In this document: piece by piece, positions 1-64,000 of the stretch | Layout of the letters: each line of letters starts with the position of its first letter | Numbering within the stretch: position 1 is the first letter of the stretch | Made by a program: the position numbers and the translations under genes | NCBI GenBank assembly: GCA_036785375.1 | Contig: JAWMAR010000722.1 | Span: 496,001 to 560,000, forward strand | DNA: 64,000 nt | Reading direction: 5' to 3' | From: Leucoraja ocellata | Lineage: Eukaryota | The notes under the pieces: model-generated | The model's input: the letters and a program-made list of their open reading frames with translations, nothing else | Database searches by the model: none | Told to the model about the DNA's origin: nothing

Positions 1-728
1 CATTCCTTCTCTCCAGAGATGCTGCCTGATTCACTGTGTTACTCCAGCTTTTTGTATCTATCTTCGGTTTACACCAGCATCTGCAGTTCCTTCCTACACA
101 TCTTGTACAAGTGAGGAATTTGGCAATGGAACTGCCAAAAGATGGTCATCAGGTGGCACTGCCATTTCATCAGCCTGTACAAGACCATTTCATTTTTTGC
201 AGGCTCTACCCTCAACCTTATTTCCCAAAACCCTTATCCTTTATATTTCCACAATATATAAAGCACACCTAATAGAGTACAAAAGCTGGAGTATGTGAAA
301 TAATATTCTAGCAGTCACAAGATATGTTGCATTTTGTCATTGCACATTAAAAACAATTAAATCATGGATATCTGATTCAACTAAATATATTAGTATTTCA
401 TATTCATATTACATCACGTCTGTTGTGATGACTGATTTCGTTTCTGCTCAAACAGAAACTGGAACTACTTATCCTTTCAGTTTCACTTAGCTGCATGTTT
501 GTTAATACAAGGCATTTATAAAATGGTCAGGTGACCACTGCGTAATATACCAATAGGTTTCTGTTCTTATTGCCAATTTTCTCACAAGTCTTAAAATATA
601 CGATTACTTACACAACCATTATAAGGATTAAAAGAGATCAAAATAGTTTTTCTGAAAAGAATACAAAAGAGTAACTAAACTCCTGATTGTGAAATTCGCA
701 TTAAATAGACAATGGGCAAATTTTGATG

Positions 729-1187
729 GCGGAATCAAGAATTAATAATTCTAAATAATTAAAGGACAGAAGTTTAGGGGTAACATGAGGGGTAACATCT
801 TTACTCATTCCACACAGTGGTAGCTGTGTGGAATGAGCTTCCAGTGAAGGTGGTGGAGGCAGGTTTGATTTTATAATTTAAAAATAAAGCGGAATCAAGA
901 ATTAATAATTCTAAATAATTAAAGGACAGAAGTTTAGGGGTAACATGAGGGGTAACATCTTTACTCATTCCACACAGTGGTAGCTGTGTGGAATGAGCTT
1001 CCAGTGAAGGTGGTGGAGGCAGGTTTGATTTTATAATTTAAAAATAAATTGGATAGTTATATGGACGGGAAAGGAATGGAGGGTTATGGTCTGGGTGCAG
1101 GTAGATGGGACTAGGGGAGGATACGTGTTCGGCACGGACTAGAAGGGCCGAGATGGCCCGTTTCCGTGCTGTAATTGTTATATGGTT
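729..1187 (+). mobile_element. CR1-family LINE 3' end fragment containing a perfect 160-bp tandem duplication (729-888 / 889-1048)
   Basis: CR1 ORF2 C-terminal and 3'UTR signature (gtgtggaatgagcttcca...gggccgagatggcccgtttccgtgctgtaattgttatatggtta); the two 160-bp units read identical. Confidence 0.8.
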
Positions 1188-1835
1188 AAATAAAACCAGT
1201 TTCATTAATTATTATTTTGAACTCTTTCCAATGGATTCTATATGAATGGTAAGAGTCTAACATTCAGGCATGGAAGTTGATGCGAGTCAAATGAGTAACA
1301 AATAATATGATGATACTAAATGTTGATTTTTAAGAGCGTACAATTATGCAGAGAACACCTTTGTAAAAGACAGAGAACATAATGGTAAGGGGACAAATCT
1401 AAAAAGTTCTAATACAATGCAAAAAGAGTAATCAGAACAGTGTGCCTGAGGCTTAGGAGTAACAATTAATGGATTGTAATTCTTCAGTGAATCATTCTTT
1501 AGAAACAAATGACATTTTGCAATAGTGGACAGACAGCAGTGTGACATTATAAAATTTCTTGCTGTTGCTGACGCACAAGTCGTCTACTTACTGCTCTTAA
1601 CAAGTACTGAACTTTCTTGTAGCTTTACCAGGACTGTCATGGTTTAAAGAAGAGGCTCAACACAACCTTTTCCAAGGGAAATTAGAAATGGACAACAAAT
1701 CCTGGCCTAGCCAGTAATAGCCTCTTGCCACAACAATGAATACATTAAAACAGTAGTGACATTCTTTACAAATATTCAACTACCTTCCCATAAAATTCAA
1801 TGCATTCTCATCATTAAATCCACAACTATCAAGTT

Positions 1836-2015
1836 GGTGGGGAGGGGGAGAGGAGGTGGGGAGGGGGAGGGGGAGAGGGAGAGGAGGGGGAGAGGGGGAG
1901 AGGGGGAGAGGGAGAGGAGGGGGAGAGGGGGAGAGGAGAGGGGGGGAGGGAGGATGGGGGGGAAACGAGGAGATGGCGGGGGAGAGACGGAGTGAGGAGA
2001 TGGAGTGAGCAGGGG
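1836..2015. repeat. Polypurine (G/A) low-complexity tract, GGGAGA-like repeats
   Basis: Almost exclusively G and A on the + strand for about 180 bp, with many G-runs of 3 or more. Confidence 0.9.
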
Positions 2016-2480
2016 AGATCGCAGCCCTCAGATACCGCTCCTGACATGAAGCGCCCTTAACACGGCAGTCAGACAAGGCAGCAAGAGGCTGGCGACGATG
2101 GGGGTCCCTCCGGAGAGAAAGCGTCGCATCAGGCCCGCGGAGACCATCGCGGGTCTGAAGAAGCCGCAACGTCGCCTATTCCTTTTCTCCAGAGATGCTG
2201 TCTAAGCCCCTGAGTTACTCGAGCATTGTGTGTCTGGCACTCACTCACTCACCTTTAGCCCTCGCCGTCCCTGCCAGACCGAGCAAGCGACCACCGACGG
2301 ACGACCCGCTGAAGGCGCAGGCGGGCGCAAAGATTCTGCCAACGATTCTATAGCAGAGCTCTGCTATAGGATCTTTGGGCGGGCGGTTGGTGAGCACGAG
2401 AACGTACATTACGTAAACACGCAAATACGCATCGACGCCACTTCCCAGGCAACGACGTGGGAGTCATCGTCGTCAGGCTC
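1975..2480. promoter_or_regulatory. CpG-island promoter of an unidentified minus-strand gene (possibly bidirectional)
   Basis: Strong local CpG enrichment against a CpG-poor background; GC boxes (gggcgggcgg), TTACGTAA at 2409-2416, X-box-like cttcccaggcaac near 2441-2453, and a consensus minus-strand donor at 2252. Confidence 0.7.
2253..2330 (-). other. Probable non-coding first exon of a minus-strand gene extending left out of the window
   Basis: Minus-strand AAG|GTGAGT consensus donor (GT at 2252-2251) inside the CpG island; no ATG in 2330-2253; the 5' boundary is a guess. Confidence 0.55.
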
Positions 2481-2511
2481 TGACCAAGGTACAGGACATT
2501 AGAGCAAAATC

Positions 2512-2895
2512 GAGTTCAAGTTCAAGTGAGTTTATTGTCATGTGCCCCTGTATAAAACAATGAAATTCTTGCTTTGCTTAAGCACACAGAAAATAGTAGG
2601 CATTTACTACAAAACAGATAATGTGTCCATATACCATGATATAAATATATACACACATGAATAAATAAACTGATAAAGTGCAAATAGCAGAAAGTGGTTA
2701 TTAATAATCAGAGTTTTGTCTGAGCCAGGTTTAATAGCCTGATGGCTGTGGGGAAGTAGCTATTCCTGAACCTGGTTGTTGCAGTCTTCAGGCTCCTGTA
2801 CCTTCTACCTGAAGGTAGCAGGGAGATGAGTGTGTGGCCAGGATGGTGTGGGTCTTTGATGATACTGCCAGCCTATTTGTGGCAGCAACTGCGAT
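2512..2895 (-). mobile_element. Rex1/Babar-type LINE 3' end
   Basis: Minus-strand translation AGSIIKDPHHPGHTLISLLPSGRRYRSLKTATTRFRNSYFPTAIRLL is the typical Rex1 ORF C-terminus; followed by a catgacaataaa plus (cttgaa)n tail. Confidence 0.8.
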
Positions 2896-5800
2896 AAAAG
2901 TGCTGAAATACTTCCCCTTTCAAGTGCTGAAATAATACATAAAAGTGCTGAAATAATAAGGATGGTTTGCCAACACTACCGAATATATAATCACTGACGG
3001 TTTGAAGGTTTGCACTGTTCTTGTTTTGTAGTTATGTTTCTATATTTTTGCCAGGCAGCATCCATCTGCAGGAGCATTTTTGTCAGGCAACATGTGCAGG
3101 AAAGAACTGCAGATTTTTGGTTTTTACCAAAGACAGACACAAAATGCCAGTCAGCATCTTCGGAGAACGTGTAGGAAAGGAAATGCAGGTTTTTGATTGT
3201 TACCGAAGACAGACACAAAATGCGGGCCAGGCAGCATCCCTGGAGAACATGGATAAGTGGCATTTCAGGTCGGGATCCTTCTTCAGATTGATTGCAGTGG
3301 GGTGAGAGGAAAAGAGAGCTAGAAGAGTGGAGGGGCAGGACCAAGCATGACAGGCAAATTAAAATACATACCTTTATAAATTACCATGTGGAATAGAATA
3401 TCTCTCTTCACTTTACAAATTATACCACGAGAAAGCTCAGGCAACCCATTAGGTGTCAGGAAGGGGATAGATGAGGTGTGGTTACAGCAGCACCAAGCAT
3501 CAGTAGTGACTCCGGGACTCATTGGCAATAAAATGAGCAATACACGTTATTGCATTCAAACAAGTATCTCCAGTCCTCCTCTCCCAAATCAGGGCTTGTG
3601 TCGAGGGATGATGGATCAAGAAGCTGCTAGCACTGGGTGTGGGTGGAAGTGATTGCACTGGTATTGGTGTTGTAATGTTGGGGAGAATGAACTTAGGGGA
3701 CTGGTTGGTGGCAGGGATTGGGGTAATCAACAGGATGGGGTTTGGGAATAAGGGATGGGATGCATTCTGAGGGAAGGTGGAGAGCTCCCTCAACAATGAA
3801 GCTAACATTTAGAGAGACATGGAACAGATGATGGCAAGTGGGACTAGCTTTAATGGGGCACCTTGGTCGGCATGGAGAAGTTGGGCCGATGGGCCTTTTT
3901 CCGTGCTGTATGGCTATATGACTGGAGATCAGGGGTTTGAGGGAGGTTGGTTTAATACTGATGAAGGAATGGGACAAGAAGTTAACTAAGCAGTTTATTG
4001 CTGCACTGGTAAAATCATGGTGCCCTGGAGTACAACTGGTAGGTGCATCCAAACAATGCACCCAATTGCCCCAACAGTGTTCATCTTTGCATCTTCCCAT
4101 ATCCGCTGACTAATAATAAGAAACTTGCAGTTGATTTTTCGAAGTGAATTGGAGGAAGTCCATATTGTGTTTCACTGATGAAAATAAAATCAATTTTAAG
4201 TTGCTTAATCCTGAAAAATGCAATTGAACTTCCAGCCAAATATACCTTGTTTCATTAAATATTTATACATTCAAAAAACTTCACTGAGAAAAGCCAAAAT
4301 AGAGGGCATGGCAACATAGCTCCAATCAATGCTTGCTAGTTGCACACAAAATCTCAAGTAAAAATTGTGTTTTTACTGCACCAGAATATAGGCTGTGTCA
4401 TAGTCATACAGTACCAAAACAGGCCCTTCAGCCCAACTTAACATGCCGACCAAGATACCCTATCTACACATATCCCTCTAAATCTTTCCTATCCATGCGC
4501 CTGTCCAAATGTCTTTTAAATATTGCTATAGTGCCTGCCACAAATACCTCCTCTAGCAGCTCGTTCCATATACCCACCACCTTCTGTGTGAAATATGTCC
4601 TCTAATTAAAAAGCTGGATTGTGGATATGAAGTGTGTTCATTCAATGAATTCTTCACATCTAACCATTATAGATTGCACAGAATAAGCTATCGGGAAAAT
4701 TAGTGGGGTGTAGAACTGCGAGCTGGAATTGACTTGATGGATCAAACATCCCCCTCCTATTCATAAGGACATATGGAACATGGGAATATGAAGGAGTATT
4801 TGATATGTCCTAAGCTACAAGGTAGAGGCCAAGAGCTGGAAATTGGAATTGACCTAAACAATTCATTTTGTCAAGCATGTTGGATGGCCACTTCTTTACA
4901 GTAGCTTTTTCATGCTGTGTGGCATTTTGCTGAGGGAAAAATAGCCATGGGATTATGTACAACAGGGCAGCACAGTGGTGCAGTTGCTGCCTTAAAGGAC
5001 CTGTTTGTATGCTGTATCTACAAAGTCTAAAAGTGTGCAAGTGCAAAGAACTCGATAGAATATACCAAACAGCAAAGCATGTCTGAAAGACTAATCAGTA
5101 AAAAAAAAATTAGAGTATGCGATGAAGGTTGCCATAGATTTAGTAACAGTAGTTCAGCTAATAGAGTTGAATCCTGACCCCAGGTGCTTTCTGTGTCGAA
5201 TTTGTGTGTTCTCACTGTGATCGCGTGGGTTTCCTCCAAGTCCTCCAGTTTCCTCCCATATCCCAAAGACATGCGGGTTTGTAAATTGTAAATTCACCTC
5301 TAAATTATCCCATGAGTGTAGGGAGTGGATGCCGAAATGAGATATCATAGAACTAGTGTGTGAATGGGTGATCCATGGTCAGTGTGGATATAGTTTGCTG
5401 AAGGGATTCCAACTAGAACCTGGGATTCCTTTGTTCTCCACATTCATTGTTAGAGAGGAATATGGATTTGAGGTTTCAAGCAGATCAGCTATGATCTTAT
5501 TTAATGGTGGAGCAAATTCATGGGGCAAAGTAGTCTACTGCTGCTCCCAAGTTACATGCTGTTATGTTTGGATCTTCATTCTAAATCTCTTCTCAGAGGA
5601 CATTATCTGCCTTTATTCTCTGTTATCTTTCAATCCAGGTTTGTTGAACCTATGTTTAGATTTTAGCAAGCTGTGTGTAAATTAGTGCCTATCAATTTTG
5701 CAATTGTTTGCCTTTAAACGCTCAAGAATTAAATAACATAAATTATTTGGTTCTGATTAGAAGTTGGGTCTTATTGATAATTTTAGCAAAATATTGAGGA

Positions 5801-6509
5801 AGTCTGCTTATTTCAAATACCATAATAATGCGGTAGGCTCAAGTGTTAAATGAAATCTTTCTTGAATTTTCACTGTTCTGTTCGGGCTTTGATTCCCAAA
5901 AAATTAAAATAATAGTTTGATTTATCTCCAATGCTTAAAGAACATGGCCTGCTTGCAAAACTGTCATCAGATTAATTCCTAAGGAAACCAAGGTTTAAAA
6001 CAATTAACCATTTATTCCATTGGAAACATCGATCCACTTCAGACACCACTTTGGGACAAAGTTTCATTATATTACGCAAAATAAAATCAGAAAAAAATCA
6101 CTTAACAGGTCAGACACAATCTGTGGAGAGCGAAACAGAGTCAACATTTCAGATTAAAAAAAGACAAAGTGCTGGAGTAACTCAGCCGGTCAGGCAGCAT
6201 CTCTAAAAGTCATGAATAGATGATGTTTCAGATTGGGACCCTTCAGAATGATTGTAGATGGGGGGGGAGAAAACTGGAAGATAGGAGGGGCAGGACAAAG
6301 CATGTTAGGCAATAGATGGACACAAGCAAGTGGGGGTTTTGATAGGCAGAATGTTGGACAAAGGCCAGAGATAAAAAGAACAGAAAGTGTGGATCAAATC
6401 ATTATTCAGATCAATAGCTGTTCATCAGAATCTTCCAATCTCTTACTTCTGAGAAATGTTTGTAATGTTTTCCTATATTAATTATAAATGCAATGAACAA
6501 AAGTGTGTG

Positions 6510-7380
6510 ATGAAGATGGACACAAAGTGCTGGAGTAACTCAGCGACTCAGGCAGCATCTCTGGAGAAAAGGAATAGGTGAAGTTTCGGTTCGGAACTTC
6601 TTCAGACTGAAGAAGGGTTCCAACCCGAAATGTCACACATTACTATTCTTCCTATAAAGACTCTATCCCCTATTCCCAATTCCTCCGTCTGCACCTCATC
6701 TGCGTCCAGAATGAGGTGTTTCATACCAGGGCATCGGAGATGTCCTCATTCCTTAGGAAATGGGGGTTCTCCTCTTCCATTATAGATGAGGCTCTCACTA
6801 GGGTCTCCTCGATATCCCGCAGCTCCGCACTTTGTCCCCCTCCTCCCATTTGTACCAAAGACAGAGGCTCGGCAATCGTTTTGCTGAACACCTCCGCTCA
6901 GTCCGTCTTAACCTACCTGATTTCATGGTGGCCCAGCACTTCAACTCCCCTTCCATTCCCAATTTGACCTTTCTGTCCTGGGCCTCCTCCATTGTCAGAG
7001 TGAGGCCCAGCGTAAATTGGAGGAACAGCACCTCATATTTTGCATGGGTAGTTTACACCCCAGCGGTATCAACATTGACTTCTCTAACCAGGTAGCTCTT
7101 ACCTTCCCTCTCTAACCCCTCCCCCTTTCCAGTTCTCCCACTAGTCTCACTGTCTCCGACTACATTCTATCTTTGTCCCGCCCCCTCCCCTGACATCAGT
7201 CTGAAGAAGGTCTCAACCCGAAACATCACCCATTCCTTTTCTCCAGAGATGCCGCCTGTCCCGCTGAGTTACTCCAACATTTTGTGTTTACTTTTCTCCA
7301 ATGATGCAGCCTGACCCACTGACTCTAGCACATTGTGTCTATCTTCAGTAGAAACCAGCATCTTCAGTTCCGTCCTACAC
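6510..7380 (+). mobile_element. Penelope-like element fragment (RT/GIY-YIG linker, GIY-YIG end, terminal repeat with hammerhead motif; inverted arm at left)
   Basis: KDSIPYSQFLRLHLIC...EMSSFLRKWGFSSSIIDEALTRV and RLGNRFAEHLRSVR...VAQHFNS...LEEQHLIF motifs; ctgaagaaggtctcaacccgaaacatc at 7201-7227. Confidence 0.8.
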
Positions 7381-8406
7381 TAAATAATATGATGCACTGT
7401 CTTAAAGCAATGGTATTTTATGACAAAAACCTGGTAAGAAAAGTCCACAAATAAATCAAATCACCATTATGAATTAGGAGACACACAGCACAGAAACAGG
7501 TCCTTCAGCTCAAACTAGCCCAACTCATTCATTTGCAAAATGCAGTCTCAGTTAGATTTAACCCAAAAAATACAAAATAATTAACTTGCAGTCAAATTAT
7601 AGTGCACGAGTAGGTTCTACAGTTTGGCAAGATGGTAGCAGATTATTAATTATGACAGATAAGACCATGGACTGATGTATTCAGTATTATGAGAGAATTA
7701 TACAGAGAAAATTATCCCGACTCAGAATACATTTTTAACTATCAGCTAAAAAAAATGAAAAGAATGTTTGGAGAACTTTATTTATGCAAAGAATTGTTAC
7801 AAACTGAAAGATGACAAGTTTGGTATTACTTTCCAAAAGGCAAGTCAATAAATATTTGATAAAGAAGGGTATAAGGAAATGTCAGAATAATGGGTGGAGC
7901 AGGAAATGTTCTCAGCTGGTACAGGCACCATCATTTAAAATTCAATGTTTCAATAATATTGATAACAAGAATAAAAGTAATAAATACCTTATGCCATAAA
8001 ACATTTGTAATAAATTCCTTATGCCTTCTGGCCTTTTGAACTCACATGAGCTGTTGATTTCTCAGCCACGGAAGAGGTGACGTTTCAGGTGGGGAAGAAG
8101 GGTTCTGATCCAAAACGTCACCTATTTATTTTCTCCAGAAATGCAACCCGACCCGCTGAGTTACTCCAGCATTTTGTGTAGTTCCTTGGTCATGAGTTAA
8201 ATGTGAACATGTAATCTCCACATCATTAAGTAGGGATCAGGGGGTTTATTCTTATAGGATTAATACTGGATTTTATGGTAAACATTGTAGTTATCATTCT
8301 GCGTGATGTGATACTTGATTAATTGCTGGCTGCTGGATTGATGGCTGCAATAGTTTGCAGTAATGACCTGATCAGCCTGTATAAACATGCTACGCCTTGC
8401 TGTACT

Positions 8407-8967
8407 TGTTACGACTCCCGAATGCAGGTACTTCAGAGCCGCGTAACACAAGGCAAAAACCAGGTTCAAGTTCAAAAATAGTTTTAATTATTCAATGGAA
8501 CACAAAACCCAAACCTGATTTAAATATGGATATGGATGAACTGACAAACAATTTAACAATGCTCCAGCCAGCCATGTGATGGACCGTCGAACCGGAGACT
8601 TTAAAACCTGCCTAAAGAGATATAACCCTGAAACAAAATACACAAAAACACTAAGGTCAGCCCTTATCCGTCCCAATTCAATATTTGTTACCAAGGAATG
8701 GTAAAGTACACAAAGTTCTATGCCATGTGGCCAGGCCTCCCTCGGCTCACACCAGCCGTCTGCTCATCAGTCAGGGTTGACGAAGAAGAGAGAGAATCCT
8801 GAGAAGCTCTGGTATTTAAGCTTCAGATGAGTCACCCGTCTTGGCCAATCGGGTACAGGAGCCTTTAACCCCTTGATTCCAGACTCACAGCCACGAGGCC
8901 TGTACTCGGGAGAGAAACAGAGAAAGGTAAGTACATAGCATTCACCAGAAGGGGGAAGCGCCTAACA
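8407..8967 (-). mobile_element. Solo LTR (Gypsy/BEL-like)
   Basis: TGTTA...TAACA inverted termini; flanking 5-mers GTACT and GTACA (4/5 TSD); CCAAT, AP-1 TGAGTCA and minus-strand TTAAATA clustered near the right end, poly(A)-signal-like ATTAAA near the left end on the minus strand. Confidence 0.6.
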
Positions 8968-9244
8968 GTACAGATGAGGAAGCTAGGTGGAACTGGCCAA
9001 ACAAGAGGGTTCAGTTTGGCTCAACGCTGGAATTTAAATGACTGGTAGGATTGCATTTTTTTTTAATGATATCAGTGACTCATTGAATATTTATGCCATA
9101 ATGTCACATACAGCCGGGAAACAGGCCCTTTGGCCCACTTAGTCCATACCAGAGGTTAAGTACCAACCTGTAATATTCCTATTTTGTGCTCGTCTAAATG
9201 CTTCTTAAAAGTTGTGAGAGGACTTCAGCTACTGTCCACTAAGG

Positions 9245-10078
9245 GCAGTTGATGGCAGCCTCTGCCTACAGTCTTTCTATCTTTAAAAAAAAAAAAAAAT
9301 TGTTTTAAAAGTGTGTTTTGGAGGTTTCTTTAGTTTTTCTATGTGGGGGAGGGAGGTGGGGTAAGGGGGAAACCGTTTCCCAGTCACTTCCTGGCGAGGA
9401 TGCGACTATTCTCCGGGTCGTGTCCTCGCCCCCCCCCCCCCTCCCCTCGTGGCCTACCAACTGGATTGGTGTGGCCTTTCCTGCCGGGGACCAGCCAAAG
9501 CTTCAGTTGTGGCGGCGCAGGCGATGCCTACCTGGATCACAGTTTGAAGCTCCGGAGTGCTGGGCCTGCTGTTTCAACATCGCAGAGCTGGGGTTTGTAG
9601 AGCTCACAGCGCGGGCGGCGCTGACCTCAACATCGCGGAGTCCTGGGACCTTTTGCCGAGGGCCGCCAACGTGAATGTCTGCCCAGCGCAGCCGGTGGAC
9701 TTCGGGAGCTGCTGTCTCCGATAGGAAGTGGCCGATTCGGATGTCCAAGTCATTGAGGTGGTTCTCCCGTTCCGACGTCTGAGTTCCATCATTCCAGCGA
9801 GAGGGCCTGAACATCGGGCCGCCTGTAGCGGCGACTGCGAGGGATTCGGGAGTCCCCTAACCACGGGTGAACAACAGAGGACAGAGGATGATGACTGAAT
9901 TTTGGAGCCTTCCCTCACAGTGGGAAACTTTGATTCCGCTGTGTGGGGATGTCTGTGTTAAAGACTATCGTGTTCTGTGTTCTTGATTATTTGTATGGCT
10001 GTATGGTGACCACACATTTCACTGTACCAATTGGTACATGTGACAAATAAATGTATCTTGTATCTTTTATCTTGTATC
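9245..10078 (+). mobile_element. GC-rich non-autonomous retroposon with a Rex1-like 3' tail
   Basis: CpG-rich body ending in cactgtacc...ggtacatgtgacaaataaa plus (tgtatct)n; no credible ORF. Confidence 0.6.
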
Positions 10079-10448
10079 CCTGAGAAGTGCATTCCACATT
10101 TCAAACATTCTATGGATGAAGAACTCCTTCCTCAAATCCCCTCTAATCTTTTACTCCTTAATGTAAATCTGTGCCCTCTGGTTCTAACCACCTCTGTCAA
10201 GAAGTTTTTTTCAGTCTCTATCCTATTTATGCCCCTCATAATGTCGTAAACCTCAGTCAGGTCCCCCATCAGCTCCATGGAAAACAAACCTTGCCGATCA
10301 AGTCTGTCATTCGAAATGCTCCATCCCAGGCAGTCTTGATGAATTCCCTTGGCACCCTCTCCATTGTAACCATGTCCCTCCTAGAGTGTCCCAGCCAGAA
10401 CAGCATATATTACTTCAGGTGTGGCCTAACTAATGTTTTATATACGTA

Positions 10449-10612
10449 GGAAAGAACTGCAGATGCTGGTTTAAATCAAATGAAGACATAAAATGCTGGA
10501 GTAACTCAGCGGGACTTCAGACTGAAAAAGGGTCTCCACCCGAAACGTCACCCATTCATTCATTCCAGAGATGCTGCCTGTCCCACTGAGTTACTCCAGC
10601 ATTTTGTGTCTC
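10449..10612. mobile_element. Short fold-back Penelope-derived element
   Basis: aaaatgctggagtaactcagcgggac ... gtcccactgagttactccagcatttt inverted arms around a degenerate hammerhead core (ctgaaaaagggtctccacccgaaacgtc). Confidence 0.7.
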
Positions 10613-10642
10613 CCTTTTCTATCCATTTATCCACCTACCCAT

Positions 10643-10965
10643 CTCTAAAAGTCTCATTTTGTATGTATGTATGTATGTTCCCAAAATATAGCCAAAACGG
10701 TAAACGATAGCGCAACAGTTTTAGGGGTGCCTTACTCACCATTCGCCTGCGGTGTACAGTTTTGTTATATTTTAAAAGGTAATTCACTTAATAAACTTTA
10801 ATGAACTTTATATTGTGAATGGAACAAGTTTCAATGTGGCAGTCGAGCCTGCGCAGTGCGCTGCCACTTGCCGGGCCCGTCAACCCCGCCTGCACAGTTC
10901 GGGGAGGGTTGCCAGGCCCGGTATCCACGCGTGCGCCCAGAAGGAATGAAGAGACGGAATTCAAA
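10643..10965 (+). mobile_element. Possible non-autonomous Helitron 5' fragment
   Basis: TC...taaaagtctcattttg start followed by (tatg)n and a CpG-rich body, resembling Helitron 5' ends; no 3' hairpin or CTAG terminus seen. Confidence 0.3.
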
Positions 10966-11257
10966 AGAACATCTTGAGGATCCAACACTAGAGGGCATAG
11001 CTATAATGTGAGAGTGGGAAAGCTTAATTGAGATGTGTGGGGCAAGTTTTTTTATGCATAGTAGTGGGTGCCTGCTGTAGAGGTGGGGGCAGATGCCATA
11101 ATGGCACTTACTGTAAGAGGTTTATAGATAGGCATGTGGGAGTGCCAGTAATAGAGGGTTATGGATCATGTACAGGCAGATGAGATCAGTTTAATTTGGC
11201 ATCATGTTCAACAGATATCGTGGGCTGAGGTGCCTGTTCCAGTACTGTATTGATCTA

Positions 11258-11557
11258 TGTTTAGTTTAGTTTTTAGATACACAGTGTGGAAACAGGCTCT
11301 TTGGCCGACCGAGTCCGTGCCAACTAGCAATCACCTATACACTAGTTCTATTCGACGCAGAAGCCAATTAGCCTACAGAAATTTACAGAAGCCAATTAAC
11401 CTACAAATCTGCACATCTTTGGAATGTTGGAGGAAACTGGAGCACCCGGATAAAACACAAGCAGTCACCGTACAAACTCCATACAGACAGCACCCGTAGT
11501 AAGGATCGAACCTGGGTCTCTGGTGCTGTAAGACAGCAACTCTACCACAGCGCCGTC
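11258..11557 (-). mobile_element. HE1-like tRNA-derived V-SINE
   Basis: tRNA-like head with A and B boxes, V-domain, CR1-like tail with (aaact)n on the minus strand. Confidence 0.8.
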
Positions 11558-11579
11558 CCTAATTGTTCTCTGTGCAATT

Positions 11580-12130
11580 TGAATGTGACCGAAGATGCCA
11601 TGGTTAGTAAATTTGTGGATGAATCTAATATTAGTGGCATATCGAGCAGTGAAATATGTTATCTAAGATTAAAACGGGATTGTGGTCAACTGGGCCAATG
11701 GGCTGAAGAATGGCAAATGGAGTTTAATTCGGATAAATGTGAGCGGTTGCATTTTGGTAGGCCAGACTAGGGCAGGATTTACACTGTAAATGATGGGGCC
11801 TTGAGGAATCTTGGAAAACGAGACACCTAGAGGTATGCAATCAACCTGGCATGCACAATCAAATAAGATCAAATAGAACAAGTTGTCCTACAACTTTAGG
11901 CTGTGCCCGCCATACGCAAGAAGAAGCAGAGCATAGGTTCGTCCTGTTTCCATTGATTATCCTTGAGATGTTTCTACAACTTGATTGGAGTCCACCATCT
12001 GGAGGATCTCTCACGTAGTTGCATGAAAGTGCATCGCAGGGAGACAGGGCAGTGAAGAAAGCATTTGGCACTCTTGCTTTAATCGGTCGGGGTAATGAGT
12101 ATAGGCGTTGGGACGTCACATTACAGTTGA
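11580..12130 (+). mobile_element. Old CR1 reverse-transcriptase fragment, interrupted
   Basis: SKFVDESNISG...LGQWAEEWQMEFNSDKCERLHFGR and AVKKAFGTLALIGRG CR1 ORF2 motifs. Confidence 0.75.
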
Positions 12131-12442
12131 CTCTGTTTTTCTTTCCTCAGATGCTGCCTGACCTGCTGCGTATTTCCAGCATTTTCTATTTTAATTCAAT
12201 ATACAGTACACAGCTTTTTGATTCTCAAAACAAGAACTAAATACATGACCTGGATAACTTTCAGTCGTGAACTGATAAGTGGAAAATAATTTATAAGAAT
12301 TCTGTGCCTGTCGTTGACTATAGTCGAAGCCATCACTGATATTCGAAGATATTTCAATCACCCTGATTATCAATATCTGAGGTATCACCATTGGCCAGAA
12401 AACAAACTACACCAGCTTCATAAATACCATGGGTACAAAAAT

Positions 12443-12745
12443 CAGCACTGGGGCATAGCTAGTAGAGTTGCTGCCTCACAGTGCCAGAGACCCTGATCGA
12501 TTCTGACCTCGGGTGCTGCCTGTGTGTAGTTTGCACATTCTCCCGGTGACTGCATGGGTTTCCTCCGGGTGCTCCACTTTCCTCCGACATCCCAAAGATG
12601 CGCAGGCTTGTAGGTTAATTGGCCTCTGTAAATTGCCTCTTGTAAGGAGTGGATGTGTAAATGAGATAATATGGAATCTTTGTGATGGTCAGCATGGACT
12701 CGATTGGCCGAAGGGCTGGTTTCCATGCTTCATCTCTAAGACTAA
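12443..12745 (+). mobile_element. HE1-like V-SINE
   Basis: gtagagttgctgcctcacagtgccagagacc head; gtttgcacattctcccggtgactgcatgggtttcctccgggtgctcc V-domain. Confidence 0.8.
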
Positions 12746-15700
12746 CAAGAGCAAAAGCAAGTCAGAGGCTGGGTATTCTGCCAGAAGTGACTTACTCCAA
12801 ATACCCCTGAACCTTTCCACCACCTGCAAGTAGTGTGATGGTATAATTGGCTGGATTAGTGTAGCTCCAACATCCAGGATAAAGCAGTAACAAGAAACTG
12901 TAGATGCTAGTTTTTCTCAGAGAAAGGCATAAAGTGCTGGAGTAATTTAGCGGGTCAGGCAGCATCTCTGGAGAACATGGACAGGTGATGTTTCAGGTCA
13001 GGACCCTTCTTCAGACACTGAAAAACTCAATCTCACAATGTATGTAAGATCCAATTATCATTCCCATGCCTGTGATTCAACCTACTGAAAAGGAATAAAT
13101 CTGCAGATTGCAACATTTCTTTAGGGATTTTCCCAACCCCCCCCCTGTCAAGGTTACAGATGGAGAATGGGTGGAAGTTCTCCACTATCAGCACAATATC
13201 ACTATGTTACTCTCTTCCTTACCCTCTCCCCAACCTCTGATGAAGTTAAAACAACCTCCCAGGGGACAATACACATGTATAAATCACATATATTTATGTC
13301 GGCGGTCACAAAACCAGAAAAGGTCATGACAGTGGAGTGATTTTATAATGTTGAAAAGGATTTTGAAATCCAATCATGAACCGACGTAGGTTAGTGAGCA
13401 CAAGGATGAAGGATGAAGGAGATTTGCTGCGTTAGGTGGGTAGGGGTGGAGTTCCTGGTTGCAGAGAGTGAAGAGGTCCACAAGTAAAGCATTCAATTTA
13501 GAGGTATGGATGATGTGGGCGCGAGAACTCATTGAATTCAAACTCATTGAAGGCAGGTATGCATGAGCACTTAATTACAGTTAAATAATATCACCTATCC
13601 ATGACTACTTTCAATACAATCAATACCCTTCTGATTACGCTTAAATGCCCTCAAATGACTGCATAACGCTTATTCCAGTCGGTGCGACTATGTATAATAC
13701 AATCAAAAATAAAAATACTGCAGATGCTGGAAGTAAAATAAAGACGAAAATGCTGGAAATATACAGCAGGTCATGCCAGACAGGTCTTCCTGGTCAGCTA
13801 ACCCCCCCCCCCGATAATCCCCCCCGATAATCTAACCACTAACCTGAGACTGAAGCCTGGTTCCTCCACAGGCCTGCTCCTCTGGTATCTTTGGGCCTGA
13901 CCCATTGAGTTCCTCCAGCATTGTGTGTTTTGCTCAGGATTCCATCATCTGCTGTTTCTTCTGTTGAACAGATAATCTTGTTCACAATTTATATCCATGG
14001 TCATCCTAGATTTACCCTATCAGACAATCCCTCTTCCTCACCCATCCGCTAGCTTCCATCCTTATTTCAAACTCTTTGTCTTTTCATTTCTGGCCTTGGT
14101 CAAACTATCTACCTATCATACCCCCTCAACTATCACTCACCAGGCTTTGTCTTGCCCCTCCTCTATTCCAGTTTTCTCTTCCCCCCCCCCCCACCCCACC
14201 CCAAAACAATCATTCTGCCGATGAGTCCCCAACTTGAAATGTCACCTCTCTATTTTCTTCACTGCTGAGTTACTCCAGCACTTTGTGTCTTTTGTTGGTA
14301 AACCTGCATATTCAGTTCTTTGTGTCTTCAAGCTAACTTTGTCTCTATACACAAATTCTTCTGAGTACTATCAGTACTTTTTGCTTTACTTTGATATTTG
14401 TATGTCTTCCTTAATATTGTGTTTGTCTAGAATCAAGCGTTTTTATTTGTCATATGCATCGGATATGAATGGAAACAATTAAATTCTTACTCGCTGCAGC
14501 ATTGCAGGGTCATAAGTGCATCAACAATGGTAAATTATGCATTGGGCATCCATGTTTGTCTGTAAATGTTCCAATTAAAAGCCTTGGAAAGCTAAAGCCA
14601 CAATATAAATGCAATTAATTATTACTAGTGCTTTTGAGATCTTACATTGTCAAACATCTGCAGGACTCAGATAAGGTGAAATCACTTTTGTGGAAAACCT
14701 ATAAAGACAATTTTTTCCACCCATGCAGGAGAATGTTGGATGGGGTTGGAAATGAGACATAACAACCAAAATTGTTTAATGAATGTGAAAAATAAAACCA
14801 ATGAAGGAATTGATTCAGCATGTGATTAAAACATTAGGCATTAATGCCCCTTGACAGTCTATTTTTAAAAGGGGTTAGATAGCTGATCAGACTGTTTTTA
14901 ATTTGTTTGCATCACCACAATGCTGGAAAAAGTTAATGTATTTAATAACTGAATAAGGGCAACTAAAGCAAACATATTTACGTAGCAGCATTCAGTCGCG
15001 TGTCAACCTCTGATTTCAGTCATATTAATCATTTACATTTGAGTCTCCAGTCAGCGATATACTTAGTCGGACGCATGTTTAATAGAAGGAGTTTTAAGTC
15101 CTCAAAGGAAAGGTCCGTTGTTATTCATCTCACACTTTATCATTGTTAGTTGTGTTCAGTGTGGAAAGTGAACAGAAAAGCACAATGAGTGGAGAGTACA
15201 GATAGATACATTATTAAGCGAATACTTGCCATTGTTGCAGTGTTAATATCAGGAAAATCAGAGATGCAGAGAAATTGTGGCACTGTGTGCTTCCTTCCAT
15301 ATGTGCTGAATCAAAGGGCAATTAAGTGTCACAAGATGTATTTGTGGGTCTGTTTTCTTAAAGGGACAGTGTGATATGCATGTAAGTCATCTAAAATCTT
15401 TTTTTTTTCAAAATCCATTGACAATATATAAGCAAAATCGTAGAGGTTTACTTGTATGACAGCATGATTACTATTTAATGTAAACTCTTGATGCAAGCTT
15501 AATGTTTGAAGGAGTGTTTTAGAAGCAAACATACCAGATGAATAAACTGTCCAAAAAAATGGCAACATAAATAAACACATGGATGCAGAAAAAAAAATTG
15601 TTAGTTCCATATTTTAAAGTCAACATCTCTGCTTGCAAAAATAAAACTGAAGGTGGAACTCAGCCTGAAGAAGGGTCTCGACCCGAAACGACACCCATTC

Positions 15701-17148
15701 CTTCTCTCCAGAGATGCTACCTGTCCCGCTGAATTACTCCAGCTTTTTGTGTCTATGGTAGGAAGTGGAGTTGGTTTTGTAAATGGGTGAACTGCAGACG
15801 AGGTGGGGGTGGTGGAATGGAACAAAACTGGGTGACATGGTATAGGCTGGGAAAAGGGGCTTGAGGGAGGGAAGATTAGGAGAGATGTTTTCACTGGGAG
15901 CAGCATCATTATGTAACACATCAAACCCTAAAGCTTCCAATTTAAATTATAATAAACCTAGGCACAAGGTGGTCACTTCAATGCTTCATTGGTTCAATGG
16001 TGCTTATTTGTCACATATGCAACTACATAGCAAAATTCTTTTTGCATATATTACACATGCAGGCGCCGCCATCTTGTGGCACCATTTCCAAAGTGTGAAC
16101 GATATGTACTGTATGATGACTTAGTCTTCAATCTTATACTTGGTCAAGATGCACGTGGTGTGCTGGTGGTGGATTTCATTACCGAAAAATTAATAATATT
16201 GGTAGCTGAACATGTAAGCCGGTGGTATAATATTGCTGTGTCATTGTCTTCAACAATTGGGCTGCAAGATGAAGACAGGAGGGTATGGAACTGAGTACCT
16301 GGGACGCCAGATATCACCGTTGAGCCCTCTGGAAGCGTTGTGGGCTTATCAATGAAACGTCACAAAGGAGAGTGCCCACCTGATGACACTGCTGAAGTAC
16401 CTACCTTAACTTTCACCACTCCAATCCCACTGCCAATATCAAGAGTGCCGACTTACTAAAGCGATTGAAACATCAAGTCCTATTAGCTCTACTGCCCTTC
16501 TTTTAAAGAAAGAGGCTTGTTTATTTTAAAATGACCAATAGAGCTATCCATTAATATAACAACATTAGAAATTAGATCGACTCTTTGCTGCTGTACTGAA
16601 GGTTTTGTTTCAATATTGAGGAATAATCTTCTTTTGCATTGTGTTTACTAATAAACCAACACAAGATGCCCCTGACGTTTCTACATGCATTCCTTAGGTT
16701 AGAGTTTGGTTGAATACAGTTAGACCCATCAGCCAAGATCAAAGGACCACCCTTGTTTCTATCTTCATATAGAAGGGTATAAAATCATGCGGGGAATAGA
16801 TAGAGTGAATATATTTTACCCATGAAAGGGGAATCACGAACACGAGGCCATATGTTTCAGGTCAGTGAGATTTAAGACATACCTGAGGGGCAACTTTGTC
16901 ACTCAGAGGACAATGGGTGTATGGGACGTGCTGCCAAAGGAGGAAGTTGAGGCAGGTACTAAAATTGTATTTAAAAGGCACTTGGACGGGTGCATGGATA
17001 GGAAAGGTTTAGAGGGATATGGGCCAAATATGGGCAAATGGGAATAACTTAGATGGGCCATCCTGGTTGGCAGGACGAGATGGACTGAAGGACCCTGTTT
17101 CTCAGCAGTATGATTCTATGGCTCAATGATGGGAAAGGTTTGGAGGGA

Positions 17149-19200
17149 TAGAAACATAGAAATATAGAACATAGGTGCAGGGGTAGGGCATTCGGCCCTT
17201 CAAGCCTGACCGCCATTCAATATGATCATGGCTGATCATCCAACTCAGTATCCCGTACCTGCCTTCTCTCCATACCCCCTGATCCCTCTAGCCACAAGGG
17301 CCACATCCAACTCCCTCTTAAATATAGCCAATGAACTGGCCTCAACTACCTTCTGTGGCAGAGAGTTTCAGAGATTCACCCTCTCTGCGTGAAAAATGTT
17401 CTTCTCATCTCGGTTATAAAGGATTTCCCCTCTATCCTTAAGCTGTGACCCCTTGTCCTGGACTTCCCCAACATCGGGAACATCTTCCTGCATCTAGCCT
17501 GTCCAATCCCTTAAGAATTTTGTAAGTTTCTATGATCCCCCCTCATTCTCCTAAATTCTATCGAGAACAATCCGAGTCTATCCAGTCTTTCTTCATAAGA
17601 AAGTCCTGACATCCCAGGTATCAATCTGGTGAACCTTCTCTGCACTCCCTCTATGGTAATAATGTCCTTCCTCAGATTTGGAGACCAAAACTGTACGCAA
17701 TACTCCAGGTGTGGTCTCACCAAGACCCTGTACAACTGCAGCAGAACCTCCCTGTTCCTTTACTCAAATTCTTTTGCTATGAATGCCAACATTCCATTCG
17801 CTTTCTTTACTGCCTGCTGCACCTGCATGCCTACTTTCATTGACTGGTGTACCATGACACCCAGGTCTCATTGCATCTCCCCTTTTCCTAATCAGCCACC
17901 ATTTAGATAATAGTCTGCTTTCCTGTTTTTGCCACCGTGGATAACCTCACATGTATCCACATTATACTGCATTTGCCATGCATTTGCCCACTCATCCAGC
18001 CTATCCAAGTCACCTTGCAGCCTCCTAGCATCCTCCTCACAGCTAACACTGCCCCCCAGCTTCTTGTCATCTGCAAACTTGGAGATATTGCATTCAATTC
18101 CCTCGTCCAAATCATTAATATATATTGTAAATAGCTGGGGTCCCAGCACTAAGCCTTGCGGTACCCCACTAGTCACTGCCTGCCATTCTGAAAAGGACCC
18201 GTTTACTACTACTCTTTGCTTCCTGTTTGCCAGCCAGTTCTCTATCCACATCAATACTGAACCCCCAATACCGTGTGCTTTAAGTTTGTATACTAATCTC
18301 TTATGTGGGACCTTGTCGAAAGCCTTCTGAAAGTCCAGATATAACACATCCACTGGTTCTCCCCTATCCACTCTACTAGTTACATCCTCGAAAAATTCTA
18401 TAAGATTCGTCAGACATGATTTACCCTTCATAAATCCATGCTGACTTTGTCCAATGATTTCACCACTTTCCAAATGTGCTGCTATCCCATCTTTAATAAC
18501 TGACTAGCAGTTTCCTCACTACCGATGTTAGACTAACCGGTCTGTAATTCCCCGTTTTCTCTCTCCCTCCCTTTTTAAAAAGTGGGGTTACATTAGCTAC
18601 CTTCCAATCCTCAGGAACTACTCCAGAATCAAAAGAGTTTTGAAAAATTATCACTAATGCATCCCCCATTTCTGGAGCTACTTCCTTACGTACTCTGGGA
18701 TGCAGCCTATTTGGCCCTGGGGCTTTATCGGCCTTTAATCCATTCGATTTACCTAACACCACTTCCCGGCTAACCTGGATTTCACTCAGTTCCCCCATCT
18801 CATTTGATCCGCGGTCCCCTGCCATTCCCGGCAGATTATTTATGTCTTCCTTGGTGAAGCCGGAACCAAAGTAGTTATTCAATTGGTCCACCATGTCCTT
18901 GATCCCCATGATCAATTCACCTGTTTCTGACTGCACATATCTATAAAAACATTTGCAGTCAGTTTTTATGTTCCCTGCCCGTTTTCTTTCATAATCTATT
19001 TTCCCTTTCCTAATTAAGGCCTTTGTCCTCCTCTGCTGGTCTCTAAATTTCTCCCAGTCCTCTGGTAGGCTGCTTTTTCTGGCTAATTTGTACGCTTCAT
19101 CTTTTGCTTTGATACTATCCCTGATTTCCCTTGTTATCCACGAATGCACTACCTTCCCTGATTTATTATTTTGCCAAACTGGGATGAACAATTTGGATAG
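17149..19200 (-). mobile_element. 5'-truncated CR1 LINE (ORF2 RT, several frameshifts)
   Basis: ORFs 18493-19398, 17892-18473 and 17511-17735 encode [61 protein letters not shown]; (ATAGAAAC)n tail at 17149. Confidence 0.95.
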
Positions 19201-20599
19201 TTTATAAACAGTGATAAATGGGACTAGCATGTTAAGGCATCTTGCTGAGCATTGATCAGTTGGGGCCCTGTTTCCTTGCTCTATGACTCTATAAGTTATA
19301 GAGTTATAAGGTGCAGAAGTGGTTCCTTCAGCCCAACTTGCCCATGCCGGCAAACATGTCCCATTTACTCTGGTCCCACTTGCCCACATTTGGCCCATAT
19401 CCTTTTAAACCTATTGTATCCATATACTGTCCAAATGTGTTTATACATTGTGATAGTACTCACCTCAACTACGTCTGGTAGCTTGTTCCAAAAACTTACC
19501 ACCATTTATGAAAAAAAATTGCCCTTCTGGTTCATATTAAATCTTTCCCCCCTCACCTTTAACCAAAGGCCTATCGTTTTTAATTCCCCACTCTGGATAA
19601 AAGACTCTGTGCATTTATCCTATCTGCTCCTCTCATGTTCTTATGACCCCTATAAGATCACCTCTCACCCTCTTACGCTCCAAGGAATAAAGTCGTAGCC
19701 TGCCCAACCACTCCCTATAGCTCAGGCTCTTGAGTCCTGGCAACATCCTGGCAAATCTTCTCTGCATGCTTTCCAGCTTGACGACATCTTTCATATAACG
19801 CTAACACCTTTCCTAAAAAACATATTTTCTGTAATGTAGCACAAACTATATATTAGCATCAGCAAATGTACAAACTTCATACTGCTTCTGAAGTCAGAAT
19901 CAAACCTGGATCTCTGATGCTGTGAGACAGCAGCTGTATCCTCATAAGATCATGTTATCGGAGCAGAATTAGGCCATTCGGCCCATTAATTCTACTCCGC
20001 TATTCAATCATGGCTGATCTATCTATTTTTCCCTCTCAACCCCATTCTCCTGCCTTCTCGCCATCACCCCTGACACCCATACTAATCAAGAATCTATCAA
20101 TCTCTGCATTAAAAATATCCATTGGCTTGAACAATGAATCCCACAGATTCACCACCCTCTGACTATCATGCACCACTGTCATTCATGAGAAGGTTGAGTA
20201 GCTGCTCAGCTTAGCCGTATTCAATTCACTGGCAGATCAGGCCTGTGAGAGCCAAATGTCTGATCTTTCTGTCCTAAAATCCAGTCAACGAAGCAGTGGC
20301 AAGGAGCCATGCTGCATATTGGGAAGGTTTATTCTTTCAAATGAAAGCTAAATCTGTGTCTAGATTGAAGCCAACAATATCTGAAAAGGATAATTTTTCA
20401 AGTCCTTTCAATGATCTTCTGAACGGAGTGGGTTACATAGGACTTGGCTGGATTTTTTAATTCCCGAATTACCACGGGTTTTAACCCCGCGGTGGCTTCG
20501 TAGCTTTGATTCAGCTCAAGGGCGCACACTTTATGAGACGTAGTCAAGTGAGACAGGAGATATTTTACTTTTCCACCATGGTTCACACCTTCACACTGA

Positions 20600-20873
20600 G
20601 GCGGCATGGTGGTGCAGGGCCAGAGATCCGGGTTCGACCCTGACTACGGGTGCTGTCGGTCCGGAGTTATTGTACATTCTCCCTGTGACCACGTGGGTTT
20701 CCTCCAGGTGCTTCAGTTTCCTCCCACACACCAAAGACGCACACGTTTGTAGATGAATTGGCTTCAGTAAATTGTCCCCAGTGTGTGGTATAGTGTTAGT
20801 GTACAGCGATCGCTGGTCGCCGTGGACTGAAGGGCCTGTTTCCGCACTGTATCCCTAAACTAAACTAAATTAA
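20600..20873 (+). mobile_element. HE1-like V-SINE
   Basis: ggcggcatggtggtgcag...gggttcgaccctgactacggg head, V-domain, (taaac)n tail. Confidence 0.8.
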
Positions 20874-22859
20874 GTCTGAGGAAGGGTCTCGACCTGAAAT
20901 GTCACCCATTCCTTCTCCCAGAGATGCTGCCTGTCCCGCTAAGTTACTCCAGCTTTTTGTGCCTATCTTAAATTAGTCCTTTAATACTTTTTGCAAACAT
21001 TCCCGACGCATAATTTTAATTTCAAGTTCTCAATCTTTCCCCTTGCCCCTGAATGAATAAGCATTGCTAACATTAATATTTCCCTTGACCCTCTCCACGA
21101 GGAGGAATGTTCTTCCGCAACATATATTTAGTGCGCGAAGGTCATTGCAGAAAGGTAAACATCATTAACTCTGCAGAACGCAGTCTGGTTTCCTGTCACC
21201 AGGGCTCTTTTGACTACCAGTAATTTCCATATGTTGCATTGCTGAAAGTGTTTGAGGGGGGGGGGATACAGTTAGGACCAATTATCCTATCAGCCACAAT
21301 TTTATTGACTAGCATAGCAGGCTTCAAGGGCCATATCCCATTCCTGTTCCTTATGTATTCATATCAACAATTGGAAGGTGATATCAGTTTTTATGACGTC
21401 ACTTTAAGGTGTGTACTGCATCTACGAAAAATCTTCATATTGAAGGAACCTAATTTAAAGTCTGAGTGAAAAAAAGAAATCTTATCAGGGACTGCGTACA
21501 AAATCATGAGAGGAATAGATCGGGTAAATGCACAGTCTCTTGCCCAGAGTAGGAGAATCGAGAACTGGAGTGTAAAGGGGGGAAGATTTTATAGGAACCT
21601 GACGGCTAACTTTTTTAAACAAAGGGTGGTGGGTCTGTGGAAAGAGTGCCGGTGGAGGTAGTTGAGGCAGGTACTATCATTTAGACAGATACATGGATAG
21701 GATAAGTTTCGAAGGGCATGGGCCAAACACAGGCAAGTGGGACATGCAGATGGGACATGATGGTCGGTGTAGGCAAATTGGACTGAAGGGTCTGTTTCCA
21801 TGCTGTATGGCTATAATTCTATGCCTATATTAAACCTATACCATAAATTGGTGCTTAAGTAGTTCATACTGCAGGTGGGAGGTTGAAATATAATAGAAAA
21901 CAGTGTTACAGTCTTAAGCACACATTTCAGCTGGAAGTATGGAATTAGTGTACTATATAATTTAATCTTATGGTGAAATTCTTACCAGTACAGCAGAGGG
22001 CATTCTTTCCATGCTGCAGCAGCGTAGGACAAGCTTAACTTTGCATCCAGCTTGTGTTATACCAGAGGTCAATTTATGAAATCTTCTCCCTGGGGACGTG
22101 TGGGCAATTCAGATGCACTGCTTCCACGCTTTGCTATCTGCTGACATGGCTGAGTGGGAGTATTCTCAATCCACTGCTGGAGTGAAACGCCTCAATAGCT
22201 CCAAGATTGCTGAAAATTGCTTCCCATTCAAATCTTCCCCAATTTAAATTTGGAAAAGTTTAAATTAAAAAACTAAATGGCTTAACGCGGGCAATCCTTC
22301 TGTTCCACAGCACACGTAATGCTTCATATAATTACAGTATATCAGTTTAATAACATCCAAGACAAAGCAGCCTGCTTGATTGGCACTCTGCCATTGCCCA
22401 CAACTCACACTTGCTCCATCACTTGTGCACAGTAGCTACAGTACGCACCATCCATACGATTTCCTGCAGTTAATGGCCTAAACCAACAAAAGCTCCTAAA
22501 GCCCTAACTACCCCGGCACCAGGGTGAAGAGCTTCCAGTCTTAAATTGAACCATATTCATATTATTTTGTCTCTAAGTTTAACTCCTGCAAATCCCTGCC
22601 AGTCGCCATTTTCAGAACACTTCCTCCAAAAGCGTAATAGCGCTTAGCTCATCTCCACCTTCTCAAGGCCAATTGGGGATAAGCAATAAATGCTTGTCTG
22701 GCCAGAGATGCACACGTCTGGTAAAATGAATAAGAAGGGTCCTGACCTGAAACGTTACCTATCCCAGTCTGAATAAAAGTCCTGATCTGAAATGCCACTT
22801 ATCCATGTTCTCTCCAGGATTGCTGCCTGACCCGCTGAGTTACTTTGGTATTTTGTGTA

Positions 22860-23110
22860 AATTAGAGAAATTACCCAGCGGTATGAACATTGACTTCTCC
22901 AATTTCAGATGGTCCTTGCTTTCTACTTCCTTCCCCTCCCCTTCCCAGCTCTCCCACAACCTACTGTCTCCGCCTCTTTCTTTCTTTTTCCTGTCACCCT
23001 CCCCCCTGACATCAGTCTGAAGAAGGGTCTCGACCCGAAACATCGCCTATTCCTTCTCTCCATAGATGATGCCTCACCTGCTTTATTCCCCCAGCATTTT
23101 TGTCTATGTT
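22860..23110 (+). mobile_element. Penelope-like 3' end with hammerhead core at 23017-23044
   Basis: PSGMNIDFSNF GIY-YIG terminus, pyrimidine tract, then CTGAAGA-AGGGTCTCGACCC-GAAA-C-ATC. Confidence 0.75.
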
Positions 23111-24546
23111 GGATTTTTCTGTAATGTTTTTTTAAGTTCAGTCTAGAAATACTGTATGGAAACAGGACCTTCAGGCCACTGGGTCCATGCCAACGACCAA
23201 TTGGTTCTATCCAACACTAGGGACAATTTACAATTTACAGAAGGCAATTAACCTACAAACCTCGACGTCTTTGGGATGTGGGAGGAAACCGGAGCAACCG
23301 AAAACAACCCATGTGGTCACAGGGAGAAAATACCAATTACATACAGAGAACACCCATAGTTAGAATTGAATCTGTGTGTCTGGCGCTGTAAGGCAGCAAC
23401 TCTACCCCTGCGCCACTGTGCCGCCCATAATGGTTGAATGGTTCACATTGCCAAGGAATGGCCAAACTAAACATTACTATTATTGTTACACTGATGTGAT
23501 ATATTTCAGCTAAACCCAGATTCCAGGAGAGAGCCATAGAGTCAAACAGCATGGAAACAGGCCCTTCGACCCAATTTACCCACACCGACCAACGTGTCCC
23601 ATCTACACTAGTCCCACTTGCCTGTGTTTGGCCCATAACTCTCTAAACCTGTCATATTCATGTACCTGACTAGTTGTTTCTTAAACATTGCAATTGTCCC
23701 TGCCTCAGTTACTTGCTCGCAGCTCATTCCATACACCCACCACTCTTTGTGTGAAAAGGTTACCCCTCAGATTCCTATTAAATCTTTCCCCCTTCACCTT
23801 AAGCCTATGCCCTCTGGTTCTCGATTCCTCTACTCTGCACAGGGATTTAAATTTGACTGCTGACAGTGGTGAATGTTAAACAGATGCATATTATACACAT
23901 AAGTGCAAATGCATTCATCCTTAATATACTTAATGACAATGGAGTGGGAGAAGGGAGCGCTGTACTCCTGTTGACTGCACTTTACATGTGCCAATTCCCA
24001 AATTGATTAAAGAACGCACATTGCTTAGTACTGCTGATGTAGAAAATAATATATTTATGTTCACTGCCATCCGCTTCCTTTGACTGAGGCCTTGTACAGA
24101 ATTACTGTGCTCAGTGCATTACTAATACAAGGATGGGTGCACACAATTATTACAGATAGATTATTGGCGATGGAATGCTTAGCAGGCGTTTGCTGAAGGT
24201 AAGTGAATCACTGCATCAAGGCAGGAATTAAATAAAGTCCTAGCATCATTAGGTCGATGTGATGGCTGAAGATCCACAGGGATGCTCAATTGTCCAGATC
24301 GCTTTTAGATTGTCTCTCATCAATACTGATAATACTGGCGAATGATGGCTCCCGTTGGCTGCTTCTCAGCGGTGGTGATCTGGCCTCTGTGTCAGAACGT
24401 TTTGTATTCAAGACCCTTCCAGAGAACTGTTCTCCACGTGGACGCATCACTGGAGCGTTGATGAGGTCAGTAGTTTAAGAAAATCTGCCTTTCAAATTAA
24501 CTCTCCCTCAACCCAATAAAACATTCTTCTGATTGTCATCTATGCT

Positions 24547-25170
24547 GGGCGGCACAGTAACACAGCATGTAGAACTGCAACCTCACAGTGCCAGACATCT
24601 GGGTTTGATCCTGACCTTCATAAGTTCATAAGTCATAGGAGCAGAATTAGGCCATTCAGCCCATCAAGTCTACTCCACTATTCAATAATGGCAGATCTAT
24701 CTTTCCCTCTCAACCACATTCTCGCCTTCTTCCCATAACCCCTGACACACTTACTAATCAAGAATCTATATAAATACCCAATGACTTGGCTTCCACAGCC
24801 ATCTGTGGCAATGAATTACACAGATTCACTACCCTCTGACTATAGAAATTTGTCCTCATCTCCTTTCTAAAGATATGTCCTTTTCCTCTGAGTATGCCTT
24901 ATGACCCTAGACTCTCCCACTTGTGGAAACATCCTCTCAGCATCCACTATCCAGGCCGTTGGGTGCTGTCTGTGTGAAGTTTGCACGTTCTTCCTGGGTC
25001 CACGTGGGATTGCAACCAGCTGTCTCTCACATCCCAAAGATGTGCATGTTTGTAGGTTAATTGGTCTCTGCACCATTGCTCCCTGGTGTGCAGGAAGTGA
25101 ATTGGTAATTGATGGTTGGTGTGACTTGGTGGGCCAAGTGCCCTGTTTCCATGCTGTATCTCTAAATTAA
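24547..25170 (+). mobile_element. V-SINE split by a minus-strand CR1 3' fragment (about 24620-24958)
   Basis: SINE head stops at gatcctgacctt (about 24618) and resumes at gggtgctgtctgtgtg (24961) after the CR1 segment. Confidence 0.7.
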
Positions 25171-26154
25171 ATAATATTGCTGGTTGTGGGAACACTCCAT
25201 TTCCCAACACTATATTTAATGTGCAATTAACTGTATTGTGCAATTCATGTTTCTGTCTGTTTTCTGGACAGACATTGACTTACAAGTACAGTTCTCACCA
25301 AAGAGGCTTCCTCCGAGTCCAGAGAGATCATTTAGCTTGTAACGAGCACACATTATATGTTAGACTAAGCTGAAAGGTCACCAGGGTGTATTTAGGGAGA
25401 GCTCTGGAGAAAAAATGAAGCAATCCAGAAGGAGCAAGGCAAATTAGACCCTGGTGAAGGAAGGTATGCAACATGGTCTGACTTTACTTCAATTAGCAGA
25501 ACGTCATAAAGCCCAGGTGAACCCTAATTACCTGGGTTTTAATTTTCCAATTCCTGGCTTGCACTTTGTTCAGCACAAAGTGCCATATAATATCGGATCA
25601 CAATTCTGGATTTCTTCAAAGCTAAGTACTTCCACTGCCAGGTCTATGATTGTTTCCTGAAATGCACTGTGATTACCCTTTCAATGTACACAATTAGCTG
25701 CAAGAAGCTTTTCTGACATCCTGAGATTGTGAAAGATGAGCATAAACGCAATACCTTTTTAATGGGTGAATGATAAACTCACCTGTAGCCATCTTTCTTA
25801 CTGTTACTGAACCGTTTCTATCTGTGAATATGTTGCATACCACCATACAAAGATCTGTTCCAGGCGATTCCAAAATTATTGACTCTAACAAATATAAGGG
25901 ACTAAGGAAGATCCACCTCAAACTTCTTGGCCTCAAAAATGTATCATCAAGCTTTTTCTGCCCCATGATAACAAGTAACGCATAATCAGGTCTGGATTTT
26001 GCAGGGACCCAACCTCTGTATATTGGGGTCAAGTAAGGGTGTGCTTCTGCACCTACCACCCTTCTGAATCTTTTTCACTGCAAGGCTACACCTCGTTTTC
26101 AGTGAGCTCCCTGTCACGAGAGACTAATATACATAATAAAAGAGAAGGTTACAT

Positions 26155-26742
26155 TTTCGACCCGCCTGGAAAGCCCATTTTGCCTGCTGCGGACCGGGGG
26201 CCCGCCCAGAAGAGGCGAGAGTTGGTGAAGGTGGTCGAGAGGTGCAAGGCTGATCATCTCTTCACGGCAGAAGGCCTGGCTCACCTGCCCGTAGAGGAGG
26301 AAGTCGGATGGAGGGCCGCTCAGCAGACCGGCTGTGGGAGCCAGTGCAGTGCCACGACGGTGGAGTGGGCCGCTGGACATCCTGCAACAGCCAGGGGCTT
26401 GGCTGGACGAGGCCTAGCTCGTGGGCCGGACGTGGCCTGCAGTGGTGGAGGGCACCATGGCTACGCTTGGCCAGGCCAACTCTACAATGCTGACAAGACA
26501 CCAGGCCTTCATGGACAGGCCAAGAACCCTGCACATACAACTGGGACTTGAAAATGGCCCCAAAACTGGCAACTCTGTACACTGTCTCAGCGTACAGTGA
26601 TACACTTGTAGTGTATCAGAGATGCTTATCTAAGAGGTATCTAAGTGTTCATGTACAGTGATACTTGTACTGAACTGTATACAAAAAAAATCACTGTACC
26701 TCTGTACATGTGACAATAAAGTACCATTAAACCATTGAACCA
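26155..26742 (+). mobile_element. GC-rich non-autonomous retroposon with a Rex1-like 3' tail
   Basis: GC-rich body ending in tcactgtacctctgtacatgtgacaataaagtaccattaaaccattgaacc, inserted within the RTE relic. Confidence 0.6.
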
Positions 26743-27360
26743 AGATCATAACAATTTTATTCCTCAGGTTGTAGCATGCAAGTGTCGCTTATATTTGTTC
26801 ATAATTGGAGGCCAAGCTCCAAACCATTGCTGATTCCTTCACCAAAGCTTGTGAGAGGATAGGCTTTACAATCAGCATTCAATAGATAAAGGCCCTTGAC
26901 CAATCTGACTCCATGGCACGAGGCCACTCCACAATATTGAAGATTCATGACGAGATCCTGATTAATTGGGACAAGTTCGCAGATTTTGGCATTTGTCCTT
27001 CTTATGTCATGGAGGACAACCACTGTTGACAAAACCCACTACAGGAATTGTTATCCGTTGCCTGAGGAAAAGAGTATTTGAAGATTTTTGTCTAGTCTTA
27101 TATTCTATTCCATATATATAATGTTCTGTACCATGGGTGCCGGAATAAGGACAGATAGGTCACTGGAAAGCTGGAAGATCCATCCATTTGCCTTGATTAT
27201 TATAACCTCTATCCCAATGTCAACCAGAAGAATTACAGCAAGATGATCATCAGAGGGCACCATTGAGTTGGCACAACTATTGCAATTTTGACCCTGGGGA
27301 AATTCAGCGCTGGAGAAAGCTTGATACAAACCTGAAGGAAAAAAATAGTATGTAGATAGT

Positions 27361-27594
27361 ATAGAAACATAGAAAATAGGTGCAGGAGTAGGCCATTCGG
27401 CCCTTCGAGCCTGCACCGCCATTCAATATGATCATGACTGATCATCCAACTCAGTATCCTGTACCTGCCTCCTTCCCATACCCCCTGATCCCTTTAGCCA
27501 CAAGGGCCACATCTAACTCCCTCTTAAATATAGCCAATGAACTGGCCTCAACTACCTTCTGTGGCAGAGAATTCCAGAGATTCACCACTCTCTG
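27361..27594 (-). mobile_element. Young CR1 3' end fragment
   Basis: Near identical to 39637-39885; encodes RVVNLWNSLPQ...GYGKEAGTGY. Confidence 0.9.
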
Positions 27595-27879
27595 GTGGTA
27601 GAGGTAGAGAACTGTGCAATGGGAGCAAGCTATATCAAAGAACTGGCTCAGACATTGGGTGAGAAAGACCTTGTTCCATGGAACATTAAACTCTGCTGCT
27701 TTGATTCTACTAACCTGTCTTTGTTGTTCTTGCGTCATGCCATCTCAACAGCAATTTATTTTAATTTTTTTAATTCTAGGTAGTATCCTTGAATTGGATA
27801 AGTTGATTAAGCTTTTCAGAGGGTAGTTAAGAACTAACCGTGAAGACACACTGTTGTCAACCATTATGTTAACTCCCCT

Positions 27880-28430
27880 CCCCATTCCCACACTGATCTT
27901 TCCATCCTTGGTCTCCTCCATTGCCAGAGTGAGGCCATGCGCATACTGGAGGAACAGCATCTCATATTCTACTTCCTCATATTCACATTCTCATCTTACA
28001 ACCCAATAACATGAACATTGGATTTTGCAATTTCCTGTAATCACCCTCCCTCCCCTTTCTCCCACCATTTCCCCACCCACCTCCAAGTCATCCAATTCCT
28101 TTCCCCTCCTGCGCACATTCCCGTATCCCTCTCTTTCCCCTCACTGATCCTTTCCACCCATTACTCGCCAACTTTACACTACATTCTTCCTCTTATCTCC
28201 TTTTCACCATTTTGTCACTCAATCCATCCATTTGCCATTCAAAGCCCTCTCACCTGTACTCACCTAATACCTACCTGGCTTTGTCCCGCTCCCACCTCTC
28301 TTTTTCAGCTTTCTATTCCCTAGTCCTATCAGTTTAAAGAAGGGTCCCAACGCGAAACATTGCCTGTCCATTCCCTCCATAGATGTCGCCTGACCCTTTG
28401 AGTTCCGTCAGCTTTTCATGCTCTGCTCAA
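27880..28430 (+). mobile_element. Older Penelope-like 3' end
   Basis: LEEQHLIF-like motif, long pyrimidine tract, degenerate hammerhead (tttaaagaagggtcccaacgcgaaacatt). Confidence 0.65.
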
Positions 28431-30807
28431 GAATCAACCATGTTGCCGTGGGTTTGGAATTACCTATAGGTCACAGTCTTTCCAGGGAGAAATTCAGTCC
28501 TTATAATTGTTTTTAGGCAAAGAAATGTGTGATGGGAGCTTGCAATGGTGCTTTCCTTTGGATTAGGAGGGGCTTTGCAATGATTTGTAGAAATCTTCAT
28601 GTTGCAAGCATTTGACCTGAAGGTAAAATCAGTAAAAAGAAAAACCTTCAAGCTGCCATGTTTCTTGAATTATGGGTTGAAATTACATTGTGTGTTATTA
28701 ATAGTGAATGGGATGTATGCGCTAAATCGCCATTATTAAATAAAGGTCTTGGCCTTTTCCATTCAAATTCTGATTAACGTTGCCGTAAAAATAATGGACA
28801 GAATTTCCTTCAGCATATTTACTAATACATTAGGATTAACACAGCTTTTTGCTAATGTTGCACACCGAGACTTCAGAGGTTATCTTCTAATCTCATACTC
28901 TAAATCAGCAATGCTAAGCAAAATACAGACCTTCTAACAAGCCCACAATCTTGCTATTTAGCAAAGTATGCAGCAAACTGTCACCTTGATCCCCCTTGGA
29001 TGCAGCTTTATTGATTTCTCTGACACTATTTTGAAAATCTGATGCGCAAAGAGTTTCCTGGCGTCTTCTTTGGCAAGAGTTTTAGAGTTTAGAGATACTG
29101 CATGAAAACAGGGCCTTCAGCCACCAAATCCATGCTGACTCATTTACAGTAGTTCTATGCTATCTAATTTTCTCATCCACTCCCCACGTATGAGGGGCAA
29201 TTTACAGAGGCTAGTTAACCCACAAATCCGCACGTCTTTGAGATTTGGGAGTAAACCCAGAGCACCCGGAGGAAACCCATGCGGTCATACGGAGAACATG
29301 CAAACTCCACACATACATAATCGGAGGTCAAGATCAAACCCGTGTCTCTGGCGCCGTGAGGCGGCAGTTCTACCAAGTGTGCTGATCTGACATGAGGTCT
29401 TTGATCTGAAGCATTTATTCTTTCCACAGACATTCCCCGACTTATTGAGCATTCATAGCATTTCTTGTCTTTATTTCAGATTTCCAGCAACTGCAGTTGT
29501 TTCTTCATGTTTTCACAGGGAACACATCACAGGGAGAATGTGGAAATTGCACACAACCAGCAGCCGAGGTCAGGATCGGACTCAGGTCTCTGGTTGCTGT
29601 GAGGCAGCAGCTCTACCTGCTGTGCCACTGTGCCTCCCACTGGTTGGGGTACCACGCAGCTATACAAGACATCGGTGAGGCCGCACTTCGAGTATTATGT
29701 TCAGTTTTAGTCATACTGTGACAGGAAAGATGCCATTAAGCTGGAAAAAGGGCAGAGGAGATTTACAGAGAATGTTGCCAGGGCTTGAGGGCCTAGCTAT
29801 AGGGGAAGGCTGGGCAGGCTAGGACTTTATTCCTTGGTGTGGGCTAGGACTTTATTCCTTCGAGGAGTGATCTTATACGGGCATGTAAAATCGAGGGGAA
29901 TAGAAAGGTTGAATACAAAGTCTTTTTCTGAGGGTGGGGGGAATCAAGAAGCTGAGAACATAGATTTAAGGTCAGAGGGGTAAAATGTATAAAGAACCTA
30001 AACAACAACTTTTTCACGCAGAGGGTAGTGGGTATATGGACCGAACGGCCAGAGGAAGTAATTGAAGTAGGCATGTTAGTGTTAGATAGTGTTAGTGGTT
30101 GGGAATTGGCCTGTTTGCACGCTGTATCTCTAAACTAAATAAAACTAAGCCAGTTGGAGATTAGGATTGTTTTGAGAGTTGGCATTGCCTGAATAGACCA
30201 AATGTCCTCCTAAGTCGTAAGAAAATATGAGAATTACTAATTGTGATAACATGTCTTATACTTGGACTACTAACTGGGTTAAGAAGTTCATTTTTAATCT
30301 GATAGTGATTTATTATTGACTATCTTATATTTATAGGCCTGATACCTGGACCACCTGACAAGCTGAAATATTTCCCCTTCATCTGGGTATGATGAGTGCA
30401 ATTTCTTTAAGAGTGATTGTTGTTTTGCAACAAGTTTGTGACAAGGTTCTGCAGCAGTGGATTTATTATGAGTTTTATCATGAGCCCAACAAAGCAAGAC
30501 AGTTTTTTCAGCGGAAGTTTTATGGCATTATTGCATCAGCTTGGCTCTCGTTTCCAAGTCGAGATATATCACTCGCTCAAACTCTTCTCCTGTAATCGCA
30601 AGGGAAAGTGTTGTAATTCACTGTAGATGTGGAACGATTCCCAGGAAATTTCTTGATGCAAGACAGGAGTTTTTTCCGGCGTGCCATTCAAGTCTCCTCC
30701 GTCTGAAAAGAAGGATGCTGACACCAAAACATCCCCTATGGCTGCTGCTTGACACTTTGTGTTTTGCTCAGGATCCCATTGCCAACAGTTCCTTGTGCCT
30801 TCAAGAT

Positions 30808-31128
30808 GCGGTGTAACGACAGTGCAGCAGCAGAGTTGCTGCATTACTGCGCCAGGGACCCGGGTTCTATCCCGACTACGGATGCTCATCTGCACAGGGT
30901 TTGAACGTTCTCCCCATGACCTGCGTGGGTTTTCTCCAAGAAGTTCCGGTTTCTTCCAACACTCCAAAGTCAGACAGGTTTGTAGGCTAATTAGCTTGGT
31001 ATAAATGCAAATTGTCCCTAGAGTGTACAGCATAGTGTTAGTGTGCGGGGGTTGCTGGTCAGCGCGGACTCTGTGGGGCAAAGGGCCTGTTTCCGCGCTG
31101 TATCTCAACACTAAACTAAACGAAACTG
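30808..31128 (+). mobile_element. HE1-like V-SINE
   Basis: tRNA-like head, V-domain, (actaa)n tail. Confidence 0.8.
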
Positions 31129-33737
31129 AACCTCCTTTGGCAATCTGACCAAAATCAGAATAACTAGTCAACTATCTCACTGTGGTCCCTGGAATCTGAA
31201 CATATCAGAATCAGAATAAATGGTGAGAAACCAGGAACCATTGAGGAGCAAGGTTGTTTGGGCATCCATGTATGTAACAGCACAATCAAAATCTACATTT
31301 TCCACACAAAAGGCATGGGGAAATAAGGGCCAGGCTGCTAGCCAACTGCCAAAGAGAAAACCTTTGCCGAGTACAACTCCTTTAAACGTTGCTCCTCTCA
31401 CCTCACGCTAGGTCAACTTATACTGTGATGTTTGAGAAGATTGTGATATTAACATAGAAAAGTACAGCACAGGAACCTGGAATATTTGCATCAAATATGA
31501 TGCCAAGTTAAACTAATCTCCGAAGACAGACACAGAAAGCTGGAGTAACTCAGCAGGTCAGGCAGCATCCCTGTAGAAAAGAAATAGGTGACGTTTTGGG
31601 TCGAAACCCACTGATTTACTCCATCTTATTGTGTCTGTTTCCAGTTTAAACCAGCATCTACAGATCCTTCCTACACATTTAAACTAATCTCATCTGCCTG
31701 CACGTGATCCATTATCCCTCCTTTCCCTGCATATACATGTGCCTAACTAAAAGTCTTTTAAATGCGACTATCAAATCTGCCTCCACCACCAACACTTAGA
31801 AGCACATTCCACCACACTCCGTGTAAAAGAACTTGCCGAGCACAACTCCTTTAAACGTTGCCCCTCTCACCTTTAAGCTGTGGCCTCTGGTCTCTGACAC
31901 TTCCAGGTACTTTGGTATTGAGTGATAAGGCAAGTTAATAGAATTGTGATGTGGCTCAGGCATGATGTGTTTTTGGCCTGTGTGCTAATGGGATGGCCAT
32001 GGCTCTGGTTTGCGTGGGAATGAATCCTCCGTGTCAATGGGGCAGCCGTAGACCTTGACTTGAGTTTTTGCGATTCAATTACCACTTTCTGAGTGAGAAA
32101 GTGAGTTGTACAGCACTAAAAAAGACTTCTGGGACGTGAAATTCTCCCTCAGTTAAAGGAGAATTAATGGGAAAGCTATACATCTTCAACTTTGCAACAA
32201 TGAGGCCTTATCCCATAAATATTCACACCAGGGCCAACTGTGTACTCCAGGGGTAGAATAAAAGATCTTCAAATATTTGCTACACCGAACTGTAGAGCAC
32301 AGAAATGGGCCCTTCCGGCTCATCTTGTCCATACCGATCATGATGCCTCTCTTCACCAATCCCTCTTGCCTGCCTCAGGCTCATATCCCTCTATGCCTTT
32401 CCTGTCTGTATCTGTTCACGTGCATTTTAAACACTGCAGACGTATCTGCCTTTACTACCTCCTGCAGCAGCTCATCCCAGATAGCCACCCACTCTGTGTG
32501 AAAAACCTACTCCTCAGTCTCCTTTAAATTTTGTCCCTCTCATCTTAAACCTGTGCCCTCTAGTTCTAGACACTACTGCCCTAGAAAAAAGAATTTAACT
32601 ATCCTATCTGTACCGTTCATAATTTTCTACGCCTTTACAAGATCATTCCTCAACTTCCTAGGCTCCAGTGAAAGGAACCTCAGCCTATTTAATCTCTCCT
32701 TACAACTGCAGTTCTTCATTCCCGATAACATCCCAATGAATCTCCTCTACATTGCCTCCATTGCCACACCTCCTCCCTGCCCTGTAATGAGCAAAATACT
32801 TCAAACACAATCCAAACAATCTTTTGAAGAAGGGTTTCGGCCCGAAACGTCGCCTATTTCCTTCGCTCCATAGATGCTGCTGCACCCGCTGAGTTTCTCC
32901 AGCAATTTTGTGTACCTCCAAACAATCTTTTCCCGTTTTCCCTCCCCTGCTACGATCAGTCTGAAGAGGAACCCTAGCCCAAAACATCACCCATCCATTC
33001 CCTCCACAGATGCTGCCTGACCTAGCGAGTTATCTCGTGTTTAGGATAATTTATACAATGTTTTGTACAACTGCAACATGACGTCCAGACTTCTATCCTT
33101 GATGCCTATGAAGGCTTTTACCACAGCTATAGTACCTGCAATAATCTCAGTGGTTCATCGCCATTTGTAATATATATATACTGTAAATGCCTTCATAGGC
33201 TAGGGTAATAAGAATAGTCGAGAAAATATCCATCCACCACTAACCCTTGCCTCCAATACTAAGCCTATGTTGGCTCCAGTTAAGTAACGCAGGGTGCAGG
33301 AAGGAACTGCAGATGCTGGTTTACACCGAAGATGGACATAACATGCTGGAGTAACTCAGCGGGACAGACAGTATCTCTGGAGAGAAGAAATGAGTGACGT
33401 TTCTTCAGTTTGTTGTAACCAATTCCTTCTCTCCCAAATAATGCAGAGGCTCTTTAGCAAGGATTAAAATAAACAACTGAAGCTTCACACCCGTTTTGGA
33501 ATGGTTTGAATGATTTTATGATCCATTTTTAAATGTAGTTATTGCTTTACTGGAAGGAAAGATGATTGTTGAAGGCAATTGTCAGTAGCCAATGCTTTTT
33601 TTTCATTATCTGGATCCTTGGGAATAGCACATTTGAAAAGCACTTATTTTCTACTTTTCATTCGTGAGTTATCAATCAAAACAAAATCAGCTCAAGCACT
33701 TATTACATCATAGGAAGGGAAGGTATTACCAGTAGGT

Positions 33738-34618
33738 GCAGCAGCATCTATGGAGCGAAGGAAATAGGTGACGTTTCGGGCCGAAACCCTTCTTCAGACT
33801 GATGGGGGGTGGGGGGGAGAAGGAAGGAAAAAGGGAGGAGGAGGAGCCTGAGGGCGGGGGGATGGGAGGAGACAGCTCGAGGGTTAAGGAAGGGGAGGAG
33901 ACAGCAAGGGCTAGCAAAATTGGGAGAATTCAACGTTCATGCCATCCGGACGCAAGCAACCCAGGCGGAATATGAGGTGCTATTCCTCCAATTTCCGGTG
34001 CTGCTCACTCTGGCAATGGAGGAGACCCAGGACAGAGAGGTCGGACCGATGTAAATCAGCTGACATCTAGAGCAGTGGATGCAGTAGATGAAGTTGGAGG
34101 AGATACACCTGTATCTAGATGTCAGCTGATTTACATCGGGGAGACTAAGCGGAGGTTGGGTGATCGTTTCGCCGAACACCTCTGCTCAGTCCGCAATAAC
34201 CTACCTGAACTCCCGGTGGCTCAGCACTTCAACTCCCCCTCCCAATCCCAATCCGACCTCTCTGTCCTGGGTCTCCTCCATTGCCAGAGTGAGCAACACC
34301 GGAAACTGGAGGAACAACACCTTATATTCCGCCTGGGTTGCTTGCGTCCGGATGGCATGAACGTTGAATTCTTCCAGTTTTGCTAGCCCTTGCTGTCTCC
34401 TCCCCTTCCTTAACCCTCGAGCTGTCTCCTCCCACCCCCCCGCCCTTGGGCTCCTCCTCCTCCCTTTTTCCTTCTTTCTCCCCCCCACCCCCATCAGACG
34501 TTTTGGCCCGAAACGTCGCCTATTTCCTTCGCTCCATAGATGCTGCTGCACCCGCTGAGTCTCTCCAGCATTTTTGTGTACCTTCGATCTTCCAGCATCT
34601 GCAGTTCCTTCTTGAACA
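33738..34618. mobile_element. Penelope-like element with inverted (fold-back) duplication and 15-bp TSD
   Basis: TSD gtattaccagtaggt at 33723-33737 and 34619-34633; GIY-YIG ORF CQLIYIGETKRRLGDRFAEH...KLEEQHLIFRLG (34075-34386) on +, mirrored copy on - (33738 to about 34100). Confidence 0.9.
33770..33797 (-). ncRNA. Minimal type-I hammerhead ribozyme core (best-preserved copy)
   Basis: Minus strand reads CTGAAGA-A-GGGTTTCGGCCC-GAAA-C-GTC: conserved CUGANGA and GAAA boxes, stem II, palindromic ACGU in place of stem III, GUC triplet. Stem I pairing is weak. Confidence 0.6.
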
Positions 34619-35204
34619 GTATTACCAGTAGGTATTGGTGTCTGTCATGCACTTAGTGGGTGGTTAGTTAAATATTAAACCTTGATTTAGTTTCTGTAGA
34701 CTTTAGCCTCTAACATGCTCACACAAATAATCACTTTATATCAGATGTTGATAAGATTCAGTTTTCACACGTCATTGGAGTAGCCTGTTAAGTCAAAACT
34801 CATTTCCAGTCCTAGGAGTATTTTTCCCCCTCTGTCCGATATTTGTTGCCTTGTCATTTGACTTTGTTTATTCTGCGGACTGTCTACACTTTTCCGTGTG
34901 GCTGAAAACTGCTCTTGTTTCTGCCTGCAATTTTTTTTTTGAAAAAGGCCAGGCTTTCACCCAAGGTTTACGGATGATTGCTGCTCGTGGCTCAACCGGG
35001 AGTGGACTGGGACGTTCTTGAATGAGTTGCAGGAATATTGTGCTGAAGCTTTAGCAAAGGACTTCCTCCATATCCAGGCCATTGAACAGATCAGAGGTAC
35101 ACTTAATTTTCTCACCAGTTCCCTACTGTTTGGAATGCAGTTAATTCTTTAACAAAAAAGGTGGGACGTAGAAGCAATTGGATCTGGGCCTATACTCGGC
35201 CCCG

Positions 35205-35365
35205 GTGCAGGAGGCTGAGCACGTAGCCTTGAAGTGCACCTGTGTTGATGGTCAGTAAGGAGGAGTATCTTCCTGAGGAAGTCAAGGAAGCGGTTGCAAA
35301 GGCACGTTCAGAGGTCTTGAAACTTGGTCATGAGTTTGTAGGGGTTGATTATGTTGAACACAGTT
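35205..35365 (-). mobile_element. Rex1-type RT fragment
   Basis: TVFNIINPYKLMTKF...CNRFLDFL...LTINTGALQGYVLS resembles Rex1 SAFNTIIP..L..KL / CNWILDFL / NTGAPQGCVLSP. Confidence 0.65.
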
Positions 35366-35729
35366 TTTCTCCTCATCTCCTTCCTAAAAGAACATCTGTT
35401 ACTTCTGAGGCTATACCTTCTATTGCTAGACTCTCCCACTCGTGGAAAATTCCTCTCCACATCCACTATATCCAAGCCTTTCACTATTCTGTATGTTTTA
35501 ATGAGGTCCCCCCCATTCTTCTAAACTCCAGCGAGTACAGGCCCAGTGCCGACAAATGTTCATCATAGGTTTAAGGCCCTCCTTGAAACCTATCTCCTTG
35601 ACTAAATAATTGGTCATTCCTCCTAACCTTTTGGTCTTTGAAAAGGAGCTGGGGCATTATACCTGCACCTAGAATATACATAGCCCTCTCTTAACTTTGC
35701 GGAAAACTCCACAACCGAGCTTGCCAGTG

Positions 35730-35865
35730 TTGTTGTCATATTGCTGCCTGTGGAAGCTTACTGGGCACAATTTGGCTGCTGTGTTTCCTACATTGCAACA
35801 GTGCCAATGCTCCGAAAGTTGTTTGGTAGCTGTGGGAGTTTTATTGCATGAAATAAATACATTCA
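35730..35865 (+). mobile_element. DeuSINE (SacSINE1/AmnSINE1-like) 3' part
   Basis: attgctgcctgtggaagcttactgggcacaatttggctgctgtgtttcctacattgcaacagtg resembles the recalled DeuSINE consensus. Confidence 0.5.
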
Positions 35866-36199
35866 GCCTTTATTTTTCTATGTTAACGATGATATGCAAG
35901 TGCAAGTGCAAGTTGCTACTGTTGGTGTTTTTGCCCTCATTTGTTTAGCTTAGTTTAATTTTGTTTATTATTGTCACGTGTACCGAGGTGCAGTCAAAAG
36001 TTTTTTTGTTGCCTGCTATCCAGTCGACAGTTACAATCAGATACTCCACAGTGTGCAGATACAGGAGAAGGGGTATAACGTTTACTATAAGATAAAGTAC
36101 AATAAAGTCCGATTGAAGATAGATGGGAGGTCAGGACTGCTCTCTAGTTGGTAATAGGATGGTTCAGTTGCCTGATAACAACACTGCAGTTTTGAGGAA

Positions 36200-36612
36200 A
36201 AAAGGGCGGATTTAAACGTCAAAATCTCCAGTCATTGTGTGGAGGGTGTGGCTCCTCTCCCGAATGAACCTAACTGGGAGTCGACAATGCTGTCACCAGT
36301 TGGAGCCTGAAAGTTAAGGGCCGTGGTGACCTTGACAGCTGGAAGCAGTTCAGTCGATTCTCTGGTTTGTCGTCTGGTAGATCTGCAGCGGGGGATGGAG
36401 TTCGGCAAGGCTCCGCCTGAGGAAATAAATGGATCAGCTATATTTGGCCTGGATTTTATGCTGGAGAGGAGGGGGATGATTTTCCAAAGGTCCCTCAGGA
36501 TTTAACTGAAGGTGCTCCTCAGCAAGGTTCAAAGAACGTTAGGAGCTGATTGACAAGCTGGAAGTCTTCCCGGCATGAAACCTTTTCATTAATCTAAACG
36601 CTGGAAGAGAAG
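36200..36612 (+). promoter_or_regulatory. Candidate IGSF5 promoter and non-coding first exon
   Basis: Repeat-free island with GGGCGG (36204), KLF-type GGGTGTGGC (36244), nuclear-receptor TGACCTTGA (36327) and an AAG|GTAGGT donor at 36613; the ATG exon has an acceptor, so an upstream exon must exist. Confidence 0.35.
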
Positions 36613-38388
36613 GTAGGTAGGAAGAAGGTTCATGTTAATAAGTTATAGGGGCATTCAGTCATGACTGATGTATCGTTCCCTCTCAATCCCATTCTCCTGC
36701 CTTCTCCCCATAATCCCTGACACCCTTATTAATCAAGAATCTATCAATCTCCACCTTAAAAATATATATTGACGACCTTCACAGCCTTCCACAGATTCAC
36801 CACCTTCTGACTAAAGAAATTCCTCCTCAGCTCCTTTCTAAAGTTACGTCCTTTTATTCTATGGCCTCTGGCCCTAGACTCTCCCACTAGGGGAAACATC
36901 CTCTCCACATTCACTCTATCCAGGCCTGAGGCTATTTGGACCCTTGGTTGGTACCTAGAATCTAGAGGGGCTGTTTGGATCATGGCCATAGTAAACAGTC
37001 TGTAGGTGTCCAGTGATGGCCAGGAGGGGAGGTCTTGCCTGTGGTAGGCTACTGACTGCTGTCCAGTTTGTTAATTGTGAGGCACTGTCCAGTTGATGGT
37101 AGGGAGATCTGACTGTATTAATAATAGAAATGTAGAGCGTGCAAAGGCTACTCTGCCCATCTTGCCCATGCTGGCAGGAAATGGATAACACCACTCTGAA
37201 TTTCCACCTATTCCTCACTGACCCTGCCGCTTATGGCCACACTCATGCCCTCAGACTGTGAGTTCCAGACTTCATTACATCTATTACGTTTCCATGCTAC
37301 CCACCCCAGTACCATCACATCCTTCCTGAAATGCAGTGGCCATACTGGTGCGCAGTAATTCCGCATTGTACTTTGCAGTACACACACATTTATCACAGTA
37401 GACCCAAAATGCTCGAGTAACTCAGTGAATATCATAAAGTGCTGGAGTAACTCAGTGAATCAGGCAGCATCTCTGGAGCACATGAATAGGCAACATTTTG
37501 GGTCAAGACCTAACGTCAGACCTGTTCATTTCGATGTTTTAGGTCGGGACTCTTTTTTCAGACTCTGTGGAAGGGCCCCAATCCGAAAGGTCACCTATGC
37601 ATGTCTTCCAGACATGCTGCCTGATTCACTTAGTTACTCCAGCACTTTATAATATACACAAGATTCCAGCCTTTGCAGTTCCATGTGCCTCCACATTTTG
37701 CACAGATTTTACACAGTCTAGGTGGGGCATGTTGGTTAGCATGGGCAAGTTGGGCCGAAGAGCCTGTTTCCAGACTGCTATACTGTATGACTCTAACTCC
37801 AGATTCTACCACACAACTAGGCAATAACGGCAACTTACAATAGCTGACCTTCTTCAGCAGCTTCACAGTGATCTTTTCATGACAGATTGGCGGCATGCCT
37901 TTGTTACGTGAGAAGAAACTGAAGCGCAAGGAAGAAACCCACGTGAAACAGGGTGGACATAAAAACTCGAGGTCAGGATTGAACCCAGATAGAGGCAGCA
38001 GCCCTGCTAGCTGTGCCGCTGTGTCCAAGTGCTTTAATCCCCACCAATGAAGCAAGAATCCTGTGTGTCCTTTTTTATAACTTTATCCATCTGTTCTGCT
38101 ATCCCCAGAGATTCATGAACAAAGTTTGTCTACTTAATATTTTATCACTCGTCCTCTTGTCTTCCTTACCCTTCCCGAATGCTTTTTATTTTCTCGATAA
38201 AGTCATTCTCTGTGATCTGGGTGTCCCCGGCAAGGCCAACATTTATTGTCCACCGCAGTCCTTCAGATGAAGATACTCTGACAATGACCTTTGGGAGGGA
38301 GACTTAGTATTTAAACTGAAAGACGCTAAAGGAACAGCTATATATTTCCAGTTAAGGATGGTGTGCAACTTGGAGAGAAGCTGTAGGT

Positions 38389-38601
38389 CAGGGGTTCCCA
38401 ACCTTTTTCATCCCGTTTACTCCTGGCAACTTTAATAGCACATAACAATGTTATTTCACTTATTTATGAACAACTAATGATGAACAGATACCGGTATACC
38501 AGAACCCAACACAGTCAGTCAATGAGAAAAAATATGTACAAATCCAGATCAACAAATTTACCCCCTGGGTAGCAAAATTTACCTCAGGTTGGGAACCCTT
38601 G
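38389..38601. mobile_element. hAT (Charlie-type) MITE
   Basis: TIRs CAGGGGTTCCCAACCT and AGGTTGGGAACCCTTG; perfect 8-bp TSD CTGTAGGT (38381-38388, 38602-38609). Confidence 0.9.
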
Positions 38602-38697
38602 CTGTAGGTGGTGGTGTTCGGATTGGGTCCAATGCCCTTGCCATTGTTGGTGGTGGAGATTGTGGGTTTGGGTGGTGCCGTCAGAGCAACCTGGGCC

Positions 38698-39065
38698 TTC
38701 TTAGGCCCCCCTCGGTCATGGCTGACCATGGGTGTGTTCAGGGTTGGAGGACGCCTGTGCATGACTTTGTTTAACGTGGGGAGACTGATGGACAGACAGC
38801 CACCACACGGTCCTTGACAGATCTGGGTCAGGATCCAGTGGCATGGAGTCCAAGACGACCGGAGACCCTTTTCTGCTGCAGCCTTCATCCGCCTTCCCAG
38901 CTGTTGTGAAGCTCCACTAAGGTCAGCCATCATCCTCTGCCTGTCCACTGTTAAGGTTTTGGTTGGATTGCTCTTCGTCAGGGACCTCCCCCTCGACCTT
39001 ACCACCATAGGTGGCCCTACCAGGAGCATAGCTCCAGACGGCATCGCTCTCAGGATCTCAGGCTC
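38698..39065 (-). mobile_element. Short RTE-derived non-autonomous retroposon (5'UTR-like part plus 3' end)
   Basis: Flanked by gcaacctgggcc and gcagcctgggcc (11/12 TSD); ggagctatgctcctggtagggccacc resembles RTE/Expander 5'UTRs and ccatggtcagccatgaccg...cctaagaag resembles RTE 3' ends. Confidence 0.55.
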
Positions 39066-39216
39066 GCAGCCTGGGCCATACCAGCACATTTCATAGATGG
39101 TAGATAGATGGGCTTATTTCTCCAAGATGGTGTTGAGCTGCTTACGAATTGTTGGAGCTGTATTCATTCGAGCAAGTGGAGAATACTGACCACATTTGTG
39201 GCATGCCCAACAGATA

Positions 39217-39510
39217 GTTTTAGTTTTTAGTTTCAGAGATACTGTGCGGAAACTGGCCCTTTGGCCCACCGAGTCCGCACTGACCAACGATCACCCCTAC
39301 GCTACTTCTATCTTAGACAATAGTGATGATCTACAGAAGCCAATTAACCTACGAACCCGCACGTCTTTTGAAAGTGGGAGGGAACCGGAGCGCGCGGAGG
39401 AAGCCTATGCGGTCATAGGGAGAACGTTCAAACTCCACACAGACAAGCACCCGTAGACAGGATCGAACCCGGGTCTCTGGAGCTGTAAGGCAGCAACTCT
39501 ACCACTGCGT
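39217..39510 (-). mobile_element. HE1-like V-SINE
   Basis: Complete head, V-domain and tail on the minus strand. Confidence 0.85.
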
Positions 39511-39636
39511 CACTAGATGCTGGAAAGATGTTAGGGTGTCTCGAAGTGAGTCACTCACAATAGAATTCCCAGCCTCCGACCTGCTCTTGTAACCACAGTC
39601 GACACGTGGGTCATATAACCATATAACCATATAACC

Positions 39637-42063
39637 ATAGAAACATAGAAACATAGAAACATAGAAATTAGGTGCAGGAGTAGGCCATTCGGCCCTTCGA
39701 GCCTGCACCGCCATTTAATATGATCATGGCTGATCATCCAACTCAGTATCCCGTACCTGCTTTTTCTCCATACCCTCTGATCCCCTTGGCCACAAGGGCC
39801 ACATCTAACTCCCTCTTAAATATAGCCAATGAACTGGCCTCAACTACCCTCTGTGGCAGAGAGTTCCAGAGATTCACCACTCTCTGTGTGAAAAAAGTTC
39901 TCCTCATCTCGGTTTTAAAGGATTTCCCCCTTATCCTTAAGCTGTGACCCCTTGTCCTGGACTTCCCCAACATCGGAAACAATCTTCCTGCATCTAGCCT
40001 GTCCAACCCCTTAAGAATTTTGTAAGTTTCTATAAGATCCCCTCTCAATCTCCTAAACTCTAGAGAGTATAAACCAAGTCTATCCAGTCTTTCTTCATAA
40101 GACAGTCCTGACATCCCAGGAATCAGTCTGGTGAACCTTCTCTGCACTCCCTCTATGGCAATAATGTCCTTCCTCAGATTTGGAGACCAAAACTGCACGC
40201 AATACTCCAGGTGTGGTCTCACCAAGACCCTATACAACTGCAGTAGAACCTCCCTGCTCCTATACTCAAATCCTCTTGCTATGAAAGCCAACATGCCATT
40301 CGCTTTCTTTACTGCCTGCTGCACCTGCATGCCTACCTTCAATGACTGGTGTACCATGACACCCAGGTCTCGCTGCATCTCCCCCTTTCCCAATCGGCCA
40401 CCGTTTAGATAATAATCTGCTTTCCCGTTTTTGCCACCAAAATGGATAACCTCACATTTATCCACATTAAACTGCATCTGCCAAACATTTGCCCACTCAC
40501 CCAGCCTATCCAAGTCACTTTGCAGTCTCCTAGCATCCTCCTCACACCTAACACTGCCCCCCAGCTTAGTGTCATCCGCAAACTTGGAGATATTGCCTTC
40601 AATTCCCTCATCCAGATCATTAATATATATTGTAAATAGCTGGGGTCCCAGCACTGAGCCTTGCGGTACCCCACTAGTCACTGCCTGCCATTGTGAAAAG
40701 GACCCGTTTACTCCTACTCTTTGCTTCCTGTTTGCCAGCCAGTTCTCTATCCACATCAATACTGAACCCCCAATGCCATGTGCTTTAAGTTTGTATACTA
40801 ATCTCTTATGTGGGACCTTGTCGAAAGCCTTCTGGAAGTCCAGATACACCACATCCACTGGTTCTCCCCTATCCACGCTACTAGTTACATCCTCGAAAAA
40901 TTCTATAAGATTCGTCAGACATGATTTACCTTTCGTAAATCCATGCTGACTTTGTCCAATGATTTCACCACTTTCTAAATGTGCTGCTATCCCATCTTTA
41001 ATAACTGACTCTAGCGGTTCCCCACTACCGATGTTAGGCTAACTGGTCTGTAATTCCCCGTTTTCTCTCTCCCTCCCTTCTTAAAAAGTGGGGTAACGTT
41101 TGCTACCCGCCAATCCTCTGGAACTACTCCAGAATCTAAGGAGTTTTGAAAGATTATTACTAATGCATCCACTATTTCTGGAGCTATTTCCTTAAGTACT
41201 CTGGGATGCAGCCTATCTGGCCCTGGGGATTTATCAGCCTTTAATCCATTCAATTTACCCAACACCACTTCCCGACTAACCTGGATTTCACTCAATTCCT
41301 CCACCTCCTTTGACCCGCAGGCCCCTGCTATTTCCGGCAGATCATTTATGTCTTCCTTAGTGAAGACGGAACCAAAGTAGTTATTCAATTGGTCCGCCAT
41401 ATCCTGGTTCCCCATGATCAACTCACCTGTTTCTGACTGCAAGGGACCTACATTTGTTTTAACTAATCTCTTTCTTTTCACATATCTATAAAAACTTTTG
41501 CAGTCAGATTTTATGTTCACTGCCAGTTTTCTTTCATAATCCATTTTTCCTTTTCTAATTAAGCCCTTCGTCCTCCTCTGCTGGTCTCTGAATTTCTCCC
41601 AGTCCTCCGGTATGCTGCTTTTTCTGGCTAGTTTGTACGCATCATCCTTTGCTTTGATACTATCCCTGATTTCCCTTGTTATCCATGGATGCACTACCTT
41701 CCCTGATTTATTCTTTTGCCAAACTGGGATGAACAATTTTTGTAGTTCATCCATGCAGTCTTTAAATGCCTTCCATTGCATATCCACCGTCAACCCTTTT
41801 AGAATTACTTGCCAGTCAATCTTGGCCAATTCACGTCTCATACCCTCAAAGTTACCTTTCTTTAAGTTCAAAACCATTGTTTCTGAATTAACAATGTCAC
41901 TCTCCATCCTAATGAAGAACTCAACCATATTATGGTCACTCTTGCCCAAGGGGCCACGCACAACAAGACTACTAACTAACCCTTCCTCATTACTCAATAC
42001 CCAGTCTAAAATAGCCAGCTCTCTCGTTGGTTCCTCTACATGTTGGTTTAGATAACTATCCCG
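39637..42063 (-). mobile_element. Young 5'-truncated CR1 LINE, 2.4 kb of ORF2 with a single frameshift
   Basis: ORFs 41011-42096 (endonuclease end LGKSDHNMV, NYRPVSLTSVVG) and 39743-40876 (YLDFQKAFDKVPH, GVPQGSVLGP, FADDTK, VRPHLEY); 1-bp loss near 41018; (ATAGAAAC)4 tail. Confidence 0.97.
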
Positions 42064-42389
42064 TATAACCATATAACCATATAACCATATAACCATATAA
42101 CAATTACAGCACGGAAACAGGCCATCTCGGCCCTACAAGTCCGTGCCGAACAAATTTTTTTTCCCCCCTTAGTCCCACCTGCCTGCACTCATACCATAAC
42201 CCTCCATTCCCTTCTCATCCATATGCCTATCCAAACTGAATCTCTAAGATGTTAACGTTGGCAGTCTTGATCGCAATATTCAATGTTAAGTGTAGGTGGT
42301 TTGATTCACTCTTGTTGAAAACACACCTTGTCTGACACTTTTACTTTGCAAAGATTACCTGCTACTTATTAGCCAATGTTTAGTTTAGT

Positions 42390-43030
42390 TTAAGGTAGAC
42401 AAAAATGCTGGAGGAACTCAGCGGGTGAGGCAGCATCTATGGAAAGAAGAAATAGGCAACGTTTTGGGTCGAGACCCTTCTTCAGACTGATGTTGGGGGG
42501 GGGGGGGGGAAGAAAGGAAGAGGCAGAGACAGTAGACTTGTGGGAGAACTGGGAAGGGGGAGGGGAAGAAGGGAGAATGCAAGGACTATCTGAAATTGGA
42601 GAAGTCAAAGACTATCTGAAATTGGAGAAGTTCATACCGCTGGGGTGTAAACTACTTAAGCGAAATATGAGGTGCTGTTCCTCCAAATTGCGCTGGGCCT
42701 TACTCTGGCCATGGAGGAGGCCCAGGCCAGAAAGGTCAGATTCGGAATCGGAGAGGGAGTTGAAGTGCTGAGCCACCGGGAGATCCAATTGGTTAGTGCG
42801 AACTGAGCGGAGGTGTTGGGCAAAGCGATCGCCGAGCCTGCGCTTGGTCTCGCCGATGTAGCGAAGTTGACACCTGGAACAGCAGATGCAGCAGATGAGG
42901 TTGGAAGAGGTGCAGGTAAACCTCTGCCTCACCTGGAAAGACTGCTTGGGTCCTTGGATGGAGTTGAGGGGGGAGGTAAAGCGACAAGTGTAGCAAGGGG
43001 GTGGGTGGTTTCAGTGGGAAGGGATGAATT
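42390..43030 (-). mobile_element. Penelope-like element 3' part (GIY-YIG endonuclease and terminal repeat)
   Basis: ORF 42612-42932 RQRFTCTSSNLICCICCSRCQLRYIGETKRRLGDRFAQH...LEEQHLIFRL; mutated hammerhead core near 42459-42486. Confidence 0.9.
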
Positions 43031-43036
43031 GACCAG

Positions 43037-43322
43037 AGAGATACAGCATGGAAACAGGCACTTTGGCCCAATGAGTCAACGCTGACCAGCAATCACCAGT
43101 ACGTTAGTTCTATCTTATCCATTAGGGACAATTTACAAAATCCACAAACCTGCAAACCTATAAACGTTTTTGGAATGTGGAAGGAAAGCAGAACACCTGG
43201 AAGAAACCCACATGGTCACAGGGAGAACGTACAAACTCCACATAGCCAACACCTGTAGTCAGGATCGAACCCCCTCCTCTGGCGTTGTAAGGCAGCAACT
43301 CCACTGCTGTGCTGCTGTGCCA
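43037..43322 (-). mobile_element. HE1-like V-SINE
   Basis: Head and V-domain on the minus strand. Confidence 0.75.
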
Positions 43323-43324
43323 TT

Positions 43325-43920
43325 CCACTGTGTTGCCATGGGTCTTGCTGCATATAGGCATAGACAGCCTCATTTGCTGAGGTTTTGAAAATGGAAGTGA
43401 AAATTGTGCAATCATCAATGAAGCACCCCACTTCTGACCTTAAGATGGGAGGAACATCATTGAGAATCAGCTGAAGATGTTTGAGCCCAGCGCACTGGCC
43501 TGAGGAACAGCTGAAGTGGTGTCCTGAGTTGCGATGTTGGCCCTCCAACAACCAAAAGCATTTTCCCTTGTGCGAGGTATAAACCCTGTTATTGAAGCAT
43601 CTTCCTCTTGGTGTCCATTGAATTCCGTTCTACCAGGGATCCTTGATGCTGCACTCAATCAAATGCGTCCTTGATGTCAAAGGCATTAGCCACAGTCCAT
43701 CTCTGGAATTTAGCTCTTTGGGCCTTGGTCCAAGACTGTGATCATGGCCTGAGAGATATCCAAACTTGGCATCGCTGAGCAGGTGATGGATAAGTGCTGT
43801 TTGATGAAAATTTCCATCACTTTGTTGATGAATGAGACTAATAAATTAGTAATTAGCCAGGTTAGATAAGATACCTGATTTCCAAATTGTTGGGTTGAGG
43901 CCAATGGTTGTACTTGGACC
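43325..43920 (-). mobile_element. Old CR1-type RT fragment
   Basis: VPQASALGSNIFS and RSEVGCFIDDCTIF resemble GVPQGSVLGP / FADD motifs. Confidence 0.7.
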
Positions 43921-44113
43921 AAGATTTTGTAAGTCTTTGCTGCACGCAGGTGAGGTGCTAGATGACTGAATGACAGTAAATATCATTGTCTTTATTGAAA
44001 CAGGGCAGCAGAGTTAAGCCAGGTAATTACAGTCCAGTGAGTTGAATGTTAGTGGAAGGGAATTTATTGATAAAAAATACTAAAGGACAAATTAATCTGC
44101 ACCAGGAAATACT

Positions 44114-44422
44114 GCGGTCATGGTGGTGCAGTGGTAGAAATGCTGCCTTACAGCGAATGCAGCGCTGGAGACCCGGGTTCGATCCCGAAGACGGGTGCTG
44201 TCTGTACGGAGTTTGTATGGTTTCCCCGTGATCTGCGTGGGTTTTCTCCGAGATCTTCGGTTTCCTCCCACACTCCAAAGACGTACAGGTTTGTAGATTA
44301 ATTGGCTTGGTAAATGTAAAATATAGGATAGTGTTAATGTGCAGGGATCGCTGGTTGGCGCGGACCCTGTGGGCCGAAGGGCCCGTTTCCTTGCTGTATC
44401 TCTAAACTAAACTAAACTAAAC
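44114..44422 (+). mobile_element. HE1-like V-SINE (variant head)
   Basis: gggttcgatccc B box, V-domain, (taaac)4 tail. Confidence 0.85.
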
Positions 44423-44744
44423 AAAGGGTAGTCAGGGATAGCACAATGTCGTTGGTGAAATTTCCTGCCTGCCTTCAATGAGTATTTTGGAAAAAAAAAA
44501 TCGCAAGATATATTGATTAGCGCAGCACGGTTACTTTGTCTGCATTAAGTTCAGATGCCTGATCGGATACAGCATTCCAGTTTTAGAGTATAATGCAAAC
44601 AGAAAATGAAACTCAGCAGGACTGGCCAGATCAGTAGAAAGAAAAACAGAGTTAAACAGAGTTGCCCGACAAGAAATCTTCAACCTGAAACATTAGTTCT
44701 ATTTCTGTTTCTGCTGACACTGCCTGATCTGCCGATCATTTAGA

Positions 44745-45210
44745 TCATAGAGTGATACCGTGTGGAAACAGGCCCTTCGGCCCAACTTGCCCACACCGGC
44801 CAACATGTCCCAGCTACACTAGTCCCACCTGCCTGTACTTGGTCCATATCCCTCCAAACTTGACCTATCCATATACCTGTCTAACTGTTTCTTAAACTTT
44901 GGGATAGTCCCAGCATCAATTACCTCTTCTGGCAGCTTGTTCCATACACCCACCTGGAACATTGTTCCATACACATGTGTGAAAAAGTAACCCCTCAGAT
45001 TCCTATTCAATCTTTTCCCCTTCACCTTGAATCTATGTCCTCTGGTCCTCGATTCCCCTACTCTGGGCAAGAAATTCTGTGCATCTATTCCTGTCTTGAT
45101 CTTATACACCTCTATAAGATTACCCCTCATCCTCCAGCTCTCCAAGGAATAGAGACCCAGCCCACTCAACCTATCTGTAAAGCTCAGACCCTCTTGTCCT
45201 GGCAACATCT
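44745..45210 (-). mobile_element. CR1 3' fragment (second subfamily)
   Basis: ORF 44819-45208 LGLYSLESWRMRGNLIEVYKI...ESRTRGHRFKV...VWNKLPEEV. Confidence 0.9.
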
Positions 45211-45658
45211 TTGTGAATTCTGGAATTTCTCCTTTTATTTAACATACAGGATCTACAGCTTGTGGGTTTTTATGGTATGTGTATGTGCTGCCTATCCACA
45301 TGTTGGATATCTGTTCACCTGTTCTACAATATACAGCCGGATGGCAGGACTGATCCCCTCTCTATCTACTTTACTCAGTAGGGAGTCTTGTCTGAACACT
45401 AGAGTTCACTGCAGATTACTTATCTGCTACTCTGTCTGGGGAATGAGATTTGTCCTGTTAAATTAATATTCGGTAATTCTTGCCAAAGACAAACTTCCTG
45501 CGTGCATTGTTTATCTTGAGTTATGGCCATTTTTTTTTAACGAGCCAAAATTATGATGTAATTGAGCATTAGTGTAGGTTATTGTTATATTTCTTTTAAT
45601 AATCCAGGTTTTTATTGTATTTCAGGCACAGCCTTTGACGTGAAGTTCATGGTACATC

Positions 45659-45704
45659 ATGGTGACTGTTCGAAGAGTACTAGCATTATTTAGCATATCA
45701 TTAG
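45659..45704 (+). CDS. IGSF5: IGSF5-like, first coding exon (signal peptide MVTVRRVLALFSISL-G); exon spans 45626-45704
   Basis: Acceptor ttgtatttcag, strong Kozak atcATGG, in-frame upstream TGA at 45641, TAG|GTAAGT donor in phase 1 that joins the Ig1 exon to give ...FSISLGVCLSATIIEGP. Confidence 0.8.
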
Positions 45705-46019
45705 GTAAGTAGTCTGCCCATAGAAGCACTTTTTATACGGCTGCAGTGAAATAAATTCCTTCAAATGAAATTCCTTCTTTGAAACTCATCTCTTCAAATT
45801 TCCCCCTCCTTTAGACTTCAGACTTTATAGAGATACAGCGTGGAAACAGGCCCTTTGGCCCACCGAGTCCATGCTGACCATCGATCACCTGTTGTCACTA
45901 GTTCTATGATATCCCACTTTCGCATCCTACACACTAAGGGCAATTTGCAGAGGAGAATTGACCTACAAATCTGCTTGCCTTTGGAATGTGGAATGCTGTA
46001 TCTCTCTAACGTTCCTCTG

Positions 46020-46306
46020 AGAGATACAGCATGGAAACAGGCCCTTCGCTCCACCGAGTCCATGCCGGTCAGCGATCACTCCGTACACTAACACTGCCCT
46101 ACATAGCAGGGACAATTTACAGAAGCCAATTAATATACAAACTTGTAAGTCTTTGGACTGTTGGAGGAAGCCGGAGCACCTGGAGAAAACCCACGCAGTC
46201 ACAGAGAGAACGTACAAACTCTGTACTGACAGCACCCATAGTCAGAATTGAACCCGGGACTCAGGCGCTGTAAGGCAACAACTCTACCAGTGCGCCACTG
46301 TGCCGT
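46020..46306 (-). mobile_element. HE1-like V-SINE (adjacent partial copy at 45815-45995)
   Basis: Complete SINE on the minus strand. Confidence 0.85.
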
Positions 46307-46468
46307 CCTTCTGGTTATGTTATAGGTTCCAAAAATTCCAAAGCATCCTTAAGTGGCTATAGTCTCAGGTGAGACTTTAAATAGATTGATCAGATCAGCA
46401 GATTGCCAGCTCACCGACATCCTTCAGAGACGGTCTCTGCTGCCCTTGCGTTGCCTGGCCTACATATA

Positions 46469-48060
46469 CAGTGGCTTGCAAACGTTTTCATACCCCTTGA
46501 ACTTTTCCACATTTTGTCACGTTACAACCACAAACGTAAATGTACTTTATTGGGATTTTATGTGATAGACCAACACAAAGTGGTGCATAATTGTGAAGTG
46601 GAAGGAAAATGATACATGGTTTTCAAATCTTTTTACAAATTAAAAACTGAAAAGTGTGGCATGCAAAAGTATTCAGCCCCCCTGAGTTAATACTTTGTAG
46701 AACCACCTTTCGCTGCAATTACAGCTGCAAGTCTTTTGGGGTATGTCTCTACGAGCTTTGCACAACTAGAGACTGAAATCTTTGCCCATTCTTCTTTGCA
46801 AAATAGCTCAAGATCAGTCAGATTGGATGGAGAGCGTCTGTGAACAGCAATTTTCAAGTCTTGCCAGAGATTCTCAATTGGATTTAGGTCTGGACTTTGA
46901 CTGGGCCATTCTAACACATGAATATGCTTTGATCTAAACCATTCCATTGTAGCTCTGGCTGGAAGGTGAACCTCCGCCTCAGTGTCAAGTCTTTTGCATA
47001 CTCTAACAGGTTTTCTTCCAAGATTGCCCTGTACTTGGCTCCATCCATCTTCCCATCAACTCTGACCAGCTTCCCTGTCCCTGCTGAAGAAAAATATCCC
47101 CACAGCATGATGCTGCCACTACCATGTTTTACAGTGGGGATGGTGTGTTCAGGGTGATGTGCAGTGTTAGTTTTCCGCCACACATAGCGTTTTGCATTTA
47201 GGCCAGAAACTTCAATTTTGGTCTCATCTGACCAGAGCACCTTCCTCCACATGTTTGCTGTGTCCCCCATATGGCTTGTGGCAAACTGCAAACGGGACTT
47301 CTTACGGCTTTTTTTCAACAATGGCTTTCTTCTTGCCACTCTTCCATAAAGGCCCGATTTGTGGAGTGCACGACTAATAGTTGTCCTGTGGACAGATTCT
47401 CCCACCTGAGCTGTGGATCTCTGCAGCTCCTCCAGAGTTACCATGGGCCTCTTGGCTGCTTCTCTGATCAATGCTCTCCTTGCCCGGCTTGTCAGTTTAG
47501 GTGGACGGCCATGTCTTGGTAGGTTTGCAGTTGTGCCATACTCTTTCCATTTTCGGATGATGGATTGAACAGTGCTCCGTGAGATGTTCAAATCTTGGGA
47601 TATTTTTTTATAATCTAACCCTGCTTTAAACTTCTCCACAACTTTATCCCTGACCTGTATGGTGTGTTCCTTGGGCTTCATGATGCTGTTTGTTCACTAA
47701 TGTTCACTAACAAACCTCCGAGACCTTCACAGAACAGCTGTATTTATACTGAGATTAGATTACACCCAAGTGGACTCTATTTACTAATTAGGTGACTTCT
47801 GAAGGCAATTGGTTGCACTGGATTTTATTTAGGGGTATCAGAGTAAAGGGGGCTGAATACTTTTGCAGGCCACACTTTTCAGTTTTTTATTTGTAAAAAA
47901 ATTTGAAAACCATGTATCATTTTCCTCCCACTTCACAATTATGCGCCACTTTGTGTTGGTCTATCACATAAAATCCCAATAAAATAAATTTACGTTTGTG
48001 GTTGTAACGTGACACAATGTGGAAAAGTTCAAGGGGTATGAATACTTTTGCAAGCCACTG
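46469..48060 (-). mobile_element. Full-length Tc1-like DNA transposon (IR/DR type)
   Basis: About 213-bp TIRs starting CAGTGGCTTGCAAA, TA target duplication on both sides, repeated gcaaaagtattca sites at the TIR ends. Confidence 0.97.
46687..47681 (-). pseudogene. Tc1 DD34E transposase, inactivated by a small deletion and frameshift
   Basis: Paired-like HTH, GRPPK, WSDETK and [11 protein letters not shown] are present; the QDNDPKH motif (second catalytic Asp) is missing near 46960 and the frame shifts there. Confidence 0.95.
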
Positions 48061-49070
48061 TACCTGTAACTCCAGGTCCATTAATGTGATTCACTCTTCC
48101 TCTCCAGCAGCTCAGCTAGGACTGGTACAGTGAATCTGGTTTAGTCAGTGATGTTCACCTTCTGTGTGTAAATTAAAAAATAATTATGCAACCAGCTTAA
48201 TCAAACAAAGGCCAGAAAACAAAACATTTATTTTTTGCTCTCCTAGAATTGTGAAAGGCTTGAATACAGTGGATGCGGAGAGGGAGAGTGGGAGAGTCTA
48301 GGACTAGAAGTCATAGCTTCAAAATTAAAGAACATTCTTTTAGGAAGGAGATGAGGAGAAATTTCTTTAGTCAGAGGGTGGTGAATCTGTGAAATTCTTT
48401 GCCTGTGGAGGCCAAGTCAGTGGATATATTTAAGGCTGAGATAGATAGATTCTTGATTAGTATGGGTGTCAGAGGTTATGGGGAGAAGTCAGGAGAATGG
48501 GGTTAGGAGGGAGAGATAGATCAGCCATGATTGAATGGCAGAATAGACGATGGGTCGAATGGCCTAATTCTACTCCTGTCACTTATGATCTTATGATCTC
48601 TCCCTGATTATGAGGTAACATATTTTTTAAATGCAAACGCAGTTGCACAATGGTAGCACTGCTGCCTCACAGTGCTAGAGACCCTGATGTTAACACGGGT
48701 GCTGTCTGTGTGTGTTTCGTGTGACCGTGTAGGTTTTCACTGGGTGCTCCGTTTTCCTCCCATATCCCAAAGATGTGCAGGTTTGTAGGTTAATTAGCTC
48801 TTGTAAATTGTGCCTGGTGTAGATGCATAAGTGGGTTAACATGGATATTGTGTGGATGGGTGGCCGATGGTCGGCCTGGACTCTGTGAATACTTCCTAAA
48901 TGTTATGATTTCCCCATCCCTGCAGCCAGTGTGTACCAGATCTCAACAGCACAGTGGGTGTTGTAAACGTTTTCCTTCAAGTCACCTCGAAATCTTCGAC
49001 CCCCTCAACTTAAACCTGCGCCCTCTGGTCATGAACATCTTTCTGGGTGGAAACGTTCCTCACTACTTTT

Positions 49071-49357
49071 GGGCAGCACAGTGGCGCAGCGGTAGAGCTT
49101 CTGCCTCGTAGCACCAGAGACCCGGGTTTGATTCTGACTGTGGGTACTGTCTGTATGGACTTTGAACGTACTCCCTGTGACTGCGTTGGATTTCTCCTGG
49201 TGCTGCGGTTTCCTCCCACATTCCGAAGACGTACAGATTTGTAGGTTAATTGGCTTTGGTAAAATTGTAAATTGTCCGTAGTGTGTGTGGGGTGATCGCT
49301 GTGTCAGCGTGGACCCATAGGGCCTGTTTCCACGCTGTATCTCTAAAGTAAAGTAAA
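49071..49357 (+). mobile_element. HE1-like V-SINE (another copy at about 48640-48880)
   Basis: gggcagcacagtggcgcagcggtagagc head, V-domain, tail. Confidence 0.85.
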
Positions 49358-51101
49358 TTCTTCACCGACAGTTACACTTTTGATTGCCTTTATTTGAACA
49401 TCTGGAATCCCTTCCATAAATCTGTCCACTTTGCTCTCTTTCCTCAGAAATGTCTCCTAAAACATCTAATGCATGACTTATTTTGTTTAATAGCAACTTT
49501 GGGGCATTAACAGCCTACGAAACATCTCAAATATTTTGTTACATTAAAAGGTTTACAATAGAAAGTGTTTGTGCTGTTAGTTACCAGTGATTCATCATTT
49601 AGTTCTGTGTCAACATTCAACCTACACTGGTGTGATGGGAGTCCAATCTGTCAGCTACAATCATATGTTAAATAAGGCTTGACTATCCCAATCTGCTTCT
49701 AAGGGGATAGAGGGCTGTGGCAGTACACTGCTCACTCTTGGCAATGTCGCCGATAGGCCTAAGGTACTAAGCGTGGGCAGTGAATATAAGTGTCACACTG
49801 GAACAATACAAGATCTTCTTCCAAATTAGAGGGTGTGGAGAATAAGCATAGGTTTGATCTGCGAACTGTATTTGACCTGGGAAATGCCAGGTGCTAAGCT
49901 GAAAATTGGGAAGAATTTAGTTTTTTTAGTTTTAGAGATACATAGAAAATAGGTGCAGGAGTAGGCCATTCCTCCCTTCGAGCCAGCACCGCCATTAAAT
50001 ATGATCATGGCTGATCATCGACAATCAGTAGCCGGCTTTCTACTTTCTCCTAGAAGGGTTTTGGCCCAAAACGTTGCCTATTTCCTTCGCTCCATAGGTG
50101 CTGCCGCACCCGTTGAGTTTCACCAGCAATTTTGTCTACCTTCTCCCCATATCCCTTGATTCCATTAGCCCTAAGAGCTCTATATAACTCTCTCTTGAAT
50201 ACACCGTGGATATAGGCTGTTTCCACGCTGTATCCCTAAAAACGAAACAGTAATTATTTTTAATCTATCCATTTATCACGCCCTGTACAGTGCCTAATAT
50301 TTCCAGGTAAGTATTGTCAACAGTTATCTCTCCCCAGAGAAATTACATAGAATTGTCAGGGTCTAGACTTCTGTGTTTATTTCCCTGCAATAAGACTTGA
50401 AATACATTTTCTGAGTCAGAGGCGAGAGTGTTCCCAACTGAACTATAACTGGTCTTAATAGTTCAGATTCTTTGATCTTCAATGTCCATTTCTCCTTCAT
50501 CACATTATTCCATTGGAGACAATGCGTTGTGGGTGTTGTGTAACCTACTATCAAGTGCAAATGTCACATCCTGTTATTTATTGGGGACTGAGATGAAGAA
50601 GGGTCTCGACCCAAAAATGTCACCCATTCCTTCTATCCAGAGATGCTGCCTGCCCCGCTGAGTTACTCCAGCATTTTGTGTCTATCTTCGGTGTAAACCA
50701 ACATCTGCAGTTCCTTCCTTTACATTTTCCAATAGGTTCCGTTGCCTTTCAGATGTGAGTTGCGTTCAGACATCACCAGATACTCCCATACACCAAAAAA
50801 TTGTCACAGGCCTATTTATAGGCCTCTGTGCTTGAATAGCTTTCCTCTCTTAAAATTAGACAATCTTATATATTTGACATTGGCTACATTTCACAGTAGT
50901 GTAGTTAGATTCACATTGCCTTTGAAGTCTCCACTTAATGATACCCAGACCCTGTGGAAAATTTACGAGTGCAGTACGACTGTTATGGACTTGAAAGTCA
51001 AGAGTACTTTTAATGTCAATTTTTTTCCCCCTTTCTTTCAGATTCATCCTGTAGATTGACTGAATTGTACTGTTACTCACTATCAACTGTTTATCTTTTA
51101 G

Positions 51102-51416
51102 GTGTGTGTTTATCGGCTACAATCATAGAAGGTCCAAAAGATGCCTTTGCTTTGGTTCACTCTGATGCCGCATTCAACTGCACAGTATCATTGAATTGGA
51201 AAATTATCATCTGGATGATAGGGCGCATACCCATCCTTACCGTTGTAAAAGAAGGACCAATTGAAACAAATCCCCAGTTTGGACATCAGAACTACTCAAC
51301 TACGACCACATTTATTTCCGAACTCATCATCTCAAGGGTAACCATGCAAAACAATATGACAGTACAGTGCAACATTCAAACCGAAGAATTTCGACAGGCA
51401 TTTCTGTTTGTACAAG
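51102..51416 (+). CDS. IGSF5: IGSF5-like, Ig domain 1 exon (315 nt, phase 1-1)
   Basis: IIEGPKDAFALVHSDAAFNCTVSLNWKIIIWMI...FISELIISRV...VQCNIQ...AFLFVQ matches the recalled IGSF5/JAM4 pattern VIEGPQN...ARFNCTVSQGWKLIMW; ttatcttttag acceptor and AAG|GTCAGT donor. Confidence 0.9.
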
Positions 51417-51428
51417 GTCAGTATAATT

Positions 51429-51842
51429 TTCACTGCACACCTCCGCTCAGTCAGCATGAACCTACCTGATGTCCCGGTGGCCCAGCACTTCAACTCCTCC
51501 TCCCATTCCCAATCTGACCTTTCAGTCCTGGGCCTCCTCCATTGTCAGTGTGAGGCCCAGTGAAAATTGGAGGAACAGCACCTCATATTTCACTTGCGTA
51601 GTTTAGACCCCAGTGGTATCAACATTGACTTCTCTAACTTCAGATAGCCCTTGCTTTCTCTCTCCATCTCCTTCCCCTTCACAGTTCTCCCACTAGTCTT
51701 ACAGTCTCCAACTACATTCTATCTTTGTCCCACCCCTTCCCCTGACATCAGTCTGAAGAAGGGTCTCGACCTGAAACGGCGCCCATTTCTTCTCTCCAGA
51801 GATGCTGCCTGACCTGCTGAGTTACTCCAGCATTTTGTATCC
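51429..51842 (+). mobile_element. Penelope-like 3' fragment inserted next to the IGSF5 Ig1 splice donor
   Basis: HLRSV...VAQHFNS...KLEEQHLIF...PSGINIDFSNF, hammerhead-like core at 51753-51780; flanked by aggtcagtataatt and aggtcagtgtaatt. Confidence 0.85.
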
Positions 51843-53947
51843 AGGTCAGTGTAATTCTTTGGTGCAAATAAACAACTTCTACTTTCTAAACTTAGAGTTA
51901 TAGAGTCATAGAGTCATACAGCATGTGAGAAGGCTCTTCATCCCAACTTGCCCAGGCCAACCAAGATGCGCCATCTATACAAGTCCCATCTGCCTGTGTT
52001 TAGCCCATATCCCTCTAAACCCTTCTTATCTATGTACCTGTCCAAATGTCTGTTAAATGTTCTTATGGTACTTGCATCGACCACCTCCTCTGGCAGCATG
52101 TTCCCACCACCATCTATGTGAAGAAGTTGCCCCTCAGGCTCCTATTAAATCTTTAAAGTAGACTGGCCAGGAATTTTTGATTGAAGAGGATCTTCCGGCA
52201 GATGAAATATAGTTGTGGGTTTCGGCCCGAAATGTTGCCTATTTCCTTCGCTCCATAGATGCTGCTGCACCTGCTGAGTTTCTGCAGCATTTTTGTGTAC
52301 CTCCTATTAAATCTTTCCCCACTCACCATGTTCTCTGGTTCTTGATTCCCCTATTTTGGGTAAAGGATTCTGTGCATTCAACATATCTATTCCAGAATAG
52401 ATAGTGTAGATGCACAGTATTTCTTGAGTCAGAATCTGGAATCTGGGACTGTTGTCTGTTGACCAGAGATAGTTAATGGAATGATTAATAATCTATTCAA
52501 CTCCCTTTTTAACAATCCCTGTTCAAATTGTGAAGGGTTTAACAGAGAAGACAGGGTCATCAATGATGAATATTTTAATAAGAGGACCGGATTTTTTTTA
52601 CTAAAGTATGTTGTTTGATCTGAACACGTTACCTGAACGAGTGTTTGGAGCAGCTTAAATAATATTTTCCAAAGGGAATTGGAGAAATTCTTAAGAAACC
52701 ATTTTCAGAGTATTGAGTGGAGTGGATTGGGACAATTTTTTTTCCTGAAAGGAACAATTGGTGAAAGTAGGAACAAAGACCTACAGATGCTGTTTTCATA
52801 AGTTCATAAATGATAGGGGCAGAATTAGGCCCATCAAGTCTACTCCTCCATTCAATCATGGCTGATCTATCTCTCCCTCTTAACCCCATTCTCCTGCCTT
52901 CTCCCCATAACCTCTGACACCTCTTAAATAAAAAGACACACATGCAGCACCGCTGGAGAACATGGATAGGTGACGTTTCGCGTCGGGTCGGAAAATTGTA
53001 TGATTCCTGGAAAACTGAAAATGCAATTATATTTGGAGATTAGAGAGCATTGATAGGAAAGAGATTTCAGATTTGGTGACTATATCCTTTCATTGGAAAT
53101 AAAAGCTATTTGATTTGAACAAGTTTCAACAAGACTGCATGGTCCAAGGGCACGATGGCCTGCAGAGGGGAGATGATTGAGTAATTATCCTTTTAATCAA
53201 GCTTGGTGGCTACAAACGGCTCACATTAATTTTATGTACTTGGTTTCCATATGACTATCATTATTTTCGACACATTTTCTGAAAGAATTACCAAGTTATT
53301 TTATTAGAAAAAAGGTTGTAGTTTATGTGCTCATTTCTCCACTCTATAAAGGGAGGAAAGAACAAAAGGGTTGATTAGATGTGATTAATTGACCGAAGGC
53401 ATGCTGATGCAGGAGAAAGTGACAGGAAAAAAGGAAATGATAAAAAGATGGATGCAGAGAAGGTGACAATGATCACAGGAGCATTGCTGTATGTTTGGAA
53501 AGTCAGGCAAAGGTTGGAAATGCACAATTTACTAGTTTTGATGATATGCCACCTCTTAGTATTTTCAGCATGATATTTCCTTGTGTATTTCATTCCAATT
53601 CTCTCTCCTTCCCCTCTTTTTTGTTATTGCGTATGAATAGGGAGCAGGCAAAAGATACTCAGACCCTCTTGCCTGCTCAGCCATTTTATAACTTCATGGC
53701 TGATCTGTACCAACCAACAGAAAAGAACATTGGAGCACAAGGAATTGCAGATACTGGAATCCTGTGTGAAATACAAAGTACAGGAGCAACTCAGCGGGTC
53801 AGGCGGCGTCTGCGGAGGAAATGGACAGACGCATTTTGGGATGGGACTGTAGAAGGGTCTGAAGAAGGGTCCCAACCTGTAATATTGTCCGTCCATTTCA
53901 ATCATATTTGTTGTTTAAGAAGGAACTGCAGATGCTGGAAAATTGAA

Positions 53948-54098
53948 GGTGCACAAAAATGCTGGAGAAACTCAGCAGGTGCAGCAGCATCTATGGAGCG
54001 AAGGAAATAGACAACGTTTCGGGCCGAAACGTTGCCTATTTCCTTCGCTCCATAGATGCTGCTGCACCCGCTGAGTTTCTCCAGCATTTTTGTGTACC
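53948..54098. repeat. 151-bp near-perfect palindrome of Penelope terminal-repeat arms
   Basis: 75-bp arms around a single G at 54023; three non-Watson-Crick positions by eye. Confidence 0.9.
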
Positions 54099-54178
54099 AT
54101 CGTATTTGCTGCCTGACCCGCTGAATCATTCCAGCACTTTATGCTTTGAGAAAAGAACATTCAATTGCAGCTCTGAAT

Positions 54179-54445
54179 TTAGAGATACAGTGTGGAAACA
54201 GGCCCTTTTTGCCCACGATTCCAGCACATTAACACTATCCTACAAACACTAAGGACAATTTACATTTATACCAAGCCAATTAACCTACAAACCTGGACGC
54301 CTTTGGAGTGTGGGAGGAACCCGAAGATCTCGGAGAAAAACCATACAGGTCAGGAGGAGGAGGTAATACTCCGTACAGACAAGCACCCGTAGTCAGGATC
54401 TGACCCGGAGATCTGACGCTGTAAGGCACCAACTCCTCCGCTGCA
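54179..54445 (-). mobile_element. HE1-like V-SINE
   Basis: Head, V-domain and tail on the minus strand. Confidence 0.8.
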
Positions 54446-55194
54446 TCAACGTTTAAAATGAAGTTCACCCTGGATTCTTTCTGTGGCTTAAAAACTAATT
54501 TTACAACATTTTACTTGGCTGTTAAAATATTTTCTCTTCTTTCATCTTGTTCATTATTTCTAATACAGCTTTGGTTCTGTCTTGTAAATTGTTTTGACCT
54601 CTGCTTCGAACCAACAAAGCACCTCCTCATTATTTGTGTCAGGATGGTTTAAAGATAAGCGGCAACGTGAGCTCATTATTTTAGGTTCTGCGTTGCGGCC
54701 GACCTGCAGTTCAAATGTGATGTGACGATCAAACCGCTCTTTCATCTAACAAGATCAGAGGTTCGAGTGGAAGATGTAGTAGAGAAGGGAGCAAAAACAG
54801 GGGGGGTTACAGGGACTATCCGAAATATCAAAAGAAATGCATCATGACAGTTGCCTGTACTAGACTGATGGCAATCCTTTGCAATCGCCCCCTTGGTTTG
54901 CTTTTCATCTTTTGTGCTTTGATTTTGTGTGTGTGTGTGTACAGTTCTGTTCACACTCTCCAGACACATGAGAAGGTTTTTTTTTAAAATCCTACTTTGT
55001 CCTTTTTATTTACTCTCACATACACAATCACAAACATCCATTCCCCAGTGGGTAATGCAAGCAGCGCTATATGTTTCCACTCGCAGCTTGCATTAATGCA
55101 GTAAGGAGGTCTAAGGTGCTTTGTGGGAACGTTAAACCCGGAACTACATAAGGGTGCATTAAGCATGGTTAAGGAAGTGGAACGTTTAGATTTT

Positions 55195-55506
55195 TTTAGT
55201 TCAGAGATAATGCTAAAGCAAGCCCTTCGGACCACTGAGTCCGCGCTGACCAGCGATCCCCATACACTAGCCCCAACCAACACATTGGGGACAATTTGCG
55301 ATTTTTACCAAAGTCACTTAGCCTACAAACCTGCACGTTTTTGGAGTGTGAGACAAAACCAGAACACCCAGGGAAAACCCATGTGGTCACGTGGAGAACG
55401 TACAACTCTGTACAGACAGCATCCGTAGTCAGGATCGAACTCCAGTGTCTGGCGCTGTAAGGCAGCAACTCTGCCACTGCACCAGCACACCACACCACAC
55501 TGTGCC
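55195..55506 (-). mobile_element. HE1-like V-SINE
   Basis: Head, V-domain and tail on the minus strand. Confidence 0.85.
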
Positions 55507-55914
55507 GACATAAGTTGAACAATTATGCTTGAAAATTGGATGATGTATCCACACTTTTTAGATGTCAAAATCACATTTTTTCCCAAATTTAATCTGGAGT
55601 AAAAAGAAAAGGAACTGTAGATGCTGGTTATAAAACAAAAATACATAAAGTGCTGGAGTAACTCAACAAGTCAGGCAGCATCTCTGGAGAAAATGGATTG
55701 GTAATGTTTTGAGTTGGGACTCTTCTTGAGATTGAAAACCTTCTTCAGTCCTGACCCCAAAACGTCACCTACCCATGTTCTTCAGAGATGCTGCATTACC
55801 CGCTGAGTTACACCAGCACTTCGTATCCTATTTTTACTTTGGAGTAGATTGTGCTGACAATCATTTCAAGGTGAAATTGTACCATCTGCAAAATAATACT
55901 GCCTCTCTACTGTT

Positions 55915-56210
55915 GCCACAGTGGCGCAGTGGTAGAGCTGCTGCCTTACAGCGCCAGAGAAAACCGGGTTTGATCCTGACTACAGATGCTGTCTGTACGG
56001 AGTTAGTACGTTCTCCCCGCGACCGCCTGGGTTTTATCCAGATGCTTTGGTTTCCTCCCACACTCAAAAGATGTGCAGGTTTGGAGGTTAATTTGGCTTC
56101 GGTAAAAATTGTAAATTGTCCTTAGTGCTTAGTGCTAGTGTATGGGTTGATCGGTAGGCAGCGCGGACCTGATGGACTGAAGGGCCTGTTTCCGCACTGT
56201 ATCTAGAAAA
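55915..56210 (+). mobile_element. HE1-like V-SINE
   Basis: cacagtggcgcagtggtagagctgctgccttacagcgccagag head, V-domain. Confidence 0.85.
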
Positions 56211-56711
56211 ATTTAAAGCCTAAAGAACTGGGCACTTAGCTGTGTGATCCATACAAACACTCCTGACATTTGCCAACATTCAATACACCATGATGACATG
56301 GCTGCACTAGCAGCTGGTGTCTTTTGCCAATAAAGGCAGAAATTGGAGCTCAAAGTTCCAAATTGTGATGGTTATGGAATAGTCTCCTTTGAGCGTGAGC
56401 ACATCGCTGGTCTACTTGTTATTTAGTGGACACTGTGCTGGCATGGTGTTATTTCAGAATTGATTGCGAGTCGCACAAATGTATTCTAAAATTCACAGCG
56501 TGCTCCAGAGCTACCAAGGAGTATTTCACACGTCACATATCTGCTGAGCTATTCAGCAGTTCCACTGTTGGCAGCATTGAAGGAGAAACCAAACTGTGTG
56601 GGTCAGTGGTGATGTGGCAGGAAGCAATATCATATCAGTTGCAACTTTTAGAAAATCTCAAGAGACGGTATAACCTACCTGGACCTCACTGATGAATTAT
56701 TAATTCAAAGC

Positions 56712-57150
56712 TGTGTGTAGGATGGAACTGCAGAGGCTGGTTGACACAGAAGTTGGACACAAAATGCTGATTGACTCAGCGGGACAGGCAGCATCTCTGG
56801 AGAAAGGGAATGGGTGCAATTTTGGGTTGAGACCCTTTCTCACACTGAGAGTCAGGGGAGAGGGAGACATAGAGATATGGAAGGGAATGGTGTGAAAGCG
56901 AGAGATCAAGAGATTGAGCGGGAAAGCAAGGGTTAATTGAAGTTAGAGAAGTCAATATTCATACCGCTGGGTTGTAAGCTGCTCAAGCGAAATTTGAGCT
57001 GCTGTTCCTCCACACCTTACCCTTCAAAATCTCTATGCCTCCCTCTCCCCTGACTCTCAGTCTGAAGAAGGGTCTCGACCCGAAATGTCACCCATTCCTT
57101 CTCTCCAGAGATGTTGCCTGATCCGCTGTTACTCCACCATTTTGTGTCTA
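56712..57150. mobile_element. Fold-back Penelope-like fragment with hammerhead core at 57062-57089
   Basis: Minus arm with GIY-YIG end (about 56935-57010), then plus arm CTGAAGA-AGGGTCTCGACCC-GAAA-T-GTC. Confidence 0.75.
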
Positions 57151-57155
57151 CTTTC

Positions 57156-57394
57156 ATAGAAACATAGAAACATAGAAATTAGGTGCAGGAGTAGGCCATT
57201 CGGCCCTTCGAGCCTGCACCGCCATTCAATATGATCATAGCTGATCATCCAACTCAGTATCCCGTACCTGCCTTCTCTCCATACCCCCTGATCCCCTTAG
57301 CCACAAGGGCCACATCTAACTCCCTCTTAAATATAGCCAATGAACTGGCCTCAACTACCCTCTGTGGCAGAGAGTTCCAGAGATTCACCACTCT
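57156..57394 (-). mobile_element. Young CR1 3' end fragment
   Basis: Near identical to 39637-39885, with (ATAGAAAC)n tail. Confidence 0.9.
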
Positions 57395-57639
57395 TTCAAC
57401 GCCAAATGTGGCATTCCGCACCTGTGACTGAATTTCTCTCTCCATCGTCAAGGTCAAAGGGATTCTCAGATTCCTTGCCATCAGATCTGCCCGAGTGACC
57501 ACGTTAGATCTCTTCCGCGTCCCACCATTTTCTGCTAAGCACAAATTCGAACAGGTCACCCAAGGAAGTGATTTTTTTAATCCATCCCCTTTGGCTTCAC
57601 TGAGCAACCAGCGGCACCTCAGAAAATGGGATTTGATGG

Positions 57640-57800
57640 CTTCCCATGAATGCAAAAAAGATATGGATTGCACTCGCCTGTCCAAATGTCCCACGCCAGT
57701 CATTCCTTCTTCTCCTTTGTCCTGCTCGGCAGAAAGTACAGAACCTTGAAAGCACGCATCACCAGACCAAGGAACAGCTTCTTTCCCTCTGTTTGCAGTC
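57640..57800 (+). mobile_element. Rex1-type C-terminal fragment
   Basis: SHASHSFFSFVLLGRKYRTLKARITRPRNSFFPSV. Confidence 0.65.
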
Positions 57801-58356
57801 TGCTATGTCTGAAGGCGACCAGGTTTTCTCATGAGCATGTTGAGCTCCTGACATTATAACCTTTGTATCCTTTCTAGGTAAGGCATTGCAAACCCTCTTA
57901 TCCTTGTGACACTCTTGTAGTCACAGCCTCCCAACCCTGAAAGGACCTGTTTATTTCTACTCCCTGTGTTCTGTCAGCTAACCAATCCTCAATCCGTCCA
58001 AGTATGTTATCCTGCAATACTGTGCAATCTTTATCTCTTTTAATACTCTCTATGTGACAACTTCGTGAAGGCCTCTGAAATATCAAATGCTCCAGATCAA
58101 CTTGTTTGCCCTTGTCTATTCTGCCAGTTACTACCTCAAAATACTTCGAGACTTGTCAAACATGATTTCCCTTTCATAAATCCACAGTGACTCTGAGCAA
58201 TCTTATTATTATTTTCTAGATGCCCTGGTGTTGCTTCTTTAGTAACCGATTTCAGCATGTTTCCCACAGCTGACATGAGACTGACTGATCTGAAGTTCCC
58301 TCTCTTGCCTTTCTATAAGTGTGTTATGTTTGCTGCCTTCCAGTCCTTAGTTGTAA

Positions 58357-58648
58357 TTTAGAGATACAGCACAAAAACAGGCCCTTCAGTCCACTGAGTC
58401 CGCACCAACGTATCACCCCATACACTAGCACTGTCCTACACACTAGGGATAATTTACAATCTTTGCCGAAGCCAATTAACCCACAAACCTGTACGTCTTG
58501 GGAGCGTGGGAGAAAACCGGAGCACCTAGAGAAAACCCACGTGGTCACAGGGAGAATGTACAAACTCCTTACAGATGGAACCCGCAGTCAGGATCGAACG
58601 CTGGTCTCTAGCGCTAGGCAGCACCTCTACCACTGCACCACTGTGCGG
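58357..58648 (-). mobile_element. HE1-like V-SINE inserted in an old CR1 relic (about 57895-58770)
   Basis: SINE motifs; flanks encode IEDWLADRTQGVEIN and related CR1 RT motifs. Confidence 0.8.
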
Positions 58649-60546
58649 CCCCGTCTGACAGTTATTTCAGAATTTATGGAATTTTAGAAGATGACAACCA
58701 GGACCTCCACTATCACCATGGCGACATCCTTCAATTTTCTTGGATGCAAATACTGCAGATCCATCATTGTTAAGTCTCATTAATGTCTCCGCTGCTTGGT
58801 TTTTACTATTTACCTTGAGCTCCTCATTCATTGCAGACATACAATTATTTACTGCTCTCAAAAAGCTTTGTGTCTCTTCCGTGAATTCAAGCAAAAAATA
58901 CACGTTTGATTTCTTGTTAGCTATGGCTTGCCCACTTTTTTACCTTGATATTTGTTTTATGTTGAAGATATATATAAAATACACATAAATCATTGGTGAC
59001 ACCGGTAGACAGATGTGGAGAGGATGTTTCCACTAATGGAAGATTCTGGGACTAGGGGTCATGGCCTCAGAATTAAAGGATGCTCTTTTAGTAAGGTGAT
59101 GAGGAGAAATTTATTTTGTTGGAGGGTGGTGAATCTGTGGAATTCTTTGCCACATAAGGCTGTGGAGGCCAAGTCAGTGGATATTTTTAAGGCAGCGATC
59201 GATTCTTGATTAGTACGGGTGTCAGATGTTATTGGGAGAAGGCAGGAGAATAGGGTTAGAAGGGAAAGATAGGTCAGCCATGATTGAATGGCAAAGTAAA
59301 CTTAGGTCCGAATGGCCTAATTCTACTCCTATCACTTATGACCTTGTGACCTTATGACAGGATGGTGCAGAAAGTGTTACATACATATATATACACATAT
59401 ATATACACACACATACACACTCACAAACGCACACATATGTGCACATAAAAGCAAACAAAAACACACAAAAAAGCACACATAAAAGGACACACAAAAGCAA
59501 ACAAAAACATAATAGTTCAGTAATAACAATAATAGTCTATGTAGCTCAGGGCTTATTGGAGGTTCTAGTGTAGTCATTGATGAGACTACTCAGAGGCATT
59601 CAGTATAGGAGTTGGGATATTCCTGATTACATTTGTACAAGCCATTGGTGAGACCACACTTGGACTATTGTGGCTTGCATTATAATGGGAGTCTCGATAG
59701 TCTGGACAACTTCTTCCTGGAATGTAGGAGACCTTATGGAGGTATGTAAAGTCATGAGGAACATAAATGAGATGGATGGTCACTGCTCATTTTGCAGGTT
59801 AAGAGAGTTTGAAATTAGAGGACATTTAAGGTGAAAAAGGAAAGATTTAAAGGGGACCTGAAGGGCAACGTACATGCCCTGGTGGGATGTGGAACAAGAT
59901 GCCAGAGGAAGTGGTAATGACTGGTACAATCACAATGTTTCAAATATATTTAAACAGGTGTAGATAGGGTATAGATTGGCACAGAGAGGTTAATAGTCAG
60001 AACCTTGTTCCTGGGTGGGAATGTCCAAGACCAGAAGGCAAGGCTTTAAGATGAGAGGTGCAAAGCTTAAAGAAGATGTGCAGGAAAGGATTTTTTACAC
60101 AGAGAGTGGTGGGTGACAGGGGTGGCGGTGGAGGTCGATACGATAGGGGCAATTAAGAGGCTTACAGACAGGCGCATGGATATGCAGTGAATGGAAGGAT
60201 ATGGATCACTTGCAGGAAGAGCAGATTAGTTTAACTTGACACCATGTTCGCCTTGGACACTGTGGGTCGATGGACCCGTTCCTGTACAGTTCTATGTTCT
60301 GTGCCTTATCTATTCATGTGCCTTTCTAGGTGCCTCTTGATTGTGGTGAATGCATCACACCAGCTCCACCAGCATGCCAATCACTCTCTGTTCAAAACAC
60401 TTCCTCGTCACATCCTTTCAAATCTCTTTCCTCTCATCTTAAACCTGTGCCATCCTTTTTTTTTTATACCCGCTATCATGGGAAAGAATACCTACCCTAT
60501 ATACACCTCATGTATTTAATAGAAGGGCAAAAAGGAGCCACAATGA

Positions 60547-60975
60547 TTTTTTTTTTCTTTTGGTTTAAAAAATATATACTTTTATTAGAAGCATATACAT
60601 ATAATAGCAAAACGCGATTTGCTTACCAATTACATATATACAAAGCTTCTATTTTTTAGAAAAAATGTTTTGAAAGATAGAGCTGTAGAGAGAAAAATAA
60701 GTAAGAGAGAGAAAAAAAAGAAATTATAAACTAATTGAGAGGGGAGGGAAAAAACAAAGGAAATTACCAGTAGCACAATTTTGGAGATAGGTCGGTAGAT
60801 TATAAGGTGTCATTATAAGATTCATCCAGTCCTGGACTCAAGTTTCAGTCCGGCTTCCGTGTTGAACCAATTTACCTTTTTAGAAAACCAATAAATGGAG
60901 ACCGTATTCTAGCAAATAGTTCTGATTTATCAATTAAGACAAGTCTAATAAGGTCTCAGACATTTCCGTAATTCA
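60547..60975 (-). mobile_element. L1/Tx1-like LINE 3' end
   Basis: Minus-strand RLVLIDKSELFARIRSPFIGFL resembles L1 ORF2 C-termini (F.KIW.PF); AATAAA followed by an A-rich tail. Confidence 0.55.
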
Positions 60976-61192
60976 CTTTTGTGGCAGAGCATTCCGCTCC
61001 TGGGTGGTAATCTCTCGACATGCCATGTCTTCTAATACATCAGTAGCATCCTGTTACTAGACGAGCAGCTTCACCTTGCTCCTCTAGGACCATGAGCTCC
61101 TCATGGCTACACGCCTGAGATCAATCAGAGCAGCAATTGAACTAGAGGAATGGTTTGCACGTAATTGCTGTCTCCCCGCTCAGACAGACGGC

Positions 61193-61515
61193 ACGTCCTG
61201 GGCCTCCTCCATGGCCAGAGCGAGCAACACCGGAAATTGGAGGAACAGCACCTCATATTCTGCTTGGGGTCTGCATCCTGGGGGCATGAACATTGAATTC
61301 TCCCAATTTTGTTAGCCCTTGCTGTCTCCTCCCCTACCCACCTCTCCCTCAGCCCTCGGGCTCCTCCTCCTCCTTTTTCCTTTCTTCTCCCCGCCCGACC
61401 CCCAACCCCCATCAGTCTGAAGAAGGGTTTCGGCCCGAAACATTGCCTATTTCCTTCGCTCTGTAGATGCTGCTGCACCCGCTAAGTTTTTTCCAGCATT
61501 TTTGTGTTCCTTGAT
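61193..61515 (+). mobile_element. Penelope-like 3' end with hammerhead core at 61417-61444
   Basis: RKLEEQHLIF...PGGMNIEFSQF, pyrimidine tract, CTGAAGA-AGGGTTTCGGCCC-GAAA-C-ATT. Confidence 0.8.
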
Positions 61516-62297
61516 ATCTCCGCTGTCTTCCTTTCGAGCGTCTTGCTTGCCATAGAGTCATGGAGTTATTCAGCATGGAAACAGGCCCTTCAGCCCTACT
61601 AATCCATGCCAGCCAATGCTGACCCCCAGCTAGTGAGATCTGATGGACACAGAAAGGTCTTCTGTGGCCTGTATATGGGCCACCTCTGCCCATTGCCTGA
61701 ACCAGTAGTTGCTGTGTGATGGGATTGGTGTGGACCCCTTACAAAGAAATACACATGACCTTCAGAATGGAGTCCATGGTCTCCCATTGCTGTCGAACCT
61801 CCTGCAAGAACATAGAGCTTAGCTCCTCGATGCTCCTTGTTATCTCCAGTGTTCAGCCAGGCAGTCCTGATGCCCCATTCACCAACTCATTGTCGATATG
61901 CGTCAGTTCCCAAGGCAGGTTAAGAATTAGCATTGCATTCTTAAATATCTAGAAATAAGAATTTGGAAATGCGACCATAAAAATGTTGGATTCTAACAAT
62001 CTTTCCGTCTGTTTAAGGAGAGAAATCTTTTATCCTACATGACATTGGGGTTACGTATGACCCCACGCCCACAATAAGGCAATTGACTCTAAACCACCAT
62101 CTGAAGACATTCAGCTTGTCACTCAGTTATATCCAAGTACTATGGAGTGCTTGAAGTGGTCACAGGGAGAACGTGCAAACTCCATACAGACAGTACCCGA
62201 AGTTAGTATCGAACCTGGGTATCTGGTGATGTGAGGCAGGAACTCTACCATTTGCACCACTGTGCCACCATAACTATGTTCTATAACAAGGGAAATT

Positions 62298-62560
62298 AGA
62301 GTTGCTGCCTTACAGCGCGAGAGCCGGGTTCGATCCTGACTACGGGTGCTGCCTGGACAGAATTTTTATGTTCTCCCTGGGTTTTCTCCGGGTGCTCCAG
62401 TTTCCCCCCACATTCCAAAGACGTGAAAGTTGTAGGTTAATCGGCTTTGGTTAAATTATAAATTGTAGGATTGTGCTAGTGTACAGGGTGATCGCTGATC
62501 GGCGCAGACTCGATGGACGAAGGGCCTGTTTCCGTACTACATCTCCACAGTCTAAAGTAA
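62298..62560 (+). mobile_element. HE1-like V-SINE
   Basis: B box gggttcgatcc, V-domain, tail. Confidence 0.8.
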
Positions 62561-62680
62561 AGAAAAATAAGACATTTTAAGAGTTGTTTTAATTCATGGG
62601 CATTTATCAGCTTGAAGGACATGTTCATCACTATTAAGGCAGTGCATAAAACACAATGTCTGTTCTTATTCTCCCCACAG

Positions 62681-62980
62681 TTGAAGGCCAGCTATCTTTT
62701 GCGACGGACATTTCATCTATTGAGCAAAACCGTGTCTTCGTCATTGTCTGTAAGGCAGAAGGCTGGTATCCTGCACCAGCTATCCTATGGAAAAAAAACA
62801 ACACAACCATTGATTCAAAAATGTACTCCACCACTGTCCATCAGTCTTCAGAAAATCGCTACAATACCTTCAGCACTTTAAACCTTACCCTTAGTGTCAG
62901 CTCTAAGATTACGTGTCTGGCCAACATTAAAGCTCTTCCTCAGCCTAGAACTACTGCGCTATTCATCACAGTGAAGCCAA
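62681..62980 (+). CDS. IGSF5: IGSF5-like, Ig domain 2 exon (300 nt, phase 1-1)
   Basis: VEGQLSF...VIVCKAEGWYPAPAILWKK...STLNLTLSVSSKITCLANIKAL...LFITV with C-W-C Ig core; ttctccccacag acceptor, CAA|GTAAGT donor; in frame with the previous exon. Confidence 0.9.
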
Positions 62981-63249
62981 GTAAGTATAAATGCCTTGTG
63001 TACTGGAGTGAAGCAGGGTTTATTTAATGCCATGATTTACTGATGGGTCACAATTTATATCAAACGCAGTCCGTGAGAAGGTTACAGATAGATGTCATGT
63101 TGGGAGTAATACTGAGCAGGGATGTCTCAATTATTGTAGTAGACTCGTTTGTGGGCTGTGGTGTCCTTGGACCAGGGAAATGAAGAATATTAATTTTTCT
63201 GCAGTGTTTACATGGTGTGGGGGGGACAATAACTAACAGCAATATGGTG

Positions 63250-63530
63250 ACCAGTGGCGCAGTAGTAGAGTTGCTGCCTTACAATGGCAGAGACCCGGGT
63301 TCGAACCTGACTTCGGGTGCTGTCTAAATGGAGTTTGTACGTTTTCACCAGCTGCTCCAATTTCCTCCCACATTCCAAAGATGGACAGCTTTGTAGGTTA
63401 ATTGGATTTGGGAAAAATTGTAAATTGTCCCTAGTGTGTAGCGGAGTGCTAGAGTATGGGGATCGCTGGTCTGCACGGACATGGTGGACTGAAGGGCCTG
63501 TTTCCGTGCTGAATCTCTAAACTAAACTAA
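63250..63530 (+). mobile_element. HE1-like V-SINE
   Basis: Head, B box gggttcgaacc, (taaac)n tail. Confidence 0.8.
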
Positions 63531-64000
63531 CGGCAGAATTAGGTCCATGTTTATCCAAGCCTCCTGCCACCATTTCCCCTCCGAGTTAACAAATAAAAAA
63601 TAGTTTACAGAAGGAACAGGTGTCCACAGTATTAAATTGTGACCTTGTTGACAAAGGAGACATTTGTATAAGGAAAGACACAGATGCTGAAGTGTCTCAG
63701 TGAGTCAGGCAGTATCTCTGGAGAACATGGATAGGTGACGTATCGGGTCAGGACCCTTCTTCGAACTAGCATCTGCAGTTGCCTGTTTCTACAGACAATT
63801 GTAGAAACCTATTTCAGACTTTGGATTGATTTATAATGGATTGTCTATTTAAAGTAAGCTCCACCTCATAATGAGGACAATAGAACCATATTTCTAAAAT
63901 ACACAATTCTAAAACACTAATTGGTGACCATTAATGATTTTGACCCTGATTTTTAATATTCATACTTCAAAGAATTCTGTAACTATTTTAATTGGTACAA

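Follow-up and report, generated by a model that had tools for sequence, protein, structure and literature searches.

We consider it highly probable that the short motif recurring throughout the window, that is, the whole 64,000-nt stretch of Leucoraja ocellata DNA analysed here, is the minimal type-I hammerhead of the pseudo-LTR (pLTR) of a Neptune-type Penelope-like element (PLE), represented by at least three subfamilies, with a mechanism of copying and decay that we propose below. Its identity as a PLE hammerhead, taken by itself, is close to certain. The class is already known, including Neptune and Poseidon elements of fish, and the ribozyme is thus an expected passenger; the unexpected part of the finding is a hot spot of truncation and inversion located at the hammerhead. 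Published work is referred to throughout from the parts of each source that were covered.

Results

The motif lies at the end of a Neptune-type element

The element end consists of the end of a GIY-YIG endonuclease (EN) ORF, a pyrimidine tract of ~100 nt, the minimal type-I hammerhead, an arm of ~70 nt and an optional 35-nt tail (Table 1). The original prediction had placed the motif just downstream of GIY-YIG ORF ends on the same strand, and indeed each of the nine EN ends in the window (eight from tblastn plus 22874-22920 from blastn) is followed by the motif or its remnant. This 9/9 linkage, together with a core consensus matching that of PMC4209133, bears out its reading as a PLE-borne minimal type-I hammerhead. 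The distance from the ORF stop to C3 is 89-113 nt in the seven copies measured, and the tract of the copy at 28334 is ~200 nt longer than in the others. A tail of ~35 nt was detected with a strict pattern in 11 of 46 fragments; the arm ends ~65-70 nt, and the tail ~100-105 nt, beyond the predicted cut.

The longest EN fragment matches 59 proteins, the best from Leucoraja erinacea (75%) and Rhinoraja longicauda (71%), and after the skates the matches continue with rays, sharks and cnidarians. A CCHH motif is visible in 42615-43010 as CxxC-YIG-H-H. Pfam GIY-YIG reaches E values of 0.03-0.05 on the window fragments, and the homologue P0006 scores above the curated cut-off. A CX2-5CxxC linker between RT and EN is found in 38 of the 53 homologues having the YIGE motif, and the longest window fragment, which is truncated there, keeps just the CxxC. 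According to PMC8557442 Neptune has this linker, Nematis a reduced form of it and Penelope/Poseidon none; its presence in the homologues argues against Penelope/Poseidon and fits Neptune. The label Neptune-type is taken from these homologues, since the window contains a 65-aa RT-thumb fragment and no PLE RT core.

The focal locus is a single insertion (33738-34618) flanked by perfect 15-bp direct repeats, in which two 5'-truncated copies lie head to head with 284 of 298 aligned bases identical. The motif at 33770-33797(-) has the sequence originally given for it. The tract of the left copy is 97% pyrimidine in the 40 nt closest to the motif, and to judge from its letters it may resemble a 3' splice site or an initiator. 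In the right copy the CUGA box has been lost to ACG, which lengthens an internal palindrome (34491-34523), and the tail measures ~33 nt (about 34586-34618).

Table 1. Features of the focal insertion and of other copies of the family, in window coordinates; signs after positions give the strand.
Feature	Position	Strand	Evidence or remark
Target-site duplication, left repeat	33723..33737	+	perfect, 15 bp
3' arm of left (inverted) PLE copy	33738..33767	-	ended early at target site, no tail
Focal minimal type-I hammerhead	33768..33799	-	sequence; sole copy among 26 core-spanning passing all features
Stem I, 3' strand AC	33769-33768	-	sequence
C17	33770	-	predicted cut between 33770 and 33769
Palindromic ACGU	33774-33771	-	sequence
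GAA	33777-33775	-	sequence
Stem II GGGU/GCCC with UUCG loop	33789-33778	-	sequence
Extra A	33790	-	sequence
Box CUGAAGA	33797-33791	-	sequence
Stem I, 5' strand GU	33799-33798	-	sequence
Pyrimidine tract of left copy	33800..33910	-	CAG end directly before U2.1
5'-truncated GIY-YIG endonuclease end, left copy	33911..34128	-	tblastn; internal deletion and one stop
Head-to-head inversion junction between two copies	34046..34138	.	26-bp palindromic arms
GIY-YIG endonuclease end, right copy	34111..34386	+	72% identity to 42615 copy; Pfam GIY-YIG only E=0.046
Pyrimidine tract, hammerhead, arm, tail, right copy	34387..34618	+	
Target-site duplication, right repeat	34619..34633	+	perfect, 15 bp
Whole-family span	2..63800	.	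46 fragments
Composite insertion	6511..7385	.	short inverted copy 6511-6611(-) meets short (+) copy at TCAG-A-CTGA; also RT-thumb fragment (65 aa, 57% to homologue P0006), EN end, hammerhead at 7201, duplicated arm, tail
EN end, tract, hammerhead at 23017 (ACAU), arm	22874..23114	+	follows two short tandem copies (22732-22859)
Older copy: EN fragment, longer tract, decayed hammerhead at 28334, arm	27856..28425	+	
Solo 95-nt copy	32825..32919	+	starts within CUGA box; perfect 15-bp duplication (32811-32825 / 32917-32931)
Longest PLE 3' fragment	42389..43012	-	linker CxxC remnant, GIY-YIG end (42615-43010), tract, hammerhead at 42485(-) with G12 changed to A, arm
EN end, tract, hammerhead at 51753 (U16.1 changed), arm	51428..51842	+	14-bp duplication (1 mismatch), duplicating host splice donor
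Head-to-head pair joined at centre of TTTCGG-N-CCGAAA	53912..54103	.	long hairpin; nested inside older copy (53856-53897 and 54107-54147)
Inverted pair	56715..57158	.	EN end to tail (-) 56715-57013; tract, hammerhead at 57062, arm (+)
EN end, tract, hammerhead at 61417 (palindrome changed to ACAU), arm	61195..61515	+	
Further hammerhead-bearing copies	near 2155+, 3286-, 6247-, 8094+, 10522+, 13014-, 14214+, 15665+, 20876+, 31609-		
Further hammerhead-bearing copies	near 32961+, 33403-, 37521-, 37564+, 50052+, 50594+, 52217+, 52987-, 53847-		
Further hammerhead-bearing copies	near 53859+, 55731-, 55749+, 63765-		

Copy number in the window

About 20 copies had been predicted. All 20 sites are real, with coordinates correct within about 5 nt, but the number is an undercount, because 29 cores and 46 element-end fragments were found. 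A covariance model restricted to the motif, with 10 window copies and five outside loci as its training set, gave 29 matches at E<0.01, among them the 20 sites and the 10 training copies, and 37 matches when the threshold was relaxed to E<=1. A profile of the motif plus 100 nt, built from 11 copies, gave 46 fragments at E<1e-3 and 58 at E<10 in the window, and nothing below E=1 in the reversed window; it was used in place of a fuzzy regex search that found only nine copies and missed most. The exact hammerhead descriptor matches the window five times, and the focal 28-mer with up to three mismatches nine times, both with no match in 100 dinucleotide shuffles. By sequence, 40 hammerhead-bearing fragments sort into three subfamilies of 8, 17 and 15 copies with mean divergences of 5, 11 and 18%, respectively.

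The Rfam scan of the window returned no hammerhead model among 11 matches at E<=1; the curated models describe canonical hammerheads with full stems I and III and loop-loop contacts. Its top matches (MIR1507, Plastid-psbJ-4 and mir-1756) are inverted PLE pairs scoring below the gathering thresholds and were rejected. These repeats mislead annotation, scoring as microRNA hairpins and also ending up within predicted proteins. The zebra-shark protein P0009, one of the 59 above, ends in a read-through fitting the motif with a changed N7, stem I being unreadable from amino acids; a search with a read-through peptide, meant to reach other elasmobranch hammerheads through such mispredicted proteins, gave one match among six candidates and was not used.

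The surrounding window is vertebrate-like non-coding DNA of 38-48% GC, and it also holds LINE RT ORFs, a Tc1 transposase and two Ig-like exons. Within the host intron 51470-62650 eight fragments lie on the strand of the exons and five on the opposite one, which in these small numbers gives no sign of selection against sense copies.

The local density is 29 hammerhead-like cores per 64 kb. Extrapolated by hand from this one window and if typical, it would correspond to ~1 million relics in the skate genome of 2.2 Gb (bioRxiv 10.1101/2025.06.08.657570), and one intact core per 64 kb to ~34,000 per 2.2 Gb, the latter being a count of one and uncertain by well over tenfold. The parts covered of that preprint make no mention of Penelope or of a ribozyme.

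Conservation and decay of the ribozyme core

The CUGANGA and GAAA boxes plus UH are intact in nine of the 46 fragments, the focal copy included. Among the 26 copies spanning the core, only the focal one keeps all hammerhead features; in the others it is mostly CpG decay, at C11.1-G12 and C15.2-G16.2, that accounts for the losses. Stem II, closed by G10.1-C11.1 and preceded by an extra nucleotide after A9, has four of four pairs in 17 of the 26; ACGU is the majority state of the stem III palindrome, and CpG decay disrupts it in many copies. Thus the family predicted as very high-copy and ribozyme-bearing is high-copy, but its members here are relics, nearly all of them catalytically broken, largely by CpG decay. 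We infer that the genomic copies are neutral relics.

None of the 11 catalytic columns differs among the majority sequences of the three subfamilies, against 14 of 60 arm columns. The non-CpG substitutions of the window copies (catalytic 20/316, arm 208/2016, p=0.025) likewise point to an excess conservation of the core over its flanks, an excess that is weak and ascertainment-biased, the seeds having been chosen by motif, and that we weighted lightly. The caution originally attached to stem I was right: it has two contiguous pairs, U-A or U.G plus G-C, followed by A x C, a second mismatch, U-A and A-U. Stem II covariation, also looked for, is not seen among the window subfamilies, where the only change is U-A to U.G, but appears against distant relatives.

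These relatives are five loci (L001-L005) in two MAG records of animal-like DNA, obtained by an exact-pattern scan of a genome contig collection. The pattern fixed the hammerhead core by construction and left stem I and the 10.4-11.4 pair free; the free positions pair in all five loci, with a stem I of at least 3 bp in each (3-6 pairs, vs two contiguous ones in the skate). In L002 and L004 an RT-EN ORF lies just upstream of the motif on the same strand, that of L002 being 88% identical to an Acropora protein, and L003 contains inverted copies with ORF fragments. The flanks of the five loci match the skate model only around the motif. Two-sided changes between skate and relatives occur at 2.2-1.2 (G-C to C-G), at 2.1-1.1 (U-A to A-U) and, in stem II, at 10.4-11.4 (U-A to C-G), the last against L003-L005 only. 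Over 10 well-preserved window copies of the 26 plus the five loci, making about four independent families, the covariation score was 0.40, vs 0.21 when shuffled and at most 0.105 when slid; this score is not a probability. The 11 catalytic positions of the skate subfamilies are the same in the coral-like relatives, and since the latter keep the core with two-sided changes in the stems, we conclude that the fold has been under selection across Neptune elements.

Truncation and inversion at the hammerhead

The 5' ends of 45 fragments (the match at the window edge being left out) fall 26 times in the hammerhead (columns 1-30, beginning with stem I and reaching as far as GAAA), five times in the 40 nt of the arm and 14 times beyond, entering the tract; nine of these 14 reach the ORF by hand count. 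The stopping rate per base is 0.035 in the hammerhead vs 0.003 in the arm (~12-fold, binomial p=5e-8, an inflated value, since copies sharing one composite insertion do not count independently). Half of the hot-spot ends (13/26) lie in columns 3-8 and the other 13 are scattered over columns 10-29. Detection bias was rejected as the cause, for arm-only fragments are still found: when copies, model seeds among them, were cut artificially, 27/27 were recovered at column 41, 26/27 at column 51, 22/27 at column 61 and 11/27 at column 71. None of the 45 copies begins at the cleavage site (column 36) or anywhere in columns 30-43, which argues that cleaved RNA was not the template, in agreement with PMC11167929.

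Neighbouring fragments lie head to head in eight cases and tail to tail in one. The inversion junctions fall at micro-palindromes belonging to the ribozyme itself: TCAG-N-CTGA, which spans stem I and the first box (6607, 10521), and TTTCGG-N-CCGAAA, which spans stem II (54025). The family produces target-site duplications (TSDs) of 12-15 bp; a TSD score of at least 10 was reached by 4 of 25 units vs 0.7% of 150 random pairs, and most older units have none. A convincing TSD is likewise lacking in most of the 10 solos tested. The solo at 32825, which begins inside CUGA, has a perfect one, and such copies were thus inserted short; where the TSD abuts the copy (32825, 50052) a later deletion is unlikely as the origin of solos.

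We give even chances to template switching being the main cause of the hot spot. The rival explanation that comes closest is run-off at a natural 5' end of the RNA, a few bases 5' of CUGA, the RT, whose priming is internal, also priming in the upstream pLTR: reverse transcription ending after 100-140 nt would yield the solos, and, when carried out by the second RT of a dimer, the short inverted partners. We regard this as rather unlikely, although it would account for the very short stem I and for the cluster of ends in columns 3-8. The sequence TCAGTCT agrees with YYANWYY, the initiator consensus, if A+1 is placed at the mismatched position 2.3. Forcing the hammerhead fold with only 3 nt upstream costs just 1.1-3.8 kcal/mol, and the short copies of L003 and L005 likewise begin 3-8 nt before CUGA. 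Moreover, PLE promoters are internal to the pLTR (PMC2377424), and an Inr-like TCACT has been noted in a rotifer pLTR (PMC3846280). Against run-off stand the 13 ends scattered over columns 10-29 and the deletions and switches inside motifs whose copies extend farther upstream (34491-34523); in addition, the D. virilis start site precedes the hammerhead by ~120 nt and lies ahead of an intron (PMC2377424, PMC4209133), and the consensus itself is loose, with L001 not fitting it. It is less likely still that the Neptune hammerhead marks the true RNA 5' end, with the initiator in stem I and internal priming mass-producing hammerhead-arm copies of ~100-140 nt and their inverted partners. Were that so, one step would cover the abundance of solos, the minimal stem I and the origin of inverted pLTRs, and skates would harbour around a million hammerhead relics, with intact cores numbering perhaps in the tens of thousands, roughly the highest ribozyme load on record for a vertebrate.

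Two further origins fit worse than stalling and switching or run-off. The 100-140 nt hammerhead-arm-tail unit might be a separate non-autonomous element, SINE-like or retrozyme-like, with its own transcription and moved by Neptune proteins, as the excess of short copies (26, vs nine linked to an ORF) and the own TSDs of some solos (32825, 50052) would suggest. This is improbable, given that the 5' ends range over ~27 nt, that the upstream sequence is not shared, that the solos belong to the same three subfamilies as the ORF-linked copies, and that the cut site should form the start of retrozyme units. A hammerhead-bearing tandem array is absent from all 17 TRF rows, and a tandem retrozyme was rejected on this ground; close same-strand pairs exist in the window, never with two intact cores. 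Slightly more improbable is that the tract and CAG form a 3' splice site, the short copies deriving from spliced or splicing-intermediate RNA. The tract is 75-97% pyrimidine in 14 copies (vs a background of 2.6%) and ends in CAG|T at stem I, with a precedent in D. virilis, where an intron ends at helix I (PMC4209133). On the other side, the short copies have no common upstream exon, the tract is retained in 9/9 ORF-linked copies, a GT donor stands at the stop in one of seven copies, and the candidate donors viewed by eye do not lengthen stem I.

Discussion

Activity of the hammerhead

Our analysis gives a little better than even chances that the source elements are cleavage-competent. ViennaRNA assigned stem II a probability of 0.00-0.05 in six core-bearing window contexts, and in the focal subfamily a rival hairpin burying GAAA is favoured (P=0.92). 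Forcing the hammerhead fold costs 5.4-8.4 kcal/mol in the skate and 2.7-8.5 kcal/mol in the relatives. Because these costs overlap, folding does not discriminate, and thermodynamics was rejected as a case against the ribozyme, relatives with good stems being equally costly to force.

A reading with a substantial, though smaller, chance is that cleavage has been lost in the skate lineage: the hammerhead, active in its Neptune ancestors, would be a vestige, the motif being retained for protein binding, for a role as promoter or splice site, or by short history. A stem I so reduced, a core buried by rival folds and a cut site that is the 5' end of no copy would all agree with this, as does the normal insertion in vitro of catalytic mutants of the anole PLE (PMC11167929). 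However, all 11 catalytic positions are unchanged across the three subfamilies and shared with the coral-like relatives, and stems I of 2 bp exist in the PLE hammerheads of Drosophila, Culex and Oikopleura (PMC4209133, Fig. S3).

Proposed mechanism

PLE hammerheads cut weakly and as dimers (PMC4209133), and in the anole PLE cleavage is assisted by protein, the template is uncleaved, priming is internal and both strands are extended (PMC11167929). Following this published work, we propose that a partial-tandem transcript of a source element would carry two hammerheads, which could pair via ACGU into stem III and be cut after C17, weakly and probably only with the help of the protein of the element. 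Reverse transcription would be primed on nicked target DNA, on either strand or both, and would start within the RNA, at the arm end or the tail end. As its template would be uncleaved RNA, the copies would include the whole hammerhead. To these steps we add that the enzyme would most often stop, fold back or switch template when crossing the structured, palindromic hammerhead, and that this stalling and switching may give rise to the many solos of 95-140 nt, the short inverted pairs and the small deletions within the motif.

For the insertion mechanism of PLEs, the hot spot of 5' ends and inversions could offer a direct and quantifiable genomic handle. It helps to tell template switching apart from run-off at the end of the RNA, and it speaks against a cleaved template. 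If the density is typical, elasmobranchs may provide a very large natural mutational series on hammerhead function with a 2-bp stem I.

Comparison with known systems

PLE minimal hammerheads with an extra A, a palindromic stem III and a 2-bp stem I were described in 2014 by Cervera and De la Pena (PMC4209133). The extra A after A9, originally likened to an exception in a viroid, is instead conserved among PLE minimal hammerheads, as are the palindromic positions 15.2-16.2. The skate motif shares with those of PMC4209133 the core (CUGANGA, an extra nucleotide, G10.1-C11.1, GAAA, a palindromic CG and UH), the pseudo-LTR site downstream of RT-EN, and the occurrence mostly as single truncated copies and opposite-strand pairs; with the Acropora digitifera Neptune motif (Fig. 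S3) it shares a 4-bp stem II and a 4-nt loop. It differs in stem I, at the bottom of the published range of 2-5 bp: the skate has 2 bp with U-A or U.G and Acropora 3 bp, and in every 2-bp case published so far the pairs are G-C. Upstream of the motif the skate flank is C-rich, whereas the PMC4209133 motifs are U-rich, and no cartilaginous fish is among those of Fig. S3. Hammerhead counts of 4,000 in coelacanth, 9,000 in Xenopus and over 6,000 in Acropora have been reported per genome, and 29 per 64 kb in the skate would be far above the 4,000-9,000 of coelacanth and Xenopus if the window is typical.

Non-LTR retrozymes (PMC7229834; bioRxiv 10.64898/2026.07.22.740005), found in one chondrichthyan according to the preprint, are likewise short non-coding repeats with type-I hammerheads related to PLE ends. 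They are tandem with a canonical hammerhead, whereas the skate copies are dispersed, with a minimal hammerhead and ends that are not set by the cut site.

The searched literature, in the parts covered, contained no paper on this skate family or on a 5'-end hot spot at the hammerhead, and neither was found in the parts covered of PMC6155905 and PMC6765202. The Anolis carolinensis Poseidon element PAc (Frangieh et al. 2024, PMC11167929) resembles the skate family in its pLTR hammerhead, its optional tail of 30-40 nt and its genomic copies with uncleaved hammerhead and no cut-site ends. The two differ by clade, the skate EN homologues carrying the Zn-finger linker that Poseidon lacks, and the skate hammerhead has no start codon at stem II, unlike that of PAc. 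Priming in PAc occurs 85-92 nt past the cut, to be compared with the arm and tail ends of the skate given above (~65-70 and ~100-105 nt). In the parts covered of the PLE insertion studies by Arkhipova et al. 2013 (PMC3846280) and Craig et al. 2021 (PMC8557442), junctions or 5' ends are not linked to the hammerhead, and TSDs are 8-10 bp in Adineta, shorter than in the skate. These insertions nevertheless share with the skate family an inverted 5'-truncated copy, a palindromic junction, a tail at one end, a short TSD and solo pLTRs.

Results and Discussion

A purine run that spans box 1 (CUGAAGA) and stem II is able to pair with the bases located directly 3' of the predicted cut, at the focal hammerhead (33755-33797, minus strand) and in other copies. 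The identity at stem II position 11.4 and stem I position 1.1, 3' of the cut, tends to agree within each subfamily, both being G or both A; this agreement could represent an inhibitory switch or shared ancestry. Near the end of the 3' PLE arm a small conserved hairpin, GCUGAG-NNN-CUCCAGC, varies mainly in its loop and is a candidate RT recognition site. Two weak model matches are absent from the profile list: the one at 30695-30739 (+) has the appearance of an ancient, degraded copy that includes a tail, and the one at 36803-36837 (+), inside a LINE, looks like a chance match.

Inverted PLE pairs in the window give hairpins matching Rfam microRNA precursors with scores below threshold. Such hairpins can be wrongly annotated as miRNAs or MITEs, and the pairs possibly give rise to dsRNA.

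Features located in the window
Feature	Position	Strand	Match
Arm hairpin, example	34550-34570	+	
Inverted PLE pairs forming hairpins	53943-54103, 31520-31676, 34046-34138		
Ig-domain exon 1 with splice sites	51102-51416	+	weak ig and SYG-1
Ig-domain exon 2 with splice sites	~62680-62980	+	Pfam C2-set_3
14-bp TSD around PLE copy	51415-51428 / 51843-51856		
LINE ORF2 fragment, frameshifted	39743-42132	-	Pfam RVT_1, E=3e-27
LINE ORF2 fragment, frameshifted	17892-19404	-	
Tc1/mariner transposase remnant, split over two frames	46687-47693	-	HTH_Tnp_Tc3_2, HTH_SB
SINE-like repeat, example sites	43037-43100, 45829-45892, 31052-31106, 25103-25163		
Tandem duplication, 160 bp, perfect	729-1048		

Animal-type Neptune PLE DNA is found on the contigs of the outside loci L001-L005, filed under two bacterial MAGs, and these assemblies therefore probably contain host contamination. 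The endonuclease of the window family is also present within annotated skate, ray and shark proteins (P0001, P0002, P0005, P0007, P0009 and P0014), some of which bear gene names (mucin-2 and receptor-transporting protein 3-like, for example); there it probably represents mispredicted exons, and possibly exonisation.

Both Ig-domain exons probably belong to a single host cell-adhesion gene, which we take to be IGSF5-like. A PLE copy landed directly 3' of the first exon, the splice donor of which is duplicated within the TSD.

The tandem duplication may be a recent event or an assembly artefact. The LINE fragments are presumably CR1/L2-like, and a second abundant dispersed repeat, SINE-like, with ~20 sites and adjoining some PLE fragments, resembles, we assume, the elasmobranch HE1.

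What the first reader, a model, noticed from the sequence alone, without database searches (positions are those of the whole stretch)
51415..51856. A Penelope insertion duplicated the IGSF5 Ig1-exon splice donor
Seen: the insert 51429-51842 is flanked by aggtcagtataatt (51415-51428) and aggtcagtgtaatt (51843-51856). This apparent target-site duplication includes the exon donor, so a second donor CAG|GTCAGT sits 428 nt downstream of the normal AAG|GTCAGT. Read-through past the first donor gives ...FVQGQYNFHCTPPLSQHEPT* (stop at 51467-51469). Inference: use of the distal donor would give either an NMD target or a secreted signal-peptide plus single-Ig isoform. A degenerate hammerhead core (51753, GGC triplet) lies between the two donors.
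Basis: partly seen in the sequence, partly recalled or inferred. Interest (0 to 1): 0.7.

Follow-up and report, generated by a model that had tools for sequence, protein, structure and literature searches.

The report
Retrotransposon copied a skate splice donor
In a skate gene for a cell-adhesion protein (IGSF5), a broken jumping-gene fragment sits just inside an intron between two copies of the exon's splice signal, likely duplicated when it inserted; the spare signal is likely little used, though it could close a small disruptive extra exon, which is untested.

Summary
A 414-nt, 5'-truncated, sense-strand Penelope-like fragment (51429-51842) sits 12 nt inside the intron after the IGSF5 Ig1 exon (51102-51416). 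It is flanked by 14-mers identical at 13 of 14 positions, both holding AG|GTCAGT. The repeat lies exactly at the element ends, is far above chance (3 of 20,000 random pairs), and another family copy has a perfect 13-nt repeat, so it is very likely a target-site duplication. No empty site was seen. The copy is old and dead: about 4% private changes, a stop in the endonuclease tail, a GGC hammerhead triplet. The element carries a very pyrimidine-rich acceptor (AG 51683-84), which with the copied donor defines a 160-nt frameshifting cassette exon (51685-51844). The proposed 743-nt exon extension is less likely, and would be an NMD target rather than a secreted protein. No RNA junction data were obtained, so use of the second donor is untested. 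Most likely a tolerated relic with at most low-level cryptic splicing; the ingredients are known mechanisms.

The parts
45626..45704 (+). IGSF5 exon with the start codon (ATG 45659) and signal peptide; donor TAG|GTAAGT
   Evidence: tblastn of P0001 residues 1-16, 100%; splice sites read
51102..51416 (+). IGSF5 Ig1 exon, 315 nt, phase 1/1
51415..51428 (+). left copy of the 14-nt repeat, holding the normal donor AG|GTCAGT
51429..51842 (+). 5'-truncated Penelope-like fragment in the gene's sense orientation, without the optional 3' tail
   Evidence: 87% to the copy at 6884-7285 over 406 nt; alignment; ends where 27 of 41 family copies end
51435..51647 (+). C-terminal 70 codons of the endonuclease ORF with one internal TGA, followed by the TAG stop
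   Evidence: 75% identical to the C-terminus of XP_055496363.1, whose upstream part has a weak GIY-YIG hit (E 0.008, below cut-off) with a CxxC
51467..51469 (+). stop codon met on read-through of the normal donor (137-aa product)
51632..51684 (+). branch-like CTCTAAC, pyrimidine tract and CAG acceptor supplied by the element
   Evidence: 19 of 20 and 32 of 36 pyrimidines, top 0.1% of 2,040 YAG sites in the window; the same YAG is present in c6884, c42816r and c22874, so it is a subfamily feature; branch motif recalled
51685..51844 (+). predicted 160-nt cassette exon (frameshift, stop at 51810-51812); use untested
51753..51781 (+). minimal type I hammerhead core with GGC instead of the family's GTC; predicted inactive
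   Evidence: no hammerhead match in Rfam; monomer fold not hammerhead-like, z -0.31
51800..51844 (+). alternative 45-nt in-frame candidate exon from a weaker acceptor (15 of 20 pyrimidines)
51843..51856 (+). right copy of the 14-nt repeat: second donor CAG|GTCAGT; its AG could also act as a weak acceptor (zero-length exon)
51867..51872 (+). AATAAA 23 nt after the second donor; not above chance
   Evidence: 49 in the window, P = 0.30 for one in 460 nt
62681..62980 (+). IGSF5 Ig2 exon
   Evidence: C2-set_3, E 1.3e-9

Best explanation
A 414-nt, 5'-truncated Penelope-like fragment with a broken endonuclease tail sits 12 nt inside the intron after the IGSF5 Ig1 exon, between two 14-mers that likely are its target-site duplication, and the normal donor likely still makes nearly all mRNA. 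Inferred mechanism: staggered nicks either side of the exon-intron border were filled in after target-primed reverse transcription stopped early, copying AG|GTCAGT(A/G)TAATT. The upstream copy keeps the 315-nt exon intact, so the insertion was tolerated and has drifted (about 4% private changes, one mismatch between the copies). The spare donor is 428 nt away. If used at all, it would most likely pair with the element's own acceptor to give a rare 160-nt frameshifting exon that NMD would remove. The hammerhead is a family hallmark, predicted dead, with no role here.
For: Repeat at both element ends, far above chance. A second family unit has a perfect 13-nt flanking repeat (31508-31520 / 31679-31691). 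The 3' end falls where 27 of 41 copies end; the other 14 carry a 30-40 nt tail, as described for PLEs (PMC8557442 passages). Age: 48 of 402 sites differ from the nearest in-window copy and 16 of 396 are private, which predicts about 1 mismatch in 14. Of 13 chondrichthyan IGSF5 proteins, 12 join Ig1 directly to Ig2, 1 skips Ig2, and 0 carry an insert or end after Ig1. A 362-aa form lies on a 1,925-nt contig, i.e. a spliced transcript. A perfect donor CAG|GTAAGTAT at 50306 with a 209-nt pseudo-exon sits in the previous intron and appears in none of those proteins. Strong unused intronic pseudo-exons are a recognised class (PMC2095810 passages).
Against: No junction reads were obtained, so low use is inferred, not shown. 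The second donor scores slightly above the normal one on a simple U1-pairing count (9.5 vs 9), and the element's acceptor is more pyrimidine-rich than all three real acceptors. Protein sets cannot show NMD isoforms, and it is unknown whether the species carry the insert. No empty allele was seen.
Confidence: 0.65

Rival explanations
1. Poison exon: the element's acceptor (51685) and the copied donor (51844) define a 160-nt cassette that is included at a meaningful rate (5% or more) and lowers IGSF5 through NMD.
For: Acceptor in the top 0.1% of 2,040 YAG sites with a 35-nt AG-free zone and a branch-like motif; donor in the top 0.1% of GT sites; ordinary exon size; the only pair in 64 kb passing 18 or more pyrimidines and U1 score 9 or more. 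A Rhinoraja NMUR1 gene model ends in this same element tail, a lead that the family can enter skate gene models.
Against: Thresholds were set after seeing the values, and the score misses the real Ig1 and signal-peptide exons; at looser settings 5 and 16 pairs pass. The tract is C-rich (8 U of 20) and inherited from the subfamily, not built up in this copy. The NMUR1 model's RNA support was not checked.
Confidence: 0.15
2. One reading: the distal donor competes directly, extending the Ig1 exon to 743 nt and giving an NMD target or a secreted signal-peptide plus single-Ig protein.
For: The two donors are near-equal in U1 pairing; the 137-aa read-through product is real on paper.
Against: A 743-nt internal exon between 5.4-kb and 11-kb introns is far above usual sizes (median 122 nt in PMC2095810 passages; about 300-nt exon-definition limit recalled). 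The stop lies 375 nt before the junction, predicting NMD. No protein with the read-through tail was found, which is weak evidence.
Confidence: 0.05
3. Ratchet site: the element is removed as a 428-nt intron (51417-51844), using the AG of the second copy, which rebuilds the ancestral donor for a second splicing step and hides the insertion.
For: The second copy reads CAG|GT with a CTGAC motif 33 nt upstream and 13 of 20 pyrimidines, like the real signal-peptide-exon acceptor. This is the geometry of intron gain by insertion into AGGT (PMC3443670 passages).
Against: 20% of YAG sites score as well; competing AGs lie 14 and 23 nt upstream; much stronger acceptors lie inside the element. The mature mRNA would be unchanged, so nothing requires it.
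Confidence: 0.06
4. Intronic polyadenylation at AATAAA 51867 turns exon plus element into a terminal exon, giving an NMD-immune secreted Ig1 of 137 aa.
For: AATAAA 23 nt past the second donor; early stop at 51467.
Against: Chance of such a hexamer is 0.30 and the downstream region is only 29% U; a donor so close would recruit U1 and suppress cleavage (recalled).
Confidence: 0.04
5. The two 14-mers are not a target-site duplication but a chance match or a later local duplication.
For: One mismatch. The 3' junction is blurred: the target reads TTTGTAC-A and the element end TTTGTATCC just before the repeat. Only 3 of 30 element blocks beat the random maximum, so most copies show no clear duplication.
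Against: Exact fit to both ends, chance about 1.5e-4, and a similar-length perfect repeat at another unit.
Confidence: 0.05

Closest known systems
Canonical endonuclease-bearing Penelope-like elements (Penelope/Poseidon type; PMC8557442 and PMC3846280 passages, PMC11167929 parts 1-2 of 4)
   Same: C-terminal endonuclease tail followed by a 3' repeat with a minimal hammerhead; strong 5' truncation; optional 30-40 nt tail; inverted terminal-repeat pairs in the window; variable-length duplication; AT-rich target edge (AATT; the Anolis element prefers ATT).
   Different: Only the last 414 nt are present; no RT and no GIY/YIG motifs in this copy, so the clade was not placed. The 14-nt duplication is longer than the 8-10 nt in the rotifer passages. 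The target end resembles the element's 3' end (TTTGT), whereas the Anolis element starts without homology in vitro.
Intron gain by transposon insertion into AGGT, and introners that take a splice site from the duplication (PMC3443670, PMC11282704 passages)
   Same: The target-site duplication copies AG|GT to both sides of the element.
   Different: Here the target is an existing donor, not coding sequence; the result is a second donor, not a new coding-region intron. Introners are mostly DNA transposons with shown splicing; splicing is not shown here.
Retrotransposon pseudo-exons, e.g. the SVA in BRCA1 intron 13 (PMC8046837 passages)
   Same: Intronic insertion with a 14-bp duplication; one splice site from the element and one from the host give a premature-stop exon seen under NMD inhibition.
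   Different: There the element gives the donors and the host a cryptic acceptor, and the products were sequenced. Here the element would give the acceptor, and the donor is a copy of the gene's own authentic donor; the insertion is old and untested.

Membership tests
Penelope-like element (EN+) | C-terminal GIY-YIG endonuclease with CCHH motif | tested here: inconclusive
   The insert holds only the C-terminal part and has no Pfam hit. It is 75% identical to XP_055496363.1, whose next upstream segment has CxxC and a sub-threshold GIY-YIG hit, E 0.008. That model looks chimeric, so its RT was not used as evidence.
Penelope-like element (EN+) | Telomerase-related RT in the same ORF; clade by RT tree | not testable with these tools
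Penelope-like element (EN+) | Minimal hammerhead motif in the terminal repeat | tested here: met
   Core CTGAAGA, helix II, GAAA at 51753; 13 such cores in the window, 5 with GTC.
Penelope-like element (EN+) | 5' truncation, optional 30-40 nt tail, tandem or inverted units | tested here: met
   27 of 41 copies untailed and 14 tailed; 5 of 30 blocks hold both strands.
Target-site duplication | Direct repeat at both element ends, above chance | tested here: met
Target-site duplication | Single copy at the orthologous empty site | not tested
   No orthologous DNA obtained; the metagenome scan gave 4 short non-orthologous matches.
Active hammerhead ribozyme | Intact core with an NUH cleavage triplet (rule recalled) | tested here: not met
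   GGC in place of the family's GTC, a private T-to-G change at 51779.
Exonised transposon / poison exon | Acceptor and donor at exon-like spacing with a premature stop | tested here: met
   160 nt, stop at 51810-51812; crude scores only.
Exonised transposon / poison exon | Inclusion seen in RNA and raised by NMD inhibition | not tested
   No junction data were obtained.
Transposon-derived intron or recursive splice site | Precise removal of the element at 51416^51845 seen in RNA | not tested
   Geometry present, acceptor weak; no RNA data.

The most novel reading that the evidence does not exclude
One Penelope insertion built a working poison exon in a single step: the element's pyrimidine-rich 3' region gave the acceptor and the target-site duplication handed it a copy of the gene's own authentic donor, so skate IGSF5 gained an NMD switch; or the copied AG|GT acts as a ratchet site that splices the element out without trace. 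Sense-strand copies of this abundant family would then be ready-made exon donors across skate genomes.
Probability: 0.2. Interest if true: 0.55.

Novelty: new member of a known kind. Interest (0 to 1): 0.25.

Why it matters
As it stands it is a tidy single case of a dead retrotransposon landing on a splice donor and being tolerated, which is ordinary. If RNA showed the 160-nt exon or the ratchet junction in use, it would be a clear natural example of a target-site duplication supplying an authentic donor to an exonised Penelope element. I found no such case in searches of an open-access library, which is limited evidence. The test is cheap: four junction counts in existing skate RNA-seq.

Tried and rejected
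Run search: 17 holders under 5 organism labels, no RNA holder listed; this is no evidence on expression. No read depth, junction count or relative's DNA was obtained for the locus, so distal-donor use and the empty site stay open. Protein searches with the Ig1 exon plus read-through tail, meant to catch an isoform or a relative's intron start: none at 66-212 aa among 2 candidates; 97 hits in the representative library, none aligned past query residue 112 of 121. Metagenome scan: 4 of 52 candidate stretches passed, all short and non-orthologous, not used. Rfam at E up to 1 found no hammerhead; its miRNA-like hits at 53965-54080 come from an inverted pair of terminal repeats. Folding of five hammerhead regions gave no hammerhead fold and no significant z-score. 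MaxEntScan is not available; a U1-pairing count and pyrimidine counts were used instead (consensus recalled). The earlier-findings index had nothing by place, words or sequence. Rejected: an active ribozyme, and a secreted protein as the product of the distal donor. The IGSF5/JAM4 literature search (listing only) showed no title on a secreted IGSF5 isoform.

Full report
Observation. The two 14-mers, the 428-nt spacing of the donors, the read-through peptide and stop, and the hammerhead core with GGC are all at the stated coordinates. The host gene is IGSF5 of a skate. The exon 51102-51416 matches proteins named IGSF5 in Amblyraja radiata (82%) and sharks (59-62%). The three exons in the window (ATG 45659, 51102-51416, 62681-62980) give 220 residues that differ from Leucoraja erinacea XP_055501114.1 at 8 positions.

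The insert. 51429-51842 matches many places in the window, best 6884-7285 at 87% over 406 nt. Its first half encodes 70 residues with one internal stop, 75% identical to the C-terminus of an L. erinacea model whose adjoining segment has CxxC and a sub-threshold GIY-YIG hit. The insert has no Pfam hit of its own. Its second half is the terminal repeat with a minimal hammerhead core. Among 41 copies of this repeat end, 27 stop where the insert stops and 14 carry a 30-40 nt tail (a 200-nt stretch of the long intron was excluded from the counts, and rows dropped were not recorded). Truncation, optional tail, inverted units and hammerheads are the features described for Penelope-like elements (PMC8557442, passages; PMC6155905, passages; PMC11167929, parts 1-2 of 4). 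The clade was not placed because no RT is present.

The duplication. A match of 13 or more of 14 near two boundaries arose in 3 of 20,000 random pairs, and in 0 of 4,989 and 0 of 4,986 trials with one real flank. A blind scan of 30 of 36 element blocks (those of 70 nt or more) found this repeat 1 nt from each end with score 11; the random maximum was 8 in 300 trials. Two other blocks beat that maximum: a perfect 13-mer at 31508/31679, and a score-9 match whose right copy lies inside the element end. Most copies show no clear duplication. The insert differs from its nearest in-window copy at 48 of 402 sites, 16 of 396 private, which fits one mismatch in 14. The 3' junction is blurred by similarity between target and element end. 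No empty site was seen. I put the duplication at about 0.9-0.95.

The hammerhead. Of 13 cores in the window, 5 have GTC; this copy has GGC through a private T-to-G change. By the NUH rule (recalled) it is predicted inactive. Rfam and single-strand folding gave no hammerhead. In the Anolis element, ribozyme mutants did not affect insertion (PMC11167929).

Splicing. A simple U1-pairing count gives 9 for the normal donor and 9.5 for the copy. Extension to the copy would make a 743-nt exon with a stop 375 nt before the junction, a predicted NMD target. The element, however, carries an acceptor at 51683-84 with 19 of 20 upstream pyrimidines (top 0.1% of 2,040 YAG sites), a 35-nt AG-free zone and a branch-like CTCTAAC. 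With the copied donor it defines a 160-nt exon behind a 268-nt intron, with a stop at 51810. Of 25 AG sites in the insert, 23 lead to a stop. The exceptions are a 45-nt in-frame exon from 51800 and the zero-length site at 51845, which would rebuild the ancestral donor. These scores are crude: they miss two of the three real exons, and the thresholds were chosen afterwards. The acceptor is inherited from the subfamily, so it is no sign of selection. A perfect donor at 50306 with a 209-nt pseudo-exon in the previous intron shows that such pairs occur here, and unused strong pseudo-exons are a known class (PMC2095810, passages). Of 13 chondrichthyan IGSF5 proteins, 12 join Ig1 to Ig2 directly, 1 skips Ig2 and none carries an insert. 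This is weak evidence, because NMD forms leave no protein and the insert's presence in those species is unknown. No RNA junction data were obtained.

Comparison. Duplications that supply splice sites are known from intron gain at AGGT and from introners (PMC3443670, PMC11282704, passages). Premature-stop pseudo-exons from intronic retrotransposons are known in human genes (PMC8046837, passages). Rotifer Penelope copies have 8-10 nt duplications or none (PMC3846280, passages). Searches showed no case of a Penelope duplication copying an authentic donor, in a library that lacks most subscription journals. No supplements were read; they may hold such cases.

Verdict. The anatomy is real and well explained as an old, dead, sense-strand Penelope-like fragment with a likely 14-nt target-site duplication over the Ig1 donor. 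Most likely (0.65) the normal donor does nearly all the work. The best functional alternative is a 160-nt poison exon (0.15), ahead of a ratchet site (0.06), exon extension (0.05) and intronic polyadenylation (0.04). Interest 0.25; about 0.55 if use is shown.

Noticed in passing
window 31508-31691: An inverted pair of the same terminal repeats (31521-31678) is flanked by a perfect 13-nt direct repeat, a second likely target-site duplication of this family.
   Followed up: partly
window 50098-50314: A perfect donor CAG|GTAAGTAT at 50306 and an acceptor inside another element copy define a 209-nt pseudo-exon in the intron before Ig1.
   Followed up: partly
window 51102-51416: Ig1 varies much more than Ig2 among skates: 17 vs 6 differences to A. 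radiata, and the 4 Ig1 differences to L. erinacea cluster at residues 98-112. This could reflect selection on the distal domain.
   Followed up: no
P0105 (XP_078266213.1): The Rhinoraja longicauda neuromedin-U receptor 1 model ends in the same element's endonuclease tail, in frame: a real exonisation or a gene-model artefact.
   Followed up: no
P0007 (XP_072369323.1): A Scyliorhinus torazame model joins Ig1 directly to the exon after Ig2, giving a single-Ig membrane form.
   Followed up: no
window 53912-54127: Head-to-head inverted terminal repeats form a long hairpin that gives sub-threshold miRNA hits in Rfam.
   Followed up: partly
window 33797 (minus strand): The only hammerhead core among 13 that keeps CTGAAGA, GAAA and CGTC unchanged.
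   Followed up: no
window 729-1048: Exact 160-nt tandem duplication, 100% identical; a recent event or an assembly artefact.
   Followed up: no
window 46461-46681 and 47848-48068: 221-nt inverted repeat at 95% identity in the first IGSF5 coding intron.
   Followed up: no
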